From assembly GCA_021799595.1 (NCBI GenBank), contig JAJZAF010000001.1, positions 20,328 through 84,327 on the forward strand: DNA of 64,000 nt, in the 5' to 3' direction. This document shows positions 1 through 64,000 of the stretch, piece after piece. This stretch comes from a bacterium. Its GTDB lineage: Bacteria > Patescibacteriota > Saccharimonadia > Saccharimonadales > UBA4665. The position numbers and the translations under genes were made by a program. Position 1 is the stretch's first letter. Every line of letters begins with the position of its first letter. The notes under the pieces are model-generated. The model was given only the letters and a program-made list of their open reading frames with translations, was not told the origin of the DNA and ran no database searches.

Positions 1-509
1 ATGTTCTTACAAACTGGAGGCTGTGTACCCCCCATGCGCAATAGTCCACACAAGGTTGAGTCGCTGACTTTCCAAGCATTGTTAATTTTCAGTGCTGTGC
101 CTTGTTGGTCTTTGAGAACTGGCTGGCCATTTAAGTCAACAGTATAACTGACGCTGGCAGAGGTGCCATTATTATTTACAGTTACTTGACTAATAATCGC
201 ACTAGAAGCTGCTGAGCTTAACGTGCTGAACTCGGCTTGCATTGGCTGCGCAAAAGCGCTACCGTTTTGCAGAAGTTGTTCCCTCGTATTAAGTGGAGTT
301 GTCGCTGCAAAGAATTGTTTCCAATTTGCTTCAATCTGCTGCTTATCTGCATTAATCTGTGAAGAGGACAGCTGATTGTTGGAAGTAATGACTTTGGAAT
401 GATCATGTGCTATCCAAATAGATATTACCACCACGATAATTATAATGACTAGCCCACCGATAATGGTTGGCACAAAGCTATTTGACTTACGACTTGTCTT
501 ATTTGCCAC
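1..509 (-). CDS. hypothetical membrane-anchored protein; the C-terminus runs off the left edge of the window
   Basis: It is absent from the ORF track because there is no in-window stop. Reading the minus strand from GTG 509-507 (GGAG 6 nt upstream) gives an unbroken frame down to position 3: VANKTSRKSNSFVPTIIGGLVIIIIVVVISIWIAHDH...NNAWKVSDSTLCGLLRMGGTQPPVCKN. It has one N-terminal TM helix followed by a soluble domain. Confidence 0.55.
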   Translation of the reverse strand, partial: MANKTSRKSNSFVPTIIGGLVIIIIVVVISIWIAHDHSKVITSNNQLSSSQINADKQQIEANWKQFFAATTPLNTREQLLQNGSAFAQPMQAEFSTLSSAASSAIISQVTVNNNGTSASVSYTVDLNGQPVLKDQQGTALKINNAWKVSDSTLCGLLRMGGTQPPVCKN

Positions 510-886
510 AGTTTTCTCCGTTCACCACCCATTTATTGGTTCATAGCAATTGTATCATGTTATTGCAAGCTAGCAAGAACTGCTTTTTACAGAGACGATT
601 GAGTAGTTTCTTGACTTGACTGGGCAGCAATGTGGGCAGCGTTGGCGCCAGCATTTTCATACACACTTTTTAAAGTCATAAGCTCGGGCATAACTATGCT
701 ATCAAGAAGATAAAGTGGCAGAAAAACGAAACAAAAAACAAAGATCATAAGGAGGAAAAAACGCATACAGTGACATAGTACGTGAGACTTTGTAAGAAGT
801 TAAGTGCTCATGGTAAGATAAATGAAAGCAAGCCCAATGAGACTTCTAGTCAGAGCAATCTACAGCAGGAGGCAGCATGTAAAGAA

Positions 887-1969
887 ATGAATAAACTGAC
901 ACATTTTTTTAATCGGCATGACGCCGCAGTAGCCCTGGCTCTCGTCATTATGGCCATTACTATTGGCACCGGTCTCGGTTGGGAAAATAATAAAATTGTT
1001 CCGGTTAATCCTGCACCCACCGCTCATTACACACTGGAACCACATAATCGACTGAGCATACTATCTAACTGGGATGGTCCGATTTACCTCAATATTGCCG
1101 ATCATGGATATGAAACTGCCGGACAAGCCAACTTTTTTCCACTATACCCGTTAGCAATTCATTTGGTCCACGTGGTTATATCCTCGATACTCGATAGTGC
1201 TTTGGTTGTCTCATGGTTGGCATTTTTTATAGCTACTTTATTTTATCTCAAAATTATGAAGCAACTTTATGGTAATCACGGCGGTCTTGAAGCTGCTCGG
1301 GGAACTATATTGTTTGTTTTCTTCCCAACTGCTGTTTTTTTATTCGCCACTTATACCGAAGCTCTCTTCGCTTGTTTCGCACTCGGTAGTCTCTACTTTG
1401 CCTTAAGACAACGTTACGTACTTTGCGCAATTATGGCGCTACTATGCACTGCAACACATGTTACTGGTTTGTTTGTACTGGTGTTAATTGGTCTGGTTCT
1501 ACTAGAATCCGGCACTAGACTCTGGCGAGCTGCTTTGACCACTGCAGCCGGGGCACTTGGTTTTATATTTTATCTCATATACCAACAGGTTAGGTTTCAT
1601 AATATATTTGCTTTTATTGACGCCCAGAAAAAACACAATTGGTTTGATCTTAATCCCACTCACTTTTTTAGCGCGTTAGCAAGTTTAAACGGTCTCTTCA
1701 TCATTCTCCTGGTCATCGCAGCAATCTACTGGTGGCAAAAACGTAAAAGCTTTGCTATCTATTCATTCCTTTACGCCTGCATTATCTTTGTGGGTGGTAA
1801 AGATCTCGGTGGAGTTGGCCGTTATAGTCTTATGGCCTTTCCGCTACAGTTTATGCTATATGAGTATTTTAGAAATAAGAAAGTGGCATATCCGCTCGTG
1901 ATCACACTATGTGCCATATTATGGACTTTTTACACACTACGTTACATCGGTGGCTACACTGGTGGTTAA
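887..1969 (+). CDS. polytopic membrane glycosyltransferase, PIG-V/GT76-like mannosyltransferase family
   Basis: It has many TM helices. WDGPIYLNIADHGYE and NFFPLYPLAIHLV match the WD..Y..IA..GY / FFPLYP signature of PIG-V-like mannosyltransferases. The ORF opens at GTG 782, but ATG 887 (MNKLTHFF, followed directly by TM1) is the likelier start. Confidence 0.55.
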   Translation: MNKLTHFFNRHDAAVALALVIMAITIGTGLGWENNKIVPVNPAPTAHYTLEPHNRLSILSNWDGPIYLNIADHGYETAGQANFFPLYPLAIHLVHVVISSILDSALVVSWLAFFIATLFYLKIMKQLYGNHGGLEAARGTILFVFFPTAVFLFATYTEALFACFALGSLYFALRQRYVLCAIMALLCTATHVTGLFVLVLIGLVLLESGTRLWRAALTTAAGALGFIFYLIYQQVRFHNIFAFIDAQKKHNWFDLNPTHFFSALASLNGLFIILLVIAAIYWWQKRKSFAIYSFLYACIIFVGGKDLGGVGRYSLMAFPLQFMLYEYFRNKKVAYPLVITLCAILWTFYTLRYIGGYTGG

Positions 1970-1979
1970 TCAGTCTTCT

Positions 1980-2006
1980 TGAAGCCGCCGAACTTCTGAT
2001 ATAATC
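1980..2006 (+). promoter_or_regulatory. candidate sigma70-type promoter with extended -10 upstream of ino1
   Basis: TTGAAG (1980-1985), a 15-nt spacer, then TGaTATAAT (1998-2006), 53 nt upstream of ATG 2059. The spacer is short, so the extended -10 carries most of the weight. Confidence 0.35.
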
Positions 2007-2058
2007 TATAAGATCTTTAATCGATTAGCTAAATGGATAACAGATCGTAAGGATACAT

Positions 2059-3192
2059 ATGGCTAGTGCTGACCATCCGAAAAAAATCCGTATCGCTGTC
2101 GTGGGCATCGGCAATTGTTTCTCCGCTCTCTACCAAGGTTTCGCCTACTATAAAAGACACAGAAATGAACAAGTTCCTGGTTTGATGTTTGAAGACATTG
2201 GAGGCTATGCACCGACCGACATAGAGTTAGTAACGGCCTTTGACGTTGACAAACGAAAGGTTGGTAAACCAGTTGGGGAAGCTATTTTCGCCCGACCTAA
2301 TTGCGCCCGTGTTTTTATGCCTGATGTTCCGAAAGGTTGCACTGTTCAGATGGGACCTGTTTTAGATGGAGTCTCTGAGTACATGCGTGACCAGCCAGCC
2401 AGCATTGGGTTTCGAATTAGCAATGAGCCAGCTGTTGATGTCGTTCGTGTACTAAAAAAGACAAAGGCAGATATTTTATTGAACTACTTACCAGTGGGCT
2501 CACAAAAGGCTACTGAATACTACGCTCAAGCGGCCATTGACGCAGGTGTTGCATTCTTAAACTGCATACCGGTCTTTATTGCAAGCAACCCCAAATGGGA
2601 GAAGAAATTCATAGATGCTGGCTTACCTCTAATTGGCGACGACATGCGCAGCGCATTTGGTGCCAGCATTTTATCCCAAGTGTTACAAGAACTAGCTTTT
2701 GACAGAGGCTTCTTTGTAGATTTTCACCAGCAACTAAACATTGGCGGCAATACTGACTTTAATAACATGATGGTACAGTCACGTTTAGCCTCTAAAAAGA
2801 AGTCCAAGGAAAACGTTATCCGTGCTCAAAATGAGCTAAGGGGTATTCCAGTACCGAAAGATAGTCTCTTTGCCGGACCGAGTACGTTTCTGCCTTATTT
2901 GAAAGACAATAAGGTTGCATATTTTAATGTTCGTTTGCGTGGTTTCGGCAATGCGCCAGTAACTGTTGATGTGAAGCTTTCAGTACAGGATTCTGAAAAC
3001 AGCGCCGGTGTGGTCATTGATGCTATTCGCTACCTTCAAGTCGCCCGTGAACTTGGTGTAGTTGGGGCTCTCAGAGGACCAAGCGCTTGGACTCAGAAAA
3101 CTCCGCCACGTCAAATGACGTATGCCGATGCCAAGAAAGCCTGCGAACGATTATCCCGTCGTCAACTGCCATCTCAATCTAAAGTTAAGTGA
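2059..3192 (+). CDS. ino1: myo-inositol-1-phosphate synthase (inositol-3-phosphate synthase), bacterial/archaeal type
   Basis: N-terminal Rossmann segment KIRIAVVGIGNCFSALYQG. LIGDDMRSAFGASILSQVL, NIGGNTDFNNM and SKKKSKENVI follow the GDDIKSQ.GAT / GGN.DF / SKK.SK pattern of the Mycobacterium/Archaeoglobus-type Ino1. The length (377 aa) is typical. Confidence 0.8.
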   Translation: MASADHPKKIRIAVVGIGNCFSALYQGFAYYKRHRNEQVPGLMFEDIGGYAPTDIELVTAFDVDKRKVGKPVGEAIFARPNCARVFMPDVPKGCTVQMGPVLDGVSEYMRDQPASIGFRISNEPAVDVVRVLKKTKADILLNYLPVGSQKATEYYAQAAIDAGVAFLNCIPVFIASNPKWEKKFIDAGLPLIGDDMRSAFGASILSQVLQELAFDRGFFVDFHQQLNIGGNTDFNNMMVQSRLASKKKSKENVIRAQNELRGIPVPKDSLFAGPSTFLPYLKDNKVAYFNVRLRGFGNAPVTVDVKLSVQDSENSAGVVIDAIRYLQVARELGVVGALRGPSAWTQKTPPRQMTYADAKKACERLSRRQLPSQSKVK

Positions 3193-3916
3193 GCTTTTGA
3201 GCGGCTGCTTTATCTACTAGCCAACTCACGTGACCACCATGAGTCTCAATTGCTGCTACTGCTTGTGCTACAGGTAAGACGCTCTTCGGCTTTAAAGCAG
3301 CATGAAGCGTTACGGCTTTTTGAGCACCGCTCACAATAATAAGGCACTTCGCACAGTCACTTAGAGCGGACAGGGTAAGACTGATGCGGTTTGGTGGAGG
3401 CTTGGGTGAATCATACACAGCCACTGTTATATCTGTACTATCTAACTCAGAACGATCAGGGAATAACGACAAGGTATGACCGTCTTCTCCCATGCCGAGC
3501 CAGGCAATGTCAAAATGTGGAATAGGATTCTTAGCGTTAACGAACTTCTTGAGTTGTTTTTTATAATTAAGAGACATCACTTCTGGATTATGGTTATATT
3601 GAGGGCTGAGACGATTCTGCTTAGGTATGTTGAGAGGATCAAGTAGTGTGTCGACAATCTCTCGCCAATTAGTTTGGTGACTATCAAGAGGTACACATCG
3701 TTCATCGCCGATGGCCACGAAAACCTTGCCCCAGTCAATTTTATCTGCAAATTCTTCAACAAGTAGCCGGTAGGCTGCAAGAGGAGTAGTGCCACCGGCT
3801 AACAGCCAATTGGCTTGATTGTTTTTTTTAAGAACACCACGTAAATAGGTAGCCGTCTGCCACGCAGCCATTCTGGCCACCGCCTGTGCGTCCGTTTTTA
3901 TAATGACTTCTGACAT
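3185..3916 (-). CDS. pgl: 6-phosphogluconolactonase
   Basis: LAGGTTP, VAIGDERCVP and WLGMGEDGHTLSLFP are hallmark motifs. The gene is divergent from gnd. Confidence 0.85.
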   Translation of the reverse strand: MSEVIIKTDAQAVARMAAWQTATYLRGVLKKNNQANWLLAGGTTPLAAYRLLVEEFADKIDWGKVFVAIGDERCVPLDSHQTNWREIVDTLLDPLNIPKQNRLSPQYNHNPEVMSLNYKKQLKKFVNAKNPIPHFDIAWLGMGEDGHTLSLFPDRSELDSTDITVAVYDSPKPPPNRISLTLSALSDCAKCLIIVSGAQKAVTLHAALKPKSVLPVAQAVAAIETHGGHVSWLVDKAAAQKLT

Positions 3917-3978
3917 TCCCCGTGAGCCATTTTATCTTTCAGCGCGTTTTCCAGCGCGATTATATTATACTAGTACAT

Positions 3979-5442
3979 ATGCCTGTTAAACAGCCGATCG
4001 GAGACATTGCCGTTATTGGTATGGCTGTCATGGGACAAAACATCATCTTAAACATGAACGATCATGGCTTTACAGTAGTTGCTTTTAATCGTACTGTCAG
4101 CAAGGTTGATGATTTTCTGGCAGGTGCTGCAAAAGGGACAAAGATTATAGGCGCTCATAGTGCCGAGGAAATGACTGCGCACCTGAAAAGACCGCGTCGG
4201 GTTATGTTAATGGTGAAAGCTGGTCAACCAGTTGATGAGACAATCGATCACATTCTGCCTTTTCTAGAAAAAGGTGACATTATTATTGACGGTGGTAATT
4301 CTCTTTTTACAGATACTATAAGACGGCAGCAAGAACTAGCCACCAAAGGGCTACTCTATATAGGAGCAGGTATTTCTGGCGGAGAAGACGGTGCTAGGCA
4401 CGGTCCATCAATCATGCCGGGAGGGTCAATCGAGGCCTGGCCACACGTCAAAGACATTTTCCAAGCTATTGCCGCCAAATTAGATGATGGAACTCCTTGT
4501 TGCGATTGGATGGGTAACGGTGGTGCTGGCCACTACGTTAAGATGGTTCATAATGGTATTGAGTATGGCGATGAGCAACTTATTTGTGAAGCCTACCAGT
4601 TGATGCGCAATTATCTAAAGTTGCCAGTTATGCAAATAGCAGATATTTTTAGCGAATGGAACAAAGGTGAGCTTGACAGTTATCTCATTGAAATTACTGC
4701 CGACATTCTTAAAGCCAAGGACAGTGATGGCCAACCACTAATAGACAAAATACTTGATACGGCAGGGCAGAAAGGGACCGGCAAGTGGACGGTTATTAAT
4801 GCCGTTGAGCTCGGCCAACCCGCCACTCTTATTAGTGAAGCTTTGTTTGCTCGCTTTACCTCAACACTAAAAGAACAGCGTCAGACAGCCGAGAAAATTT
4901 TAATGGGCACTGCTATAAAGGCACCATCAGACGCAAGTAGCTTTATTGAGCAGTTACGTAGGGCGCTCTATGCCAGCAAGATCGTCAGCTACAGCCAAGG
5001 CTACATGATGCTCATGGCTGCAGCCACAGAATATAGTTGGAAACTTGAATATGCCAACATCGCAACAGTCTGGCGCGGTGGCTGTATAATTCGGAGTCGG
5101 TTTTTAGAAGACATTGCGAAAGCCTATCAAAGAAATAGCAACCTTACTAACTTGATGATTGATCCATTTTTTACTAAAGCTCTTGTAGAGCACCAGGCTG
5201 CCTGGCGATCAGTTGTATCGACCGCCGTCATTACAGGCATCCCTGTACCTGCTATGTCTAGCGGTCTAGCATTTTATGACGCCTATCGTTCTAGTCAGCT
5301 GCCAGCAAATCTTCTGCAGGCCCAGCGTGACTACTTCGGTGCCCATACTTATGAACGCATCGACAAGCCTCGAGGTGAATTCTTTCATACTAACTGGACT
5401 GGTCATGGTGGCAAAACGAGTTCAAGTACTTACAATGCCTAA
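3979..5442 (+). CDS. gnd: 6-phosphogluconate dehydrogenase (decarboxylating)
   Basis: IGMAVMGQNIILNM (NADP fold), GISGGEDGARHGPSIMPGG, MVHNGIEYGDEQLICEAY and QAQRDYFGAHTYER. The ORF opens at 3922, but ATG 3979 (MPVKQPIGDIAVIG) gives the canonical N-terminus. Confidence 0.9.
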   Translation: MPVKQPIGDIAVIGMAVMGQNIILNMNDHGFTVVAFNRTVSKVDDFLAGAAKGTKIIGAHSAEEMTAHLKRPRRVMLMVKAGQPVDETIDHILPFLEKGDIIIDGGNSLFTDTIRRQQELATKGLLYIGAGISGGEDGARHGPSIMPGGSIEAWPHVKDIFQAIAAKLDDGTPCCDWMGNGGAGHYVKMVHNGIEYGDEQLICEAYQLMRNYLKLPVMQIADIFSEWNKGELDSYLIEITADILKAKDSDGQPLIDKILDTAGQKGTGKWTVINAVELGQPATLISEALFARFTSTLKEQRQTAEKILMGTAIKAPSDASSFIEQLRRALYASKIVSYSQGYMMLMAAATEYSWKLEYANIATVWRGGCIIRSRFLEDIAKAYQRNSNLTNLMIDPFFTKALVEHQAAWRSVVSTAVITGIPVPAMSSGLAFYDAYRSSQLPANLLQAQRDYFGAHTYERIDKPRGEFFHTNWTGHGGKTSSSTYNA

Positions 5443-5795
5443 GCAGAGGGCTCAAGGCCAACTCGCTGCTTAAAGTTAGTAAAAGTATTCCTTACTGTAA
5501 TTCTGTCCATCCCGACAATTTTTGAAATTCATTAAGGTCAGCAGTCTGGTCATATTTAAAAATTCTAGCTTGAAGAGTGCTTATTATTTTTTATCTCACC
5601 GATTTTTGATACTCTTGTTCTCATCTTGTGCTCCCGTCAGGAATACAACATATACTTATATTTATTGTTGTTTCTAAAAGAAATTAATAGAATTGTAGTG
5701 CTTGAACTATCCATAAATTTTAGATTTTTTACAGATAATGTTTTAAGAAGGGTCAATAGTATACAACGTATAGTAAAGCTGATATACTTTGCTTA

Positions 5796-6611
5796 GTGAC
5801 AAGTGAGAAAGCAATAATCTCGGCCAAGCATGTAGTCAAGACCTTCGATGCCGTAAAAGCCGTTAGAGATATCACCTTTGAAGTTAAAAAGGGTGAAATT
5901 TTTGCATTCTTAGGTCCAAACGGGGCTGGTAAGAGCACCACTATTAAGATGCTAACAACGATGCTGAAGCCCACAAGCGGCCAGTTGCGTCTGGCTGGCC
6001 ATGATGTCACTAAAGAAAGAGACAGTGCCCGGAAAGCGTTTGGCATTGTTTTTCAGGATCCTAGCCTCGACGAAGAGTTGACAGCCTATGAGAATATGGA
6101 GCTACACGCTTCTTTATATGGAGTGCCTAAAGCTAAACGGGCTAAACGGATTGAGAACTTAATGGAACTAGTAGAACTCTGGAATCGGCGCAATTCACTA
6201 ATCAAAACATTCTCAGGTGGTATGCGCCGAAGACTGGAAATTGCTCGTGGATTACTACATGAGCCAAAAGTTCTCTTTTTAGACGAACCGACACTAGGAC
6301 TAGATACTCAAACTCGTAACCTTATGTGGGACTATGTGCAAAAACTAAGTCATGAAAAGGGTATGACAATCTTTTTCACCACACATTATCTTGACGAAGC
6401 AGAAGATGTCGCTGAGCGCATTGCAATTATTGACAAGGGTTCCATCATTGCAATTGGTACAACAACTGAGCTTTGTCGATTAACTAAGACGACAACGTTA
6501 GAAGAAGCTTATTTACAACTGACCGGCCGGGCGCTACGTGACGAAAGCGAAGCAGGCAACAATAACGCCTTGAATGCCAAAATGGCACTTCGTAATAGGA
6601 GGCTGAGATAA
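5796..6611 (+). CDS. ABC transporter ATP-binding protein (ABC-2/DrrA-like exporter)
   Basis: Walker A GPNGAGKST, signature FSGGMRRRLEIA, Walker B LFLDEPTLGLD. GTG start. Confidence 0.85.
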   Translation: MTSEKAIISAKHVVKTFDAVKAVRDITFEVKKGEIFAFLGPNGAGKSTTIKMLTTMLKPTSGQLRLAGHDVTKERDSARKAFGIVFQDPSLDEELTAYENMELHASLYGVPKAKRAKRIENLMELVELWNRRNSLIKTFSGGMRRRLEIARGLLHEPKVLFLDEPTLGLDTQTRNLMWDYVQKLSHEKGMTIFFTTHYLDEAEDVAERIAIIDKGSIIAIGTTTELCRLTKTTTLEEAYLQLTGRALRDESEAGNNNALNAKMALRNRRLR

Positions 6612-7363
6612 TGGATTTATTCACTATTTTATGGCTTCGGCAAATGCGTCGATATGTCCGCAGTGGTTCACGCCTGCTCGGCAGTCTCGGTCAACCAATC
6701 TTGCTATTACTCGCACTCGGTTACGGCATCGGTGCAATCTACCGGCGGGCCGGTGAGGGTAACTACTTGGAGTTCTTAGTCCCAGGCATCATCACTCAGA
6801 CTGTGCTGTTATCTGCTATCTTCTGGGGTATTATTATTCTTCAGGATAAGCGCTTTGGTTTTCTGGCGGAACTTCTAGTAGCACCAGTAAAGCGCATCCA
6901 AGTGCTTTTTGGCAGCGCTTGTGGTGGCGCCACGATCTCTATTATCCAAGGTTGCATGGTGTTTACTATATCCATCATATTTGGCTTTCGCCCTCATAAC
7001 TGGGTCCTGGTGCCAGTCGCCTTCGCCGTTCTGATATTTATGAGTGTCGCCTTGACCTGTTTTGGTGCCGGTATTGCTTCAATGGTTGACGATTTTCAAG
7101 GATTTCAGGGCATTAACAACCTTCTCGTCATGCCTCTTTTCTTTTTGTCAAGCGCGCTCTATCCGCTCAATAATATCCCGACGTTTCTTAAGATAATAAG
7201 TGAATGCAACCCAGTCACATATATGGTTGACGCTCTTCGCTATCTGCTCTCTGGCCCCAGTCAAACTCATTTCGGCATCGCGAAAGATCTCATTATTATG
7301 GCAATTACATTCCTAGTAACACTCAGCTTTGCCGTCAATCGCTTCAACCATATACAAATGTAG
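6611..7363 (+). CDS. ABC-2 type transporter permease
   Basis: Six-TM protein whose ATG overlaps the ATPase stop by 1 nt. It is the typical partner of a DrrA-like ATPase. Confidence 0.75.
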   Translation: MDLFTILWLRQMRRYVRSGSRLLGSLGQPILLLLALGYGIGAIYRRAGEGNYLEFLVPGIITQTVLLSAIFWGIIILQDKRFGFLAELLVAPVKRIQVLFGSACGGATISIIQGCMVFTISIIFGFRPHNWVLVPVAFAVLIFMSVALTCFGAGIASMVDDFQGFQGINNLLVMPLFFLSSALYPLNNIPTFLKIISECNPVTYMVDALRYLLSGPSQTHFGIAKDLIIMAITFLVTLSFAVNRFNHIQM

Positions 7364-7380
7364 GCTCCTCCTTAAAAAGA

Positions 7381-8346
7381 TCAGGCTAAAGGCATAGTCA
7401 TCTGGAAAAGCTGTCGTCGCACACAAATCATGAATGCAGAAGCTCCAAAAACTAGCATCAGCCAGTAACTAACCAACCTATATAAGAGAGCTATCGCCAA
7501 AGCTGGCGAACTGGCGACTCCGTACACTAAAAAGGCTGCCACCAAACCCGCCTCAAAGCCACCAAGTCCGCCGGGTGTAGGTGTTACCGTGCCTGCACTA
7601 AGACCAATAGTGAAAATAATGACTGTGGCAATGAGCGAAAGATGTACGCCCAAAGCGTTTGCACAGAAATGAAAACAGAAGATATTTGCACTTGTAAGAA
7701 GCATCGATGAAATAAGCGCAGCCAATATACGTAATGGTCGTTTTGAATAATTACGAAGCTGCAAAGCAATATTTCTTAAAAGCATCAAGACGCGGTGGCG
7801 AGCTACAACAAAAGCAATACAGAGGATCATTAAAACGATTGTCAAAACAAGCCACAAGACTCCCAAGCCATGGCGTTCAGAACTTAATATCAGTTTTTGA
7901 TTTGCTGCTGAGGATGAAACGATAATGAAGACAACTATAAGAAAATGCCCAAATAAACCGAGTATATTATTGACAGCAATGACGGTAGCAGCTTGTGTCG
8001 TGTTATGTTGCCGGTGTCGTAGATAAGTATAATTAGCACCGAGAGCACCAACTCCGGCCGGCAGCAAACGATTAATGAGCATGGCAGCAAACTCTACTGT
8101 GACAACCTCCAGATAATGAAGACGATAAAAAGCAAGCAAACAGTAGGTTAGTGCTGCAAAAAAATAGGTGAGCAGGGTGGCTATAATTGCCAACACCAAC
8201 CAGCTTAAACGAGCTTGGCTAAGCAAATGCCAACTACTACTAAAGACTGATAACTGCGGCACCAAAACGTATAATGCAAACAGCAACAATACTGCAATGA
8301 GGAGGTTGCGCCAGCGCAAAAACGGCGACTTATAGGCTGTTGGCAT
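7381..8346 (-). CDS. UPF0104 / lysylphosphatidylglycerol-synthase-TM-region-like (flippase-like) membrane protein
   Basis: Polytopic protein. TPTPGGLGGFEAGLV resembles the conserved P.GGlG..E motif of this family. Confidence 0.5.
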   Translation of the reverse strand: MPTAYKSPFLRWRNLLIAVLLLFALYVLVPQLSVFSSSWHLLSQARLSWLVLAIIATLLTYFFAALTYCLLAFYRLHYLEVVTVEFAAMLINRLLPAGVGALGANYTYLRHRQHNTTQAATVIAVNNILGLFGHFLIVVFIIVSSSAANQKLILSSERHGLGVLWLVLTIVLMILCIAFVVARHRVLMLLRNIALQLRNYSKRPLRILAALISSMLLTSANIFCFHFCANALGVHLSLIATVIIFTIGLSAGTVTPTPGGLGGFEAGLVAAFLVYGVASSPALAIALLYRLVSYWLMLVFGASAFMICVRRQLFQMTMPLA

Positions 8347-8439
8347 CGTAAGTTATTATATATGCTCTGTCGAAAATCTTACGTTCATATAATTTGATGT
8401 ATGGTTTAATGACTAAAAACTAATAACGTAATACGTAAT

Positions 8440-9396
8440 ATGGGTAGATCGTCTGTGGCAGGCGCTAGTAAAGGACTTCATTACACACGTAAAATTATGT
8501 GGCAGTGCGTTATATGGGTGATTCTCTATATAGCACTCATATTTATCTTGCCACCAAACGTGGCTACAATGACACGCTACCACTTGAGCGCTCTTGCCTA
8601 TAAGGTGGCAACAACGACACTTGCTTTACCAGAATTAGCCTCCTGGCTTGCCGCATTTTGGGGCTATAGTAAGCTCAAAAGCTATGCATCTGTCATCGCT
8701 GCCAGTAGAGATAATACCAGTTTTCATCGTCTCGCTCTTGGGGGAGCATGGTTAGCGTGGAGCCTTCCTATCACTGCTACCCTAAAGTTAATTTTTGGCG
8801 CCATGACCACTACTAGCCAGCCTGGATTTCATTCGGCCAGTGTCATTATATATACCTATGTAGCACTTGTTTTTGCATGTATTGCTTTCAGTTTCATTGC
8901 GCAGTCCGCAAAAGATATAGCCAGCTTTTACCGTATTCACATCAGCCTGAAGAGTTCTCGCTTGATTATGCTTATTTTTCTCCTGTTTGGCATATTGTAT
9001 TGCTTTTTAATCTTTCAGCATTTGACGCCGCTTAATTTGACGAGCGCTCATAATCCGTACTTCCTTCCCGTTTGGCTACTCATTATTAGCGTGACCATTC
9101 CGTACCTCTACGCCTGGTTTATCGGGTTATTATCAGCCTATCAAATACTACTGACAAGCTACCGAGTTCATGGTCTGCTCTATGCTAAGGCGCTGCAACT
9201 ACTCATCATTGGTCTCATGATTGTGATCGTCAGTTTTATAGGATTGCAGTACGTAACAAGCGTTGTACCACAAAATTACGATGTTGTATTTAACTTACAG
9301 TTACTCATAGGTCACGCTGTTCGTATTATCAATGCAATCGGTTTTCTCACTATAGCCCTCGGAGCCAATAAATTGAAAAGGATCGAGGAGGTCTAA
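8440..9396 (+). CDS. multi-pass membrane protein, unknown function
   Basis: Long ORF with repeated hydrophobic helices. It is the first gene of an overlapping run (9396, 9668) that leads into a histidine kinase. The start could also be ATG 8497. Confidence 0.55.
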   Translation: MGRSSVAGASKGLHYTRKIMWQCVIWVILYIALIFILPPNVATMTRYHLSALAYKVATTTLALPELASWLAAFWGYSKLKSYASVIAASRDNTSFHRLALGGAWLAWSLPITATLKLIFGAMTTTSQPGFHSASVIIYTYVALVFACIAFSFIAQSAKDIASFYRIHISLKSSRLIMLIFLLFGILYCFLIFQHLTPLNLTSAHNPYFLPVWLLIISVTIPYLYAWFIGLLSAYQILLTSYRVHGLLYAKALQLLIIGLMIVIVSFIGLQYVTSVVPQNYDVVFNLQLLIGHAVRIINAIGFLTIALGANKLKRIEEV

Positions 9397-9671
9397 TGGA
9401 AAGGCAAGACGCTATTCTCTATGATAAAGTTATTGCTATTACCAGTAATTACCTCGGACCAGCAGCTAATCGATTTATTGACCGACAAATTGAGGGTCAT
9501 TTGAAAAAAACCACAAAAGAATTAAGCGCCAAAGACGTATTAAGTTTACTTGACTGGATACAAGCCGCCGTTGCACTGCTTACAGAGGATAACGGCATTG
9601 TCGAAGAATACGTTAGTCGGCTGCGCCAATTGGCTGAGGACAATAGTAAGAAACCTGGGAAGAACAGATGA
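9396..9671 (+). CDS. small soluble hypothetical protein (91 aa)
   Basis: The start overlaps the upstream stop by 1 nt (TAATG). Its stop overlaps the kinase start (ATGA). It therefore appears translationally coupled on both sides. Confidence 0.5.
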   Translation: MERQDAILYDKVIAITSNYLGPAANRFIDRQIEGHLKKTTKELSAKDVLSLLDWIQAAVALLTEDNGIVEEYVSRLRQLAEDNSKKPGKNR

Positions 9672-10831
9672 CAAAAACCACCGCTTCTTCGATTTATAGC
9701 AAGGATCTTCATGCTGGAGTTGAAAGTTTATTTTCGAGTATTGGCGAAGGTGTCATCACGACTGATGAATTTGGCAAGATTACTAGGGTTAATCCTGCAG
9801 CTGAAAGTATTCTCGGCTACAGCGAGCGTGATTTAGTGGGAGAATGGCTCCCAAAGAAAATAGTGGCTCTTTCATTAAACGGTGACAAGATGAAATTCAT
9901 TGATCTACCAATTACTCGGATTTTTCTAACCGGCAAAGCCGTCTCTGAGAAGATGTATTATGTCAGAAAGAATGGTGACAGGATACCAGTCGCTATTAAT
10001 GCGTCACCAATTATGCAGGCAGGTAAACCGATCGGCGCAGTAGAAGTATTCCGCGACATTACCTTTGAACAAGAAGTTGATCTCATGAAGAGTGAGTTTA
10101 TCTCTTTGGCTTCTCACCAACTGCGAACTCCTTTGTCTGCTATCAAGACATACGCCCATATGATGGCTGAAGGATATATGGGGGAACTCAATGATGACCA
10201 AAAACAATCACTTAAGACCATTATTGGAGCCTCAAACCGTATGAACGAGCTGATCAGTACACTACTCAACGTCACGCGCATAGAGAGTGGCAGTATCGCT
10301 ATCATGCCAAAGACTGTGCATATCGATAGCGTCGTTCGAGAAGTGCTGCCAGAACTGCTACTCATGGCTGAAGTCAAACACATCATAGTCGATTTGAAAA
10401 CCCGTGAATCACCTCAAAACAAGATTAAAACTGATCCGCTTATTGTTAAAGAGGTTATTACAAACTTGGTTAGTAACGCTATAAAGTACACACAGAACGG
10501 CGGTGAAGTCAAAATTATTGTCAAGCCACGAAAGCGAGACATCCTCATCGAAGTCCACGATAGCGGTTGGGGCATACCGTCCCATGCGCAAGATCAAATA
10601 TTCAGTAAATTCTTCCGAGGGCAGAATATTATAAAGCGTGAGACCACTGGTATAGGCCTCGGCCTATACCTCGTGAAGGGCCTGATCGACATCCTCGGCG
10701 GTAAAATTTGGTTTACCTCGAAAGAGAGAATCGGTACCAGCTTCTTCTTTACATTACCGAAAGGTAAACGTTTTCAGTCACTGCCACATTTCAAGAAAAT
10801 CGAAGAGAGTGAAAAATATAATAGTAACTAG
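9668..10831 (+). CDS. cytoplasmic PAS-domain sensor histidine kinase
   Basis: PAS segment ITTDEFGKITRVNPAAESILGYSERDLVG, H-box SLASHQLRTPLSAI, N-box NLVSNAIKYT, G-boxes HDSGWGIP and GIGLGLYLV. No TM helix. Confidence 0.85.
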   Translation: MTKTTASSIYSKDLHAGVESLFSSIGEGVITTDEFGKITRVNPAAESILGYSERDLVGEWLPKKIVALSLNGDKMKFIDLPITRIFLTGKAVSEKMYYVRKNGDRIPVAINASPIMQAGKPIGAVEVFRDITFEQEVDLMKSEFISLASHQLRTPLSAIKTYAHMMAEGYMGELNDDQKQSLKTIIGASNRMNELISTLLNVTRIESGSIAIMPKTVHIDSVVREVLPELLLMAEVKHIIVDLKTRESPQNKIKTDPLIVKEVITNLVSNAIKYTQNGGEVKIIVKPRKRDILIEVHDSGWGIPSHAQDQIFSKFFRGQNIIKRETTGIGLGLYLVKGLIDILGGKIWFTSKERIGTSFFFTLPKGKRFQSLPHFKKIEESEKYNSN

Positions 10832-10915
10832 TCTCAGCATGTATGATATAAGTTAAGTATGCTTCTTGTGAGATTAGATAAAATTCATGTAGCAGTAGGA
10901 AGGTAAGAATATCAG

Positions 10916-11311
10916 ATGGCACGCATACTAGTCGTTGAAGATGATCACGATCTGAATAACGCCTATGGCATCATTTTGAAGCATGAAGGGCACGAGGTAG
11001 TGTCTGCCTACGACGGAAAAGAGGCCCTGACTAAGCTCAAGGATTTCACACCGAACTTGGTACTACTAGATTTACTGATGCCTATTATGGGGGGTCTAGA
11101 ATTTCTAAGACAGTGGTGCAAACAAGGTTCAGCCAAACAGGCTAAAATCTTGATCTTTACGAACATAGAGAATTCTCCTGAGGTATCAGAAGCATACAAG
11201 CTTGGTGCTGAACGCTGCATTGTGAAATCTTGGACCGCTCCACACAATCTGTCGCGCGTGGTCAAGGACAGCTTAGCTACTGAGTCTAAAACGCCTACAA
11301 CGTCGAACTAG
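10916..11311 (+). CDS. single-domain response regulator (receiver only)
   Basis: ILVVEDD, phospho-acceptor context VLLDLLMP, conserved K in CIVKSW. There is no output domain. Confidence 0.8.
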   Translation: MARILVVEDDHDLNNAYGIILKHEGHEVVSAYDGKEALTKLKDFTPNLVLLDLLMPIMGGLEFLRQWCKQGSAKQAKILIFTNIENSPEVSEAYKLGAERCIVKSWTAPHNLSRVVKDSLATESKTPTTSN

Positions 11312-11999
11312 CTGCTTCAACGTCAATCATAAACTGGTCATTCAGTCTTTTCGTCAGCTGACGTTTATTTAATTGATACGGTGTCTGTTTATTGTAATTA
11401 ATAATGCCGTGCTTCTTAAGCTTGTTGAGCTCTGTGGCCGCCGTCTCACGTGTCAAACCGGTCAAGTTAGCAAAATCTTGATGCGTCAAATCTAGCGTAA
11501 TCTCGGTAACGTCTTTATCACCGTCTACCGGTCGTCCATAGGTCGTGGCAAGATAGTGAAGCACGTAGATCAGCTTATCGCTAGCCCGTGAATGTTGCAA
11601 GGCGTTGAGACGCAGTGTTGCACCAATTTGGTCCGCTAAGATGTGCTGTAGCTCCTGGAAGAGCAGTTCTGGTCGTTTCTTAATGAAAGTCACAAAGGCA
11701 CTCCGTTCAATACAATATACTTCGACTTTTGGAGAAAACGCTTCATAGTAATACAGAGCGCTCGCTACCCTACCGTACACCCAAGAAGTTGGAAACGTGC
11801 TGTCCGAACCATAGAAGCCAACTGGTTTTTCGTCACCGTTAACACTGAGATTGTAGGCTTTAACAACTCCGGTTTTCACGACATAGACTGAACGAGGCAC
11901 TTCTCCTTGGAAGATAATGACCTCTCCCTTTTTATACTCCTTGGTCTGGTGACGGTCTAAAAAGACATGCAGATAGTTAATTGCAACTTGGTCCTTCAT
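11295..11999 (-). CDS. Crp/Fnr family transcriptional regulator
   Basis: cNMP-binding beta-roll GEVIIFQGEVPRSVYVVKTGVVKAY. C-terminal HTH THQDFANLTGLTRETAATELNKL. There is no N-terminal Cys cluster, so it is Crp-like rather than Fnr-like. Confidence 0.8.
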   Translation of the reverse strand: MKDQVAINYLHVFLDRHQTKEYKKGEVIIFQGEVPRSVYVVKTGVVKAYNLSVNGDEKPVGFYGSDSTFPTSWVYGRVASALYYYEAFSPKVEVYCIERSAFVTFIKKRPELLFQELQHILADQIGATLRLNALQHSRASDKLIYVLHYLATTYGRPVDGDKDVTEITLDLTHQDFANLTGLTRETAATELNKLKKHGIINYNKQTPYQLNKRQLTKRLNDQFMIDVEAASSTL

Positions 12000-12167
12000 A
12001 TAGCGAGCATATCACTCCTCAGCACTTAAGGCTACCATATGAATAGAGCCCTATTTATAATATTGAATACTTAAAGGTATTCCTCAGCTAAAAACGTTGT
12101 AATCCGTTTACTATTTAAGTATTGCCGTCATTAAACTAATTGAATGAGAGATATCTAACACGAAACA

Positions 12168-13526
12168 ATGAATGTCATCAGCCGCGGTATTAGAAATGCT
12201 TTTCGTAACGTCATACGTACCTTTTCTCTCGTCGTTATTTTAGGCTTGAGCATCGGTCTTAGTTTGACTATGCTGATTGCCCATCAAGCGGTTGGAGATA
12301 AAATTAGTTCTGTTAAATCTTCAGTCGGCAACACCGTCAGTATTTCGCCGGCGGGAGTAAGAGGGTTTATCGGAGGCGGCAATCCACTCACTGAAGCTAA
12401 TCTTCAAGCCGTCCAGAACTTGCCTCACGTGACTTCAACTGTTGCTGCCCTGTCTGATCGCTTGACTTCCAGTAATACTAATCTTCAGCCCGCTATTAAG
12501 GCCGGCTCGCTTGGAAAGCGCTTCAGTCAAAATAGTGGTATAACCTTTCGTATTGCCTCAGGATCTGGATTTGGAGGCCAGGTTAACGGCTTAACGCCTG
12601 GCGTCAGTTTTAACTTTACCCCTCCCATTACCATTACTGGGACGAATGACCCGACGAATTTATCTGATAACAGCACCCAAGGCGGAGGAACATTTAGTCT
12701 AAAGTCTGGTACGACTTTTGCGAGTGATAGCACAGCTAATGTCGCACTTATTGGAAAGTCACTAGCAGCCAAAAATAACCTTAAAGTCGGCTCTACGTTT
12801 ACTGCATATGGTACATCTTTAACAGTGATTGGTATTTTTGATGCCGGCAACAGTTTTTCGAACAATCAGGTAATCGTGCCGCTTGCTACTGAGCAACGTT
12901 TAAGTGACCAAAGCGGTGACCTAACCAGCATTACACTTAATGTTGACTCTATTACAAACGTTAACTCTGTTACCAGTGCCGCCCAGAAAAAACTTGGTAG
13001 TGCAGCCGATGTCATAAATGCTTCCCAACAGGCACAGAATACAATCTCACCACTACAAAATATCCAAAGCATTTCGCTTTATAGCTTAATCGGGGCAGTC
13101 ATTGCCGGTTCTGTCATCATTCTTCTGACGATGGTCATGATTGTGCGAGAACGTCGTCGGGAGATTGGCGTCATAAAAGCTATCGGTGGCAGCAATATTC
13201 GCGTCATGGGTCAGTTCATGGTTGAAGCGGTTACACTGACGGTGCTCGCTGCAATCCTTGGTATCATTTTAGGAATTATTGCCGGCAACCCGATTACCCG
13301 CCTGCTCGTGACAAATACTTCTCGCAACGCCACCGTAGGTGCACGTGGGGGAGGATTCGGCTTTCGCCTTATTGGTAATAACTTTCGGGCCATACACGCC
13401 GCTATCGGCTGGAGCATTATTATTGACGGCCTGATAGCTGCCCTAATCATCGCCGTCATTGGCAGCAGCTTAGCTTCATTCTTTATTGCTCGAGTTCGAC
13501 CAGCCGAAGTTATGAGGGTTGAATAG
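12168..13526 (+). CDS. FtsX/MacB-type ABC transporter permease with a large extracytoplasmic domain
   Basis: N-terminal TM, then about 270 aa of exposed domain, then a C-terminal FtsX module (VRERRREIGVIKAIGGS plus 3 TM helices). Confidence 0.8.
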   Translation: MNVISRGIRNAFRNVIRTFSLVVILGLSIGLSLTMLIAHQAVGDKISSVKSSVGNTVSISPAGVRGFIGGGNPLTEANLQAVQNLPHVTSTVAALSDRLTSSNTNLQPAIKAGSLGKRFSQNSGITFRIASGSGFGGQVNGLTPGVSFNFTPPITITGTNDPTNLSDNSTQGGGTFSLKSGTTFASDSTANVALIGKSLAAKNNLKVGSTFTAYGTSLTVIGIFDAGNSFSNNQVIVPLATEQRLSDQSGDLTSITLNVDSITNVNSVTSAAQKKLGSAADVINASQQAQNTISPLQNIQSISLYSLIGAVIAGSVIILLTMVMIVRERRREIGVIKAIGGSNIRVMGQFMVEAVTLTVLAAILGIILGIIAGNPITRLLVTNTSRNATVGARGGGFGFRLIGNNFRAIHAAIGWSIIIDGLIAALIIAVIGSSLASFFIARVRPAEVMRVE

Positions 13527-13545
13527 TGGAAAGAGGTATGCAGTT

Positions 13546-14220
13546 ATGCTAGAAGTAAAACATGTCTCACGCATCTTTAAAAGCGGCGATTTTAAAGTAG
13601 CAGCCGTGAATGACGTTACGTTTAAAGTACCAGACGGTCAGTTTGTGTCAATCGTCGGTCGGAGTGGCAGCGGCAAAACAACTCTGTTAAGTTTGCTCGG
13701 TGCATTGGATAAGCCAAATGAAGGCAGTATTACTATAGACAATGAAGATATTGCCCGCCTTAACGATCATAATCTCATTAAATATCGCTGCCAGAAAATC
13801 GGCTTTGTTTTTCAAAGTTATAACCTTGTCCCAAATTTAACAGCTATTGAAAACGTTACGCTGCCAATGGAATTTGCAGGTCTACCAGCTAACGTCCGGA
13901 AGGCTCGTGCTAAAGAACTACTCACTCAGGTAGGTCTTCAGTTACATGAAATGGAGCGTAAGCCAGGACGCCTCAGCGGCGGACAGCAGCAACGTGTTGC
14001 TATCGCCCGGGCACTCGCTAATAAGCCGAAATTGATTTTAGCAGACGAACCAACGGGCAACTTAGACAGTGAAACCGGCAAGGTTATCTTTGACCTACTC
14101 CATGATCTTGCCAAAACCGAACATACTACCATCATTGTGGTAACGCATGATGTGGAAATTGCAGGCAAGACAGATAGGCAGTTTCGCTTAAAGGATGGGA
14201 AGCTAGAGGGGAAGGAATAA
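13546..14220 (+). CDS. ABC transporter ATP-binding protein (MacB/LolD type)
   Basis: GRSGSGKTT, LSGGQQQRVAIARAL, ILADEPTGNLD. The ORF opens at TTG 13519, but ATG 13546 with GGAAAGAGG upstream is the likelier start. Confidence 0.85.
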   Translation: MLEVKHVSRIFKSGDFKVAAVNDVTFKVPDGQFVSIVGRSGSGKTTLLSLLGALDKPNEGSITIDNEDIARLNDHNLIKYRCQKIGFVFQSYNLVPNLTAIENVTLPMEFAGLPANVRKARAKELLTQVGLQLHEMERKPGRLSGGQQQRVAIARALANKPKLILADEPTGNLDSETGKVIFDLLHDLAKTEHTTIIVVTHDVEIAGKTDRQFRLKDGKLEGKE

Positions 14221-14222
14221 AT

Positions 14223-14789
14223 ATGACCGAGCAATATATCAGTGGCGAAGAGTTTCAGGCCATGAGCAATCGTCCCAAAAAACAGGGACATCAGGTAACA
14301 TTGTCTACCAACAGTGTCGTGATCGTTATCGTTATCGTTATACTTTGCATTATTAGCTTCTTTATTGGTGATAGTTACGGTCGGGACCATGCTAAAAATT
14401 TATCAAGCTCAAACGCCCGGGCATTTGGTTTAGGTAGCGGTTTTCGTAATCGCGGTGGCTTTGGTCAAGTGACAGCTGTTAGTGCCACAAACATTAGCAT
14501 ACAAAATACGCGAACCGGTATAACCACGACATATACCATTACGCCTTCCACCACCATTACAGATAATGGGCAAACGATTTCAGCGAGCGGCATTAAGACC
14601 GGTGATACTGTTCTTGTTCGTGTTGCCAGCAGGGGCAGTAAGACGGCTACGGCCATCATGGTTAATCCCAGCTTCGGTGGTGGCCCTTATGGTGGCGGTG
14701 GAGGTACACTTCAAGGAAGCAATACGACAGGAGGCGGGAGTGCTACGACAGGCAGCAACACTACTGGTAGCAATACCATTAGTCAGTAA
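14223..14789 (+). CDS. membrane-anchored hypothetical protein with a Gly/Thr-rich tail
   Basis: One TM helix (VVIVIVIVILCIISFFIG), a beta-rich segment GQVTAVSATNISIQNTRTGITTTYTITPSTTITDNGQ, and a G/T/N-rich C-terminus. It starts 2 nt after the ATPase stop. Confidence 0.5.
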   Translation: MTEQYISGEEFQAMSNRPKKQGHQVTLSTNSVVIVIVIVILCIISFFIGDSYGRDHAKNLSSSNARAFGLGSGFRNRGGFGQVTAVSATNISIQNTRTGITTTYTITPSTTITDNGQTISASGIKTGDTVLVRVASRGSKTATAIMVNPSFGGGPYGGGGGTLQGSNTTGGGSATTGSNTTGSNTISQ

Positions 14790-14838
14790 CCCTCTCTACA
14801 GCTAATTTAAAGCATTAAAAAGGTATAATATTAAGCGT

Positions 14839-15519
14839 ATGCGAATACTGGTCGTTGAAGATGAAGTAAAGATTGCGCAAGCTGTTAAACGAGGTCTTGA
14901 GCTGAAAGGCTTTGCTGTCGATGCCGTGCACGACAGCGATACTGGCTTTTCCCATGCGGTTGACCCAGATTACGATGCTATTGTGCTCGACAGAATGCTG
15001 CCTGGCAGCATGGACGGCGTACAGCTTTGCCAAAAACTGCGCAATGAAAAAACAAGCACCCCTATTTTAATGCTGACAGCACGCGGTACCATTGGCGATC
15101 GGGTTGAAGGATTAAACAGTGGTGCCGATGATTACCTAATCAAACCGTTTTCATTTGATGAGTTAACAGCTCGAGTGAGAGCCTTGTTACGACGCCCACC
15201 GGTTCAAGTCGGTACAGCTCTGAAGGTCGCCGACCTAACGCTAGACACCAGCAGGTATGAGGTCAGCCGGTCAAATAAGCCAATTAAGCTATCGCATAAG
15301 GAATTCAATCTGTTGGAATACTTAATGCATCATCCAAACCAGGTTATAACGAAAGATATGATAATTAACCATGTCTGGGATCAGGATGCAGATATTTTAC
15401 CAAATACGATTGAGGTATACATTGGCTATTTGCGCAATAAGATCGACCGGCCATTTCCGAAATCCAAGCCGCTCTTACACACCATCCGGGGTTTCGGCTA
15501 CAAGTTAAGCGCTGATTAG
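14839..15519 (+). CDS. OmpR-family response regulator
   Basis: Receiver (MRILVVEDE, IVLDRMLPG) plus a winged-helix output domain (LSHKEFNLLEYLMHH, TIRGFGYKL). Confidence 0.9.
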   Translation: MRILVVEDEVKIAQAVKRGLELKGFAVDAVHDSDTGFSHAVDPDYDAIVLDRMLPGSMDGVQLCQKLRNEKTSTPILMLTARGTIGDRVEGLNSGADDYLIKPFSFDELTARVRALLRRPPVQVGTALKVADLTLDTSRYEVSRSNKPIKLSHKEFNLLEYLMHHPNQVITKDMIINHVWDQDADILPNTIEVYIGYLRNKIDRPFPKSKPLLHTIRGFGYKLSAD

Positions 15520-15527
15520 AAAAAACC

Positions 15528-16538
15528 ATGTTTCGTTCCGCTACTTTTAAACTTACCATGTGGTATCTGGCAATCGCAATGACGATTAGTATTGTCTTTA
15601 GTTTCGCAATCTATAACGTAGCGACGAGAGATATAGACCGTGGCCTTAACCGGGAACAACAACGTGTCGAACTAGAATTTCCGAATTACATCGGCTATCC
15701 GTCTTTAAGACAACTCGGTAATAATACTGCCGGTAATGAGCGCCATGACGTACTCTTGCGCCTCGTTGCCTTGAACCTCTTTGTTCTTGTAGCTGCTGGG
15801 TTTGTGAGCTACTGGCTTGCTCGACGCACACTCGAACCAATTGAAGCAGCTCACGAACAGCAGAAGCGCTTTACGGCCAACGTTTCTCATGAACTCCGGA
15901 CGCCGCTGACAGCACTGCGCATGGAAAGCGAAGTGGCTTTACTAAACAGCAAAGCCACTGCCAAAGAACTCAGAGAAACTCTTACCAGCAATCTAGAAGA
16001 AGTCACTAAGCTGGACTTGCTCATCAACAACCTTCTCCGTTTGTCTCAATTGGAAGCTGATGAACTACAGCAACAATTTCAGGCAGTTAATGGTAAAGTA
16101 GTTGCCGAAACAGCAGTTAAGCGAATAGAGAAACTGGCTGCTGGAAGACATATTTCTATTGATAAAAAAATAGAAAACTGTACAGTCTTTGGCGACGAAG
16201 AAAGTCTCGTACAGCTGATCGTCATTCTTTTAGATAACGCTATTAAGTATAGTCCGGCTGGGAAAACCATTTTTCTGGAAACATCGCGACGTGGCGACGA
16301 TGTTGTTTGGCAAATACGTGACGAGGGCAACGGCATACCGCCGGCTGATCTGGCTAATGTTTTTGATCGTTTCTACCGAGCTGATCATTCGCGGGAAAAA
16401 ACCAGCAGTGGCGGCTACGGCTTAGGCTTAAGTATTGCTAAAATGATTGCTGACGTACATAACGGTACCATTACGCTCAAAAGTCAGGTTGGCCGTGGGA
16501 CCACAGCTTTGGTACTCATACCGAAAGCCGACTCATAA
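15528..16538 (+). CDS. membrane sensor histidine kinase
   Basis: Two TM helices, H-box FTANVSHELRTPLTAL, LLDNAIKYS, RDEGNGIP, GYGLGLSIA. Confidence 0.9.
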   Translation: MFRSATFKLTMWYLAIAMTISIVFSFAIYNVATRDIDRGLNREQQRVELEFPNYIGYPSLRQLGNNTAGNERHDVLLRLVALNLFVLVAAGFVSYWLARRTLEPIEAAHEQQKRFTANVSHELRTPLTALRMESEVALLNSKATAKELRETLTSNLEEVTKLDLLINNLLRLSQLEADELQQQFQAVNGKVVAETAVKRIEKLAAGRHISIDKKIENCTVFGDEESLVQLIVILLDNAIKYSPAGKTIFLETSRRGDDVVWQIRDEGNGIPPADLANVFDRFYRADHSREKTSSGGYGLGLSIAKMIADVHNGTITLKSQVGRGTTALVLIPKADS

Positions 16539-17394
16539 ATACAAAACTGCTGACACAAATCGCCAAGGACACTAGGAGAAGCATCAACAGTGACAGACCG
16601 AACATACGTCGTGCCCAAAACGAGTAACTGGGGCGCGGCGGCCGTAAACCAGTCTGAAGCCAATATAGTGTCAGTAACACTATAACAACTGCATAGACGA
16701 CGTTTAATTTTGCTGTTATGGCAATCAGGAAAGCAAAGACTCCAAAGCCACAAATATATACCAGCATCTGTTGTTTAGTAACTCTATATCCGCGGATGAT
16801 TGGCAATACTGGTAGACGAGCTGCTCGGTAATCTTTCTCTCGGTAAATGGCAATGGCATAAAAATGCGGCATTTGCCAGCAAACAAGCATGAAAAACAAG
16901 CACAGGCAGGTGAGTGTCACATGGTCAGTCACAGCCGTATAGCCGGCTACTGGCGGCATAGCCCCGCTAATAGAGCCAACCAGCGTTCCGTGGACGCTAT
17001 GACGTTTGGCAAATCCATAGACAGCGACATAACCAACTATTCCAATAATACCCGTGATAACAGTCAACAGATTTGTAAATAATACCAGCACAAGAAAGCC
17101 TAAAATCCCTAAGATGGTAGCGTAGATTATGACGGCTTTGATAGATATCCTGCCAGTAGCGGTGGCACGTTGTTTGGTTCTGGTCATCAAGCGATCAATG
17201 CCACGATCCAGGTAGTTATTATAGGCACAAGCCGCTCCAATAACGAGGGCTATACCAACAAGAGTCTCAATAAACGTCAACCAATGGACATGCCCTTTAG
17301 AGGCCAACAGGAAACCAGCCACTGCCGGGATAAGGTTACCGTAGACTATACCAGGCTTCGCCAGCCGGTAGTACTCTCGTATCTGCGTCATCAA
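16516..17394 (-). CDS. cyoE: heme O synthase (protoheme IX farnesyltransferase)
   Basis: UbiA-family polytopic protein with NNYLDRGIDRLMTRTKQRATATG. It is the last gene of the cyo operon. Confidence 0.85.
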   Translation of the reverse strand: MMTQIREYYRLAKPGIVYGNLIPAVAGFLLASKGHVHWLTFIETLVGIALVIGAACAYNNYLDRGIDRLMTRTKQRATATGRISIKAVIIYATILGILGFLVLVLFTNLLTVITGIIGIVGYVAVYGFAKRHSVHGTLVGSISGAMPPVAGYTAVTDHVTLTCLCLFFMLVCWQMPHFYAIAIYREKDYRAARLPVLPIIRGYRVTKQQMLVYICGFGVFAFLIAITAKLNVVYAVVIVLLTLYWLQTGLRPPRPSYSFWARRMFGLSLLMLLLVSLAICVSSFVFMSRLSV

Positions 17395-17401
17395 ATCAAT
17401 T

Positions 17402-17782
17402 CTACAATCCTTGCTGTTGATTCATGTAGTTCTCCATCTGAGGAATAGTCATTCTATATCTCAATGTCGTCATGATCCACAGCGAGCCAATAACTAAGAT
17501 AAGTACGATTGCTACCATGCCAAAGAAAACGATTAAGCGCCAGCGCGGTTTGCGCTCCCTGCCTAAGTGGAGAAAAAAGAAGATTTGAACCATAAATTGG
17601 GCAAGTGCCAAGAGAATGATGAGAATAAGCAGGGGTGTCTTTTGAAGTAAGTGATTACGCACCAGCAACCAGGCTGTGATCGTTAAGTAAATAGAAAAGA
17701 TATACCCGGTTACGTATGAAGCTAGTGTTCCTCGAGTTGAACTGTCATGATGCCCAACGATAGCGCGCCTATGCTCACTCAT
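17402..17782 (-). CDS. cyoD: cytochrome bo3 quinol oxidase subunit IV
   Basis: 126 aa with 3 TM helices. ATG 17782 overlaps the cyoC TGA (ATGA). The ORF-track start at 17851 would overlap cyoC by 73 nt and is unlikely. Confidence 0.7.
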   Translation of the reverse strand: MSEHRRAIVGHHDSSTRGTLASYVTGYIFSIYLTITAWLLVRNHLLQKTPLLILIILLALAQFMVQIFFFLHLGRERKPRWRLIVFFGMVAIVLILVIGSLWIMTTLRYRMTIPQMENYMNQQQGL

Positions 17783-18366
17783 GGTGCAATTGCTCCTCTC
17801 AAATATACAATGGTGAAAATGAAGATCCAGATAATATCCAAGAAGTGCCAAAACATTGATAACATGGTTAGGCGACGAATAGTAATTCGACCCAGTCCCT
17901 TATGTATCACTTCAAAGAGCATAATGAGCATCCAGCTCAAACCTACAGTAATGTGCAGTCCGTGCGTGCCAACAAGCGTGAAAAAGGCAGACAGAAAACC
18001 GCTGCGTCGCCAGCTATCACCCATCTGAACAAAATGTCGAAATTCGGTTGCTTCGAGCGTTAGGAACGTCACCCCAAGCAGGAAGGTAATAACAAACCAT
18101 AATATGGTCTGACGTCGATCCCCACGGTGAGCCGCCAACATGGCTAAGCCGCAAGTAAAGCTGCTCGTTAAGAGCACCAGGGTTTCTGCCAGAACACTTT
18201 TAAGATTAAATAGCTGATAACCGTCCGGTCCACCGTTTGTGTTCTGGTACAGCACTGCATAGGTAGCAAACAGACTGGCAAAGAGAACGCAGTCCGTCAT
18301 AATATAAATCCAGAAGCCGAGGAGTGGTTTACTGTCATCGGTCCGAACAATAGCCGTCATGCTCAT
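17779..18366 (-). CDS. cyoC: cytochrome bo3 quinol oxidase subunit III
   Basis: GTHGLHITVG and FWHFLDIIWIFIFT are subunit III signatures. Confidence 0.85.
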   Translation of the reverse strand: MSMTAIVRTDDSKPLLGFWIYIMTDCVLFASLFATYAVLYQNTNGGPDGYQLFNLKSVLAETLVLLTSSFTCGLAMLAAHRGDRRQTILWFVITFLLGVTFLTLEATEFRHFVQMGDSWRRSGFLSAFFTLVGTHGLHITVGLSWMLIMLFEVIHKGLGRITIRRLTMLSMFWHFLDIIWIFIFTIVYLRGAIAP

Positions 18367-20366
18367 GCGTAACCCTCTTTCGGATTGGTTCTGGCTTTGT
18401 GATCAAGCTCTTTTAGCTCCGTAGCCGATATATGGCGCTCTGTGTCTTTTGTGTACGACCTCACAAGAAGGGAGGAAACGGCTCCAATCAGGCCGACGAT
18501 GCACAGCCACAGGATATGCCAAACAGCACCGAAACCAATGAGAAAGGAAAAAATACCAATGTAGATACCGATAGCACTATTTTTTGGCAAATTAATTGCT
18601 TGGTAAACAAGCGGCTCGTGCTTTTCATTCTTCTTACGAGCTTGTTTCATAGCCCAGAAAGGATCTCGACTATCGACTTCAGGAGTTATGGCAAAGTTAT
18701 AAAAAGGGGCTGGTGAGGGTGTTGACCATTCAAGCGTACGGCCATTCCACGGATCACCCGTGTTGTCTTGGTTAGCCTTACGTTGAACAATACTAACAAT
18801 GACTTGTAAGATCTGTGTGGCAAGACCAATTGCAATGATACCGGCTCCGATACCCGCTACGATAAACAGCGGCCACCAACCAGTCGAGGCGCTGTAGTGA
18901 TCAAGCCGGCGGGTAGCGCCCATCAAGCCCAGAATATACAGTGGCACAAAGGCCAGAATAAAGCCGATCAACCAACACCAAAAGGCGTAGCCGCCTAACC
19001 GTTCGTTCAAACGAAAACCAGTAAACTTGGGATACCAGTACGTCACAGCCGCGAAGTAACCGAATAACACACCGCTGACAATCATAGTATGAAAATGAGC
19101 AACGAGAAAAAGACTATTGTGTAGTTGAAAATCAACCGGAGGTATGGCCAATAAGACACCGGCCACGCCGCCGATAGTAAATAGGACAATAAAACCTATA
19201 AACCACCACATCGGTGTTGCTAATAGAATTCGTCCACGATACATGGTGAATAGCCAATTAAAAATCTTAACACCGGTTGGCACAGCAATAATCATAGTCG
19301 TAATGCCAAAGAAACCATTGACGTCAGCGCCGGCTCCCATGGTAAAGAAGTGGTGCAGCCATACCGTGAAAGAGAGAAGTACGATCGCCCAGATAGCCCA
19401 AACCATTGAAGTATAACCGAAGAGACGTTTTCTGGAGAGTGTCGCCACTACTTCTGAGAAAACACCGAAAGCCGGCAAAATGAGAATGTAGACTTCCGGA
19501 TGGCCCCATGCCCATATGAGATTGACGTACATCATCATATTCCCGCCACCACCGGCCGTAAAGAAGTGCATACCGAAAGTACGATCCAGATACAACAGCG
19601 TCAGCGTAACAGTCAGAATTGGGAAGGCAAAGACAACCAGGGTCATAGCCCCCATCACGCTCCAAACAAACATCGGCATTTTCATAAGACTCATACCCTT
19701 ACAGCGCATAGTGATGATGGTCGTTAGAAAGTTAATGCCAGATAGCAAACTGCCGATACCGGCCACCTCCAAAGACCATATCCAGTAGTCAACACCGACA
19801 CCAGGACTGTAACGTAATTCAGATAGTGGCGGATAGGCTAGCCAGCCTGCAGCTGAGAACGAACCGATAACTAAAGATAAGTTAACAAGCACCACGCCGC
19901 TGAAGAAGAGCCAAAAAGCAATAGAGTTAAGAAACGGGAAGGCTACATCTCGAGACCCGATTTGCATTGGCATAACCAGATTAATGAGACCAAACATCAG
20001 CCCCATGGCAACGAAGAAAATCATGATGGTGCCATGCGCCGAGAAAATTTGTTGGAAATGATTGCTCGAGAGAAAGCCATGGCTACTGCCAACAGAAGTA
20101 GCCTGTTGGGCCCGCATCATGAGCGCATCGACTCCAGCTCGTACCAACATGACGACTGCTACCACAATATACATAACGCCAATTCGCTTTGGATCAAGCG
20201 ATGTCAGCCACTCTTTCCATAACCACTTCCAACGACGGAAATAAGTCAACGCAACGGCAACAGCCAGAACGCCACCAACAACGGTCGCTGCTCCGCCGGC
20301 AGTTACAGGATCCTGCGGCAACTGATTGAAACTTAGTTTCCCCAAGAGATTAGCAAATTCAATCAC
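18363..20366 (-). CDS. cyoB: cytochrome bo3 quinol oxidase subunit I (heme-copper oxidase)
   Basis: WAWGHPEVYILILPAFG, WLHHFFTMG and FLVAHFHTM carry the heme and CuB histidine ligand motifs. The protein is 667 aa. Confidence 0.95.
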   Translation of the reverse strand: MIEFANLLGKLSFNQLPQDPVTAGGAATVVGGVLAVAVALTYFRRWKWLWKEWLTSLDPKRIGVMYIVVAVVMLVRAGVDALMMRAQQATSVGSSHGFLSSNHFQQIFSAHGTIMIFFVAMGLMFGLINLVMPMQIGSRDVAFPFLNSIAFWLFFSGVVLVNLSLVIGSFSAAGWLAYPPLSELRYSPGVGVDYWIWSLEVAGIGSLLSGINFLTTIITMRCKGMSLMKMPMFVWSVMGAMTLVVFAFPILTVTLTLLYLDRTFGMHFFTAGGGGNMMMYVNLIWAWGHPEVYILILPAFGVFSEVVATLSRKRLFGYTSMVWAIWAIVLLSFTVWLHHFFTMGAGADVNGFFGITTMIIAVPTGVKIFNWLFTMYRGRILLATPMWWFIGFIVLFTIGGVAGVLLAIPPVDFQLHNSLFLVAHFHTMIVSGVLFGYFAAVTYWYPKFTGFRLNERLGGYAFWCWLIGFILAFVPLYILGLMGATRRLDHYSASTGWWPLFIVAGIGAGIIAIGLATQILQVIVSIVQRKANQDNTGDPWNGRTLEWSTPSPAPFYNFAITPEVDSRDPFWAMKQARKKNEKHEPLVYQAINLPKNSAIGIYIGIFSFLIGFGAVWHILWLCIVGLIGAVSSLLVRSYTKDTERHISATELKELDHKARTNPKEGYA

Positions 20367-21292
20367 TGCATCATCTCCGTGGTTGGCGCTGAGTTATAAC
20401 TGTGACTGTTGTTGCCAGAAGCAGTGCTGTTCAGACTCATATACCGAGAAATGATGCCGACAAAAAGATTGTTAGCTGGCTTTGAGTAATAAGCAACCGG
20501 ATTATTCTCGCTCGGCCGATTTAATCGAGCATAGGCAGACAGTGTCAAATGATCCGGCGTTTTGACCACATTTTTAACCCAATTGAGAAATGATTGCTCC
20601 GATGCTGCGTGAGCTACAAAAGTCATACCTGCAAACCCACGGCCACTTATATTCGCCGAGGAGCCGCTAAAGTTACCCTGGCTGGTAGCCATGAGATGCA
20701 GCTGCGAGAACATGCCAGGCATGGCATAAATTTGTCCTCCAAGCTGAGGGATCCAAAAGGAGTTCATGACTGAGTCTGACGTGATCTCAAAGTCAACTGG
20801 AGTATTTATTGGCATAAACACATAATTGACGCTGGCAATTTGCTGTTTTGGATAAATAAAAAGCCACTTCCAGTCCATGGCAACAACCTGAATAGTCATC
20901 TGTGGCGTTTTAGACGCAATCGGTTGGTATGGATCAAGAGTGTGAGATGAATTCCAGGTCACGACAGATAGAATGGCTATCAGGATGGAGGGGATCAGCC
21001 ACCATAGCGCCTCAATTGGTCGACTGTGATCAAATTCAGGACTATATTTCCCTTTCGGTTTGCTCTCACGATAGCGCCAGACAAAGCTAAAGAGCATGAA
21101 AAAAACTGGAATGACCACTACCGCAGATAAAGCTAGAGCAAACAATAAGAGATTGCGTTCTTTAAGACCAATCGTTCCTTTCGGTTCAAGCACTGGTATA
21201 TTGGTGTGTATTAGGTACCATACGGCCACCGAAACAAAAATAATGATACAGGCTACTATGACCCCACTTTTTATTTTTTTATTCTTGCTCAT
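20363..21292 (-). CDS. cyoA: cytochrome bo3 quinol oxidase subunit II
   Basis: TSDSVMNSFWIPQLGGQIYAMPGM...SANISGRGFAGMTFVAHA parallels E. coli CyoA ([21 protein letters not shown]...SGPGFSGMKF). The CuA Cys/His ligands are absent, which indicates a quinol oxidase. Confidence 0.9.
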   Translation of the reverse strand: MSKNKKIKSGVIVACIIIFVSVAVWYLIHTNIPVLEPKGTIGLKERNLLLFALALSAVVVIPVFFMLFSFVWRYRESKPKGKYSPEFDHSRPIEALWWLIPSILIAILSVVTWNSSHTLDPYQPIASKTPQMTIQVVAMDWKWLFIYPKQQIASVNYVFMPINTPVDFEITSDSVMNSFWIPQLGGQIYAMPGMFSQLHLMATSQGNFSGSSANISGRGFAGMTFVAHAASEQSFLNWVKNVVKTPDHLTLSAYARLNRPSENNPVAYYSKPANNLFVGIISRYMSLNSTASGNNSHSYNSAPTTEMMQ

Positions 21293-21396
21293 TTAGTTAG
21301 CCAACCCTACTTTATAAGTCTCTGGAGGTTAATTGCTTCCCCCTAAACGTTTTAAGCGTAATCACTTTACTAGTCTAGTATATCATTTGTTTCTTT

Positions 21397-22047
21397 TTAG
21401 GGAGCTGTGCCTTCTAGCAAAAGTGGTGGTATTTCACGAAGATATTCCACAATATAGTCGGCACCTTCTTGTTCTAAACGCTCGCGACTACTGAAGCCAT
21501 GCGTGATACCAATTGTGAACGCCACTTGAGCTGCTTTACCGGCAGCAATATCAACCCAACTATCACCGATCATAGCTGTCTGTTTCGGAGAAACGTCCAA
21601 TGCCCTTATGGCCGACAATACCCCTTCTGGATGCGGTTTGTGCTTGGCAACGTCTCCACCAGAAATGACTACGTCAAAGGACTCAAGAATCTCACACAAT
21701 TCAAGGGACGGTATAAGATTTTTATATCGACTGCTACAAAGACCAAGGCTTAAACCTGCTGTCTGTAAATCTGCGAGCATATCGTGAAGGCCGCTATAAC
21801 CAGTAATGTGGTGGAGATTTTTCTCCTGATATTCAAGGTGAGCGGCAGTCAAGAGATCTAGATCCCCGTCCTCAGCAATTAGGGTATACGCGTCTTGCAA
21901 AGAACAGGTAACCTGCTCGGCAAGGACATCCCGCTTTGGGACGTTATGACCATACTTCTTAAGAGCATATTCATAGGCTTCAAAAATAAAGGCTCGGCTA
22001 TCAAGGAGCGTCCCATCAACATCGAAAATAACCGCCTTTAGCTTCAT
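21397..22047 (-). CDS. HAD-superfamily phosphatase (phosphoglycolate phosphatase-like)
   Basis: Motif I VIFDVDGTLLDS, LCSSR, K....GDS..D. Confidence 0.75.
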   Translation of the reverse strand: MKLKAVIFDVDGTLLDSRAFIFEAYEYALKKYGHNVPKRDVLAEQVTCSLQDAYTLIAEDGDLDLLTAAHLEYQEKNLHHITGYSGLHDMLADLQTAGLSLGLCSSRYKNLIPSLELCEILESFDVVISGGDVAKHKPHPEGVLSAIRALDVSPKQTAMIGDSWVDIAAGKAAQVAFTIGITHGFSSRERLEQEGADYIVEYLREIPPLLLEGTAP

Positions 22048-22130
22048 TAGAATCCTTTATATTATCTATCAGCCAGAGAATGTATTCAATAGAAGTTCGC
22101 TGGCAGATAAAAAATAATGAACGAGGAGGT

Positions 22131-23225
22131 CTACTGATCTCTCGTTACACTAAAACTGGTCCCGTCACTTCCAACGACTGAGGGTGTTGCTTCGGTTTGT
22201 CCGGAATTACTGACCATTATAACTTCGTTGGCATCGCTGTTTGAAATGCTGTTGCTCGTATCATCAATAGTAGTGTACCCCCCAGAAAATGATACTGTGC
22301 CAAAGTTATCTAAAGGCACAAGACTGCCGTTTGTGTAGCTCGGGTCTTCTTCTATCCATTCCGCTGAAGAGTTAGAAGAGCTATACGAAACCGTATCAGT
22401 AAATGATTGGTTATTAGTCTGATCTGTGATTGTAATATCCCACGAGTTTGCACTAATTTCCGTCAACGAAGCCACCATCACATCTCCTGGAGAAACCGTG
22501 ATGCTATTTATAGGCTGTGACGCATTTGGCAGTAATTCATAAAATGCAGTGGTGCTAACTTGGCCAGCAGCTGTAACAGTGTCTTCGGTACCAACCTGAA
22601 TAAGATCGTTAGTTGTAACGCCGCCAATTCCTATCCACGTGCCATCAGCAGAAGTATCGACCCCGTTACCGGTAACAGTCGGAACAATCCACGAACCCGA
22701 AATAGCGGTATAGGTGGCACTTGTTGCAAAGTAGCCTGACCAGTTCTCGGAAGTGTAGCTGGTAGGTGATGGTGAATTTTGGTTACTGCCAGATCCTGAA
22801 GAACCGGATGACCCACCGCTGCCTGATCCACTCGATGATGAAGGTGTTGGCGTAAGACTACTGACACTACTGTGTGGCGCCGGAATAACTGTTTGTGTTG
22901 GCTTGGGTGTTGGTGTCGGTATCGGAGTAGGAGTAGGAGCGGGCACTGTGGGGGGAGCAGGAGTTGAAACTGGAGCCGGCGTCGTCTTTGGCTGCAAATG
23001 CGAGACCTTCGGTGTCGGTATAACCGTATGTTTTGGTTTGGTCGTCAACGTTAATTTTGCTACATGATTAGGAACCTGTCGGCTCGGTTGCGCCAAAATA
23101 GCGACAACAACAATCATACCTCCAATAGCCAACAGCGCGGTTTTAAGTAGTGACTTATGAACTGTGGCAATCTTACCAATAGCCTGAACGGCTCGTTTAT
23201 AAATCGGTAGCGCTAGATGGAGCAT
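22131..23225 (-). CDS. membrane-anchored secreted glutamic peptidase, family G1 (eqolisin / peptidase A4-like)
   Basis: N-terminal TM, then a P/T-rich linker (PTPTPIPTPTPKPTQ). The following domain reads SENWSGYFA...ISGSWIVP...WIGIGG...LIQVGTE...AFYELLP...SSAEWIEEDPS...LDNFGTVSFSG. This matches the G1 fold pattern, including the catalytic Gln (IQVGTE) and Glu (AEWIEE). Confidence 0.65.
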   Translation of the reverse strand: MLHLALPIYKRAVQAIGKIATVHKSLLKTALLAIGGMIVVVAILAQPSRQVPNHVAKLTLTTKPKHTVIPTPKVSHLQPKTTPAPVSTPAPPTVPAPTPTPIPTPTPKPTQTVIPAPHSSVSSLTPTPSSSSGSGSGGSSGSSGSGSNQNSPSPTSYTSENWSGYFATSATYTAISGSWIVPTVTGNGVDTSADGTWIGIGGVTTNDLIQVGTEDTVTAAGQVSTTAFYELLPNASQPINSITVSPGDVMVASLTEISANSWDITITDQTNNQSFTDTVSYSSSNSSAEWIEEDPSYTNGSLVPLDNFGTVSFSGGYTTIDDTSNSISNSDANEVIMVSNSGQTEATPSVVGSDGTSFSVTRDQ

Positions 23226-23322
23226 ACCATGATATATTGTTATGTTTGTTTTTTAGAGCAGCTATAGTATAGCACAATTAAGAGAATACGGCTTTTAATA
23301 AGAAAATGAGCTCAACGTGAGC

Positions 23323-24030
23323 TCAACGTTTTTCGGCTGAGAGCGTTTTTAAGACTATAAAGGCTGACGTGGTGCAGCCAATGGCAACCAGGACAACTCC
23401 AGTTAAGAATAAAAAGACTTGTTGTACTAACTGTGCCTGATGTGCATAACCGGAACTTACCGCATAAAACACAAACAACACACCGCTAATTGACCAAAAG
23501 GCCGCAGATAGCTGAGCAAAGATACGGACATTAAGCGATAGCTGAGCACGTATAGAGAAAATTATTGAGCCAATAAGGCTGAGACATAGGCCAAGAGCAG
23601 CAATAGCACTAAATATAGCGTCCAAACCAATATTAACGCCACTTTGACTGTTACAAACAAGGTGAGTGCCTATATTGCAATGCGCTGGCACTAAGCTAGC
23701 AACAGCTGTAAAAAACCCGAATACAACAGCACCGATGCTGATGCTATACCATAAACCGCGTAATGAAGTTGCCAAAGCTACTTTTTGCAACATACATATG
23801 CCGGCTATACCTAAACAGACACCTGTCAGAATATCACCCCCCCTGAATACCCAGTAATATGGTTGCCCGACTTTCTCTAGATCACTAGCCAGACCGCTAT
23901 GAGCGGTTTGGCTGTTCAAAAGATAGCCAAGCGGCCAGGAGTTATATAAAAGACCAGCCAAAGTAAAAAGTCCCAGTACAAGACTGGCATATTTATGCTT
24001 AATCATCTTTTTATTACTATAACAAGTCAT
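23323..24030 (-). CDS. multi-pass membrane protein, unknown function
   Basis: 235-aa ORF with about 6 hydrophobic helices. Confidence 0.5.
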   Translation of the reverse strand: MTCYSNKKMIKHKYASLVLGLFTLAGLLYNSWPLGYLLNSQTAHSGLASDLEKVGQPYYWVFRGGDILTGVCLGIAGICMLQKVALATSLRGLWYSISIGAVVFGFFTAVASLVPAHCNIGTHLVCNSQSGVNIGLDAIFSAIAALGLCLSLIGSIIFSIRAQLSLNVRIFAQLSAAFWSISGVLFVFYAVSSGYAHQAQLVQQVFLFLTGVVLVAIGCTTSAFIVLKTLSAEKR

Positions 24031-24087
24031 GGACTAATATGAAAATCTTCTTTAAGATAAGCATAAACATGTAACAAAGATCCTCGC

Positions 24088-24963
24088 ATGAATAAGCATA
24101 TTTCGCGGCGCACTATCCAAGTAACTTTAGGATGTTTCTGGCTGCTAGACGGTTTCTTACAGTTGCAGCGGCAAATGTTCACAAAGAATTTTGCCTTAAA
24201 AATCATTGCACCGAATGAAGTTAGCCAGCCGACTATTATCCATAACCCCATCCATCTGGCTGTTCACATTATCTTATTACATCCCGCTCTCTGGGACTGT
24301 GCTTTCGCAGCTATTCAGTTCCTTATTGGGTACTTGTTGCTTCGTCAAACGACTGTACGCCAGGGTCTAATCTTATCTACTATTTGGGGATTATCGGTTT
24401 GGTTTATTGGCGAAGGTCTCGGTGGCTTGTTTTCAGGAAGCGCTTCGCTAATCATGGGAATGCCCGGAGCAGCGCTTCTCTACGTCATTCTTGGCATTGG
24501 CGCCTGGCCTCATCGTCACAAAGACAAAACACAGCCTGCATCTTGGTTGACGGCTGTATGGGCAACAGTATGGCTCACTGGCGCTTCTCTGCAGCTAACG
24601 GCTGGCCAGAACAGTGCTCCGGCTCTCGCCGCTATGATCAAAGGTATGGCTAGGGGCGCTCCCGGATGGCTAGCCGCACTCGATGATGGCGTTAGCCGCC
24701 ATATTATAGAACTCGGTAGCGCTGTGATTATTTGGTTGGTCTTCATTGAAGCTTTGATCGGTATATTAATATTTTTGGGTCATTTCTGGCGCACACTAGC
24801 TGTTATAGCTGGTATTATTTTTATAACTTTGGCATGGGTTATTGGACAGGCTCTTGGTGAGTACTATACGGGATTTGCAACTGACCTCAATACCGCTCCT
24901 TTCATTATCTTGCTCGGCCTAGCTGTTTTAGGTAGCCGTGGTATGACAATCGATATTACATAA
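24088..24963 (+). CDS. multi-pass membrane protein, unknown function
   Basis: 291-aa hydrophobic ORF, divergent from 23323..24030. Confidence 0.5.
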   Translation: MNKHISRRTIQVTLGCFWLLDGFLQLQRQMFTKNFALKIIAPNEVSQPTIIHNPIHLAVHIILLHPALWDCAFAAIQFLIGYLLLRQTTVRQGLILSTIWGLSVWFIGEGLGGLFSGSASLIMGMPGAALLYVILGIGAWPHRHKDKTQPASWLTAVWATVWLTGASLQLTAGQNSAPALAAMIKGMARGAPGWLAALDDGVSRHIIELGSAVIIWLVFIEALIGILIFLGHFWRTLAVIAGIIFITLAWVIGQALGEYYTGFATDLNTAPFIILLGLAVLGSRGMTIDIT

Positions 24964-25963
24964 TCGGTAACACAGCCTGATTCTTAACGATCTGTTGAAT
25001 ATAGTACTCAGGTAGCCGACTCAGACCTTTAACTGCTTTGCTTTGGGGCATCAGTCGTAAGGCTTCGGATGCTTTCTGGCCACAGTCTTGTGCTGCAGCA
25101 AGCGTAGTAGCTAGTGAGCCGTCTTTCTTTAATATGTCAATCAGCAAGTCATAGTCTTGAGGTTGAAGTGGCTTATGGTCAAGTATCGGCAGAATATCTT
25201 TTGATGCAGGACCAGCTAAAGAAAGAATGAGCGGCAGCGTATAAACCCCTTCTTTTGCGTCATTATGTACCGGCTTTCCCATAACTTTTTCGCTAGCAAG
25301 AAAGTCCATTAAATCATCAATAAGTTGAAAGACCATACCGAACTGCTCGCCATAGCATCGTAATGCTGCGGTCTTTTCACTGTCCGCTTCTGCTGTGATA
25401 GCACCGAGTTCAGTAGCTGCACCGAGCAGTGCTCCTGTCTTACCGCGCACACAGTCTTCATAACGCTTGCGGCTACGCTGAACGTTGAAGTCGTCAGCCG
25501 TTTCCTGCATTTGACCTTCACACATCTTCAAAATTGCCATAGCGGTAGTATTGGCGGCACGGGCACTAATTCGACTAGCCAACTCAGTTGCCAAAGTTAA
25601 AAAGTAGTCACCGACTATAATAGCAGCATCTGATCCTTCCTGCGCGTAGATACTCGGCTGATTGCCGCGTAGATTGGCCGCGTCAAGAATATCGTCATGC
25701 ACCAGGCTGCCGAGGTGTGCCAGTTCAATAGCGGTCGCCGCAATAATAACGTCTTCATTGGTTGCGCCCCCACAGGCTCGGTTAGCAGCTATAACCAAAC
25801 AAGAACGTATCCGTTTGCCGCCAGTTTTAATGAGACGCAGAGATGGCCGAGATATCAACATATCAACAGACCGAAAGCAGTCAATAAGATGTGCATTAAC
25901 CCGGTCTATAGAATTAGGTAAGTCAGGTATTTGAAGCAAGAGAGAGAGATCGCGTGGCTGCAT
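24956..25963 (-). CDS. trans-polyprenyl diphosphate synthase
   Basis: First DDxxD in LVHDDILD and second in QLIDDLMD, with GKRIR upstream. Confidence 0.85.
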   Translation of the reverse strand: MQPRDLSLLLQIPDLPNSIDRVNAHLIDCFRSVDMLISRPSLRLIKTGGKRIRSCLVIAANRACGGATNEDVIIAATAIELAHLGSLVHDDILDAANLRGNQPSIYAQEGSDAAIIVGDYFLTLATELASRISARAANTTAMAILKMCEGQMQETADDFNVQRSRKRYEDCVRGKTGALLGAATELGAITAEADSEKTAALRCYGEQFGMVFQLIDDLMDFLASEKVMGKPVHNDAKEGVYTLPLILSLAGPASKDILPILDHKPLQPQDYDLLIDILKKDGSLATTLAAAQDCGQKASEALRLMPQSKAVKGLSRLPEYYIQQIVKNQAVLPIM

Positions 25964-26026
25964 AATGGCACAATTGTAGCAGACAAGCCTTTAATTTTCT
26001 TGAAAGCAACGATCAGATACGCATTG

Positions 26027-27721
26027 CTAGAAGTGTTCTCGAATGTGACTGAAACTGTAATCCCAGTCGGCATTGGCTTTTTTATGAGGATTAAATATAC
26101 CTTGCGGGTCCATCACCTTCTTGGCTTCACGGAAAATGTGCAGCATGCGACTGCCGTACATTGCCTCCAACCAGGGACCTCGTACCAGGCCGTCATTATG
26201 TTCTCCGCTGAGCGAACCACCGTAGTGAAGCACAAGATTATTTACTTCTTTCATAGCTGGCAGAATAGTCTTTCGTTCCACTGGATTCTCTAGCTTCATT
26301 AAGGGAATAATGTGAAAGTTACCATCGCCCATGTGACCGGCAATGGTAGCAGACAAATGATACTTTTTAATAATTTTTCTTAAGCGTGGCAAAAAAGCAG
26401 TCAGTTTTTCTGGTGGTACGACAAGATCATCGATAAAGGGTGCTGTATGCTTGTCATGAACTTTACTCCTAAGAAGCTGAAAACTATACCGACGCATAAT
26501 CCAGAATTTTTCAGATTTTCCTTCAGTCGGGTCTTCCTCAAAGCCATTAATCTCGTAACGGGCCCGATATTTTTTAAGCTCCTGGTGCAAGATATGAACT
26601 TTCTGGCGCACTTCTTCTTCACTATTACCATTAAATTCGACCATCAATATGAGTTTTGGTATGCCTCTAAGCAACTGCACCCCGTCAGGAATAAGCGTAA
26701 TGAGAAGATGAATAAAACGGCGCACGCCAAGCAATTTTAAAAAGCTCGGCATGAAACGAATTGACAGCCAAAGGGTGGCATCATCAAAAGACTCAAAAGT
26801 AGCCGGGTGATATTCTAGTACTTTTGGGATGATTTCGCCGAGATCATCAATGTCTCGCATAAACAATATTAATAAACCTGAGTGAAGACGAGCCGGCACT
26901 AAACGAAAGTGAATATCGGTAACAAAACCGAGAGTTCCCTGGGCACCGACAATAAGCTTAGTAAGATCAAAGATGCCATGCTCCTTATCCCAGACATCCC
27001 ACAGATTGTAACCAGTGGAGTTTTTGCTCACATGCGGTTTGGCAGCCTTAATTTCATCATAATGCCGACTAACGAGCTGAAAGATGCCGCGGTAGACATC
27101 ACCCTCGAAATCCCGCTGACGTAATTTGACTGTCAACTCATCTTTGGTAATCGGTTTCACTGTCCGTTTAACCCCATCAGCAAATACAACATCTAGAGCA
27201 GTGACAAAATCCTCTGTCTTCCCAAATTCCAGTGATTTCTCGCCACCTGAATTGTTGTTGACCATACCGCCTACCGTTGCTAAATCACGCGAGGCCGGAT
27301 ATGTCGGCATCAGAGCACCGTGTTTGAGTGTCTGAGGCTCAAAGTCTCGGTAGTAGACCCCCGGTTGCGTCTGCGCACTCGTAGAGGTAACGTGCTCTAT
27401 TTTTTTAAAGTGAGTATGAAAATCGACAATAATGGAATCGTTAATGGCCCCACCTGACATACAAGTACCGGCACTACGAGCTGTTAAACTCAGATCTTTC
27501 TTTCGTTGCTTATGTCCGGCTACTACTCGAACCAATATTTCTACGTCATGAGCATCTTTTGGTATTACAACCAGCTTTGGTCGAAGTTCGAACATGGAAG
27601 CATCGTGACTATAGAAATCGAGCGTAACTGGCGAGTTATCGATCTCACCCTTAAAACCGGACTGTCGAATAGCAGTAATTATATCTTCCACTTTTTCTAG
27701 CTTAAGCTGTTTAAGTGACAA
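26027..27721 (-). CDS. FAD-linked oxidase (GlcD / D-lactate dehydrogenase-like)
   Basis: PCMH-type FAD domain (PKLVVIPKDAHDVEILV, ARSAGTCMSGGA) and C-terminal GGSLSGEHNDGLVRG. The ORF opens at ATG 27769, which would overlap the ndh start head-to-head. TTG 27721 is an alternative, so the start is uncertain. Confidence 0.7.
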   Translation of the reverse strand: MSLKQLKLEKVEDIITAIRQSGFKGEIDNSPVTLDFYSHDASMFELRPKLVVIPKDAHDVEILVRVVAGHKQRKKDLSLTARSAGTCMSGGAINDSIIVDFHTHFKKIEHVTSTSAQTQPGVYYRDFEPQTLKHGALMPTYPASRDLATVGGMVNNNSGGEKSLEFGKTEDFVTALDVVFADGVKRTVKPITKDELTVKLRQRDFEGDVYRGIFQLVSRHYDEIKAAKPHVSKNSTGYNLWDVWDKEHGIFDLTKLIVGAQGTLGFVTDIHFRLVPARLHSGLLILFMRDIDDLGEIIPKVLEYHPATFESFDDATLWLSIRFMPSFLKLLGVRRFIHLLITLIPDGVQLLRGIPKLILMVEFNGNSEEEVRQKVHILHQELKKYRARYEINGFEEDPTEGKSEKFWIMRRYSFQLLRSKVHDKHTAPFIDDLVVPPEKLTAFLPRLRKIIKKYHLSATIAGHMGDGNFHIIPLMKLENPVERKTILPAMKEVNNLVLHYGGSLSGEHNDGLVRGPWLEAMYGSRMLHIFREAKKVMDPQGIFNPHKKANADWDYSFSHIREHF

Positions 27722-27762
27722 AATGCAAATGATTATCCGACTTTGATATAATCGTAAGCAGA

Positions 27763-28959
27763 ATGGCAAAAACAGAACATGTACTTATCGTAGGTGGCGG
27801 CTTTGCCGGGGTAGCCGCAGCTCGAGGGCTAGCTCACGATCCACGCTTTCGAATAACACTAATAAGTGACGATTCTGAATTTCGCTACTATCCAGCATTG
27901 TATCGTACCGCAACAGGTGGTGAGCGGGCTAATTCCTCTATCCCTCTTTCCACCATTTTTGCTGACTGCCCAGAAGTACAAATTTATAAGGACCAGGTCG
28001 ACTCCTTGGATAGGAAGGCCAAAACTATCACCACAAAAAGCGGTGAAGTATATAATTACGATACTTTGCTACTGGCACTGGGTGTTGTCACTAACTATTT
28101 TGGCATCCGTGGACTTCCTGATTTCTCTTTCTCTATTAAGTCTCAAAGTGAGGTTGCCCGCTTTAAAAAACACCTCCATCAGCAACTTATTGATGAAAGA
28201 CGACCTGACCTTAACTACGTTATTGTAGGAGCAGGTCCAACCGGCATAGAACTTGCCGGCGCCTTGCCGAGCTATTTACGTACCATTACCCGTAATCATA
28301 ATCTGTCGCATCGGGCAATTCATATAGACCTGATTGAGGCCGCACCACGTCTCTTGCCACGGCTACCACGTCATACATCCAGAGCAGTAGGCCGACAGCT
28401 TCGCAAACTCGGTATTAAAATATACCTTAAAAGCGTCGTGCAAGCAGAAACAGCAGAAGAACTGACGGTCAATGGAAAACCGATCCGTTCACATACCGTT
28501 ATTTGGACGGCTGGGGTAACAAACCACCCATTTTTTAATGCTAACCATTTCTCTATTACGTCTCACGGTAAAGTAGCAGTAGATGTTTATTTGCAGAGTG
28601 AAGACAATATTTTTGTCCTCGGAGATAATGCAAATACGCCATTTAGCGGCACGGCTCAAACAGCGCTCAAAGACGGTGCTTTTGTGGCTCATAATCTCAA
28701 ACGTCGCGCGTCAGGCAGACAAATGACGAGCTATAACGCACGTCAGCCTATTACTGTCATCCCGGCTGGACCTCATTGGGCAGCGGTTGTATGGCGCAAA
28801 CTTCAGTTAGCCGGTTGGCTCGGCTACATGTTGCGAGAAAGCGCCGACTTCGTAGGCTTTCATGACCTTGAGCCTTGGCCGCTCGCTACCAAGCAATTCT
28901 TAAGTGAATTCGTCCACGAAGACAATTGTCCTGTTTGTGCAGCAGCTCTGTTAACATAG
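27763..28959 (+). CDS. ndh: type II NADH:quinone oxidoreductase (NDH-2)
   Basis: HVLIVGGGFAGVAAA, a second dinucleotide fold VIVGAGPTGIELAGAL, and FVLGDNA. Confidence 0.85.
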   Translation: MAKTEHVLIVGGGFAGVAAARGLAHDPRFRITLISDDSEFRYYPALYRTATGGERANSSIPLSTIFADCPEVQIYKDQVDSLDRKAKTITTKSGEVYNYDTLLLALGVVTNYFGIRGLPDFSFSIKSQSEVARFKKHLHQQLIDERRPDLNYVIVGAGPTGIELAGALPSYLRTITRNHNLSHRAIHIDLIEAAPRLLPRLPRHTSRAVGRQLRKLGIKIYLKSVVQAETAEELTVNGKPIRSHTVIWTAGVTNHPFFNANHFSITSHGKVAVDVYLQSEDNIFVLGDNANTPFSGTAQTALKDGAFVAHNLKRRASGRQMTSYNARQPITVIPAGPHWAAVVWRKLQLAGWLGYMLRESADFVGFHDLEPWPLATKQFLSEFVHEDNCPVCAAALLT

Positions 28960-29076
28960 CGCTTCTTTAACTTTACATAGACTTTCGAATAGTTGACAAG
29001 CGTGTTAATATGAACATTGTTATTACGGTTATGCTTTAATATACTTTAAATTAAGTAATTAAAAGGATCAATAAAA

Positions 29077-29634
29077 ATGGCACAATCTGACAGAAAAACT
29101 ATAGACAAAGTATTCGTACTACTCGGCATTGTCATGGTGATTGTGCTGCTCATAGTCGGTGCGCTTTCCCTGAGAGCCTACTCTTTTGCAAAATCGACAG
29201 TTCAATCTCAGTTATCCGCCCAGAAAATATTTTTTCCGCCAGCTAACAGTCCAGAACTAGCTGAACTTCCAAGTACTGATCGCGTACAAATGGATAAGTA
29301 TGCCGGACAGCAACTTATTAACGGCTCTCAAGCAAAAGTGTATGCAGACAACTTTATTGCCTACCATCTGACAAAAGTAGCCGATGGTAAAACATATTCT
29401 CAGGTTAGCTCTGAAGCGCAAGCCAATCCGTCAAATGCCAAACTGAAAGCCGAAGAACAAACCCTCTTCCAAGGTGAAACACTCCGAGGTTTACTCCTTG
29501 GAGACGGCTACGCGTATTGGACATTCGCGCAGATTGCCGAATACACTTCTATAACTGCTTTCGTAGGTGCTGTCATTATGTTTGTGCTGGTACTCCTGGG
29601 ATTAACCCACATCGTTGCAGCAGGCAAAGAGTAA
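29077..29634 (+). CDS. hypothetical membrane protein (N- and C-terminal TM helices flanking an exposed domain)
   Basis: 185-aa ORF with AAAAGGA 8 nt upstream of the ATG. A possible promoter is TTGTTA (29017-29022), 17 nt, TATACT (29040-29045). Confidence 0.5.
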   Translation: MAQSDRKTIDKVFVLLGIVMVIVLLIVGALSLRAYSFAKSTVQSQLSAQKIFFPPANSPELAELPSTDRVQMDKYAGQQLINGSQAKVYADNFIAYHLTKVADGKTYSQVSSEAQANPSNAKLKAEEQTLFQGETLRGLLLGDGYAYWTFAQIAEYTSITAFVGAVIMFVLVLLGLTHIVAAGKE

Positions 29635-29931
29635 TCTTTGACCTCTCTCGAGAACTGAGTAAATCCAGAATGGATCTTGAGCCGTGTAGCCTAATTTTGT
29701 TAGTAAGGATTTTTGTTGCGGCTATACATGAGTAAAAGCGATAAATAATATTATTACTCTAATAGGTAATAACTGCATTTTTTGTTGTGTTAAACATTAC
29801 AAAATTTGTTAGTAAACTAAAAATTAGCTAAAGTTTCCCTGGTCAAAACATTTTGATTAGCATATTGTATGCTTTAGACTTTTGGCACGAACATCTAGAC
29901 AGTACCAACAAGCCCTGTACAATACTTAGAA

Positions 29932-32900
29932 ATGACAGGAAAGAACTCTCACTCCGAGTATTTGGCCGTATACAAAAAGCTGAACAATGCACAAAAGAAG
30001 GCTGTAGGGGCAATTGACGGACCACTGCTTGTTATTGCCGGACCAGGCACTGGCAAGACACAGCTATTGAGCATGCGAGTAGCTAACATCTTAGACAAAA
30101 CCGACACAGACCCGTCAGATATTCTCTGTTTGACTTTTACAAACTTTGCAGCTACCAATATGCGTGAACGCCTTGCTCAGTTGATCGGACCAGTCGCTGT
30201 TCACGTGACTGTTCGCACTTTTCATAGTTTTGCGGCAGATATTATGAATACCTATCCAGATTATTTCTGGCATGGAGCCCGGCTGACTGTAGTGCCGGAC
30301 AGCATTCAGCTTGAGATTATAGAGAATATCGTTAACAAGTTACCGCTGGATAACCCACTAGCCCAGCGCTTTAGTGGTGCCTATACCATGCTTAAAGATA
30401 TTAAAGAGGCACTTAAGCTTGTCAAGGAAGCAGGTTTAACACCGGATAAATTAACTGCCCTGATGACAATTAATTTGGCATACATTGATCAAATAGAATC
30501 TCTTCTCGTAGATATTTTAAGCCCACCACTATCGTATAAAAGACTACCGGCTATAGGTAAGGCCATCTCGTCTTTGCCGGATCAAGATGTAGATAGCACC
30601 ATCGCTCCTCTCAAATCACTTAGCTCAGTCTTGAAATTGAGCTTCAGTGAAGCAATTGAAAAAGATAGCGACAGTAATAAAACAACATTAACCGGCAAGT
30701 GCAAACAACGTTGGCTCCAGACAGTTGATGGCAAAAAAGGCATGTGGCATGAACGACGGCGAACTCTATGGTGGCAGGCTTTAGCTGACGTGTATAGTAC
30801 CTACCGTAAGCAACTGCACGCGCGTGGCTACTATGATTACGCTGACATGCTAGTTGAGGTTATCGCACAACTGGAGCAGCATCCTGATCTTCTCAGTGAT
30901 ATACAAGAACACTGTCATTACGTTCTTATTGATGAGTTTCAGGATACCAATGCAGCCCAATTGCGCTTAGCTCATCTTTTGGTTACCAATTCTGCCTCTA
31001 TCAATAAACCAAACATTATGGCCGTGGGGGATGATGACCAGACCATTTTTGCATTTAACGGAGCTGAGCTGAGCAACATGGTACGGTTCCAGACAATGTA
31101 TAGAAACGTCAAAACAATTATTTTGACAAAAAACTATAGATCTAACCAAGCAATACTTGACTTTGCCGGATCAATTATTGCTCAAGCCGGAAATCGCTTG
31201 GTTGGACGCTCTCCACATTTTTCTAAGCAACTCAGAGCAGCAGCCAAACGATCTCGCGGACAATTGAAACATGTCCGTTTTTTGACACGTGAACAACAGT
31301 TTTTTGAGATCTCCACCCATATTCAAGCCAGCTGGCAAGGTAACCCGGGCGCTGATCTGGGTGTTTTAGCTCGTAGCCACGATAGCCTAAAAGAGCTGAG
31401 CATGTACTTACGAAAGCTGGGCGTACCTGTTCGGTATGAAAAACATAATAATGTCCTCAGCCTACCACTTATTGAACAGCTAAATTTGGCTTCATCAGTG
31501 ATTGTCGGAATCAATGAGGGCAATCTTTCAGAGGTTAATGCTAACCTGGCACGCCTGATCAGCCACCCAGCCTGGGGCGTACCTCCACTTGTCCTCTGGC
31601 AGCTGGCTACCAAACTTACCCCTCGTGACGATTGGCTCAGCCATATGACGAACCATAAAGACCAGCACCTGCAGAAGGTCGGCAAATGGCTGCTTTGGCT
31701 CAGTAGTGAAGCCAATTACCAACCGGCAGCTGTTCTCATTGAATATCTTCTTGGTCTTAGAACAACAGACAAAAAATATACAAGCCCACTTAAGAGTTAC
31801 TTTTTAGAAAAGAGCGTTAATCAAGATTATTTGGAAGAATTATCCGGTCTTAGGCTTATAAAACAGCTGGTTAGAGAGTTTGTGGACAGCAGGCTACCGA
31901 TGCCGAGGCTAAGTGATTATGTTCGCTTTATTCGCTTGAACATGCAACATGGGCAAACAATTACCGATCAGTCGTGGTATGTTTCAGGTACTCGAGCAGT
32001 CCAGCTCATGACGGTACATGCTGCCAAGGGATTAGAATTCGATACTGTCTTTTTAGTTGATGCTGTTGATAGTGATTGGAAACCGAGAGGCATACGTCGG
32101 CATTCGCCAGCAAACCTACCGTTACAACCATACGGTGAACAGCTTGATGATTATATCCGACTAGCCTACGTCGCCGCAACACGGGCCAAACATTCTTTCA
32201 TTGCCAGCAGCTACCGGTATGACGAGGCAGGCAAGGATATACTAGCGACACCGTTTCTGAGTGCATTACCTATTGAAGAACGCACTTCTTTTGACGCAGA
32301 TCAAGCGATCAAGGCTGTAGAGACATCACTGTCTTGGCCAAGGCTGAACGACACCAAAGAAGCAGCACTTTTAAAAAGCCGCCTAGAAGAGTATCAGTTA
32401 AACGCAACGGCACTGCTGCAATTCTTAGATATCAGGACCGGTGGGCCAAGCCAGTTTTTTGAACGCCAGTTACTCCGTTTGCCACAGGTAACAACTCCAG
32501 CAATGGCGTATGGCACTGCCATACATAAAGCCTTACAAGTTGCCCAACTGGATGTGAACAGGGGATCATACAGTCTCAGTCATGTTTTGAAACAGTACGA
32601 ACAAACTCTCCTAAAGCAGCAGCTGCCCATACAGGAAACGGAACGTTATCTCATATATGGCCAAAAAGTATTACGTAATCTTCTTGCAAATACACCACGA
32701 CTGTTCAGTCCTGGCAATCGAGCTGAAGTTACTATTAATGGCGTTCAAGTTGGTCCGGCTCGTCTAACCGGAACTTTAGATCATCTCGAGATAGCTAACA
32801 ATGATCTCATAATCACTGACTATAAAACCGGTAAACCACTGACGAGTTTTAAGAGTAACGACAGAAGCGGAGCACTCAAAGCGTGGCGGCATAGTTCTCA

Positions 32901-33171
32901 ATTACTCTTCTACAGCTTACTTGTTAAATCAAGCCCTCACTTTTTATCATATACAGTACACGCTCAGATGCTATATGTAGAAGCCGACACAAAAAATGGT
33001 CTCAAACTGACACTTGAACCTGATGCAACCAGCTTAAAACGCATGGAACAGCTAGTAATCGCAGTCTGGCGCCATATTACTGAGCTGAATTTTCCTGACA
33101 CTAGTCATTACTCTGCTGATAGAAAAGGTATAGAGACTTTCGAAGAAGATCTCTTGAGCGGCAAAATCTAG
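29932..33171 (+). CDS. UvrD/Rep-family SF1 helicase fused to a C-terminal RecB-type PD-(D/E)xK nuclease (AddA-like)
   Basis: AGPGTGKT, VLIDEFQDTN, NYRSNQAIL, VHAAKGLEFDTVFL and YVAATRAK. The nuclease motifs are GTLDHL, ITDYKTGK and QLLFYSLL. Confidence 0.8.
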   Translation: MTGKNSHSEYLAVYKKLNNAQKKAVGAIDGPLLVIAGPGTGKTQLLSMRVANILDKTDTDPSDILCLTFTNFAATNMRERLAQLIGPVAVHVTVRTFHSFAADIMNTYPDYFWHGARLTVVPDSIQLEIIENIVNKLPLDNPLAQRFSGAYTMLKDIKEALKLVKEAGLTPDKLTALMTINLAYIDQIESLLVDILSPPLSYKRLPAIGKAISSLPDQDVDSTIAPLKSLSSVLKLSFSEAIEKDSDSNKTTLTGKCKQRWLQTVDGKKGMWHERRRTLWWQALADVYSTYRKQLHARGYYDYADMLVEVIAQLEQHPDLLSDIQEHCHYVLIDEFQDTNAAQLRLAHLLVTNSASINKPNIMAVGDDDQTIFAFNGAELSNMVRFQTMYRNVKTIILTKNYRSNQAILDFAGSIIAQAGNRLVGRSPHFSKQLRAAAKRSRGQLKHVRFLTREQQFFEISTHIQASWQGNPGADLGVLARSHDSLKELSMYLRKLGVPVRYEKHNNVLSLPLIEQLNLASSVIVGINEGNLSEVNANLARLISHPAWGVPPLVLWQLATKLTPRDDWLSHMTNHKDQHLQKVGKWLLWLSSEANYQPAAVLIEYLLGLRTTDKKYTSPLKSYFLEKSVNQDYLEELSGLRLIKQLVREFVDSRLPMPRLSDYVRFIRLNMQHGQTITDQSWYVSGTRAVQLMTVHAAKGLEFDTVFLVDAVDSDWKPRGIRRHSPANLPLQPYGEQLDDYIRLAYVAATRAKHSFIASSYRYDEAGKDILATPFLSALPIEERTSFDADQAIKAVETSLSWPRLNDTKEAALLKSRLEEYQLNATALLQFLDIRTGGPSQFFERQLLRLPQVTTPAMAYGTAIHKALQVAQLDVNRGSYSLSHVLKQYEQTLLKQQLPIQETERYLIYGQKVLRNLLANTPRLFSPGNRAEVTINGVQVGPARLTGTLDHLEIANNDLIITDYKTGKPLTSFKSNDRSGALKAWRHSSQLLFYSLLVKSSPHFLSYTVHAQMLYVEADTKNGLKLTLEPDATSLKRMEQLVIAVWRHITELNFPDTSHYSADRKGIETFEEDLLSGKI

Positions 33172-33179
33172 CCAAAAAG

Positions 33180-33911
33180 CTATTTTCGTTTTTTAGTGGC
33201 TACCTTTTTGGTCGTCTTTGTCGTCGTAGCCGTTGCTACTGCCGGACGACTGCTAACTGAAGCTTGCACGAGCGATAGAAGACCGCCTTTTCGCTCATCG
33301 GCAAAGAGCAGAGCGTAAATTTGCGTACCGATAAAGGCGCCGACAATCGGGCCAGCAACGTATGTACTCCAAACCCAAGCACGGGCACCGAGAGCAACTG
33401 CCGGATTCAATAGACCCAGTGCTCCGGAAGAAGCTACCAGACTACCAATGATCAGACCCACGCCAGTGTAAGCACCAACGGCTGCTCTGCTCAGCTTCTC
33501 GTATACGGTTGCAGCAAAGACGAAAGAGAACAGCGCCGTGCCAACAAGCTCAGCGACAAAAATACGCAACGTGTGGTGACCACCGACAAAAGTGAGATGG
33601 TTGTTAACAAGATAAATATAGAGATAGTAAGCAGCCCAACCACCGAGCAATTGCACGGCGATATAGAGAATACCCGCTAAGGTTGATATTTTACCGGCAG
33701 TCCACTGACCAATGGTAATGGCCGGGTTAAAGTGCCCGCCAGATATTTTACCTGCAGCAAACGATAAGCTGGCAAAAGCTAAACCAGCTGCGGTTGCTAC
33801 AAAATATGGATAGCCAATACCTGAGTGCTCTACACTGAGAATGGTGATAGTCAATAGACCCGCACCAAGAAACTCTGCGACCAGCGCTGCTATTTTTTTC
33901 CTTCCGAACAT
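33180..33911 (-). CDS. MIP-family channel (aquaporin/glycerol facilitator)
   Basis: Two NPA boxes (GGHFNPAITIG and LLNPAVALG), 6 TM helices, and a Lys/Thr-rich C-terminal tail. Confidence 0.85.
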   Translation of the reverse strand: MFGRKKIAALVAEFLGAGLLTITILSVEHSGIGYPYFVATAAGLAFASLSFAAGKISGGHFNPAITIGQWTAGKISTLAGILYIAVQLLGGWAAYYLYIYLVNNHLTFVGGHHTLRIFVAELVGTALFSFVFAATVYEKLSRAAVGAYTGVGLIIGSLVASSGALGLLNPAVALGARAWVWSTYVAGPIVGAFIGTQIYALLFADERKGGLLSLVQASVSSRPAVATATTTKTTKKVATKKRK

Positions 33912-34001
33912 GGTTTTTATAACCTCCTTTAGTTACCTGCCAATAAGCGTACCTGTACTTTTTTTATTTGTAAAGTCTTACAGGAATTTGTATCTGTTAA
34001 T

Positions 34002-34955
34002 TTACGCCCTATAGGCAATAACACCAACCTCCGTTCGCTCAGTAGTTAACATCTTCCGCGCTGCTCGATTAAAGATAAGGGCTCGCATGACATCTAGGGA
34101 AGCCTTGCGTTGTGGCTGATGTTGGACGCGAACTCTCTCGTCGGCAAATTCCTTATAGCATCCAATTGAAGTAGAGAAGACGGATATAATCCTATTTCCA
34201 GTAGCGTGATCCAATAGAAAACGAGCCTTCGCAAAAGCCCTATCTGTCAGGTCTTCTCGATCAACTACTTCACAATGCACTCCTTGGTAGGCTTCGTAAC
34301 GCGCACCGTTGCTGATTGCAATCTCAAGGCACTCTTCAGGAGTGACGTCCCACAGCTTTGGATTAAGTGCTGCAGCTTTTCCATTCATAACAGACCCGAC
34401 AAGGTCTTCCTTATTGAGCATTTTTTTAAGACCCATCTGGCAACAAATATCCCATATAGGCGGTAACAGCACATCCATGTTCTCGCCAGCAAATAGCAAG
34501 ATGTCACGCAACTTTCCAGTTGCGGCACAGCCACTTTTACCTTTGACATCATCACCATGCATCGTAACGACCTGCCCGTGACGTATAGCATCCCGGGTAG
34601 CGTGAGCGAATAAGACGCTAACTGGTCGATGATTATCCAGACCAGCCATTAGTGATACAGCCGTTTCAGTTGTCGACAAGCTACCGGCAATTTGCGGGTT
34701 CGCTGCCTGCTCATCGGACTGCGCTCGTTCCAGTTCAGCAGATGAGCAGCGACCATCAATGCAAATCCAATTGTTCGTAGCTGGTACGGAATACGTTTCA
34801 GAGGTAAGGCTATGCAACAAATACCTACTCTCTTCCGGCTCAATACGGCCTTCTGGCCCAAAGCTGCCAATGTTACCTGGACCAAGGGTCGTTACATTCA
34901 CCGTCAGTGCTGTATTGAGATGATCAGACTGTGATTTTCCCTTTCTGAAGCTCAT
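34002..34955 (-). CDS. hypothetical soluble protein (317 aa)
   Basis: Long ORF with no TM helix and no family I can name. Confidence 0.45.
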   Translation of the reverse strand: MSFRKGKSQSDHLNTALTVNVTTLGPGNIGSFGPEGRIEPEESRYLLHSLTSETYSVPATNNWICIDGRCSSAELERAQSDEQAANPQIAGSLSTTETAVSLMAGLDNHRPVSVLFAHATRDAIRHGQVVTMHGDDVKGKSGCAATGKLRDILLFAGENMDVLLPPIWDICCQMGLKKMLNKEDLVGSVMNGKAAALNPKLWDVTPEECLEIAISNGARYEAYQGVHCEVVDREDLTDRAFAKARFLLDHATGNRIISVFSTSIGCYKEFADERVRVQHQPQRKASLDVMRALIFNRAARKMLTTERTEVGVIAYRA

Positions 34956-35103
34956 AAAATGCCGTTTTCTCTATGTCCTAATCTTTTATCTGAATGAAAT
35001 AGGTACCTCTACTATAGGTACCCTCCATGTCTCTCTTTTATAGTCTAGTCAGTCTGTGAGATAAATCAAGTTGTGAATGAAAAATCTATAGTACACTACG
35101 CAC

Positions 35104-35643
35104 ATGAGTGAGCTGAGAAGCCAAACGGTCTCTATTTATAGCATCTACTATCCAGCATATGATGAGCCGGGCGGCTTGACAAAGACACAGTTCGCCTGGG
35201 CTTTTGGCAGTCTGGGGATTAACCAGCCGGAAACCTACACAATTAGCATCGCCGACCAGTTGGCTTTAGAATTCGATCGTCACATTCCAGTTCGTCCAAT
35301 TAGTATTACAGTTTTTGATAAATCTCTCGATGATGCTGGCATAATACTAGCCAGTTTATTCGGAATAGATACGATGACGACTATCATGCAAACCAAAAAC
35401 AGTGGTGGTTTGATAATTGCAAATGTAACATTAGGCCCTGAAGACCGGTTTGCAATCGCCAGCTTTCAAGCCAAGCATCCGCTGACACCTCGTCTGTTGA
35501 AGGCAGCCTGTCGAGCCATGCTGGATATCCACAACCGTTCTTTAAAACAACTGCCACCAGTCAGCCCATTGCCACCATCACCAAGCTACAAGTCAGACTT
35601 CAATGCGAATACTCCGACAGACATAGAACCGATCGTTACCTAG
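35104..35643 (+). CDS. hypothetical protein (179 aa, Pro-rich C-terminus)
   Basis: ORF divergent from 34002..34955. Its end overlaps the atpC stop by 4 nt in convergent orientation. Confidence 0.4.
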   Translation: MSELRSQTVSIYSIYYPAYDEPGGLTKTQFAWAFGSLGINQPETYTISIADQLALEFDRHIPVRPISITVFDKSLDDAGIILASLFGIDTMTTIMQTKNSGGLIIANVTLGPEDRFAIASFQAKHPLTPRLLKAACRAMLDIHNRSLKQLPPVSPLPPSPSYKSDFNANTPTDIEPIVT

Positions 35644-36068
35644 CGCTGTCTATGCCTATGCTTTATATTGGCAACTTGTAAGCGTACAGCTTGCCGGTCA
35701 ATGAGACTTTGAGCATGTTCTAAACTTACTTGATCTTTTGCTTCACTTTTCATTTTCTCTGCCCGCTCCAGTGCTCTCCGTGCTTCTGCTTCGTTAATTT
35801 CATCTGGTTGGTCAGCTTCATCGACCAGCACACGCAGAACATTATGCGAAACTTCGATCGCACCACCGTTAATGGCAAAGTATACGAGAGACAGATCCGG
35901 ATCATGCGGATTGCGACGTACTGCAACCACGCCGTTTTTGGCAACGCTGATTAGCGGCATATGATCTTTGAGAACCCCGATGCGACCATCAAGCGTCGGT
36001 AAAATGACCTCGTAAACATCATCGTCAAACTTTTTGCCGCTTAAGGATACCAACTGAAAATGGAACAT
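35640..36068 (-). CDS. atpC: F1Fo ATP synthase subunit epsilon
   Basis: Its position after atpD and the typical N-terminal beta-sandwich (LVSLSGKKFDDDVYEVILPTLDGRIGVLKDHMPL). Confidence 0.85.
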   Translation of the reverse strand: MFHFQLVSLSGKKFDDDVYEVILPTLDGRIGVLKDHMPLISVAKNGVVAVRRNPHDPDLSLVYFAINGGAIEVSHNVLRVLVDEADQPDEINEAEARRALERAEKMKSEAKDQVSLEHAQSLIDRQAVRLQVANIKHRHRQR

Positions 36069-36076
36069 AGATAGCC

Positions 36077-37525
<1,449 letters not shown>

Positions 37526-37541
37526 TTAGCTTCTAAAATTG

Positions 37542-38408
37542 TCATGTAGCGAGCGCCTCCGCGCCACCGGTAATTTCAGCCAGCTCCTGGGTAATAGCAG
37601 CTTGGCGAGCAGTATTGAGTTCTAAAGTGTAGTCATCAATTAAATCGTTTGCGTTGTCAGTGGCATTCTTGGTGGCAACCATACGCATGGCATGTTCGCT
37701 GGCCAGACTTTCTAACACTGCCTGCCAGATTTGGACTTCGACGAGACGGGTAGCAACTTCATGCACGACTGTTGCGGCATCCGGTTCAAAGTTACTAATC
37801 CGAAGATGTTCAATATTACCGTCAGGAACTGGTGCCGGCAGTAATTGCAGATTTTTGGCTTGCTGGACCAGACTTGACTTAAAATCTGTAAATAATACCT
37901 GTACACTGTCAACTTTTGCTTCTCTATATTGCTCGATAACAGTATTTAAGATCGGTCGTATGTCATTGGCTGTTGGCTGTTCGCCAAACGGCTGATAAGC
38001 AGCCAAGAGGTTAACATCTTCAAGGCGTCTCACAAACTGTACACCTTTGCTACCGACTGCAATAACGTGACTTTTGACGTGAGCCGCTTTATCAGCCCTC
38101 AAGCCTTCATTTAATAACTTCAAGGTGTTAGCATTGTATGCCCCAGCCAGACCGGTGTTTGACGTAATGATGATATAGAGCCGGTTCTTGACTGGACGCT
38201 TAATAAATAACGGCATACGCTCAACTTCACTCATGGCATTGAGTCTTTTTAATAGGTCATATGCCAGATCACGGTACTCACGGCTTATCTCGGCATATTC
38301 CTGAGCCCGCTTTAGCTTGCTGGCACTCACCATCTCCATAGCTTTCGTGATTTGCCTGGTGTTACGGATCGAGGTAATCCGGCGTTTGAGTGTAATCATG
38401 CTAGCCAT
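37542..38408 (-). CDS. atpG: F1Fo ATP synthase subunit gamma
   Basis: IRNTRQITKAMEMVSASKLKRAQ and a C-terminal QAAITQELAEI helix. Confidence 0.9.
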   Translation of the reverse strand: MASMITLKRRITSIRNTRQITKAMEMVSASKLKRAQEYAEISREYRDLAYDLLKRLNAMSEVERMPLFIKRPVKNRLYIIITSNTGLAGAYNANTLKLLNEGLRADKAAHVKSHVIAVGSKGVQFVRRLEDVNLLAAYQPFGEQPTANDIRPILNTVIEQYREAKVDSVQVLFTDFKSSLVQQAKNLQLLPAPVPDGNIEHLRISNFEPDAATVVHEVATRLVEVQIWQAVLESLASEHAMRMVATKNATDNANDLIDDYTLELNTARQAAITQELAEITGGAEALAT

Positions 38409-39976
38409 TAACTACTCGCTTCCTCAGTCTTGCTTTTGGTCTCTTCATAGGATTTTGCAATGCTTAAGGCAACCTTAAGAACAGTTTCATTCTGTACATC
38501 GGTCGGTTTGTCGCCGGTATTGAGCGCCTCAATTAGTTTGACGTGTTTGCTTTTGAGTTCACGGTGCAGCACTTCTCCGGCTTGTATTACTTTTTCAAGT
38601 GGAATTTTATCGAAAGCACCATTTGTGGCTACATATAGGCTAACGTACATTTCCCAGATAGAATATGGACTGTACTGGGGTTGCTTTAATAGTTCTGTCA
38701 GCCGTTGACCACGCTCAATAGTATGACGGGTTTCGGGATCAAGATCTGTCGAGAATTGACTGAAGGCTGCGAGTTCTCGAAATTGGGCAAGCGCCAGTTT
38801 CAAGCCACCGCCAACCGCCTTAATCGCTTTACTTTGAGCATCACCACCGACTCGAGAAACACTTAAGCCCACCGAAATTGCTGGTCTAATTCCTTGATAA
38901 AACAAGTTTGTTTCCAGATAAATTTGTCCGTCGGTAATGGAAATAACATTGGTTGGGATATAGGCGCTAATGTCACCAGCCTGGGTTTCAATGATAGGAA
39001 GAGCGGTGAGACTGCCAGCACCAAGCTTATCGTTGAGTTTGGCAGCCCGCTCCAGCAGGCGCGAATGTAAGTAGAAGACGTCACCAGGATAGGCTTCGCG
39101 GCCAGGCGGACGGCGCAAGAGCAAAGACATCTGCCGATAGGCTTGGGCGTGCTTCGTTAAGTCGTCGTAAATAATAAGAGCGTGTTGTTTATTGTCACGG
39201 AAATATTCACCCATGGCACAGCCGGCGTAAGGAGCTAGATAAAGTAGGGCAGCAGGATCAGCCGGACTGGTCGCAACGATAATAGTTTGCTTCATAACAC
39301 CTTCACGGCGCAGGCGCTCCTCAAGTGCGGCAATCTTAGATAACTTCTGACCGATTGCAACGTAAACATTAATGACCCCAGTCTTCTGCCGAGTTTGGTT
39401 CACCATAGTATCGACCGCAATAGCTGTCTTGCCGGTTTGGCGATCACCAATGATTAACTCGCGCTGGCCACGACCGATTGGCACCATGGCATCAATTGCA
39501 ACAATACCAGTCATAAGCGACTCATGAACACCGCGGCGATCTAATACGCCGGGTGCTTGGCGCTCTACGTGCGCAGTCTGTTTTGTCTTAATCGGATCGC
39601 CGCCATCCAGTGGACGTCCCAAGGGATCGACTACGCGGCCGACAAGCTCTGGTCCAACTGGAACTTCCAACACGCTGCCACTTAAACGAACTGAGGCACC
39701 AGCCCGTACATCAGTATCTTCGCCGAGAAGGACGGCACCAATCTCATCTTCGCCAAGATTGAAAGCAAAGGCAGTTACTTTTTTACCACCTTCGCCCTCA
39801 ATTTCAAGCATTTCATTGAAACCGGCACCGCTCAGGCCATAGATCCAAGCCACACCGTCACCGACACGAGTAACAACGCCGACGCTCTCAACTTCTGGGT
39901 TTTGCTTCAGTTTCTCGATAGCTACTCGGATATCTTCAGACAATTCTGTAATTGACAGTTTGCTGTTCGCGCTCAT
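38408..39976 (-). CDS. atpA: F1Fo ATP synthase subunit alpha
   Basis: GDRQTGKTAIAVD, IYDDLTKHA, PGREAYPGDVFYLHSRLLER. Confidence 0.95.
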   Translation of the reverse strand: MSANSKLSITELSEDIRVAIEKLKQNPEVESVGVVTRVGDGVAWIYGLSGAGFNEMLEIEGEGGKKVTAFAFNLGEDEIGAVLLGEDTDVRAGASVRLSGSVLEVPVGPELVGRVVDPLGRPLDGGDPIKTKQTAHVERQAPGVLDRRGVHESLMTGIVAIDAMVPIGRGQRELIIGDRQTGKTAIAVDTMVNQTRQKTGVINVYVAIGQKLSKIAALEERLRREGVMKQTIIVATSPADPAALLYLAPYAGCAMGEYFRDNKQHALIIYDDLTKHAQAYRQMSLLLRRPPGREAYPGDVFYLHSRLLERAAKLNDKLGAGSLTALPIIETQAGDISAYIPTNVISITDGQIYLETNLFYQGIRPAISVGLSVSRVGGDAQSKAIKAVGGGLKLALAQFRELAAFSQFSTDLDPETRHTIERGQRLTELLKQPQYSPYSIWEMYVSLYVATNGAFDKIPLEKVIQAGEVLHRELKSKHVKLIEALNTGDKPTDVQNETVLKVALSIAKSYEETKSKTEEASS

Positions 39977-40386
39977 CTACTTCCTTTCTGTTTACTTAAA
40001 GCTGATTGACGAAAGGTACGCAACTTTGATTTGACACTTATATCAAGCTGTCGATCCGCCAGCGTAAGCTTGACACCTCCGATCAGTGTTGAATCAATTA
40101 TTTCAGTAATTATGATTCGTTTGGCGTGCGGGTAGAGTGCTCTGATTCGTTTTTCAATATCCTGACGAGTTTGCGTAGTAAGTTGATGTGCACTGGCAGC
40201 CAGTACTTCAACATAGCCTGCCTCAGCCCAGTCAGCTTGAACATCCCGCATGATTGATGCTAATTCTCCAACGCGACGTTCGCTTAGCAGATATGCAGCC
40301 AGCTCCGACACAAAACGGGGTGAAGCTTCTCCCGCGATGGTCTTTTCCGCAATGAGATCAGCAATGCGAGAACGAGGCTGTTTCAT
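39973..40386 (-). CDS. atpH: F1Fo ATP synthase subunit delta (short, 137 aa)
   Basis: It lies between atpF and atpA with 4-nt overlaps on both sides. The C-terminus DSTLIGGVKLTLADRQLDISVKSKL matches the OSCP C-terminal motif. Confidence 0.75.
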   Translation of the reverse strand: MKQPRSRIADLIAEKTIAGEASPRFVSELAAYLLSERRVGELASIMRDVQADWAEAGYVEVLAASAHQLTTQTRQDIEKRIRALYPHAKRIIITEIIDSTLIGGVKLTLADRQLDISVKSKLRTFRQSALSKQKGSR

Positions 40387-40925
40387 GCTGTCTGTCGTCC
40401 TTTCAGTATTCGGTCAATCAGTTCGGCGTCTTTTTTGGGATCTACTTTTTCATGAATGATGGCTTCAGTGACATCCGAAACCAGACCAACAACATGCTGT
40501 TCTAGTTCGCGACGCGCACTAGCTGTTTCTTGAGCAATTCGCTCCTCAGCTTCTTTAACAATACCGGCAGCTCGCTGTTGAGCCTTATCTTCGGCTTCGC
40601 TGATAAGCCCGCGAGCCGCTTCTTGGGCATTCGCTATAATGCTGTCAGCTTGTTCCCGTGTCTCATGCAGTGTCTTTGTAACATTCTGCTCTAACTCAGC
40701 TTTTTCTTTTTCCATTTGCTCGCCAAGTTTAAGACCCTTTTCAATTGTCTGACGTCGTTCATTCATCACTTTCAGGATAGGCTTGAAAGCCCACTGCCTG
40801 AGAATAAGAAATGCAATGATGAATGTAAGCAGCTGAATCAGAAACGAAGAGAAATTAAGGCCAAGTGAACCTAACCCCGATGAACTACTTCCAAATTGCG
40901 TAATCAAATCCAGCATAGCTTCCAA
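40383..40925 (-). CDS. atpF: F1Fo ATP synthase subunit b
   Basis: One N-terminal TM helix followed by a long charged helix, in the expected operon position. Confidence 0.8.
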   Translation of the reverse strand: MEAMLDLITQFGSSSSGLGSLGLNFSSFLIQLLTFIIAFLILRQWAFKPILKVMNERRQTIEKGLKLGEQMEKEKAELEQNVTKTLHETREQADSIIANAQEAARGLISEAEDKAQQRAAGIVKEAEERIAQETASARRELEQHVVGLVSDVTEAIIHEKVDPKKDAELIDRILKGRQTA

Positions 40926-40930
40926 AATTT

Positions 40931-41167
40931 TTACTTACTACTTAACATGAAGAACGTCGATGCGAATGCCAATAAAGCATACAGTTCAATAATGGCGACG
41001 AACACCAAAGCTTGGCCGAGCAGTCTGGCCTCAGGGTTACGTCCAGTAGCCTGAATATAACTGCCACCAACGATACCCATACCAACACAGGGCCCAATAA
41101 AACCACCGCCGATCATTAAACCTTTCGCAATATTGACGCTACTTGTAGCATCTGCAAATGAAATCAT
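40931..41167 (-). CDS. atpE: F1Fo ATP synthase subunit c
   Basis: 78-aa hairpin with the loop GRNPEA and a carboxylate in VAIIELYAL. Confidence 0.9.
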   Translation of the reverse strand: MISFADATSSVNIAKGLMIGGGFIGPCVGMGIVGGSYIQATGRNPEARLLGQALVFVAIIELYALLAFASTFFMLSSK

Positions 41168-41213
41168 GGCTGCCTGTCTCCTTTCGTTAAGACTTGATTA
41201 ATTTTTACCATAC

Positions 41214-42065
41214 CTAAGCCACCCCACCAGTTCTCTCTGGTTTTGGGTCCATTGTTTCAGGAATTTCACCTTCGGTCAAGCTGTCGTCACTGTGCTGCGA
41301 GACATGGTTAACTGCGATGGCAATGTACATGGTTCCAAGCAATACGAAAATAAAGGCCTGCAGTACATCATCGAACATATCCAAGAAATAAAACGGCGTC
41401 GCAGTCAGCGGCGCCAGGACATGTCCGAGCCAGGCAAACACCACGACAATAATGCCGACAATGGAGATATTGAGGAAAAGACGAAGCGAGAGGCTTATTA
41501 CTCGAGTGATGTCCGTGATCATCTCTATAATTCCTAAAAACCAATAAAACGGATTTTTCAGGCTGCCGACAAAGAAATGTCCGAGATACTGCTTGATGCC
41601 GACTTCGCGAATAGAGCTCACGTAAACCAAAAGCATAGTAACGACCGCCATGGCCAGCGTGGCATTAAAGTCAGCGGTAAATGGCCGAAAAAGATCACTA
41701 CCGTGTAAGCTAATAGCTTGACCAACACCCGGAATCAAACCAAACAAGTTATTAAAGAGAATGAAGAAGAAAAGAGGAATGAAGTACAGTACATACTTTT
41801 GGGCCCGTTGTTTATCCTCGAAAGCGTCTACGACTGTACCGACCATGAAGTCGGTAATAACCTCTATGTATTGGATAAGCCCACCTTTGGGCTTGACGGT
41901 GATGCGATGAGCGATCCAAATGAACAACACCACCATAATAACTGTACTGATCCATCCAAGCAGCACAGAATCACTAATAGCCACCCCACCAATGTGGAGG
42001 GTAGTGGTTGGCGCAATCTCAACCTTGAGAGCTGAAGCCATGATTAATGATAGAAAACCGCTCAT
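41214..42065 (-). CDS. atpB: F1Fo ATP synthase subunit a
   Basis: SLSLRLFLNI carries the essential Arg. The protein is polytopic. Confidence 0.9.
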   Translation of the reverse strand: MSGFLSLIMASALKVEIAPTTTLHIGGVAISDSVLLGWISTVIMVVLFIWIAHRITVKPKGGLIQYIEVITDFMVGTVVDAFEDKQRAQKYVLYFIPLFFFILFNNLFGLIPGVGQAISLHGSDLFRPFTADFNATLAMAVVTMLLVYVSSIREVGIKQYLGHFFVGSLKNPFYWFLGIIEMITDITRVISLSLRLFLNISIVGIIVVVFAWLGHVLAPLTATPFYFLDMFDDVLQAFIFVLLGTMYIAIAVNHVSQHSDDSLTEGEIPETMDPKPERTGGVA

Positions 42066-42373
42066 TTTCCTTCCTTTGGCATACTAACCGTGCGCTCATT
42101 GTAAACGTCTAGCGCATGCTTAATAACCATATACGTACCAACCATAGCGAGTATAAATCCAACAATAATGAGAACGGGACTCGTATGAAACACCTTGTCC
42201 AACTCAAAGCCACCGAGTATCGGTACCAACACGACAACAGCCATTTGCCAAGTCATATCAATAACAGCTCCAAAAAATAGTATTCTTGCCTCATTTTTAC
42301 GTGCTCTGACAGTTTCATTTGTAGCCGTCTGTTTCGGCGAGAGTGTCGTAATCGGCGCTTTCGTCTTTTTCAT
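42062..42373 (-). CDS. AtpZ/AtpI-like small membrane protein, first gene of the atp operon
   Basis: 103 aa with 2 TM helices. It overlaps the atpB start by 4 nt. Confidence 0.55.
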   Translation of the reverse strand: MKKTKAPITTLSPKQTATNETVRARKNEARILFFGAVIDMTWQMAVVVLVPILGGFELDKVFHTSPVLIIVGFILAMVGTYMVIKHALDVYNERTVSMPKEGK

Positions 42374-42383
42374 CTACTACTAT

Positions 42384-42413
42384 AGTATAGCAGCTGTGAT
42401 TAATATCACGCAA
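42384..42413 (-). promoter_or_regulatory. candidate atp operon promoter
   Basis: On the minus strand: TTGCGT (42413-42408), 18 nt, TATACT (42389-42384). The -10 element ends only 10 nt before ATG 42373, so the leader would be very short or absent. Confidence 0.35.
42395..42410. promoter_or_regulatory. CRP-type palindrome TGTGA-N6-TCACg
   Basis: TGTGATTAATATCACG matches 9 of 10 positions of the TGTGA-N6-TCACA consensus. It lies in the divergent atp / glutaredoxin-like intergenic region and overlaps the putative atp -35 element and spacer. Confidence 0.4.
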
Positions 42414-42491
42414 CGCTATGACTTAACTCCTTAGTAAGATTTCTCACTTTACAAAGTATAGTAATAATAGCTCGGTCGTGATACAGTAGAT

Positions 42492-42764
42492 ATGATGACT
42501 AAGACAGCGACGAAAGCTAAGACTAAAATTACTATATACGGTGCCGAATGGTGCGCCTACTGCCATATGGTGAAGCACTATCTCAAAGACAAGGGCATCG
42601 ATTATACATATATCGACATAGATAAAGAGCCAGAGGCAGGACTAGAGGCGGTCGAGAAATCTGGTCAACGCGGCATCCCAGTGACCGACATTGCCGGCGA
42701 CATTATTATTGGCTTCGACAGACCCAAAATTGATGCAGCACTCTCAGCTCATAAACTTGGATAG
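42492..42764 (+). CDS. glutaredoxin/NrdH-like redoxin
   Basis: ITIYGAEWCAYCHMVKHYL (CxxC) within a 90-aa thioredoxin fold, plus GIPVTDI. Confidence 0.75.
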   Translation: MMTKTATKAKTKITIYGAEWCAYCHMVKHYLKDKGIDYTYIDIDKEPEAGLEAVEKSGQRGIPVTDIAGDIIIGFDRPKIDAALSAHKLG

Positions 42765-42784
42765 ATATGGCATAATATGGCTGT

Positions 42785-43354
42785 ATGGCCTTCGAAGATT
42801 ATAAACATAAAGACTCTCTCGTTATTGTCTACACCGGCGAGGGGAAGGGGAAGACAAGCGCAGCACTGGGTTTAATGGTCCGCGCTCTCGGTAATCGCTC
42901 AAGGGTAGCCTTTATCCAGTTTATTAAGTACTGGGGCGTAAGCGAGCATATCTTTATTCGTGATATTCAGCCGCTTTTTCATGACCAACTCCGCTTCTAT
43001 AAAGGCGGTAAAGGCTTCTATAAAGCGGGTGAACTGAGTGAAAAAAATATTAGTGAAACCAAGCACAAGCAAGCAGCTCATGAGACATATAACGAAGCGT
43101 TCACTTGTGCCAGCAACAGCAACTATGACCTTGTCATCTGTGATGAGATTAATAATGCTGTTCATGATGGATTACTCACCAAAGCTCAGTTAAAAAAGCT
43201 CATAGAAAAACGGGCAGCAAATACTAGTCTTTGTTTAACTGGACGTAATTTTCCCAAAGAACTCTTTGATCTCGCTGACATTGCAACTGATATGACAAAG
43301 ATTAAACACCACTTTGATAACCGCTTTCTCGCCAATAGAGGCATCGACTACTAA
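42785..43354 (+). CDS. cobO: cob(I)yrinic acid a,c-diamide / cob(I)alamin adenosyltransferase, CobA/CobO/BtuR type
   Basis: VIVYTGEGKGKTSAALGLMVRALG P-loop, VAFIQFIK, and ICDEINNAV. Confidence 0.75.
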   Translation: MAFEDYKHKDSLVIVYTGEGKGKTSAALGLMVRALGNRSRVAFIQFIKYWGVSEHIFIRDIQPLFHDQLRFYKGGKGFYKAGELSEKNISETKHKQAAHETYNEAFTCASNSNYDLVICDEINNAVHDGLLTKAQLKKLIEKRAANTSLCLTGRNFPKELFDLADIATDMTKIKHHFDNRFLANRGIDY

Positions 43355-43361
43355 GAATTAA

Positions 43362-43889
43362 GTGTCTACAATTGAGCCTATGCAGCCACGACTCTATCTC
43401 TTCGTCGGTGCTCCGGGTGCCGGTAAAACGACTACAGCAACAATTATTGCCAAGCGTACCGGCGCTGTGCATCTCTGGGCTGACGTTGAACGCCATAAAC
43501 TATTTCCTCGACCGTCACATACAGAGGCAGAAAGCAAAGTATTGTATCAAAAATTGAATAATGACACCAACCAACTTTTGTCAGAAGGCAAGAGTGTTGT
43601 CTTTGACACCAACTTCAATTTTTACAGTGATCGGCAACTTTTACGCAACCTTGCGCAAAGTCATAATGCGGAAGTAGTACTCGTATGGCTAACAACGCCG
43701 CTCAATATTGCCAAGGGGCGCGCAGTAGGCACTCACCAGCAACGCAATGGCTATACGATTCATATGAGTGAAGACCAATTCAATGCCATCACTGCCAAAC
43801 TTGAGCCACCGAGACCTGACGAGCATGCCATTCAGATTGATGGCACAAAACTTAAGGAAGAACAGATAAAGCAGGCCCTCCGTATCTAG
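43362..43889 (+). CDS. P-loop kinase-like ATP-binding protein (AAA_33/zeta-toxin-like fold)
   Basis: LFVGAPGAGKTT Walker A in a 175-aa protein. The start is GTG 43362, or alternatively ATG 43380. Confidence 0.6.
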   Translation: MSTIEPMQPRLYLFVGAPGAGKTTTATIIAKRTGAVHLWADVERHKLFPRPSHTEAESKVLYQKLNNDTNQLLSEGKSVVFDTNFNFYSDRQLLRNLAQSHNAEVVLVWLTTPLNIAKGRAVGTHQQRNGYTIHMSEDQFNAITAKLEPPRPDEHAIQIDGTKLKEEQIKQALRI

Positions 43890-44728
43890 ACAATGTTGGT
43901 TGTCGGATCAACCCGAGGGGTAGTTTGGAAAAAAGCTCGGTTAACAGAAAAAGAGCCGGTTACAGGATCATAGCCACGGTAAATAACCCTTGCTGGTAGG
44001 TAGACTGCCCAACAGAGCATAATTATAGGATACATATGCCGGCGGCTGCGCAACCGGTGCATGGCATAGGTACGTGGACTAACCAGACAGTAACGGACGT
44101 AATCCTGAAAACGCATATCGATGCGGCGGCAAGAAACACCAGCCACTATCTGTGGCTCATAGTCAACAATATGACCTCTCGCTTGTAAATGAATAGCCAA
44201 GTCAAGGTCTTCATGCATAGCCTGATGCTGGCAAAGACCACGGCGTATTGCTCGCCAAGCCTGACGACGAATCGCCATATTAGCACCCCATAGAAAATTC
44301 TCTTGACCCAACTTCATGGCTAGTCGTTGTCGTAAATAATAATCGACACTGTCAATCAAGCGAGTGAAAGCAAAATCATAATAATGAGCAGAGCCGGACA
44401 CGGCGCTGATAGCAGGATGCTCTACGAAAAAACGGCTGACATGTTCTACCCAATCCGGTGGAAGAATGCTATCGGCATCAATCCGGCCAATGATGTCACC
44501 CCGTGCACTATTGAAGCCACGGTTCCTGGCATGGACAACACCCTGGCGGTACTCTCGCAGCAAACGCACAAAGGGGTAGCGCTCAGCTACGAGGGCGCTG
44601 TCATCGGTAGAGTTATTATCGACGACAATAACCTCGAAAGGAGCAACACTTTGACCAGCAATACTCGCAAGACAAGCATCAAGCTGTTTGGACTCGTTGT
44701 ATACTGGGATAACAATACTTGTATTCAT
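43886..44728 (-). CDS. family 2 glycosyltransferase
   Basis: IVIPVYNES, VVDNNSTDDS, RIDADS (DxD). ATG 44728 (MNTSIVIP) is preferred over the ORF-track start 44815, because it removes the overlap with the divergent gene. Confidence 0.8.
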   Translation of the reverse strand: MNTSIVIPVYNESKQLDACLASIAGQSVAPFEVIVVDNNSTDDSALVAERYPFVRLLREYRQGVVHARNRGFNSARGDIIGRIDADSILPPDWVEHVSRFFVEHPAISAVSGSAHYYDFAFTRLIDSVDYYLRQRLAMKLGQENFLWGANMAIRRQAWRAIRRGLCQHQAMHEDLDLAIHLQARGHIVDYEPQIVAGVSCRRIDMRFQDYVRYCLVSPRTYAMHRLRSRRHMYPIIMLCWAVYLPARVIYRGYDPVTGSFSVNRAFFQTTPRVDPTTNIV

Positions 44729-44754
44729 AAACGAAAGCGTACGACTACCATTAT

Positions 44755-45849
44755 ATGGCAAAACGGCTCTCAGCATACACCAGACGGCTGGTACGGAGCT
44801 TAAAGAATTGGCCAATAACCTATTGGCGAAGTACTTGGTGGCATAAACTCACCACCGTTATAGTCGTTCTTATTATTCTGATCATTGGCATTATGTACGG
44901 CATTGCCCAGTGGTATATACATAGTCAGGCCAATAAACCATTAAGGCTGGGCGTTACTTTCATAGCAGATTATGCTGAAGCCCTCGGAGTTAACCCTGAA
45001 AAAACCATGGATGCGCTCATCCATATTGGTGTTCGTCAGTTCCGTTTAGTGAGCTATTGGAGTGATGGCGAACCATTAAAGGGGCAGTATAACTTTTCTC
45101 AGCTCGATTGGGAATTCAAAAAAGCTGAAGCGGCCCACGCAAAGGTTATTTTAGTGTTGGGTCTCCGTCAACCTCGTTGGCCTGAGTGTCATATGCCAAC
45201 CTGGGCCCAAGACGAGCCATCAAATGTGTGGCAGCCACAGTTAATGGCTTATATAAAGACAGTTGTGAACCGCTATAAAAATTCACCAAGCCTAGAAAGC
45301 TACCAGCTTGAAAATGAGTACTTTTTAAAGGGCTTCGGAATTTGCACTAACTATAGCCGCCAGCGGCTGGTAGACGAGTACAATCTTGTGAAGTCGCTTG
45401 ATCCACACCATATTATAATAGTCAGCCGCAGTAATAATGCGATCGGTATTCCCCTAGGTCAGCCACAACCAGATGAGTTTGGTATTTCTGTTTACCGCTG
45501 GGTATGGGATGCAAATGTCACACATCGTTACCTTGAGTATCCATACCCGGCTTGGTTTTATGCCTTCCTGGCTGGTTTGCAAGAAATCGTCGACCACAAA
45601 AATATGATGATTGATGAGCTACAGGCCGAACCGTGGCCACCGCATGGGCAAACCATACCTCAGACTAGTCTCGCAGAGCAAAACAAGTCTATGAGTGCTA
45701 GTAAACTACAGAGTGAGTTTAATTACGGTATAGCAACCGGTATGCGTTCTATCGATATGTGGGGAGCAGAGTATTGGTACTATCGCCTGATCAAGTTACA
45801 TGATCCAAGCGTTTGGAACGTTGCTAAAAGAGAATTTGCCAGGCATTAA
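44755..45849 (+). CDS. membrane-anchored clan GH-A (TIM-barrel) glycoside hydrolase-like protein
   Basis: N-terminal TM helix. GVRQFRLVSYWS, ILVLGLRQPRWPECH and SYQLENEYF (an NE acid/base-like motif) suggest a cellulase/beta-galactosidase-like barrel. Confidence 0.45.
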   Translation: MAKRLSAYTRRLVRSLKNWPITYWRSTWWHKLTTVIVVLIILIIGIMYGIAQWYIHSQANKPLRLGVTFIADYAEALGVNPEKTMDALIHIGVRQFRLVSYWSDGEPLKGQYNFSQLDWEFKKAEAAHAKVILVLGLRQPRWPECHMPTWAQDEPSNVWQPQLMAYIKTVVNRYKNSPSLESYQLENEYFLKGFGICTNYSRQRLVDEYNLVKSLDPHHIIIVSRSNNAIGIPLGQPQPDEFGISVYRWVWDANVTHRYLEYPYPAWFYAFLAGLQEIVDHKNMMIDELQAEPWPPHGQTIPQTSLAEQNKSMSASKLQSEFNYGIATGMRSIDMWGAEYWYYRLIKLHDPSVWNVAKREFARH

Positions 45850-45880
45850 GTAGCATCATACGATGGCTTGAGTCATACTT

Positions 45881-46345
45881 ATGGCCATGACAAAACGTAA
45901 TACCAAGCCTGCTAGCATTAAAAACCGTCGAGCAGTTTATGACTATGAGCTCGGTGATAGTCTCATTGTGGGCTTACAATTGTCCGGTGCAGAAACAAAA
46001 AACTTACGACAAGGGCATGGGCAGCTCCGCGGCGCCTACATCACGGTTAAAGGCCATGAACTTTGGCTTATTAATGCCACTGTGTATGGTACGCGATCTG
46101 CACAGATTGGTGAGAATGAGACCACCAGGCCACGAAAGTTGCTGGCAAAAAAGCGAGAGATAGAAAGGCTTATTCAAATAAAGCAACAAGGCCGTACAAT
46201 AGTTCCACTCGAGATTATAACGAAGGGAAAATACATTAAGCTCAGGATTTCAGTCGGCAAAGGCAAGAAACGTTATGATAAGCGACAAACACTGAAAGCT
46301 CGTGACGATGCACGACGCAGTGCTCAGGCAATAGCCCAAACATAG
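45881..46345 (+). CDS. smpB: SsrA-binding protein SmpB
   Basis: IKNRRAVYDYELGDSLIVGLQLSGAETKNLR and RPRKLLAKKREIERL. Confidence 0.9.
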   Translation: MAMTKRNTKPASIKNRRAVYDYELGDSLIVGLQLSGAETKNLRQGHGQLRGAYITVKGHELWLINATVYGTRSAQIGENETTRPRKLLAKKREIERLIQIKQQGRTIVPLEIITKGKYIKLRISVGKGKKRYDKRQTLKARDDARRSAQAIAQT

Positions 46346-46348
46346 AAA

Positions 46349-46381
46349 GTGAGGCCTATCGCTTAAATCGATGGACCTCAC
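46349..46381. terminator. hairpin between convergent smpB and the N/T-rich protein gene
   Basis: GTGAGGCCTATCG-cttaaat-CGATGGACCTCAC forms a 13-position stem with one mismatch and one G-U pair. It is followed by CAATTTT. Confidence 0.5.
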
Positions 46382-46401
46382 CAATTTTACCGGAGCAGCT
46401 A

Positions 46402-47286
46402 CTAGTTGTTGTTACCGCTGCCGGTTACGATACCAGTGTTCGTGGTAGTCGTATTGCCACTGTTGTTGTTACTTGTGTTATTGGAGTTTGCATTGTTGTT
46501 TGAGCCAGTAGTGTTACCGTTGTTGTCCCCATTGCCAGAGTTGGTAGTGTTGCCATTAGCATTGTTAGAGCCATTACCGTTGCCAGAGTTAGTCGTGTTA
46601 CCTGAGTTTACGGTATTACCATTACCATCGTGAGAGTTGGTAGTGTTGCCAGAGTTAGTGGTATTACCAGAATTCACAGTATTCCCATTGCCATCATGAG
46701 AATTGGTAGTGTCACCGTTCCCATTGTGCGAGTTTATAGTGTTGCCATTGTTGGAGCCATTGCCATCATGTGAGTTGACAGTGTTGCCGTTGTTGTTGTG
46801 TGACCCGTTGCCGTCAAAAGAGCCAATAATTTTCTTAGTATTGTTGCTATCAGTCGTGTTATTGCTATCAGTTGTATTGTAACTTCCACTTATATTAGTA
46901 GTATTTGTTGTTGTCGAGTTATTAGTCTCAGTGTTGTAGCTGTCCATGACACCGCTACCGAGTGGCACTAAGCCGCCAAAAGATGTAGATGGAATACTTG
47001 CAGTAAATGTGCTTCCACTAACTCCGCCAATAGAGTTTGATTGTGTTGTCGGTTGTGTGCAGGTGCTCGTATCGCCGCTTGCTGAAGAAGTAGTGGTTAC
47101 ATCTGCCGTTGGCAAAACCTGAGACAGTTCTTTATATAAGCTGTTGTTCATCTGACTCATGTCAGAACGCATGATGTTGCCAAGAATAGCTGCTGTAGCA
47201 ATCACGGTGATAACGCCACCGAGAAAGAAGGCGGCAAAAGTCAGCATTAGTGTTGGTTGATACATTTGTTGGTTATTCTGGACCAT
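46402..47286 (-). CDS. membrane-anchored low-complexity N/T/G/S-rich repeat protein
   Basis: N-terminal TM helix (LMLTFAAFFLGGVITVIATAAILG). The C-terminal half is built from GNT(V/T/I)NS / HDGNG units. Confidence 0.6.
   Translation of the reverse strand: MVQNNQQMYQPTLMLTFAAFFLGGVITVIATAAILGNIMRSDMSQMNNSLYKELSQVLPTADVTTTSSASGDTSTCTQPTTQSNSIGGVSGSTFTASIPSTSFGGLVPLGSGVMDSYNTETNNSTTTNTTNISGSYNTTDSNNTTDSNNTKKIIGSFDGNGSHNNNGNTVNSHDGNGSNNGNTINSHNGNGDTTNSHDGNGNTVNSGNTTNSGNTTNSHDGNGNTVNSGNTTNSGNGNGSNNANGNTTNSGNGDNNGNTTGSNNNANSNNTSNNNSGNTTTTNTGIVTGSGNNN
46405..46840. repeat. imperfect in-frame tandem repeats encoding the GNTxNS / HDGNG units
   Basis: Near-identical DNA blocks recur (for example ...ccattaccatcgtgagagttggtagtgttgcc... 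and ...ccattgccatcatgagaattggtagtgtcacc...). Confidence 0.6.
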
Positions 47287-47504
47287 AATATAATCTCCTT
47301 TTCGAAGAGTTAGTGGTTAATATATCCCACCGCAAGGAGTTTTGATGTTAGGGAGTATAATAGAATTATTTTTACTATAAATAAACAATATTTTATAAAA
47401 CATAAACGGTTTACATGCCCATTTATCCACAAGTTATCTCCATAAATAAATGTTGTTATTGTTGCTATAAGAACAACAAAATAAACCACATTGCTCTCTT
47501 TAAG

Positions 47505-47533
47505 TTGCATGAATAGTTTTGCTTTCGTATAAT
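47505..47533 (+). promoter_or_regulatory. sigma70-type promoter of tRNA-Asn
   Basis: TTGCAT (47505-47510), exactly 17 nt, then consensus TATAAT (47528-47533). The -10 element ends 25 nt upstream of the tRNA 5' end. Confidence 0.65.
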
Positions 47534-47558
47534 CCTAGCTACTCTATAGTATAGATAT

Positions 47559-47633
47559 TCCGGGGTAGCTCAGCGGTAGAGCGGGGCGCTGTTAACGCTT
47601 AGGTCGCTGGTTCGAATCCAGTCCCCGGAGCCA
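47559..47633 (+). tRNA. tRNA-Asn: tRNA-Asn (anticodon GTT), CCA encoded
   Basis: I folded the cloverleaf by hand. Acceptor stem TCCGGGG/CCCCGGA, D arm GCTC-AGCGGTA-GAGC, anticodon stem GGGCG/CGCTT with loop CTGTTAA, T arm GCTGG-TTCGAAT-CCAGT, discriminator G, then CCA. Confidence 0.95.
47608..47633 (+). repeat. 26-bp direct repeat, copy 1 (3' end of tRNA-Asn); att site
   Basis: TGGTTCGAATCCAGTCCCCGGAGCCA is identical to 49052-49077. Confidence 0.95.
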
Positions 47634-47805
47634 GGACTTGTGCTAAAGGTGATTTGATTACATAATATATCTTATCACGTCTGTTATTTCAGAAAACCAA
47701 GTTGCTTATTACGTAGGCAAATTATTTTTATGTATCGCAAGTTGGTATGTGTTAGACTAGTGCTAGACCGAATTACATCAAAGTTGCGTAAATCTAAGAT
47801 ACCCT

Positions 47806-48447
47806 TTATTTTAGATACAGCTTTGAGAATTTTTTACCATCAATAACTTGCAAAACCGAACCATCTCCAAAAGGCTCTCCATCAGGATAAGTGGAAAATG
47901 TGTCAATACACCATACCTTGCGTTTAATTTCATAGCACGTTTCAGAAGGAGTGTGCCCAAATACTTGAGGTACGTATTTGTATGTCACGTTACTGTTAGG
48001 TCGTGCCCAAATCGGGCTAGTATCATTCCATAGACTATTTGAATCTTCGACTCCAGACCATTCATTGGTTATGCCAGCATGAGAATAAGATACTGCGTCT
48101 ATCTTAACAACAATAGGTAGGCTGGCAAGCCATTGCCTTAAATCTTTATGCTCTGGTGCATCAATTAAGATATGTGTCATCGGATTATAGCCACTTTGCA
48201 GTGAAGGAGTGTCGTGAACATATATATAATCATGGTTACCAATAACCAACTTAACTTTATCTTGGTTTTTAGCCTGAAGATCTTTTAAGGCTTTCCAAGT
48301 CTTTATAGTATCTTGTGGGCTAGCGCTAAAGTCATCTGCGTAATCACCACAGAAAATAACTTTGTCGTAGTGCTTAATAATTTCAGCAACCTTATCTATA
48401 ATCCAGATTTTGGTGTGGATATCACCAACCGCAAGCACTTTTCCCAT
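47806..48447 (-). CDS. calcineurin-like metallophosphoesterase (Ser/Thr phosphatase / phosphodiesterase family)
   Basis: VLAVGDIHTK, FCGDYADDF, VIGNHDY, SHAG, VFGHTP. The ATG lies 2 nt after the toxin stop. Confidence 0.75.
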   Translation of the reverse strand: MGKVLAVGDIHTKIWIIDKVAEIIKHYDKVIFCGDYADDFSASPQDTIKTWKALKDLQAKNQDKVKLVIGNHDYIYVHDTPSLQSGYNPMTHILIDAPEHKDLRQWLASLPIVVKIDAVSYSHAGITNEWSGVEDSNSLWNDTSPIWARPNSNVTYKYVPQVFGHTPSETCYEIKRKVWCIDTFSTYPDGEPFGDGSVLQVIDGKKFSKLYLK

Positions 48448-48449
48448 AT

Positions 48450-48791
48450 TTACCCGCGCAATTTACGTATACGCTCCCGTACCGATTCTTGATATTGCTT
48501 AGGATTTTGCATCTGATGATAGGCACGAACAGCTATGACTTCGAAGCAATCATCATCTATCAGATACACAACTGCGACTTTGTAATTTGCTAGTTGAACT
48601 TTGCGTACATCTGGGTCATCTTTAAATACAGCGTTAGCTCGTGGTAAGTTTTCTAAGTTTGCCACGGTTTCCATAGTCTCATCAAAAAACTTTGTAGCCG
48701 ACTCAGCGTCAACTAATTCTTCATAAAACGCCATCAGCTCAGCAATATCATTCTCGGCATCTTCTGTAAGACTGACGCTATACTTTTGCAC
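48450..48791 (-). CDS. RelE/ParE-family type II toxin
   Basis: 113 aa with a GTG start. Features are A..DI..L..FY at the N-terminus, LPRANAV, and YKVAVVYLIDDDCFEVIAVRAYH (a ParE-like Y.i.Y......v.I..v.H pattern). An overlapping small upstream gene precedes it. Confidence 0.6.
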   Translation of the reverse strand: MQKYSVSLTEDAENDIAELMAFYEELVDAESATKFFDETMETVANLENLPRANAVFKDDPDVRKVQLANYKVAVVYLIDDDCFEVIAVRAYHQMQNPKQYQESVRERIRKLRG

Positions 48792-48945
48792 CAGCCAGCT
48801 CCTGATATTTCTTCAAGATATTCTTCTTGGCTATGCTAAGTGGTATACGATTTTTAGGATTTTTGGCAAGTTTAATACGTCGTTCCAGATCAATCAGGAA
48901 CTCTTGACTGTTTTCGTCTACGTTAATAACCTTACTGTTATTCAT
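48778..48945 (-). CDS. putative antitoxin (55 aa; too short for the ORF track)
   Basis: My own translation is MNNSKVINVDENSQEFLIDLERRIKLAKNPKNRIPLSIAKKNILKKYQELAGAKV*. Its stop overlaps the toxin GTG by 14 nt. Confidence 0.5.
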   Translation of the reverse strand: MNNSKVINVDENSQEFLIDLERRIKLAKNPKNRIPLSIAKKNILKKYQELAGAKV

Positions 48946-48951
48946 GCTTTA

Positions 48952-48960
48952 ATTATACCA
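48952..48960 (-). promoter_or_regulatory. extended -10 promoter (TGgTATAAT) of the antitoxin-toxin-phosphoesterase operon
   Basis: On the minus strand TGGTATAAT ends 6 nt before ATG 48945, which implies a leaderless or near-leaderless mRNA. Confidence 0.45.
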
Positions 48961-49044
48961 CATTTCATTACATAAAATGATTGAAATAATTTGACAAATA
49001 ACAGAGGTAAGTTAAAGTAAAGCGAGCCTAAAATTAGGTGGTAA

Positions 49045-50559
49045 TTATTGTTGGTTCGAATCCAGTCCCCGGAGCCATTCTGAACGTTCATTGCATGAAG
49101 CTATTGTATTAAACGGACTGTAAAGGGTTAATTCGACCTTTTTACCGTCCAAAAACAGGTTCGAGCCTAATAAGCCCAATAATTCCCGTTTTTCGTCGGG
49201 GTTAGAACCGATAAATAGCTCTCGGCCACGGGCAGCGATTTCCAACAGATACGCTACAGTAATGTAATACTGCTCGTCGGCCTTTGATAACTTACTCAGC
49301 TTACGCTCATGCTGCTTCTGTTCAGCTCGCCACTTGGCTCTCTTTTTGTCATATTCTGCCTGAGTAATACTACCGTCGCACTTATCCTCGTAGGCTATTT
49401 CTATACGCTTTTCTAGTTTTGCTATTTCAGTGTTGTGATAGTTGAATTGCTCACGATTGAACTGCACCTTGCCGCTATGAGCCTCTTTTAGGGTCTTTTC
49501 GAGCCTTGGCAGCTCATCTTCGGGCAGTTTACACTCGTCAAATAACTGAGCAAAGATTTCGGTTAGGTCGGTTTCTGCCATCCAATCCATTTTCGGGTGC
49601 TTACCACGCTTGCCAGTGCAATGGTAATAAGTGTAGGTGTGTACGTTGCCGTTTTTCTGCTTTTTTGTCTTGACCTCGGCAGTTACGGCACAACCACAAG
49701 CCTTGCAGTGCATGAAGCCTCGATAGGTGTGCGGTATGCCAGCATACTTAATCTTTTGCTTGGCATGGCCGTTGATTACATCCTGAACCTGCCAGTATAG
49801 GTCAACAGGCACGATTTGCTCGTAGCTATGGGCGTAGTAGTTGTCTGTTTCCTTGTCATAAATCTCGCCAATATAGAAGCGGTTTTTAAGTATCACGCCA
49901 ATAGCGCTCCAGTGTATATGCACTTTGTAGTCGGACATGATGCGCTGCGACAGGGTCTTATACGAAAAAGTGCCAGTGGCGTAGAGTTCGAACATCTTTA
50001 GCACGACTTTGGCTTTGAATGGTACGGCCACGACAGTTTTGTGGCGCTTATCTACTTCAAGGTTCTGATAGCCAAACGGCGCAAGCCAGGGTAGCTCACC
50101 ATCTCGCAACTTGGCGTATTTGGTATTGAAAGCATCTTCTTTTAAACGGTTTAGCACCTGTTTGGCCAGATAGACTTTGGTGTCCCAGTCAGTAATATCA
50201 CGACCAACTGAACGCTTAGTAATCACGAGCCTATCGTGGACAAAGTGCAATTCTTTATCATATTCCAGCCGCAGGATATCCATCGCAACATGGTCAGCGA
50301 AGTTTCTGGTTGCCCTATCAACTCTGAACGCAATTATTGCTTCGACGTCCTTGTCCTTTTTGACATCGTCCATCATCTCATTGAACTTCTTGCGTATGCC
50401 CGCATCGGCGCTTTCACTAAAAACGTACTCATGGACTATCTCAAAGTCATTCAGCTCGGCATATTCCCGCATCTTAGGGAGTTGGATTTCTTCGAGAGAT
50501 AGACCCTCTTGCTCTTGTCGCTTGGTTGATACTCTTGCTAAGATTACTGCTTTACGCAT
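49045..50559 (-). CDS. large serine recombinase (integrase)
   Basis: N-terminal resolvase domain AVILARVSTKRQEQEGLSLEEIQ with the catalytic Ser. A recombinase domain follows, then a Cys-rich zinc ribbon FMHCKACGCAV...YYHCTG and a coiled-coil tail. The protein is 504 aa. Confidence 0.9.
   Translation of the reverse strand: MRKAVILARVSTKRQEQEGLSLEEIQLPKMREYAELNDFEIVHEYVFSESADAGIRKKFNEMMDDVKKDKDVEAIIAFRVDRATRNFADHVAMDILRLEYDKELHFVHDRLVITKRSVGRDITDWDTKVYLAKQVLNRLKEDAFNTKYAKLRDGELPWLAPFGYQNLEVDKRHKTVVAVPFKAKVVLKMFELYATGTFSYKTLSQRIMSDYKVHIHWSAIGVILKNRFYIGEIYDKETDNYYAHSYEQIVPVDLYWQVQDVINGHAKQKIKYAGIPHTYRGFMHCKACGCAVTAEVKTKKQKNGNVHTYTYYHCTGKRGKHPKMDWMAETDLTEIFAQLFDECKLPEDELPRLEKTLKEAHSGKVQFNREQFNYHNTEIAKLEKRIEIAYEDKCDGSITQAEYDKKRAKWRAEQKQHERKLSKLSKADEQYYITVAYLLEIAARGRELFIGSNPDEKRELLGLLGSNLFLDGKKVELTLYSPFNTIASCNERSEWLRGLDSNQQ
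49052..49077 (+). repeat. 26-bp direct repeat, copy 2 (tRNA-Asn 3' fragment); att site
   Basis: Exact copy of 47608-47633. It lies inside the last 9 codons of the recombinase gene on the opposite strand. Confidence 0.95.
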
Positions 50560-50588
50560 GGTTCATTACTCCTTACTCATATATTACC

Positions 50589-51752
50589 TTAATTGTGTTG
50601 AGCGAAGTTAATTAAATAAACGGGTTCGAACTTTTTGAGTTGCTCGCTAAGCTGTTCAAACACTTCCGATTTCTGAGAGCTGTATTTCAGCTTATTATTA
50701 GCTCGTCGAGCCGCTCTAAGCAGCGCTGCGCTACCTTTCGAGCCAACAATGTCCTTTACCGTTCTCGTGCCGCTGTACTGGCTCAGGGTATGCAGCCCAA
50801 CAGCGCTCAGTATCGTTGAAACTTGACGATTCGGGTTCTGAAAATACAGGTCGCCGAACAGTTCCAGCGGGTCGGTAGTCGCAGCTTCTGTTATCTTCGG
50901 ATAGTGGTCATACATATCCTTTAGCTGCCATTCCAGTACTGCCTTTGAGCCGGTTTTACTGTAAAGCGCCACAAAGGTCGTGTTATCTGTCGGCAGCTGA
51001 GCATTACGAAGCGCCTGTTGTATAGCTTTAACGTTGCCCAGCCTGACTTCCATTCGCAGTACCTCAAACGGTTGCTGCATGATATTATCATCGAAAAGAT
51101 TGAGCTGGATTTGACCAACATCCTTATCGAAAATAGGCTGCCTGCGCCTTGCTTTGGTATATTCGGCAAGCTTATCGTAAAACGCCAGTTCGAAGTACTT
51201 AGAGTGGCTCTTGAAGCCATGCCCATTATTTATATAGTCAGTCTTGCTAGCATCACGCCAGCCATTCACGTCTATACGACTTAAATCCTTAATTGCGGCA
51301 TGAGCCGAGAGGTAGCCGCTCAGCACAAAGTTTTTGGAGTAGTGAATTGTTACCACTTGGGCATTTGCAATTGTTGGCACGCCGCCCCGAACCTTAACCT
51401 TGTAGTATGCAAGTCCGTCGTAAATACGCTGGCATATATCGTCAAAATCGCTTTCCTCAATTTCATCGAAGTTATTGCCATTGAGTAACTTAGGTACAGA
51501 CAGTTGAATACGTAAGCCTGTCGTCAATCCGCTAGCTCGCAAGGCTCTATAGAGCGTCAAATAGGGTAGGTATCCTTGCTTTACGGTATCCGCTTTAGAC
51601 GGATTGCACTTAGCGTCAAAATACTTATTGCGGCCCATGTCGTAGGCTGTAGCGCCTTGAATTTTCGTAGCGTTTGGCGTGAACCTGTTAGGCTCTAAAA
51701 TCGCATAGCTAGACGCTGGCAGGGTAAGCACTATCGTATCTATTCCGACCAT
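50589..51752 (-). CDS. putative replication initiation protein (phage/plasmid gene II/X-like)
   Basis: N-terminus MVGIDTIVLTLP, CNPSK and VLRMEVRLGN are reminiscent of the rep_II_X / Rep_trans families. This is a weak, motif-only assignment. Confidence 0.35.
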   Translation of the reverse strand: MVGIDTIVLTLPASSYAILEPNRFTPNATKIQGATAYDMGRNKYFDAKCNPSKADTVKQGYLPYLTLYRALRASGLTTGLRIQLSVPKLLNGNNFDEIEESDFDDICQRIYDGLAYYKVKVRGGVPTIANAQVVTIHYSKNFVLSGYLSAHAAIKDLSRIDVNGWRDASKTDYINNGHGFKSHSKYFELAFYDKLAEYTKARRRQPIFDKDVGQIQLNLFDDNIMQQPFEVLRMEVRLGNVKAIQQALRNAQLPTDNTTFVALYSKTGSKAVLEWQLKDMYDHYPKITEAATTDPLELFGDLYFQNPNRQVSTILSAVGLHTLSQYSGTRTVKDIVGSKGSAALLRAARRANNKLKYSSQKSEVFEQLSEQLKKFEPVYLINFAQHN

Positions 51753-52011
51753 TTTTCACTACATCTTCAAACTTAGTTATTACTGCGTCATGAATTTGCT
51801 GACCCGCATCCCTCGAAATGGGATGGAATACGTCGAGTTGGCGACCAGCTATTTTTCTAGTCGGGTACAGAAGCCTATAATCGCCGTTTGGTCGGCTCAT
51901 GATACCAACCGAGCCACAATAGATTGAGCCATTGATAACGAAGCTAGCGAACGCTACAAGGCCGTTCTGCGGCTTAACAACGGCTATTTCAACCTCGCTA
52001 ATTTCCAGCAT
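51709..52011 (-). CDS. SpoVG-like nucleic-acid-binding protein
   Basis: MLEISEVEIAVVKPQNGLVAFASFVINGSIYCGSVGIMSRPNGDYRLLYPTRKIAGRQLDVFHPISRDAGQQIHDAVI follows the SpoVG pattern (V.....G.L.A.AS...N..F.I..I.V....G......P.........D..HPI....R..I..AV). The start is taken at ATG 52011. Confidence 0.6.
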   Translation of the reverse strand: MLEISEVEIAVVKPQNGLVAFASFVINGSIYCGSVGIMSRPNGDYRLLYPTRKIAGRQLDVFHPISRDAGQQIHDAVITKFEDVVKNGRNRYDSAYPASV

Positions 52012-52180
52012 TGCAGCGCTCTTTCTTTTTACGTTGGTCAACTTTTATGAGAATTTCTAGTAAACGAGCCATGCGACGCAATTCAGCATCAGACCATAAC
52101 GGCTGCTGGTTCTTGTCTGGTTCATCACTGCGTGGTCGTCGTACCATGCAGCAGACTATAACTAGGCAACTGTCGGGCAA
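51998..52180 (-). CDS. small hypothetical protein (60 aa)
   Basis: It fills the gap between neighbouring minus-strand genes, with a 14-nt overlap downstream. No homology was recognised. Confidence 0.3.
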   Translation of the reverse strand: MPDSCLVIVCCMVRRPRSDEPDKNQQPLWSDAELRRMARLLEILIKVDQRKKKERCNAGN

Positions 52181-52195
52181 CGTTGCACGTGGGTG

Positions 52196-53143
52196 CTAGA
52201 CGTATTTTTCGTTGAAAGTAATTTGGTGATTTTCGATTATAAAGAGGTCGTCAACTTGGGTTGCCTTAGCAATTCGTTCGTTAAGCTCACGCTTGGCGTA
52301 GCTTATTTTCTTATTGTCCTTGACCCTATCTAACGGCACGCCGAGCTTCAGTAGCGCATCACCAATTTCTAACGGCCTCTTTACGGGCTTGCCGCTTCGG
52401 AACAACAACTGGCACAGAGCCTCTTGGTCGGTATTTGCCGGAATGACAATAACCGTATTGCAAAATATAAGCTGGCGCTTGGCCTTATTGTAAGTCGGGG
52501 CAGTCAGTCTTTTATCCGTTTGTTGGCTATTATTATCAGCTATCTGCTGCAATAGCCGGACCTGCTCGGCCTGATAAACATTTGGCCTTGGCATTGGTAT
52601 TGAACTGACTGCCGGTAGTTTAAATTGCTCTCGAAAGTCATTTATAGTCTGAAAAGTTTGTTCGACTTCTTGCTTGTGTTTTGGCATCAAATGTTCTTCA
52701 AATATACGGTTACGCTCAGCCTCGGACATTTCATACAGTTCATTAACTTGACCGGCGCTTATGTACTTATCTTTATTTTCTTCTGGCGTGGCCTGAAAAT
52801 CGACCATGTTTGCACCAAGTACGGGACCTTTTGAGATAGGCTTTTCGCCAGTATAGTCTTGGTAAATCTTAGTTTGCCTAAGCTTATCGTGGTATCTGTT
52901 AAAACTTTTATTCAATGAAAGTTCCCAGCAATGGGTTGCGCTAGTTTCAGGTACTCTCAATACTTTTAGTATCTTGTCGTCAGTAGCAAATTTCTCTAGT
53001 AAAGTTTTCATGTCCTCGTAAGGAACGGCCTTATGAAGGTCATTAGCATAATGTATGGCCACAGGTTTACCCTTTGGGGTAATCTGCCGCTTTTTATCAA
53101 TAGTCCTTAAAACGTAAATTATTGCTTCTTGACCGGCCACCAC
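52196..53143 (-). CDS. hypothetical protein (315 aa), first gene of the leftward element operon
   Basis: Long ORF with no recognisable motif. Confidence 0.45.
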   Translation of the reverse strand: MVAGQEAIIYVLRTIDKKRQITPKGKPVAIHYANDLHKAVPYEDMKTLLEKFATDDKILKVLRVPETSATHCWELSLNKSFNRYHDKLRQTKIYQDYTGEKPISKGPVLGANMVDFQATPEENKDKYISAGQVNELYEMSEAERNRIFEEHLMPKHKQEVEQTFQTINDFREQFKLPAVSSIPMPRPNVYQAEQVRLLQQIADNNSQQTDKRLTAPTYNKAKRQLIFCNTVIVIPANTDQEALCQLLFRSGKPVKRPLEIGDALLKLGVPLDRVKDNKKISYAKRELNERIAKATQVDDLFIIENHQITFNEKYV

Positions 53144-53259
53144 TTCTTTAACCTCACTACTTCTTCGCTTTCAGATATTTTACAATCAAAATACCTTTTT
53201 TTCGGCTGCTATTACCTCATTCTTCCCAAAACAACTAGTAAGTCGTGTATAGTTATAGT

Positions 53260-53448
53260 ATGCCACAAAAGGGTAAGAAGTTGCCGCAATTGCTTACGCT
53301 GAAACAAACAAGCAAAATGCTTCAATGTCATCCAAACACTCTTAGAATGTGGGATAAAAATGGCATTTTAAAAGCCGTTCGAATAGGTAGCCGTGGGGAT
53401 CGTCGCTACAACAGGGACGATGTATTAAAAATCATAAAGGATAAGTAA
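53260..53448 (+). CDS. MerR/excisionase-family HTH protein (controller or recombination directionality factor candidate)
   Basis: LLTLKQTSKMLQCHPNTLRMWDKNGILKAVRIGSRGDRRYNRDDV matches the MerR/HTH_17 pattern (TLR.W...G.L...R...G.R.Y...DV). ATG 53260 is preferred over GTG 53245. Confidence 0.65.
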   Translation: MPQKGKKLPQLLTLKQTSKMLQCHPNTLRMWDKNGILKAVRIGSRGDRRYNRDDVLKIIKDK

Positions 53449-53453
53449 GAATA

Positions 53454-55427
53454 GTGGACGACAAAGCACAAAACGGTAATTTACCCGAGCAAAATAGCTT
53501 TTTCAAAATTGATAAGCTAAAGCGTTCTGTTAGAGCGGGAACACAACTTCCTGACCCAAAAATTGAGCCTTATGGCTACGATCCCAACGCCAAGTTTAGG
53601 CACATTTTCCCCGAACTTAACCTACCGCCCCTGTTATCAAATTTGCCCGATGACCACGTTACGTTTGGCCATCCTGAGTTGCCAGACACCACATTATATT
53701 TTGGTGATAACCTTTATGTTTTACGTAATATGCCAAGCGAGAGTGTAGATTTGATATACATTGACCCGCCTTTCTTTAGTAAGCGAGATTACGTGCAAAT
53801 TTGGGGTGACGATAATGAAATTCGTTCATTCCAGGATATTTTTGAAGATGGCATGTTTAGCTATTTAACTTGGCTCAATGCCAGGTTGTGGGAGATGAAA
53901 AGAGTTCTTAAAAATACAGGTAGCATTTACGTACATTGCGATTGGCACGCCAGCCATTACATTAAGGCAGAAATGGACAAAATATTTGGCTACAGCAACT
54001 TCAGGAATGAAATAATCTGGTACTACCCCTCAGGCGGTGGTAGAACAAAAGTCACTTTCAATAGAAAACACGATAGTCTGCTTTGGTATTCAAAAACCGA
54101 TAACTATAAATATCTTATCGACAACATTCGTGTCAGTTATAAAGAGACTTCGATGTACTCCAAATATGGCACAGTTCATCATGGTACTGGCAAAGAGTAT
54201 AAGCCTGATGTCAGTTCGGGTAAAAACCCTGACGATACATGGGAGATGAATATATTAAATCCTACTGCACACGAACGCATTGGCTATCCAACCCAAAAAC
54301 CGCTGGAGGTTGTGCAGAGGATAATTGATGCACATAGTGAGCCAGGTGACGTTGTGGCGGATTTTTTTATGGGCGGCGGTACATTTGGGGCTGCTGCACT
54401 TGGTCAAAGAACTGAAATAGGTGCACCTCTGTCGGGTACGAAGTATTACTATGATAAACCAAGAACTTTTATTGGGTGTGATATTTCTCGTGTTGCTACG
54501 AGTGTGACATTTAATCGTCTAACTGAAGTCTGTGAACAGATGTCTGGCATAACTGCGTCTGAAAAGTCAGGTCAGCAACAACTTGGAGCAGAGCTTGCCA
54601 AAGTGCCTGATATTCGTACCGCTTATGTAGGTAGTTACCCTATTAATAAGTTTGATGGCATAGAACAAAAAGCATTTACTAACTTTGTGATAGGACTATA
54701 TGGTGCAAGCACATACACAGGTGAAGGTGACGAAATAGACGGACTCGTAAATGGCAAGGTTGTTATTTCAGTTGGGCCAGCTAGCCCTTCTGAGCGTGTT
54801 CAGGTCATGAAAGTTAGAAGGGTTCTAGAGCAAGTATTGCGTCAATATAGTAAACAACTTGCTGCTGGCGAGGAAAAGATTATTCAAATAATTGGTTGGT
54901 CTTTTGAACCGTTAGTAGATCGCTGGAAAGGTGACGCTACAAACACCCTAAACAAGCAAGGGTTAAAAGTTACCATAGAGCTTATAAGCCTTAGTAGTGA
55001 GGCATTTCGGCAAAAGATATTTCGTGAGATCGGTGAAAGCAATACAGACTTGAAGTTCAACCGGCTTAATCAGTTGCTGAGTTTTACCAGTACTCCTACA
55101 GCTGGCCATATTACAATAACTAAACAAAGAGGTTTGGAGTGCGAGTTTGCTTTGGTAGGAGCACAGGCGATTGGTGCTGGCGGCAGACTCATAAATGCAC
55201 AGTGGGATTTTGACTATAAAGACAAACGTTTTTCTGATAAAGCTCACGCCCTCAATAGAGCTGGTAAAGCGGGTACTTACGAAGCTGTGCTAAGCGTAAC
55301 TCACAAGTTCGAAAAACCTGGTAAGTATGTTATTGCAGCTAGAGTTCAAGATAACCTAGACGGCGAAGCCGTTACTGTTGCTGAGTTAAGTATAAGTAAT
55401 AGCTCACATGAGCTACAATTATCATAA
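53454..55427 (+). CDS. beta-class N6-adenine/N4-cytosine DNA methyltransferase (Type III Mod-like) with a roughly 310-aa C-terminal extension ending in a PKD-like domain
   Basis: GDNLYVLRNMPSESVDLIYIDPPFF (motif IV DPPF), then YPTQKPLEVVQRII and DVVADFFMGGGTFGAAA (motif I). The IV-before-I order defines the beta class. The tail contains AQWDFDY...THKFEKPGKYVIAARVQDNLDGEA. GTG start. Confidence 0.85.
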   Translation: MDDKAQNGNLPEQNSFFKIDKLKRSVRAGTQLPDPKIEPYGYDPNAKFRHIFPELNLPPLLSNLPDDHVTFGHPELPDTTLYFGDNLYVLRNMPSESVDLIYIDPPFFSKRDYVQIWGDDNEIRSFQDIFEDGMFSYLTWLNARLWEMKRVLKNTGSIYVHCDWHASHYIKAEMDKIFGYSNFRNEIIWYYPSGGGRTKVTFNRKHDSLLWYSKTDNYKYLIDNIRVSYKETSMYSKYGTVHHGTGKEYKPDVSSGKNPDDTWEMNILNPTAHERIGYPTQKPLEVVQRIIDAHSEPGDVVADFFMGGGTFGAAALGQRTEIGAPLSGTKYYYDKPRTFIGCDISRVATSVTFNRLTEVCEQMSGITASEKSGQQQLGAELAKVPDIRTAYVGSYPINKFDGIEQKAFTNFVIGLYGASTYTGEGDEIDGLVNGKVVISVGPASPSERVQVMKVRRVLEQVLRQYSKQLAAGEEKIIQIIGWSFEPLVDRWKGDATNTLNKQGLKVTIELISLSSEAFRQKIFREIGESNTDLKFNRLNQLLSFTSTPTAGHITITKQRGLECEFALVGAQAIGAGGRLINAQWDFDYKDKRFSDKAHALNRAGKAGTYEAVLSVTHKFEKPGKYVIAARVQDNLDGEAVTVAELSISNSSHELQLS

Positions 55428-55429
55428 GC

Positions 55430-57544
55430 ATGATTAGCCAAACCGACATTGATTTTAAGCAATGGATAGAGGCTCCAGACTTTCCAAATATACAAAACGA
55501 CCGAGCCAAATACCATGCAAAAACTTTCGTAGAGCGATTATCTAGTGGCGAGTTTCCAAAGCCACTATATAACCATCAGCAGGAAGCCATTTTGCGAGTT
55601 ATTTTCCATGGCGAAAAGAAGGGCGAATGGGATAGCCTGCTCGACATTGTAACGGGCGGAGGTAAAACAGTTGTCATGGCCGCTTTAGTTGCCTACTTCT
55701 GGCAAGTGCACGGTATAGAGAAGTTCCTCGTTTTGACACCAAACACCATAGTTAGAGAACGAGTAAAAGATGACTTTGAGCCAAATAATCCAGGCTTTGC
55801 ATATAATGACTTCCCTCTATTCTTCAATTCATTTACGAACATACCTCGCAACATAGTTACAAAAGTTCTGCGAGGGCAAGGCGATGAAGCGTCTGTAAAA
55901 GATGCAAATGTAATAGTTGCTAACATCCATCAGCTTTATGAGGGTCGAGAAGCCCTTGAACTGCTACTGGCCGACAACATTACACCGAGCCTAGTTGTTT
56001 TTAATGACGAGGCGCATAACGCTTCAGCAGATAAGTACCGAGAGGTGCTAAAGCTGCTTAAACGTAAAATCCACGCACGCATAGATTTAACAGCCACACC
56101 CTTTAGGCTAGATAGACGTGACTTGGATACTTACCCGCCCGTATACGAATATCATATAGAGCAAGCTACGAGAGACGGCATAGTCAAAAATACCCTAGTA
56201 ACCAAACCGGATATAGAAAGTGTACATCTGCAAGTCGAAGAGTGGGATGAGCAGGATAACGTAGTTAGAACGTTGGAAGCCGAGGATGTACCCTGGGAGC
56301 AAATAGAAGCACAGCTAAAAAATGCAGGAGCGGTTAGGTTCGTTACGGCCAAGACCGCTCGGAAACAACAGCTTCAAATTGCTCAAACATGCTTAGAATA
56401 CCAACAAAAAGGCGTACCACTGGATGTTAATGGTCACAGGCAATGGCAGCCACTCATGCTAGTAGTAGCTCTATCGCAAAAAGATGCACAAGCTATATAC
56501 GAGACTCTGCAAAAAGCACCATTTTCTTATAAATCAGAAGAGTTGTTACTGGCACATAGTAATAGGGATGAATACGAGAATAAGAAGGCGTTTCTTTTGG
56601 GGCGAAAAAGTCCGGCAGGCTTAGAAGCTCAAGATGCCGCATTATGGAAGCAAACTCGCAAAGTGAGAGTAATAGTTGGGATAAGCATGTTGCGTGAAGG
56701 CTGGGACGTACAAACAATCAGCGTAATCTGCCTGTTCAGGAAGTTTAGTTACCAGAAAAAAGGCGACCAAATCTACACCATCTACGGACCTCAAATCATT
56801 GGACGTGGCTTACGTAAAATAAGGTCAGGAAAACAGATTGACCACTTGTTTGTTATAGACCATCCGGCCTTCAACCACGACTGGCTTTGGCAGCTCATGG
56901 CTGCTCAGCAGTATAGTAGGCCGTTAAATCCAGGCGACGATGTTGAAGATGATGTTATAGAAAAGATGGATAGTATGTTCGAAAATGAGCAACAAAATGC
57001 CGAACCGCCTGTCGGCGAAACAGGCGAAGAGCTTGATGTTGATAAAATTATGGCCAGCTTGCCCGATCTACCAGAAGTCGAGCCAATGAAAGAATGGCAG
57101 GCGTATTTTGAAGGACTAAAACTCAACACTAGGATTGCCAATGCTGTTCAGAAAATAGTTAATCTGAAAACAAAATCTGTAATATCTGCTAACACAGCAC
57201 ATGAGATACCAGACGCAGAGCTTAATAAGCCAGAACTAGTACAAAATTTATATGAGGCCGAAAACAAGAGCCGTGAGGCGATACTTGCCGAAGTTAGAGC
57301 TGATATTGATGAAGCTCCACGCCAAGCTCTCTACAGCTCATTTAGGCAAATGAATGCAGAACAACTACTCGCTATGAATAACGGGCTATCTTGGATATTC
57401 GATAAAAAGTTTGGCATAAAGCAACTTGATCATGCCACTGACGCACAACTGCTTAAACTGCATTTTGCACTACCACAAGTTTTAGAAGAATATCAAAAAC
57501 CCGAAGTGGTCTTAGGCATACTAGAAACATATGGTGCAGAGTAA
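55430..57544 (+). CDS. SF2 helicase, Type III restriction Res-subunit-like (ResIII plus helicase C), without a recognisable nuclease domain
   Basis: Motif I VTGGGKTVVMAA, motif II VVFNDEAHN, motif III DLTATP, motif VI GISMLREGWDV. The C-terminal ~200 aa are acidic and helical. Confidence 0.8.
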   Translation: MISQTDIDFKQWIEAPDFPNIQNDRAKYHAKTFVERLSSGEFPKPLYNHQQEAILRVIFHGEKKGEWDSLLDIVTGGGKTVVMAALVAYFWQVHGIEKFLVLTPNTIVRERVKDDFEPNNPGFAYNDFPLFFNSFTNIPRNIVTKVLRGQGDEASVKDANVIVANIHQLYEGREALELLLADNITPSLVVFNDEAHNASADKYREVLKLLKRKIHARIDLTATPFRLDRRDLDTYPPVYEYHIEQATRDGIVKNTLVTKPDIESVHLQVEEWDEQDNVVRTLEAEDVPWEQIEAQLKNAGAVRFVTAKTARKQQLQIAQTCLEYQQKGVPLDVNGHRQWQPLMLVVALSQKDAQAIYETLQKAPFSYKSEELLLAHSNRDEYENKKAFLLGRKSPAGLEAQDAALWKQTRKVRVIVGISMLREGWDVQTISVICLFRKFSYQKKGDQIYTIYGPQIIGRGLRKIRSGKQIDHLFVIDHPAFNHDWLWQLMAAQQYSRPLNPGDDVEDDVIEKMDSMFENEQQNAEPPVGETGEELDVDKIMASLPDLPEVEPMKEWQAYFEGLKLNTRIANAVQKIVNLKTKSVISANTAHEIPDAELNKPELVQNLYEAENKSREAILAEVRADIDEAPRQALYSSFRQMNAEQLLAMNNGLSWIFDKKFGIKQLDHATDAQLLKLHFALPQVLEEYQKPEVVLGILETYGAE

Positions 57545-57998
57545 ACGTGGCAAACTAACCAATTTAAAAAAGAGTGTAGCCACATCGGAAACATTTGACT
57601 CCTTACTTGAACGTGACTACATGTTAGAACTTGAACATAATCCAGCCGTCAAATCTTGGACAAAACAACATAAAATAAAGATCCCTTATTCAATCTTTGG
57701 TATCAGACGCAATTACTTGCCCGACTTTCTTATTACTTTCCAAAATGGCCAGCAAGAGTTACATGAAACAAAGGGGGCTGGTTTTCTAACGTGGCTGTCT
57801 ACTTATCGTAAAAGGATTGCTGGCGACCACTGGGCTAAAACGCACGGAATGAAGTATAGGTTTATAGAAAACTCTAATGGCGCTTTATTTGGCACGAACA
57901 TGGCAATTGAAAGTGCTGTTAAAGGCAAGGAATACTCCAGCATTGACGAGCTAATGGCTAAAGAAGGACCTGATGAAAAAGGCAATACTACACAATAG
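57531..57998 (+). CDS. stand-alone PD-(D/E)xK nuclease, TnsA N-terminal-domain-like
   Basis: SLLERDYMLELEHNPAVKSW, YLPDFLITF, QELHETKG and a KYRFIEN tail follow the TnsA_N pattern (E ... PDF ... E.K). It overlaps the helicase stop by 14 nt. Confidence 0.65.
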   Translation: MVQSKRGKLTNLKKSVATSETFDSLLERDYMLELEHNPAVKSWTKQHKIKIPYSIFGIRRNYLPDFLITFQNGQQELHETKGAGFLTWLSTYRKRIAGDHWAKTHGMKYRFIENSNGALFGTNMAIESAVKGKEYSSIDELMAKEGPDEKGNTTQ

Positions 57999-58683
57999 AT
58001 TGGTTTTGCTATGGGCTAATCCTACACGAGAAAAATTAAAAAAATTTTACGCATCAACTGGCATTTTTAATGATAAGGACGATGCTCAAAATCTAATAAA
58101 GTTCGGGGCTTACTTAATTTTTAATGGGCATAGACAGTCGGAGGATGAAAAGCCTTATGATAGTACTATTGGATTAAATAATTGGGTTAACAGTTTAGAG
58201 GGTTATATTTTGTTTCACGTAGGTACGGAGTATTTTTTGAAGGGAGTTTTCTTGTATAAAGGGTATGCAATAAACAAACTTAAAAAAATATACTCACTGC
58301 CAGAACCCTATAAAATTGCAAGAAATCATCGTAAACTTGACGCTTCGGAAACGCACACCTTTGGCTACTTTACCAAAAACATCACAAAAATAGTTGATTT
58401 TACTGAGTTTGACAAACAGCAAAGTTCCAAAAATAAGATATACAAAGGCAAAAAACCAGTAGGGATTATATCTACGAGGTTTAAGCACCCCAATCATGAA
58501 CAGTTACTTTATTACCTGCAGTTTTCAAGAAATAAATATCTTCATACAAGAAGAAAGATACCAGAATTTAAGGGCATAACTGATGACGTTATGGAATTGT
58601 TGAACTTTATTAGTGTCTATGTTTGTCAAAAAAATATTGAAGCACTTAGTGACTTAGAGAAAATAAGCGTTGAGAACTCTTAG
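57973..58683 (+). CDS. hypothetical protein with a HEPN-like RNxxxH motif
   Basis: 236 aa with GAAGGA 5 nt upstream of the ATG. LYYLQFSRNKYLHTRRK contains R-N-x3-H (Rx4H), the canonical HEPN active-site motif. The sequence is visibly A/T-rich. Confidence 0.35.
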   Translation: MKKAILHNRLVLLWANPTREKLKKFYASTGIFNDKDDAQNLIKFGAYLIFNGHRQSEDEKPYDSTIGLNNWVNSLEGYILFHVGTEYFLKGVFLYKGYAINKLKKIYSLPEPYKIARNHRKLDASETHTFGYFTKNITKIVDFTEFDKQQSSKNKIYKGKKPVGIISTRFKHPNHEQLLYYLQFSRNKYLHTRRKIPEFKGITDDVMELLNFISVYVCQKNIEALSDLEKISVENS

Positions 58684-58687
58684 CTAT

Positions 58688-58999
58688 ATGAGCGACGATA
58701 TAAAACCCGAAGACAAAAGAAGAATGTATAAAAGCATATTTGTAGACACTGCTAAAGCTATGGCTCTAGCGCTCATTGCGTTTGCTGTATTGCTGTGGTT
58801 TTATAAAAACCAAATTTCAGTAAGTAGCCCATCAATAATCATAGGAGTAATCGGGACTGTATTGATATTTATTGGTGGCATGATGATTAGCGATGCATTA
58901 GGTAGGTATGGGGCTAAAGGACTGCCGCAATTTACATGGGGAGCAAGAATGCAAAGCATGGGGCTGGGCTTTATAATTGTTGCTCTCTTGATCAAATAG
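58688..58999 (+). CDS. small three-TM membrane protein
   Basis: MSDDIKPEDKRRMYKS followed by three hydrophobic helices. ATG 58688 lies 4 nt after the upstream stop. The ORF also opens at TTG 58670. Confidence 0.5.
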   Translation: MSDDIKPEDKRRMYKSIFVDTAKAMALALIAFAVLLWFYKNQISVSSPSIIIGVIGTVLIFIGGMMISDALGRYGAKGLPQFTWGARMQSMGLGFIIVALLIK

Positions 59000-59231
59000 C
59001 AAGCTAAATCAGGTAGCTTGATAGGCCCTAAATGTAACTAGATTCTTCAGTTTATAATGTCCTATAGCGGATGTTTGGCATGCGTGACACATACGCCTGA
59101 CATCTGGTTGGAGCAGTTATTGAATAATCTGCTAAACAGCTGCACCAATGAGTGAAGTTCGTCTTAACCCTAGCCGATTAGCCAAATCACGAAGGTAATT
59201 GACATCAACCCGATACTCAAATGAGAGGTTC

Positions 59232-59258
59232 CTGATTGAATGGTGTAAGGGGAGCCAG
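59232..59258 (+). other. degenerate tRNA-Asn 3'-end-like sequence; tentative attR of the 10-kb element
   Basis: CTGATTGAATGGTGTAAGGGGAGCCAG aligned to CTGGTTCGAATCCAGTCCCCGGAGCCAG gives 18 matches over 28 aligned columns (one gap), including GGAGCCAG. Chance similarity cannot be excluded. Confidence 0.2.
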
Positions 59259-59356
59259 ACCAAGCACCAACAGGGCAGAACCAAAAGCATAAGTTTTTCA
59301 CAAAGTCCGAGACGTAACGTGTGGTTTTTTTAGCTTCCTTGTGATTCAATGGCTTT

Positions 59357-60511
59357 ATGGCAATCGCAGTCTCCATTAACACCGAAACCGATCCTTTCGG
59401 CATTTACAGGCAAACTCTTGACCGAGGAATGGTTTCCTATTCAGCTGGCTTTCCACATTACCCTAGAAATTTCTCACGGGATACGATTAAGGCTGGAATT
59501 ATTGCCTCGAGCGCCGAGTTACTAGCTTCGCAGTTAGAGATCAGTGCGCGTTATCAAGGTGAAAAGCACAACCCTAAGACCGGTGAAAAACCCGGAAGAA
59601 TCCATCATGAGTTTCCCGGTGTTCCCATGCACAACATGGAGAGTTATAGCACCTACAACGCTTGTGACACCACATCGCTTTTCTTAATCGCCGCGGAAGG
59701 CTTAAGACATATAGATAAGCCCACCTCAATTGACTTTATGAGACGAAGAAAAGAAAACTTGAAACGAGCAGTGGACCATGTGCTTGATTGTGTCGATGAA
59801 GATGATTTATTTTGGGAGAAACCTCCCGATCACGGCAAAGGTTACGCGCTCAAAGTCACATATTGGAAGGACTCAATCCTGCCAAATGCTAACGGTCAAA
59901 TAGAACCAGTTTATCCTGTGATATTTTCTCAGGCACAATTTATAGCAGCTCGTGGCTTATTAAGCGCAAGCCGAATCTTGGATGACTCATTTCTGGCCGA
60001 TCGATCTGATCGTATGTACAGAGCAGGTATCCAGGAGTTCATGAGACCCAGCGGCTACATAGTATACAGGGATGGCAAAGGAGAACTGCTGCAAATATCT
60101 TCTGATGAACTGCACGCTTTAGCTTATATACCCAGAACATATAAAGACTTGCTGCCACTTGATGCTATCCGCAGACGGGCTAAGGAATTAAGCACGCCAT
60201 TTGGCTTCATGTGTACACCACGTGATATTGCCGAGCAACTCTCAGACAAATACCATGGCAATGCTGTATGGATCTTTGAGCAGGCGATGATCCACTACGG
60301 AGCGACCAAGTTTGAGCTCAAGGAGGAAGCGCAGACTGCTGCTTCCGTAGCAAAGTATATCGGCGAAGGCCAGGAATTTTTAGGCGTCGACCTTGATGAG
60401 CAGGGAGATATGATTCCAGTACCCAAGGGCAATGACCGTCAGCTATGGTCAAAAGCCGCTAGCGAATATTTTATTCAACGTTCAACGCTATTAACTAACC
60501 AGTGGCTTTAA
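59357..60511 (+). CDS. GDE_C / amylo-alpha-1,6-glucosidase-like (alpha/alpha)6-barrel glycoside hydrolase
   Basis: NFSRDT, HHEFPG, YNACDTTSLFLIAAE, VTYWKDS and NAVWIFEQAMIHYG resemble the fGRDt / aDatlWf / tWmDa / vWpW motifs of this family. Confidence 0.5.
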   Translation: MAIAVSINTETDPFGIYRQTLDRGMVSYSAGFPHYPRNFSRDTIKAGIIASSAELLASQLEISARYQGEKHNPKTGEKPGRIHHEFPGVPMHNMESYSTYNACDTTSLFLIAAEGLRHIDKPTSIDFMRRRKENLKRAVDHVLDCVDEDDLFWEKPPDHGKGYALKVTYWKDSILPNANGQIEPVYPVIFSQAQFIAARGLLSASRILDDSFLADRSDRMYRAGIQEFMRPSGYIVYRDGKGELLQISSDELHALAYIPRTYKDLLPLDAIRRRAKELSTPFGFMCTPRDIAEQLSDKYHGNAVWIFEQAMIHYGATKFELKEEAQTAASVAKYIGEGQEFLGVDLDEQGDMIPVPKGNDRQLWSKAASEYFIQRSTLLTNQWL

Positions 60512-60744
60512 CAAATTAAAGTACGATGTAATCAGATACATGCCAGAAATTGTTCATAACCGGTAAGCCAAGAATGAATACCTCAGGGAAGGTATCTATT
60601 CTTAAATAGGATACCCAAACAAGGTGATAGGTTCGTCGCTGGATGTTATGTGCACCAGTACTGTATCTTTTGGCCCTGCTTCAAGCATGCTGCGCTACTT
60701 ACGCAGACAAAAGAGTTTGTGTCCTGCTTTAGGGAGCTATTTAT

Positions 60745-60770
60745 CCCCGGTCTTAAAAGACCGGGGTTTT
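60745..60770 (+). terminator. rho-independent terminator
   Basis: CCCCGGTC-ttaaaa-GACCGGGG followed by TTTT. It lies about 235 nt downstream of the preceding stop codon. Confidence 0.65.
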
Positions 60771-61075
60771 CTGGCACTTTAATAAATTAAATCCTACAAT
60801 TCAAACTAACAAAAAACATGAAGCAACTTGTTCTAATTGAGAAAAGCAAGAATATCATTCAATTAACCTAGACATGACTCCGCCTAGAATAATTGTTTCT
60901 AAAGGCTTAGGCCTTGTCTTTGCTTCTCTTTAAAAAACGCTATAACAATACAAAAAATAACAAACAGGGGCAAAGATGCTAGATACAAAAAACAATAATG
61001 TTGTTCATATTTTTACGGAGAAATTAAGCAAGGTAGTAGTATCATAATTATACTTGTATATATCAGGTTTTACAA

Positions 61076-61408
61076 ATGACGCAAATTACTGGGCAACTCA
61101 TGACTAAACAATCTTCCAGGAAAGTTAAGAATACATCTAGCTGGAAAGTAATACTTCTCGTTATCTTTTGTTCAGTTGTTACTGGACTTACAGTAAACTT
61201 CTTTAATAACCTGCACTATAGTAATCTACTGCTCCAAGCCAATAACCAGGCTGGCTCTGCTCAAACCGAATTAGGCAAAGAGCAATACGACGTTAAGTTC
61301 CTCATAAATAATAACAAAATTCAATTCAATTGTTATGATTTACGCTCTGACTACGCTAGGAATATCTGCTATATGCACGAGAACATTCCCACTAAAGCTC
61401 AATCGTAA
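61076..61408 (+). CDS. small membrane-anchored hypothetical protein
   Basis: 110-aa ORF with one TM helix (VILLVIFCSVVTGLTVNFF), in an A/T-rich context. Confidence 0.35.
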   Translation: MTQITGQLMTKQSSRKVKNTSSWKVILLVIFCSVVTGLTVNFFNNLHYSNLLLQANNQAGSAQTELGKEQYDVKFLINNNKIQFNCYDLRSDYARNICYMHENIPTKAQS

Positions 61409-61748
61409 TATATCTTAATATGCCACTCGCTACATCTAAGGACTGGGTGTAATCTGAAAGCTGAATGTGTCATACTTGGACATTTTGAGGCAGTCGACCA
61501 GCTCAGCCCTTGGTTCTAGGAAATTTCAGGCTCTGTGTTCATAGCACCCGGGCAAAACAAAAGTTATGGATACGATATAGCACCGTACATTCTTAGGTAC
61601 GACAGGAACATGGTCAACCGCCGTCTATATTGCAAAGGTCAAAAAAATCAGGGCCACAACAATAATAATTGTCGGCCAAGCTCCCAAATAAAAATCGTGG
61701 TGTGGTGATACATGATGCCTATTATGTTATGGTGTTGCTTTTAAAAAA

Positions 61749-63638
61749 CTACCTCTTTTGGCTTTTTTGACGACGAATAATTGCTCGATCAATTCCAAGA
61801 AGTACAGCAGCACCCCCCAGCCCGCCTATAACCAGCCACCAATTAATACTGTGTTGTAGTGGATCTTTGGCAACTGACATTGGGTGGGTTTGAGTACTTG
61901 TATTATTCAAGTAGCTTGCTAATGCTACGCTATTTCCTGCTCCTATCAGACCGCTATTACTGGGGTCACCTGATGTTGTATTAAGTGCTATACAATATTG
62001 ATTACTAGATTGTTGTCCTTGACCAGAAGTAGCTGCCGGGTTAAAAATAACAAGCGCAGGCAGAGTAATATTTTTGGACTCGGTCGAAGAAAGTACCGAT
62101 ACAGCATTGGAGGTTAAAGGTGCAGCTGAATCATTATACAGCCCAAGGCTACCATACCAATTGCCAAGAACATTGATAAAGAGAATACCAAACCAGCCAC
62201 TCAGATCGAATTGATCACCAAGGAAGTTAACAATATTAGCTTCTGCCAATGCATCACCACTGGTAGCATTACCGCCGACACCATTACCGGATACTATGGC
62301 ATTGCCGCTGTCGGCGCTCAACGTTATATAGTTATTGATTGTCTCGGTATTATTGCTGGTCACATTACTATTGGACGGCAAACAAACAGAAGAGCTATTG
62401 CCTCCATCGAGAAGAGCAATATTAGAATTGTCAGAGCTATTTAGTATAAAGCCGGTCCATGTTCCAGCCACATTGACAATAACAAGCAGAGCATTCGATG
62501 CAATGACCTGGCTTCCAGTCAAGTTATAGATAGTTAAGTCAGTCGTGGCGTTTCCGCTGCTAGCATTACCGCCAACACCATTATTAGTAACGAGAGCTTG
62601 GCCTGATTGGGCAAGGAGCGCAACCTGGTTATTAATCGTAAAGTTGTTATTTAAGGTTACGAGACTGGGCTTGCTCTCGCCTTGATTGGTGGGGGGAGAG
62701 TTATTCAATAATGAGTCAACAAGCTGCTGAGGGATTAATATGTTGCCGACGACATTCCCATTAACGGTAACCGTACCAATAACATTGATAAGATTAGCCA
62801 GCGCTTCAGCCGTTCCACTGGTAGCATCTCCCCCAACACCATTTGACGTTACCGATGCATTACCACTATCCGCACTCACGGTAGCGGTATTATTAATAGA
62901 AGCATTGTTCGTAGAGGAAGTATCCGTAACAGACGAGCCAGAACTAGATGATCCATTTTGTTCAGCCAGCGAGACAGGATTTATGGTAATATTACCATTC
63001 ACATTCCCGTTGACGGTGTAGGTAAACGTCAGAGGCTGGTTACTCGACGAAGTATTATTGATCTGATTAATAAGATTTAGTTCGCCTTCAGAAGACCCGC
63101 TCGTTGCATCACCACCGACATTGTTTTGTGTGACAGTAGCATTGCCTGATTGAGAATTCAAGGCATCATTATTATTAATTGTAGCTGTATTCGCACTGTT
63201 TGATGTATCGCCTGGTGTATTACTTGATGAGCTAGGGGACACAAGAGAAGAGCTAGAATTGTTAGAATTGTCATTTGTTACTGGCTGTGTCGTTGTTGAA
63301 GGGGTAGAGCTAGAAACAGGATAATTATCTAGGTTGTTGTTAGTCGGAGATGGGGAAGAAGTAGTAGTCCCTGAGGTCTCACTTGTCCCACCAGAACCGC
63401 TTTGAGCAGTTTGTGTGTTTGTTGAGTCTGTACTTACTGAAGAGTTATTTGTCGCTACATTAGATATGCAGCTGCTTGGTGTCACATTGTTAGACGACTG
63501 ACATACATTGTCTGCAAATACATACTCAGGTCGACTGACAGCCAGAGCGACAAAGATAAATAAAAGACTGCCTGCAATCGACGACTTAGTTCGAACGAGT
63601 TTCATTATAACCTTTGGGTAATTCATATCATATTTCAT
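61749..63638 (-). CDS. large S/T/N-rich surface protein with four internal repeat modules and a C-terminal TM anchor
   Basis: N-terminal signal/TM (IAGSLLFIFVALAVS). There are four modules of the type SGNA.V..N.VGG(D/N)A(T/S)SG........(I/V/Y)N. The C-terminus is WWLVIGGLGGAAVLLGI plus a basic tail RRQKSQKR. Confidence 0.7.
   Translation of the reverse strand: MKYDMNYPKVIMKLVRTKSSIAGSLLFIFVALAVSRPEYVFADNVCQSSNNVTPSSCISNVATNNSSVSTDSTNTQTAQSGSGGTSETSGTTTSSPSPTNNNLDNYPVSSSTPSTTTQPVTNDNSNNSSSSLVSPSSSSNTPGDTSNSANTATINNNDALNSQSGNATVTQNNVGGDATSGSSEGELNLINQINNTSSSNQPLTFTYTVNGNVNGNITINPVSLAEQNGSSSSGSSVTDTSSTNNASINNTATVSADSGNASVTSNGVGGDATSGTAEALANLINVIGTVTVNGNVVGNILIPQQLVDSLLNNSPPTNQGESKPSLVTLNNNFTINNQVALLAQSGQALVTNNGVGGNASSGNATTDLTIYNLTGSQVIASNALLVIVNVAGTWTGFILNSSDNSNIALLDGGNSSSVCLPSNSNVTSNNTETINNYITLSADSGNAIVSGNGVGGNATSGDALAEANIVNFLGDQFDLSGWFGILFINVLGNWYGSLGLYNDSAAPLTSNAVSVLSSTESKNITLPALVIFNPAATSGQGQQSSNQYCIALNTTSGDPSNSGLIGAGNSVALASYLNNTSTQTHPMSVAKDPLQHSINWWLVIGGLGGAAVLLGIDRAIIRRQKSQKR
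62200..63160. repeat. four divergent in-frame repeat modules (about 80-110 aa each)
   Basis: The module cores are QSGNATVTQNNVGGDATSGSSEGELNLINQI, DSGNASVTSNGVGGDATSGTAEALANLINVI, QSGQALVTNNGVGGNASSGNATTDLTIYNL and DSGNAIVSGNGVGGNATSGDALAEANIVNFL. Confidence 0.7.
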
Positions 63639-63741
63639 AAACGTCTCTCTCTATGTAATTATGTCCGCATACGAGTACTGAAGGGGTAAAATCGAGGACT
63701 GCTAGCATACCTCGTATTTCCCCCTTGAGTACTACTGAGTA

Positions 63742-64000
63742 TTAGTTGTTAGAGATGGTGACACTCGATGTCTGAGTGCTGCTATTGCTAGCGTTGCCAC
63801 TGATAGCAGTACCATTATTCCCACCAGAAACCTTTGCATTACCCGAAACAGCGGTTTGCTCACTGTCGTTTGTAACGCTAATGTTGTTGGTATTGGAGGT
63901 GTTATTGTTACCGATGTTGGTAACTTGAAAACCGCCCCTTGGATCGCCATTGCTATTCATGTCAGATGGAGTCGAAGTCTTAGCCTTGTTGCTAATTGAC
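63742..64000 (-). CDS. paralogous S/T/N-rich surface protein; the N-terminus lies beyond the right edge of the window
   Basis: The frame stays open upstream of the track's ATG 63960 to the window end (..SISNKAKTSTPSDM..). It contains the same module type (QTAVSGNAKVSGGNNGTAISGNASN). Confidence 0.55.
   Translation of the reverse strand, partial: SISNKAKTSTPSDMNSNGDPRGGFQVTNIGNNNTSNTNNISVTNDSEQTAVSGNAKVSGGNNGTAISGNASNSSTQTSSVTISNN

Follow-up and report, generated by a model that had tools for sequence, protein, structure and literature searches.

In the 64,000-nucleotide stretch of DNA analysed here (the window), a tRNA-Asn gene of Candidatus Saccharimonadales (Saccharibacteria) is followed by a second, exact copy of its own 3' end and by the gene of a large serine recombinase (LSR), which raises the question of how many elements have entered this locus, in which order, and where their ends lie. 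Very few mobile elements have been catalogued in Saccharibacteria and other Patescibacteria, genetic tools for these bacteria are scarce, and the locus provides a precisely delimited element with predicted attB, attP, attL and attR sites. We consider it likely that the locus has two layers, an older cassette and a later LSR element whose attP lies inside the LSR gene, so that integration splits this gene.

The tRNA-Asn insertion hotspot

The only tRNA detected in the window by ARAGORN is an intact tRNA-Asn(GTT) (47559-47633, plus strand; Rfam RF00005, 67.4 bits), and the Rfam scan found no family besides tRNA. The last 26 nt of this gene, TGGTTCGAATCCAGTCCCCGGAGCCA, occur twice, at 47608-47633 (copy 1) and at 49052-49077 (copy 2, plus strand), and the repeat search of the window thereby bears out the exact repeat reported in the initial annotation; none is expected by chance (0 in 100 shuffles), and no further copies with up to three mismatches are found in the window. 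Copy 2, a fragment of the tRNA-Asn 3' end, would be the host-side arm of the site used by the LSR element. The tRNA-Asn gene is an insertion hotspot, as had been proposed, with two units placed before its displaced 3' trailer (GACCAAGCACCAACAGGGCAGAACC..., 59258-59284, plus strand), the predicted host-side arm of attR. The same junction is present in metagenome contigs: a scan of metagenomes with the predicted 'empty' junction matched 13 contigs, in which 'tRNA end + GACCAAGCACCA' occurs after a complete tRNA-Asn or after tRNA-fragment copies preceded by the c62 block described below. Thus, GACCAAGCACCA is not a unique chromosomal flank, as we had considered, but a conserved tRNA trailer, and the model was revised.

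A cassette without integrase between the repeats

Between the two copies lies a 1.4-kb cassette (cassette 1, 47634-49051, minus strand), composed of three genes and a conserved 62-nt end. The genes, all on the minus strand, code for a metallophosphoesterase (47806-48447; Pfam Metallophos, E=1e-11), a ParE toxin (48450-48791; Pfam ParE_toxin PF05016, 26.5 bits, cut-off 23) and a putative antitoxin of 55 aa (48778-48945), which matches no family and lies upstream of the ParE gene with a 14-nt overlap, as is typical of ParDE pairs, where a small overlapping antitoxin gene precedes that of ParE. The pair of toxin and 55-aa ORF is kept in L100, L101 and L106. Gene calls and Pfam agree with the initial description of this interval as holding only a toxin-antitoxin (TA) pair and a phosphoesterase, and Pfam detected no recombinase between the two 26-nt copies. 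Three-gene modules homologous to cassette 1 adjoin tRNA-Asn in L100 and L101, and L107 and L102 have partial modules, truncated where the contig ends. At the amino acid level, the homologues are 82-89% identical for ParE and 73-77% for the metallophosphoesterase, the flanking SmpB being 53-62% identical (L100, L107).

The conserved end, c62 (48989-49051, plus strand), lies directly upstream of repeat copy 2 and includes a promoter-like site (TTGACA-16 nt-TAAAGT, match 10/12) and, 3' of it, the hairpin GCCTAAAATTAGGT. By nhmmer and alignments, 12 copies of c62 were identified in 10 sources, beside differing cargo genes. A structured RNA was considered for c62 and found unconvincing, the covariation being weak and the hairpin being kept mostly by one-sided changes. 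An integron was also excluded. The repeats are tRNA fragments and not attC sites, and neither the window region nor the cassette arrays yielded a tyrosine recombinase such as the IntI integrase that, with attI and attC-bounded promoterless cassettes, defines an integron; the cassettes of L018, L088, L099, L100 and L106 contain neither a tyrosine integrase nor any other recombinase.

The integrative element headed by the recombinase

Copy 2 is followed by a 10.2-kb integrative, plasmid-like element (49078-59257), which comprises the LSR, a putative Rep, SpoVG-like and excisionase-like HTH proteins, and a restriction-modification cargo; this gene content bears out the earlier description of a block of about 10 kb with a recombinase at its head and replication and defence genes behind it. 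In its integrated form the LSR has 504 aa (49045-50559, minus strand) and matches Pfam Resolvase, Recombinase and Zn_ribbon_recom, as well as a PHROG integrase (E=4e-48). A resolvase-type catalytic domain is clearly recognised (PF00239, 37.6 bits, cut-off 23.3, residues 4-110), and PF07508 (21.0, cut-off 21.1) and PF13408 (21.5, cut-off 25.3) are borderline and below their cut-offs; the Recombinase and zinc-ribbon domains are recorded for most LSR homologues, and we scored both as present. Next to the LSR gene, a conserved core (50589-52180) includes the genes, on the minus strand, of a putative rolling-circle Rep (50589-51752; Pfam Phage_CRI PF05144, 23.0 bits, cut-off 21.7), a SpoVG-like protein (51709-52041; Pfam SpoVG, 35.7 bits) and a small ORF (51998-52180). 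No catalytic motifs were identified in Rep, and no relatives of it were matched in PDB, NCBIfam, PHROG or the phage and plasmid collections. In most of 80 related loci and in a circular contig, L112, the LSR gene has homologues of SpoVG and/or Rep immediately upstream.

A 315-aa protein (52196-53143, minus strand) is followed by a 67-aa HTH_17 protein (53245-53448, plus strand) resembling excisionases (PHROG excisionase/regulator, E=9e-8; TIGR01764; PF12728). The latter, a candidate directionality factor or regulator, is kept in L015, L017, L020 and L021, and in the circular L112 the LSR gene has an HTH_17 gene as its direct upstream neighbour. The remaining genes form a variable cargo on the plus strand (53454-58999), with a DNA methyltransferase (53454-55427), a ResIII helicase/restriction subunit (55430-57544) and a TnsA-like endonuclease (57531-57998), all assigned by Pfam, and two ORFs of no assigned family (57973-58683 and 58670-58999); in PADLOC, cargo genes match a Type II/III methyltransferase and a Type III REase. 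The closely related element in L111 lacks this block and has other genes in its place.

At the right end, the conserved block finishes with ...GTGTARGGGGAGCCA at 59257, the equivalent point being found in six other elements. Since homology to related elements stops there, after GGAGCCA, the right end previously placed at 59258 is correct within one base. In-silico removal of 49078-59257 leaves a site 89% identical to unoccupied sites of other genomes (L106, 96/108; L103, 95/108).

A predicted attachment site within the recombinase gene

Copy 2 had been described as abutting the recombinase gene; the two do adjoin, but the relationship goes further, in that the reverse complement of copy 2 forms the last nine codons of the 504-aa ORF (tail EWLRGLDSNQQ*). 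The integrated LSR consists of residues 1-494 and Trp495, after which nine codons are supplied by the tRNA fragment, read in antisense. A further 41 LSR codons and a stop (WLPLHHSIRNLSFEYRVDVNYLRDLANRLGLRRTSLIGAAV*) are located at the other end of the element (59132-59257, minus strand), where they also constitute the element-side arm of attR. The presumed attL would read tRNA fragment|TTCTGAACG..., and its junction, CCA|TTCTGAACGTTCATTGCATGAAGC, recurs in L111, there against a complete tRNA-Asn. When the two ends are joined to reconstruct attP (...GTGTAAGGGGAGCCATTCTGAACG...), the LSR frame runs on across the junction to give 535 aa. The position of the last 41 codons at the far end indicates an attP within the coding sequence of the integrase and a partition of this gene on integration, an organisation of the SSV type.

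The detached block is conserved as a coding sequence. A 41-codon ORF with an identical stop position is present in L015, L017, L021, L022, L018 and L111; the other frames contain stops, and the variable sites are distributed 17/14/25 by codon position. The unsplit homologues P0025 and P0033 have C-termini that can be aligned with the tail, and the split-gene arrangement reaches distant elements (L033, L066, L024 and L032). A search for proteins with the rebuilt tail returned just the fragment P0121, which has yet another tail. In the AlphaFold prediction for an unsplit homologue, only residues past the last folded element would be lost by the split; the tail itself has a pLDDT below 50, so nothing in this uninformative model supports a structural role for it.

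A third att-like site, anticipated in the initial annotation, does exist at 59251-59257, although it is not a third 26-mer but a shared core of 7 nt, GGAGCCA, which narrows to GGAGC in L033 and L032; neither the 26-mer nor either of its halves recurs a third time in the window. A core of this length is what a serine integrase, whose short att sites have few bases in common about a 2-bp crossover, would lead one to expect. Repeats of 15-21 nt at the far ends of L015 and L017 were also considered as element ends, and they are older scars beyond the true end. On its own, a shared core of 7 nt would be unremarkable.

The following sequence of events would account for the locus. Cassette 1, ending in c62 and a 26-nt tRNA copy, would have formed the first layer, in which the tRNA copy together with the original 3' trailer made up a second, decoy attachment site. 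The 10.2-kb element would then have inserted at this decoy, through an attP located at the Trp codon TGG (antisense of the tRNA CCA) between the folded body of the LSR and its 41-residue tail, the crossover probably falling within the shared core GGAGC(CA). In the integrated state, the reading frame of the enzyme body would run on into the tRNA end, in antisense, and stop nine codons on, with its true last 41 codons left at the far end of the element; upon excision, the 535-aa gene would be restored on a circle that Rep could replicate.

Relatives of the recombinase and their tRNA targets

We retrieved 708 LSR homologues, and homologues as distant as 46% identity have tails of the type WLRG.DSN.., which result from reading a tRNA 3' end in antisense. 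Among the 80 related loci, 53 have a complete convergent tRNA at the LSR 3' end (23 Asn, 15 Gln, 10 Trp, 3 Arg, 1 His and 1 Ser), which overlaps the LSR gene in 47 of the 53, mostly by 24-30 nt, and at least five further loci have a partial tRNA at the contig end. The closest relative, L111, has a core 92% identical to that of the window and an LSR 98% identical in amino acids, inserted at the genuine tRNA-Asn of another genome; cargo and flanks differ from those of the window, and the two junctions are identical. The circular contig L112 (10.8 kb) carries SpoVG, Rep, HTH_17 and an unsplit LSR of 536 aa. Its circularity is indicated by a 30-nt terminal overlap, which we take to be the k-1 overlap of Logan assemblies (k=31). 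Several unsplit homologues are on long, apparently chromosomal contigs, and a gene-internal attP is thus not universal in the LSR family. No description of this family was found in the literature.

Order of insertions

The initial annotation proposed two successive insertions into the same tRNA, the recombinase element first. The two separate units stand, but their order is probably the reverse, judging from the sequences of related loci. At least four other species have cassette homologues with the c62 end and tRNA fragment next to their tRNA-Asn, the retrieved DNA containing no LSR, and unoccupied c62-fragment|trailer sites are nearly identical to that of the window. It had also been pointed out that the same genes at this locus in related genomes, if lacking repeats, would make the block ancestral; related genomes do have the cassette, always accompanied by the repeats.

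In the opposite order, the LSR element would have entered the genuine tRNA-Asn, and a cassette carrying c62 and a mimic of the 26 nt would later have settled between tRNA and LSR. This would give the same final arrangement in an equal number of events; the LSR lies directly on a genuine tRNA in most relatives, including L111, and the genuine tRNA of the window is no longer followed by its trailer, as if something had inserted right after the CCA. The LSR-free cassettes and the unoccupied sites just mentioned speak against it, as does a second LSR lineage (L018/L088), likewise located on a c62-fragment site, and no cassette was found with a recombinase able to insert at a tRNA|LSR junction. We consider this order unlikely, though a serious competitor. 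As both orders imply two events, and the final arrangement alone is no proof, the order is one that we infer.

A single 11.6-kb unit (47634-59257) that moved as a whole into the genuine tRNA-Asn, with copy 2 as a relic, is very improbable in our view. The common tRNA|GACCAAGC junction is likewise regained when 47634-59257 is deleted, and in two other assemblies the contigs break off at 47634, one base beyond the CCA, the point at which a co-occurring tRNA|GA... variant would diverge. However, a contig from the same sample is unbroken through 59258 and the branch is explicable by a related strain. In addition, it is with 49078 and not with 47634 that the far-end block gives a continuous LSR frame, the LSR core of L111 moved without the cassette, and the cassette occurs alone in other species.

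State of the element

Assemblies sharing the exact SmpB, LSR or orf384 proteins are all occupied, with no empty site among them, and neither an excised circle, a repaired site nor a junction read was seen for the window element, which is integrated in all of these exact-protein assemblies. IMG/VR gave no matches to the attP junction or the far-end block. Unoccupied sites made up of cassette end, tRNA fragment and trailer do exist in other genomes. The lack of presence/absence polymorphism among the exact-protein assemblies and the degraded tandem copies found elsewhere (e.g. L017) could point to a fixed, decayed island, in which the repeat and the recombinase are immobile remnants and the tRNA-antisense tail is a damaged gene end. 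This explanation seems quite improbable to us, in view of the intact state of every ORF of the element, of the detached tail ORF, which is also intact and conserved in length, of the occurrence of the 92%-identical core at a different site in L111, and of the circular relative L112.

Comparison with known systems

According to a review (PMC8371274), Archaea are the only organisms with known self-disrupting recombinases, and self-splitting integrase genes have so far been seen as a peculiarity of archaeal tyrosine recombinases (PMC8371274). As in the 'suicidal' integrases of SSV1, pTN3 and pT26-2, where attP is in the integrase gene, integration at a tRNA parts the gene to the two ends of the element and the gene is intact only on the circular form, the LSR gene of the window would be whole only on a circle. 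In contrast to those archaeal tyrosine recombinases, in which the catalytic part is separated and the pieces are inactive, the window encodes a bacterial enzyme with serine recombinase domains, and the split takes off only a 41-aa tail past the folded domains. With a serine-recombinase counterpart in a bacterium, gene-internal att sites could be tested as a general coupling of enzyme form to integration state.

In mycobacteriophage integration-dependent immunity, an att site in a coding region leads to a swap of the C-terminus of a regulatory protein upon integration, which alters its behaviour; in those phages it is the repressor gene that is split, and integration is carried out by a tyrosine recombinase. 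The LSR gene would share the coding-region att site and the swap of the C-terminus. We tentatively suggest, as a possibility that we regard as less likely than not, that these LSRs form a widespread, mainly patescibacterial family of serine integrases with gene-internal attP, in which integration may act as a switch between a 535-aa enzyme on the circle and a 504-aa integrated form, differing in stability or in the preferred direction of recombination, and that the units of c62, tRNA fragment and trailer may serve as portable landing pads on which TA/defence cassettes and elements are stacked in tiny genomes. The stacked cassettes show very small genomes assembling defence and TA islands at one tRNA, and the family has predictable tRNA targets across many lineages, which together with the att sites are raw materials for integration vectors.

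The tycheposons of Prochlorococcus resemble the locus in the accessible parts of their description (bioRxiv 10.1101/2020.12.28.424599): genomes are streamlined, elements and cassettes are stacked at tRNA genes, and partial tRNA copies between insertions, remnants and integrase-less pieces are described. In those same parts, a minority of tycheposons use large serine recombinases (tyrosine recombinases, 910/937), the replication genes are primases or helicases, unlike those of the window element, and a gene-internal attP is not reported.

Among curated families, the best matches of the LSR are far below membership (CcrB NF047343, 63.1 against a cut-off of 900; XisF, 58 against 375), and a CcrA/CcrB-type recombinase was thus discarded. 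With SCC, the locus shares the 3' end of a conserved gene as target and composite arrays with recombinase-less neighbours, and with the large serine integrases of phages and ICEs it would share attP and attB sites of short identity only. It differs from all of these in the tRNA 3'-end target, in the LSR gene that overlaps this target and is split on integration, and in partner genes (the putative Phage_CRI-like Rep and the SpoVG-like protein) without relatives in phage or plasmid collections. The resolvase, recombinase and zinc-ribbon domains and the long coiled coil are features in common with the integrases of phiC31, Bxb1, A118 and SPbeta and with SCCmec CcrAB; in the AlphaFold model of the homologue P0033, long helices (348-444) are predicted between the zinc-ribbon strands.

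The tRNA-Asn locus and its two units

The sole tRNA of the window is a tRNA-Asn(GTT) gene at 47559-47633 on the plus strand (Rfam 67.4 bits), and the last 26 nt of this gene (47608-47633) are repeated exactly at 49052-49077, where chance would give 0 such copies. No further copy of the 26-mer with up to 3 mismatches is present in the window, and no third copy was found there using the two repeat halves as queries or in a general repeat scan. The initial annotation had described this exact repeat, with no integrase between the copies, as an integration hotspot holding two units, and these points are borne out: the 1.4 kb between the copies carries three genes and no recombinase, and the cassette (47634-49051) and the large serine recombinase (LSR) element (49078-59257) could be delimited separately. 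The cassette genes are all on the minus strand and comprise a calcineurin-like phosphoesterase (47806-48447), a ParE toxin (48450-48791) and a 55-aa ORF (48778-48945) that overlaps the ParE gene. Outside the hotspot, the flanking genes at 46402-47286 and 61749-63638 (both minus strand), and also 63732-63960, encode low-complexity, repeat-rich products with no Pfam match, which have short degenerate nucleotide repeats in common (families D1-D7) and may be variable surface proteins.

The LSR gene (49045-50559, minus strand, 504 aa) encodes a large serine recombinase by its domain content (Pfam Resolvase, Recombinase and Zn_ribbon_recom; PHROG integrase, E=4e-48). It is followed by a putative replication initiator, Rep (50589-51752), which has a marginal Phage_CRI/G2P match and no relative in the phage collection, the plasmid collection or the PDB, then by a SpoVG-like protein, two unknown ORFs and a 67-aa HTH_17 excisionase-like protein (53245-53448). 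Beyond the latter the element carries a methyltransferase, a ResIII helicase/restriction subunit, a TnsA-like endonuclease and two more unknown ORFs. The nearest homologues are found in Candidatus Saccharimonadales MAGs.

A tRNA-targeting integrase family

The main point, absent from the initial annotation, is that the window enzyme belongs to a family of serine integrases that target tRNA genes and have the att site within their own gene. Direct reading of the sequence shows that the LSR ends in EWLRGLDSNQQ followed by the stop, and that the second repeat copy, in reverse complement, supplies the last nine codons (WLRGLDSNQ). The C-terminus W-L-R-G-x-D-S-N-x-R-P, found in LSR homologues down to 46% identity, is the translation of the antisense of CCA, acceptor stem and T-arm. 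Among 80 related loci from species-representative genomes, a complete convergent tRNA is present at the LSR stop in 53 (Asn 23, Gln 15, Trp 10, Arg 3, His 1, Ser 1); the two genes overlap in 47 of these, mostly by 24-30 nt, and in the other 6 the LSR gene ends just before the tRNA. At least 5 additional loci of the 80 have a partial tRNA at a contig end beside the LSR. Most of these loci have SpoVG and/or Rep homologues immediately before the LSR, and they come from Saccharibacteria, Paceibacterota, Dojkabacteria, WWE3 and Shapirobacteria, as well as from some bins with other labels.

Integration splits the integrase gene

When the terminal block of the element is read on the minus strand and joined to the LSR gene at the CCA/TGG codon, it continues the LSR frame, giving a rebuilt protein of 535 aa with the tail WLPLHHSIRNLSFEYRVDVNYLRDLANRLGLRRTSLIGAAV before the stop. 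We consider this detached tail exon (59132-59257, 41 codons plus stop) to be real coding sequence, because its frame is open with a constant stop position in six related contigs (L015, L017, L018, L021, L022 and L111), the remaining two frames carry stops, the variable sites number 17/14/25 over the three codon positions, 115 of 284 pairwise codon differences are synonymous, and P0025 and P0033, two homologues without tRNA overlap, have C-termini that align with the tail. In four distant tRNA-Asn elements (L033, L066, L024 and L032) weaker tail matches are present at the far ends, beginning on the same core, which shrinks to GGAGC, and having the opening motif (W/V/E)LPL... in common.

P0033 is the product of an unsplit 536-aa LSR gene on L112, a Logan contig (SRR27639468_4858, 10,847 nt) whose other genes include homologues of SpoVG, Rep and HTH_17 and a copper/metal-resistance cargo (P-type ATPase, CsoR-like repressor, DUF305). 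The ends of L112 repeat 30 nt, that is k-1 of the Logan assembly, for which we take k to be 31, and a terminal repeat of k-1 is the usual signature of a circular contig. L112 is a distant member of the LSR family in a free form. Since the far-end block completes the LSR frame, and the gene is unsplit on the circular L112, attP is placed inside the LSR gene. The free circle would encode the full LSR enzyme, and the integrated copy encodes the LSR body with a tRNA-antisense tail, its true tail being stranded at the opposite end of the element. In the AlphaFold model of P0033 the Trp comes directly after the last folded element and the tail has pLDDT <50; the integrated LSR probably retains all folded domains.

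The tail exon of L111 (6127-6252), from a different genome, is only about 56% identical to that of the window (23/41 by hand count), whereas the LSR bodies are 98% identical, which suggests that the two pieces of the LSR gene, or the cargo-side end, have been reshuffled by recombination. P0121, a fragment of a closely related LSR on a Logan contig of 1216 nt, is 83% identical over the aligned end and has a different tail after the Trp codon, LGKWFLFQTFDEL..., implying a further kind of junction.

A gene-internal attP is also known in the archaeal SSV-type 'suicidal' tyrosine integrases, from which the window LSR differs in its serine chemistry, its bacterial host and the splitting of the tail only. 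According to a 2021 review (PMC8371274), self-disrupting recombinases are found only in Archaea, and in the literature that we covered, which is incomplete, we found neither the family of the window LSR nor any self-splitting serine integrase described. Of the curated families, CcrB and XisF are both distant from the window LSR. In its stacking at a tRNA, its partial tRNA copies and its integrase-less pieces, the locus resembles tycheposons and SCC composite islands.

Element boundaries and mobility

The roughly 130 nt at 59125-59257 recur as a conserved block in L015, L017, L018, L021 and L022, and all copies end in ...CTGATTGARTNGTGTARGGGGAGCCA, beyond which similarity breaks off abruptly. 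The proposal of a delimited recombinase element is supported by this block and by the homology stop at 59257. The block and the tRNA end are identical only in GGAGCCA; taken alone this match is weak, but it falls exactly on the boundary. In L111 the SpoVG-Rep-LSR core has 92% nucleotide identity to the window and lies directly on a complete tRNA-Asn, with CCA joined to TTCTGAACGTTCATTGCATGAAGC as in the window; a terminal block ending in GGAGCCA is also in common, and cargo and flanks are unlike those of the window. As L111 has both junctions with other cargo and flanks, the mobile unit is 49078-59257. Joined in silico, the reconstructed attP reads ...TGATTGAATGGTGTAAGGGGAGCCA followed by TTCTGAACGTTCATTGC..., and the site restored by removal of the element reads ...GGTGGTAATTATTGTTGGTTCGAATCCAGTCCCCGGAGCCA followed by GACCAAGCACCAACAGGG....

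The locus is polymorphic, since in MAG GCA_021831545.1 (L004, contig 30) the tRNA flank matches that of the window exactly and carries a phosphoesterase/ParE cassette about 12% divergent, corresponding to window 47750-48766. On a separate contig of the same MAG the LSR adjoins a cassette of the window type, so that there are either two strains or two cassettes in tandem. Among contigs L003, L005 and L010, two, from a Logan and a MEGAHIT assembly other than that of the window, end at 47634 after ...GGAGCCAG, one base past CCA (CCA+G), and a third begins at 47605, 30 nt before this point. The contig ends indicate an assembly-graph branch immediately behind the tRNA, and its simplest source would be a co-occurring strain in which GA... 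follows the tRNA. In L021 (11440-11600) the LSR adjoins not a tRNA but a sequence that ends in GGTGAGCCA, a secondary integration site with the core retained. In L017 (1900-3200) the LSR tail block is present twice, along with what remains of another LSR 3' end; these are two tandem elements, one degraded.

Unoccupied sites and order of insertion

A scan of a metagenome collection with the predicted empty-site junction (tRNA end plus GACCAAGCACCA) matched 13 contigs, from related yet distinct species (SmpB 52-78% amino acid identity). Sequence comparison showed GACCAAGCACCAACAGAGGTAG, with the hairpin and T-run that follow, to be the conserved tRNA-Asn 3' trailer and terminator; the trailer is found after complete tRNA-Asn genes and after tRNA 3' fragments preceded by c62, the conserved 62-nt cassette end. 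The LSR element is therefore located between the second repeat copy and the displaced trailer, which starts at 59258. Degenerate fragment-trailer scars are also seen downstream of several tRNA-Asn genes. Comparison with related genomes, as the initial annotation proposed, gave unoccupied c62-fragment-trailer sites in L106 and L103, to which window 48985-49077 joined to 59258-59300 aligns without a break (96/108 and 95/108 identities, respectively). All assemblies with the exact window proteins have the integrated arrangement.

Antitoxin-ParE-phosphoesterase modules with c62 and a tRNA fragment adjoin tRNA-Asn in L100 and L101; those of L107 and L102 are interrupted by the contig end, and the L106 copy is without the phosphoesterase gene. 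No LSR is present in the DNA fetched for these five loci. The cassette proteins (ParE 82-89%, phosphoesterase 73-77% identity) are closer to those of the window than is the flanking SmpB (53-62%; L100, L107), which suggests that the cassette has spread horizontally. In L018 and L088, LSRs 98% identical to each other, of a lineage not sister to the window LSR, lie on a c62-fragment beside different cargo. Given the c62-fragment sites and the cassette homologues without LSR, and the L018 and L088 elements on a c62-fragment, we favour an order in which the cassette was already in place when the LSR element landed on the cassette's distal site between tRNA fragment and trailer. The reverse order, with the LSR element first and the cassette later, gives an identical final map and is less favoured; the earlier proposal that the recombinase element inserted first is probably wrong, as cassettes and c62 sites occur without LSR in other species.

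The c62 sequence, of which we found 12 copies in 10 sources (window 48989-49051; L018, L088, L099, L100, L101, L103, L104, L110 and three in L106), comprises a promoter-like site, TTGACA-16 nt-TAAAGT, followed by the hairpin GCCTAAAATTAGGY. It always comes immediately before a tRNA-Asn 3' fragment, beside varied cargo genes, and in the window it runs into the LSR 3' end, antisense to the gene. It may serve as a recombination arm or as a promoter that drives a small tRNA-like RNA, or it may be what is left of a decayed copy of the tRNA. No recombinase was found in the L106 array (1-9424), where at least 3 units of c62 and tRNA fragment (plus trailer and terminator) are separated by cargo of toxin-antitoxin and defence type, including Fic/DOC, a TOTE-type primase-helicase, an SNF2 helicase and a ParE pair. 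In layout the array is integron-like, although tRNA fragments form its junctions.

Follow-up and report, generated by a model that had tools for sequence, protein, structure and literature searches.

A conserved methyltransferase-motor-nuclease triad, read as a Type III-like restriction-modification variant with a split Res, and its accessory genes on a putative integrative element

Six tightly packed genes in the window analyzed here (the whole stretch of 64,000 nucleotides) raise the question of whether they constitute one new restriction/abortive defence system, as proposed in a preliminary description based on the sequence, or a conserved core carrying locally added genes. All six open reading frames lie on the + strand, as described. 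They code for a small MerR/excisionase-type HTH protein heading the operon (g1, 53260..53448; ORF 53245/53260-53448), a Mod-like beta-class N6A/N4C DNA methyltransferase (g2, 53454..55427), an SF2 (ResIII-type) ATP-dependent DNA motor (g3, 55430..57544), a stand-alone PD-(D/E)xK endonuclease of TnsA-N / RE_endonuc type (g4, 57531..57998), an alpha-helical protein of a rare family with an F-x-R-[ND]-x-x-x-H motif (g5, 57973..58683) and a small orphan membrane protein with two to three hydrophobic segments (g6, 58688..58999; ORF 58670/58688-58999). The spacings of +5, +2, -14, -26 and +4 nt were reproduced with ATG starts, and all motifs quoted previously (DPPF, YPTQKP, FFMGGGTFG, GGGKT, FNDEAHN, LTATP, MLREGWDV, SLLE, YLPDF, HETKG and RNKYLH) are present in the translations. 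A consensus scan for promoters and terminators gave no signal above shuffled expectation; hence, the assignment of all six genes to a single operon is an argument from gene spacing.

Upstream of the six genes lies a tRNA-Asn gene (47559..47633, + strand; ARAGORN, Rfam tRNA 67.4 bits), which is likely the integration target and marks the left side of an island. Its 3' end recurs as an att-like perfect direct repeat of 26 nt (49052..49077, + strand; two matches observed in the repeat search vs 0 expected), which adjoins the gene of a large serine recombinase (49045..50559, - strand; Pfam Resolvase, Recombinase and Zn_ribbon_recom). In addition, a rolling-circle Rep-like protein with a Phage_CRI/G2P N-terminal domain is encoded at 50589..51752 on the - strand (Pfam PF05144, E=7.6e-5, just above the cut-off). 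Given these four features upstream, it is plausible that the six genes are carried by an integrative element with a serine recombinase; a search for the right-hand end of this element did not locate it.

Comparison with other genomes allows the conserved part of the locus to be delimited. Among 79 other genome loci carrying the helicase, the order methyltransferase-motor-nuclease on one strand is kept in 77, where a methyltransferase-like gene was scored upstream if the contig reached that far and the nuclease was scored downstream. The two remaining loci comprise a contig of 1.9 kb and a locus cut at a contig end. Hosts of the triad include CPR, Chloroflexota, Bacteroidota, Planctomycetota, Verrucomicrobiota, Proteobacteria, Nitrospinota and several archaeal groups, and helicase and nuclease genes are thus found together across genomes, in 77 related loci. 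In all 77 the two proteins are encoded by separate open reading frames, with not a single fusion, and the nuclease gene usually overlaps the helicase stop by 11-14 nt. In contrast, g1, g5 and g6 are missing from every one of the other 80 loci that the helicase profile retrieved, and comparison of the flanks of related loci revealed no recurrent fourth gene beside the triad. The GC content of g5 (32.8%) likewise sets it apart from g2-g4 (40-43%). Hence, as judged from these comparisons, the conserved unit is g2-g4 only, with g1, g5 and g6 appearing as add-ons specific to the mobile element, and the idea of six genes acting as one system is not sustained. The triad itself is best taken as a widespread, apparently uncharacterized variant of restriction-modification in which the DNA-cutting domain forms a small protein of its own.

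What kind of system do the three proteins suggest? The methyltransferase is readily recognized (Pfam N6_N4_Mtase, E=1.9e-46); its catalytic core comprises aa 98-346 and is followed by a C-terminal extension of approximately 310 aa that is conserved in the family. Homologues align over roughly aa 10-647 and are encoded upstream of the helicase in most related loci. The nearest solved structure is M.RsrI (1.1e-27), with EcoP15I Mod at 1.1e-8, and the best-matching PADLOC HMM is a Type II model. Since the core is far closer to Type II beta enzymes than to Type III Mods and contains no large internal TRD, g2 is not a canonical Mod.

The motor (Pfam ResIII, E=6.8e-25) has more than 1,145 homologues; among the 120 matches listed, near-full-length proteins measure about 680-720 aa. 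Walker A, DEAH, TATP and motif VI are invariant in the family. The AF2 model (pLDDT 74.7) retrieved RadD (1.6e-13), EcoP15I Res (1.4e-11) and EcoR124I HsdR (2.9e-11) in Foldseek searches, and its C-terminal 210 aa form only a disordered linker, a beta-hairpin and four helices, with no alpha/beta nuclease core found in this part of the model. Together with the separate reading frames in 77 of 77 loci, this confirms the earlier observation that the helicase lacks a nuclease domain and that the nuclease is a polypeptide of its own. In PADLOC, the motor comes closest to PbeA, which belongs to a different kind of system, and its matches to REase_III models are weak and partial.

The nuclease g4 was identified by Pfam as Tn7_TnsA-like_N (E=6.8e-8, above the Pfam cut-off), a domain found in all 26 family members, 21 of which also match PF19778 RE_endonuc. 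E27, P64-D65-F66 and E79-x-K81 are invariant, so that, as in the motor, the active site is intact. There are at least 1,423 clusters of homologues; among the 120 matches listed, the proteins stand alone and measure about 115-128 aa. Neither g4 nor g5 or g6 matched any PADLOC HMM, and this collection does not classify the set as a standard system.

The TnsA similarity raises the possibility that g4 serves mobility of the element as a transposition or homing nuclease and lies next to the helicase incidentally. The best Pfam family, the match of 24 of 26 members to the NCBIfam model TnsA_like_Actin and the location on a mobile element all agree with such a role. It is nevertheless highly improbable, as no TnsB/TniB/TniQ-type genes accompany the nuclease in related triad loci, unlike in the true Tn7-like locus L095, as the protein of only about 116 aa does not include the TnsA C-terminal domain, and as coupling to the helicase stop codon is seen throughout, whatever the mobile element or chromosome.

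A relation of motor and nuclease to fused restriction enzymes is indicated by the NCBIfam model NF046055 ('BPTD_3080 family restriction endonuclease', 970 positions), which is the best NCBIfam match for both and is hit by all 16 g3 family members tested and by 26 of 26 g4 family members. The window copies map collinearly onto this one fused model, g3 around positions 571-618 (motif VI) and g4 at positions 848-924. While the model describes a single fused helicase-nuclease protein, two genes are found here, and with 34-48 bits against a model cut-off of 800 bits neither protein is a member of the family; homology to fused Res proteins is therefore distant.

On this basis, the triad is best read as an ATP-dependent restriction-modification system that is Type III-like but has its Res split into two proteins. 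It resembles the Type III systems EcoP15I and EcoP1I (Mod2Res1) in having a mod gene upstream of the motor gene, a beta-class amino-methyltransferase, a ResIII-type SF2 ATPase with a predicted structure matching EcoP15I Res, and a PD-(D/E)xK domain of the RE_endonuc type, as located at the Res C-terminus. In contrast to Type III systems, however, every locus encodes the nuclease of the triad on its own (116-155 aa), the methyltransferase core is nearer to the Type II enzyme M.RsrI than to the Mod of EcoP15I and carries the long conserved C-terminal extension instead of a large internal TRD, and PADLOC models of Type III REases match the triad weakly and partially. In this reading, the methyltransferase with its extension would provide target recognition and host DNA methylation. 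The motor of about 700 aa would bind the methyltransferase and, in analogy to EcoP15I Res and HsdR, might use unmethylated sites as starting points for ATP-driven communication along the DNA. The g4 protein, coupled to the motor at the level of translation, would act as cleavage subunit of the split Res, probably docking on the C-terminal helical domain of the motor and cutting DNA. The triad is thus better regarded as a split-subunit variant of Type III-like restriction-modification than as a categorically new defence system.

Some of the same data could also be accommodated by a triad acting in methylation-based exclusion (BREX/DISARM-like), or by a modification-dependent or repair-type helicase-nuclease next to an independent methyltransferase. 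The Type II-like methyltransferase core could act alone, the motor is structurally most similar to RadD, a repair helicase, and its best PADLOC match stems from another kind of system. Yet we consider this rather unlikely: the strict methyltransferase linkage in almost every locus with a contig extending that far argues for a modification/restriction pair, motor and nuclease are both most similar to a fused restriction endonuclease model, and the nuclease catalytic residues are invariant. Moreover, the BREX/DISARM marker proteins PglZ, BrxC, DrmB and PLD were not encountered in the triad flanks.

Atypical division of labour has a precedent among Type III-like systems. In m4C Type III systems, an additional helicase/ATPase gene precedes mod on the 5' side, and the endonuclease domain is retained within Res (Murray et al. 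2021, PMC8259958). These systems likewise demonstrate that three components can occur, but their third gene codes for a helicase/ATPase, whereas in the triad it is the nuclease itself that is separate. MANTIS / Gao_RL, a four-gene system described as BREX-related and made up of AAA+ ATPase, co-regulator, methyltransferase and fused helicase-nuclease effector (bioRxiv 10.64898/2026.09.23.753747), also combines methyltransferase, ATPase and nuclease in defence and targets asymmetric sites; none of these gene architectures, however, corresponds to g2-g4.

The role of g5 has to be considered separately. Its family is tiny: a search of 1.84 billion proteins yielded 15 representatives, clustering at 90% identity gives 49 clusters, and the few members with a source name come mostly from CPR lineages. 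The start at 57973 is supported by an N-terminal LHN motif common to the homologues. Besides the conserved R[ND]xxxH, located at the C-terminus of a predicted helix, H7, N8, E86, K90, N101 and D147 are invariant, and the prediction gives an all-alpha protein apart from a small beta insert. Searches of Pfam, PDB and BFVD, as well as hhalign and Foldseek comparisons, gave no match, be it to HEPN or to another nuclease, and neither a DNA-binding signature nor an ATPase or other sensor domain was found. The previous assignment of g5 as HEPN-like thus goes back to the motif; since profile and fold searches were negative, membership in HEPN is unproven.

The neighbourhoods of g5 homologues are more informative. 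Relatives are located directly 3' of Type I hsdRMS (L086) and hsdMSR (L091) operons, of a Type II M+MvaI/BcnI pair (L087) and of an FtsK-Mrr_cat protein gene (L089), at distances of 5-53 nt, and another one lies between HEPN_AbiU2 and Apea-like HEPN genes (L090). Serine recombinases similar to the one at 49045..50559 flank homologues in L085, L086 and L090. Since its relatives accompany unrelated restriction systems, g5 can be regarded as a portable companion of restriction systems, although a recognizable one was present in only about half of the neighbourhoods examined. Linkage of restriction-modification systems with HEPN proteins is an established multi-pronged defence, with PrrC-EcoprrI as paradigm and at least 16 clades (Anantharaman et al. 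2013, PMC3710099). Like these proteins, g5 is small, encoded at the 3' end of several types of restriction operon, predicted all-alpha and equipped with R-[ND]-x3-H; unlike them, it has no HEPN match at the Pfam, hhalign or fold level and no ATPase or sensor domain, and its family is tiny.

We regard g5 as a putative HEPN-like second-line effector. Most likely, g5, perhaps together with g6, would provide an autonomous second line of defence of abortive-infection or toxin type, in which g5 may act as RNase via R[ND]xxxH and the small membrane protein as its partner or regulator. We therefore consider it reasonably probable that the locus combines two independent defence modules, the Type III-like triad with split Res and g5, perhaps with g6. 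A single obligate six-gene system, with g5 and g6 as integral effectors triggered by the Mod-helicase-nuclease complex, would account for the tight same-strand packing and for the overlaps of 14 and 26 nt, and co-expression is likely as g5 homologues are packed against other restriction operons as well. It appears improbable, however, in view of the 80 loci without g1, g5 and g6, the missing conserved fourth gene, the deviating GC content of g5, the orphan status of g6 and the pairing of g5 homologues with Type I, Type II and Mrr-like systems, none of which has a subunit in common with the triad. The 26-nt overlap of g5 with g4 may nonetheless reflect a functional link specific to this element.

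A different function of g5, as a regulator, restriction-alleviation or addiction factor attached by mobile elements and, e.g., tempering restriction upon arrival in a new host, is conceivable though still unlikely. Its dissimilarity in fold and profile to HEPN or other nucleases, its association with restriction systems of unrelated mechanism, as would suit a generic role, and its frequent occurrence on serine-recombinase elements are in line with this. On the other hand, R[ND]xxxH and the other invariant polar residues suggest an enzyme, the neighbourhoods are rich in recognizable or motif-bearing HEPN proteins, and the protein carries no signature of a DNA-binding domain.

The two remaining genes probably belong to the mobile element rather than to the triad. 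The first protein matches MerR_1 (E=2.9e-9) and HTH_17 (E=9.2e-9) in Pfam, PADLOC mad1 (E=1.4e-10) and excisionase/regulator families in PHROG. L085, likewise a serine-recombinase element, has two copies with 60% identity to g1, which stand at the head of two different cargo operons. Hence, g1 probably has a regulatory role confined to this mobile element, outside the conserved triad, and would represent an HTH type typical of the element family that heads its cargo operons. For g6, two of the three transmembrane segments proposed before are strongly hydrophobic on the Kyte-Doolittle scale, but the third is weaker. Pfam returned only sub-threshold matches, PADLOC, NCBIfam and PHROG searches no significant family, and a metagenome scan no relatives. 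Still, g6 may be a partner of g5: in L093 and L091, small but unrelated TM proteins are likewise encoded after the g5 homologues.

Six genes follow one another on the + strand of the window in close succession, namely an HTH gene (g1, 53260-53448, with an alternative upstream GTG start at 53245), a methyltransferase gene (g2, 53454-55427), a helicase or motor gene (g3, 55430-57544), a nuclease gene (g4, 57531-57998), the gene of an R[ND]xxxH protein (g5, 57973-58683) and a membrane protein gene (g6, 58688-58999, with an alternative upstream TTG start at 58670). The spacings from g1 to g6 are +5, +2, -14, -26 and +4 nt. As a scan of the cluster for consensus promoters and terminators was uninformative, its designation as one operon is based on this gene packing. 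All six open reading frames and every motif quoted in the preliminary description were found in the translations. Its proposal that the six genes form a single defence system was not borne out, since g1, g5 and g6 do not accompany g2-g4 elsewhere. Judged by sequence comparison, the conserved unit comprises three genes, not six: a methyltransferase, an SF2 motor and a PD-(D/E)xK nuclease, here termed the triad.

This conservation was assessed by a helicase profile scan covering one genome per GTDB species, which yielded 562 confirmed relatives. The best 80 loci were fetched and, along with one Rhodanobacteraceae chromosome, searched by tblastn with the six window proteins. In 77 of 79 loci, the helicase is directly followed by a g4 homologue, the two exceptions being a contig of only 1.9 kb and a locus cut by a contig end; the helicase and TnsA-like pair, for which a neighbourhood check had been proposed, thus does co-occur. 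A g2 homologue is present upstream of the helicase wherever the contig extends that far, and the order methyltransferase, helicase, nuclease found in the window recurs in the related loci. In the fetched triad loci, tblastn detected g1, g5 and g6 solely in same-strain contigs. Hosts of the triad include CPR lineages (Gracilibacteria, Paceibacterota, Saccharibacteria, Nealsonbacteria, Woykebacteria), many Dehalococcoidia/Chloroflexota as well as Bacteroidota, Planctomycetota, Verrucomicrobiota, Nitrospinota and Armatimonadota, Alpha-, Gamma- and Deltaproteobacteria, and, among Archaea, Thermoplasmata, Woesearchaeota and Hydrothermarchaeota. The helicase had no match in plasmid and phage collections. 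A conserved fourth gene was rejected, as all-against-all clustering of flanking and gap ORFs gave nothing recurrent; the top cluster consisted of antisense ORFs within the methyltransferase gene, and the others span at most four loci. Several loci (L012, L014, L018, L019, L022, L047, L060 and others) display a gap of 0.6-1.9 kb between methyltransferase and helicase, and a gene of about 120 aa is common to this gap in L033, L039 and L046. Such loci may represent sub-variants of the triad with an extra small subunit.

The motor g3 matches Pfam ResIII (E=6.8e-25), and more than 1,145 helicase homologues were retrieved. Near-full-length homologues among the best 120 measure about 680-720 aa, and by this length none of them carries an added nuclease domain. 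Throughout the family, the Walker A motif (GGGK), NDEAHN, TATP and the arginines of motif VI do not vary. A likeness to restriction motors is apparent from the AF2 model of g3 (pLDDT 74.7), whose closest matches are RadD (1.6e-13), EcoP15I Res (1.4e-11) and EcoR124I HsdR (2.9e-11), while the helicase profile gave solely a weak HsdR match against PDB sequences. After RecA2, the model continues with a disordered acidic linker (492-535), followed by a beta-hairpin and four helices (615-701). It is free of an alpha/beta nuclease core, in agreement with the nuclease-less motor of the preliminary description, and a nuclease concealed in the C-terminus of g3 was rejected based on this secondary structure and the lack of any nuclease family match.

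The nuclease g4, in turn, matches Pfam Tn7_TnsA-like_N above the cut-off (E=6.8e-8) and RE_endonuc just below it (23.0 bits, cut-off 23.4); among 26 diverse nucleases of the family, these models match 26 and 21 members, respectively. Residues E27, P64-D65-F66 and E79-x-K81 are invariant in all 26, and the catalytic site, as read from the sequence, is a canonical and intact PD-(D/E)xK site. Against PDB sequences, the nuclease profile gave marginal matches to the PD...ExK core of NlaIV and TnsA. In a profile search, the family comprised at least 1,423 clusters at the 90% identity level. Each of the best 120 is a stand-alone protein of about 115-128 aa; they go by the name "TnsA endonuclease N-terminal domain-containing protein" at NCBI and occasionally by "type III restriction enzyme" at JGI. 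In the window copy (155 aa) and the nucleases closest to it, the C-terminus is extended by a short tail, which is overlapped by the start of g5. A role as transposition nuclease of a Tn7-like element, where TnsA has a C-terminal domain besides the nuclease and is encoded with TnsB/TnsC-type partners, was rejected: the protein consists of the nuclease core alone (116-155 aa) without the C-terminal domain, and the conserved triad neighbourhood contains no transposase or TniB/TniQ genes, unlike the true Tn7-like locus L095. The two g4 matches in the plasmid collection are unrelated TnsA-domain proteins; one belongs to a true Tn7-like element, the other stands on its own.

The separation of the nuclease from the motor, as claimed in the preliminary description, was upheld: g3 and g4 are distinct, overlapping reading frames in the window and in 77 of 77 loci, with not a single locus (0/77) joining both in one frame. 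The two genes are translationally coupled, their overlap usually being 11 or 14 nt (14 nt in the window). An origin of the split by frameshift or pseudogenization was rejected in view of its presence in 77/77 loci, the characteristic overlaps and the uniform family lengths; the split is real and ancient. In one locus alone, L005 (Candidatus Gracilibacteria, 8001-10500), the triad appears badly fragmented under table 11, with a helicase ORF of 405 aa and a broken nuclease, although tblastn alignments are full-length. This fragmentation probably reflects UGA read as a sense codon (code 25), not pseudogenization.

The methyltransferase g2 carries an N6_N4_Mtase domain (aa 98-346, E=1.9e-46) with the beta-class motif order, DPPF (around aa 104) preceding FxGxG (around aa 303). 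Its core is closest to the Type II enzyme M.RsrI (1.1e-27); EcoP15I Mod reaches 1.1e-8, and the best PADLOC models for g2 are Type II. A C-terminal extension of about 310 aa is conserved in the family, with tblastn alignments reaching about aa 647, and is a candidate recognition or assembly domain.

In Type III systems, one Res polypeptide contains both the SF2 helicase motifs and, at its C-terminus, a PD-(D/E)xK endonuclease domain; cleavage is ATP-dependent and requires two inversely oriented unmethylated asymmetric sites, while host DNA is hemimethylated. The triad resembles this type in its adjacent, co-oriented genes with the methyltransferase first, but its helicase and nuclease are not one polypeptide. 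Compared with Mod, a beta-class amino-methyltransferase that carries the target recognition domain, g2 gives a mixed picture: it has the beta order, yet its core is nearer to M.RsrI, and the candidate target recognition domain would be the C-terminal extension instead of an internal insert. Because Res is divided and Mod atypical, the triad is best classified from its sequences as a Type III-like restriction-modification system with a split Res, i.e., a variant and not a member of Type III. Across the 16 helicases and 26 nucleases tested, no NCBIfam model was matched as consistently as NF046055 ("BPTD_3080 family restriction endonuclease"), which all of them match and which describes a fused architecture of about 970 positions. 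The window g3 and g4 match it only partially and as two genes, yet collinearly (motor at about 571-618, nuclease at 848-924 of 970 positions). With scores of 48 bits for g3 and 34 bits for g4 against a cut-off of 800 bits, this indicates a distant relation and a shared architecture, not membership. Mechanistically, the methyltransferase would recognize and methylate the target, while the motor would associate with it and engage in ATP-driven long-range communication from unmethylated sites, by analogy either through sliding as in Type III or through translocation as in Type I. The small nuclease would be held on the C-terminal helical domain of the motor and perform the cut. No description of a split-Res Type III system or of BPTD_3080 was found in the searchable literature outside REBASE. 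Three-component m4C Type III systems (PMC8259958) differ from the triad in having an extra ATPase 5' of mod and keeping Res fused, and MANTIS (bioRxiv 10.64898/2026.09.23.753747) is a different set of four genes with a fused helicase-nuclease.

The triad is notable for its breadth in uncultivated bacteria and archaea and is invisible to routine annotation. That standard defence HMMs would fail to recognize the gene set proved correct with the PADLOC models: g2 gave generic MTase_II/III matches, g3 weak PbeA and REase_III matches and g1 a mad1 match, while g4, g5 and g6 had none. At this HMM level, as distinct from system rules, no marker proteins of named PADLOC systems (BREX, DISARM, MADS and others) were matched. 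Should the triad work as proposed, a large fraction of the beta-class methyltransferases regarded as "orphan" that have "DEAD/DEAH helicases" and "TnsA-domain proteins" as neighbours would form complete restriction systems missed by current annotation and PADLOC-type HMMs; gene sets of this kind are frequent among uncultivated lineages (CPR, Dehalococcoidia, Planctomycetota, some archaea). Additionally, a naturally split Res would aid the study of how the motor licenses the nuclease in Type III-like enzymes, as one could titrate the nuclease, mutate it or exchange it without touching the motor.

The R[ND]xxxH protein g5 belongs to a small family, for which an exhaustive HMMER search returned 15 representatives among 1.84 billion proteins and a profile search 49 clusters at 90% identity; a scan of viral contigs gave none. 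The few relatives with a named source stem from WWE3, Woesebacteria, Shapirobacteria and one Pedobacter MAG. Nine neighbourhoods of g5 homologues were examined. Here, the gene follows Type I systems at a distance of 8 nt (hsdR-hsdM-hsdS, L086) or 14 nt (hsdM-hsdS-hsdR, L091), a Type II methyltransferase and MvaI/BcnI endonuclease pair at 5 nt (L087) and a FtsK-Mrr_cat-NA-iREase1 protein at 53 nt (L089). It is also located in two serine-recombinase elements, in L085 beside a Type III system of the conventional HTH-MTase-Res kind, with a Res of 952 aa, and in L090 between an Apea-like HEPN gene (E=0.0016) and a HEPN_AbiU2 gene, while in L088, L092 and L093 it lies among genes without assigned function. 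Moreover, the GC content of g5 (32.8%, compared with 40-43% for g2-g4 and a window average of 44%) is consistent with a separate origin. By its neighbourhoods and GC content, g5 is a travelling companion of restriction systems, whatever their type, and does not belong to the triad.

The earlier assignment of g5 to the HEPN proteins held with respect to the motif, since an Rx4-6H motif is conserved; profile and fold comparisons gave no significant match that would reveal the four-helix up-and-down HEPN core, leaving the identity unproven. F-x-R-[ND]-x-x-x-H is present in 10 of 10 members of the 12-member family alignment that are intact in this region, the two others having a truncated or frameshifted C-terminus, and further (nearly) invariant polar residues are H7, N8, E86, K90, N101 and D147. 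The AF2 model is mostly alpha-helical (pLDDT 73.9, pTM 0.76). Foldseek, however, produced no match (best E 2.0 in PDB and 0.57 in BFVD), a sequence search against PDB was negative, and comparison by hhalign with three HEPN or HEPN-like neighbours stayed below 1% probability. Pfam recognized neither the window copy nor the 12 family members, bar one matching Abi_2 at E=0.2. Combining restriction-modification with HEPN proteins is an established theme of multi-pronged defence (Anantharaman et al. 2013, PMC3710099), and the g5 pattern fits this theme. Judged from the sequences, the likeliest function of g5 is that of a second-line toxin, possibly an RNase, to which we would give an even chance; the main rival is a regulatory or restriction-alleviation role. 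As a second-line toxin, the family would be one more instance of the recurrent pairing of a restriction system with a second-line module, here on mobile elements of CPR, about whose defence repertoire little is known. R-x4-H motifs also occur in other g5 neighbours (VRNPYLH in L089, FRNGLSH in L091, RRNAIVH in L090). Directly after the g5 homologues in L087 (7702-8835) and L088 (7707-8837) lie genes of 376/377-aa proteins, which are 66% identical, carry a HEPN-like motif of their own (YKLR[NH][RK]IIHGD) and have no Pfam match.

Three hydrophobic segments, two strong and one weaker, are present in the membrane protein g6; family scans gave only noise, no relatives appeared in these or in a metagenome scan, and g6 bears no sequence resemblance to the small proteins encoded after g5 homologues. 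Unrelated small membrane proteins do follow g5 homologues in L093 (89 aa, 2 TM) and L091 (107 aa, 1 TM), a weak hint that g5 and a membrane protein form a pair. A more far-reaching, rather doubtful reading concerns both parts of the cluster. The triad would then be a distinct, very widespread and uncharacterized class of ATP-dependent restriction-modification systems (with nuclease clusters numbering at least 1,400 in bacteria and archaea), in which the motor, translocating or sliding, recruits a free nuclease of about 116 aa in trans and whose cleavage logic could differ from Type I and Type III. Independently of this, g5 would found an effector family of new fold with a catalytic R[ND]xxxH motif, and this family would back up any attached restriction system, possibly via the membrane protein that follows.

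The leading gene g1 encodes an excisionase/MerR-type HTH protein (Pfam MerR_1/HTH_17), and its mad1 match in PADLOC reflects the HTH alone. In L085, a related serine-recombinase element, two HTH genes (5068-5265 and 8263-8457), each 60% identical to g1, head different operons, one consisting of DUF4352, DUF4232 and the g5 homologue and the other of the conventional Type III methyltransferase and 952-aa Res. Since these copies head separate operons, g1 would be a transcriptional regulator of cargo (C-protein-like) rather than an excisionase, and HTHs of this type may be standard leaders of cargo operons in such elements.

The location of the cluster on an integrated element is plausible because of a 26-nt repeat, a recombinase and a Rep-like gene. 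To the left, the last 26 nt (47608-47633) of a tRNA-Asn gene (47559-47633, +) are repeated perfectly at 49052-49077, and the 1.4-kb islet between the copies codes for a metallophosphoesterase and for a ParE-type toxin, the latter preceded by a small ORF. To the right of the islet, four genes on the - strand precede the six-gene cluster: a large serine recombinase (49045-50559), whose ORF reads through the second 26-nt copy, an RCR Rep-like gene (50589-51752) with a weak Phage_CRI/G2P Rep N-terminal domain (E=7.6e-5), a SpoVG-like gene (both within 50589-52041) and the gene of a 315-aa protein. The Rep-like and SpoVG-like genes hint at an integrative plasmid- or phage-like replicon with a probable CPR host, and the tRNA-Asn gene is suggested to be a site of tandem or nested integrations. 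A search for a third copy or a remnant of the tRNA 3' end, which would mark the right end of the element, was negative. The arrangement is identical in three independent assemblies of the same organism. Further to the right, a 629-aa protein (61749-63638, -) is rich in Ser/Thr/Asn/Gly, with a hydrophobic segment at each terminus. Its internal repeats are degenerate: 64-nt units with 66-72% identity recur at intervals of 261-297 nt. As related assemblies hold versions of 629 and 640 aa, it is probably a variable surface protein.
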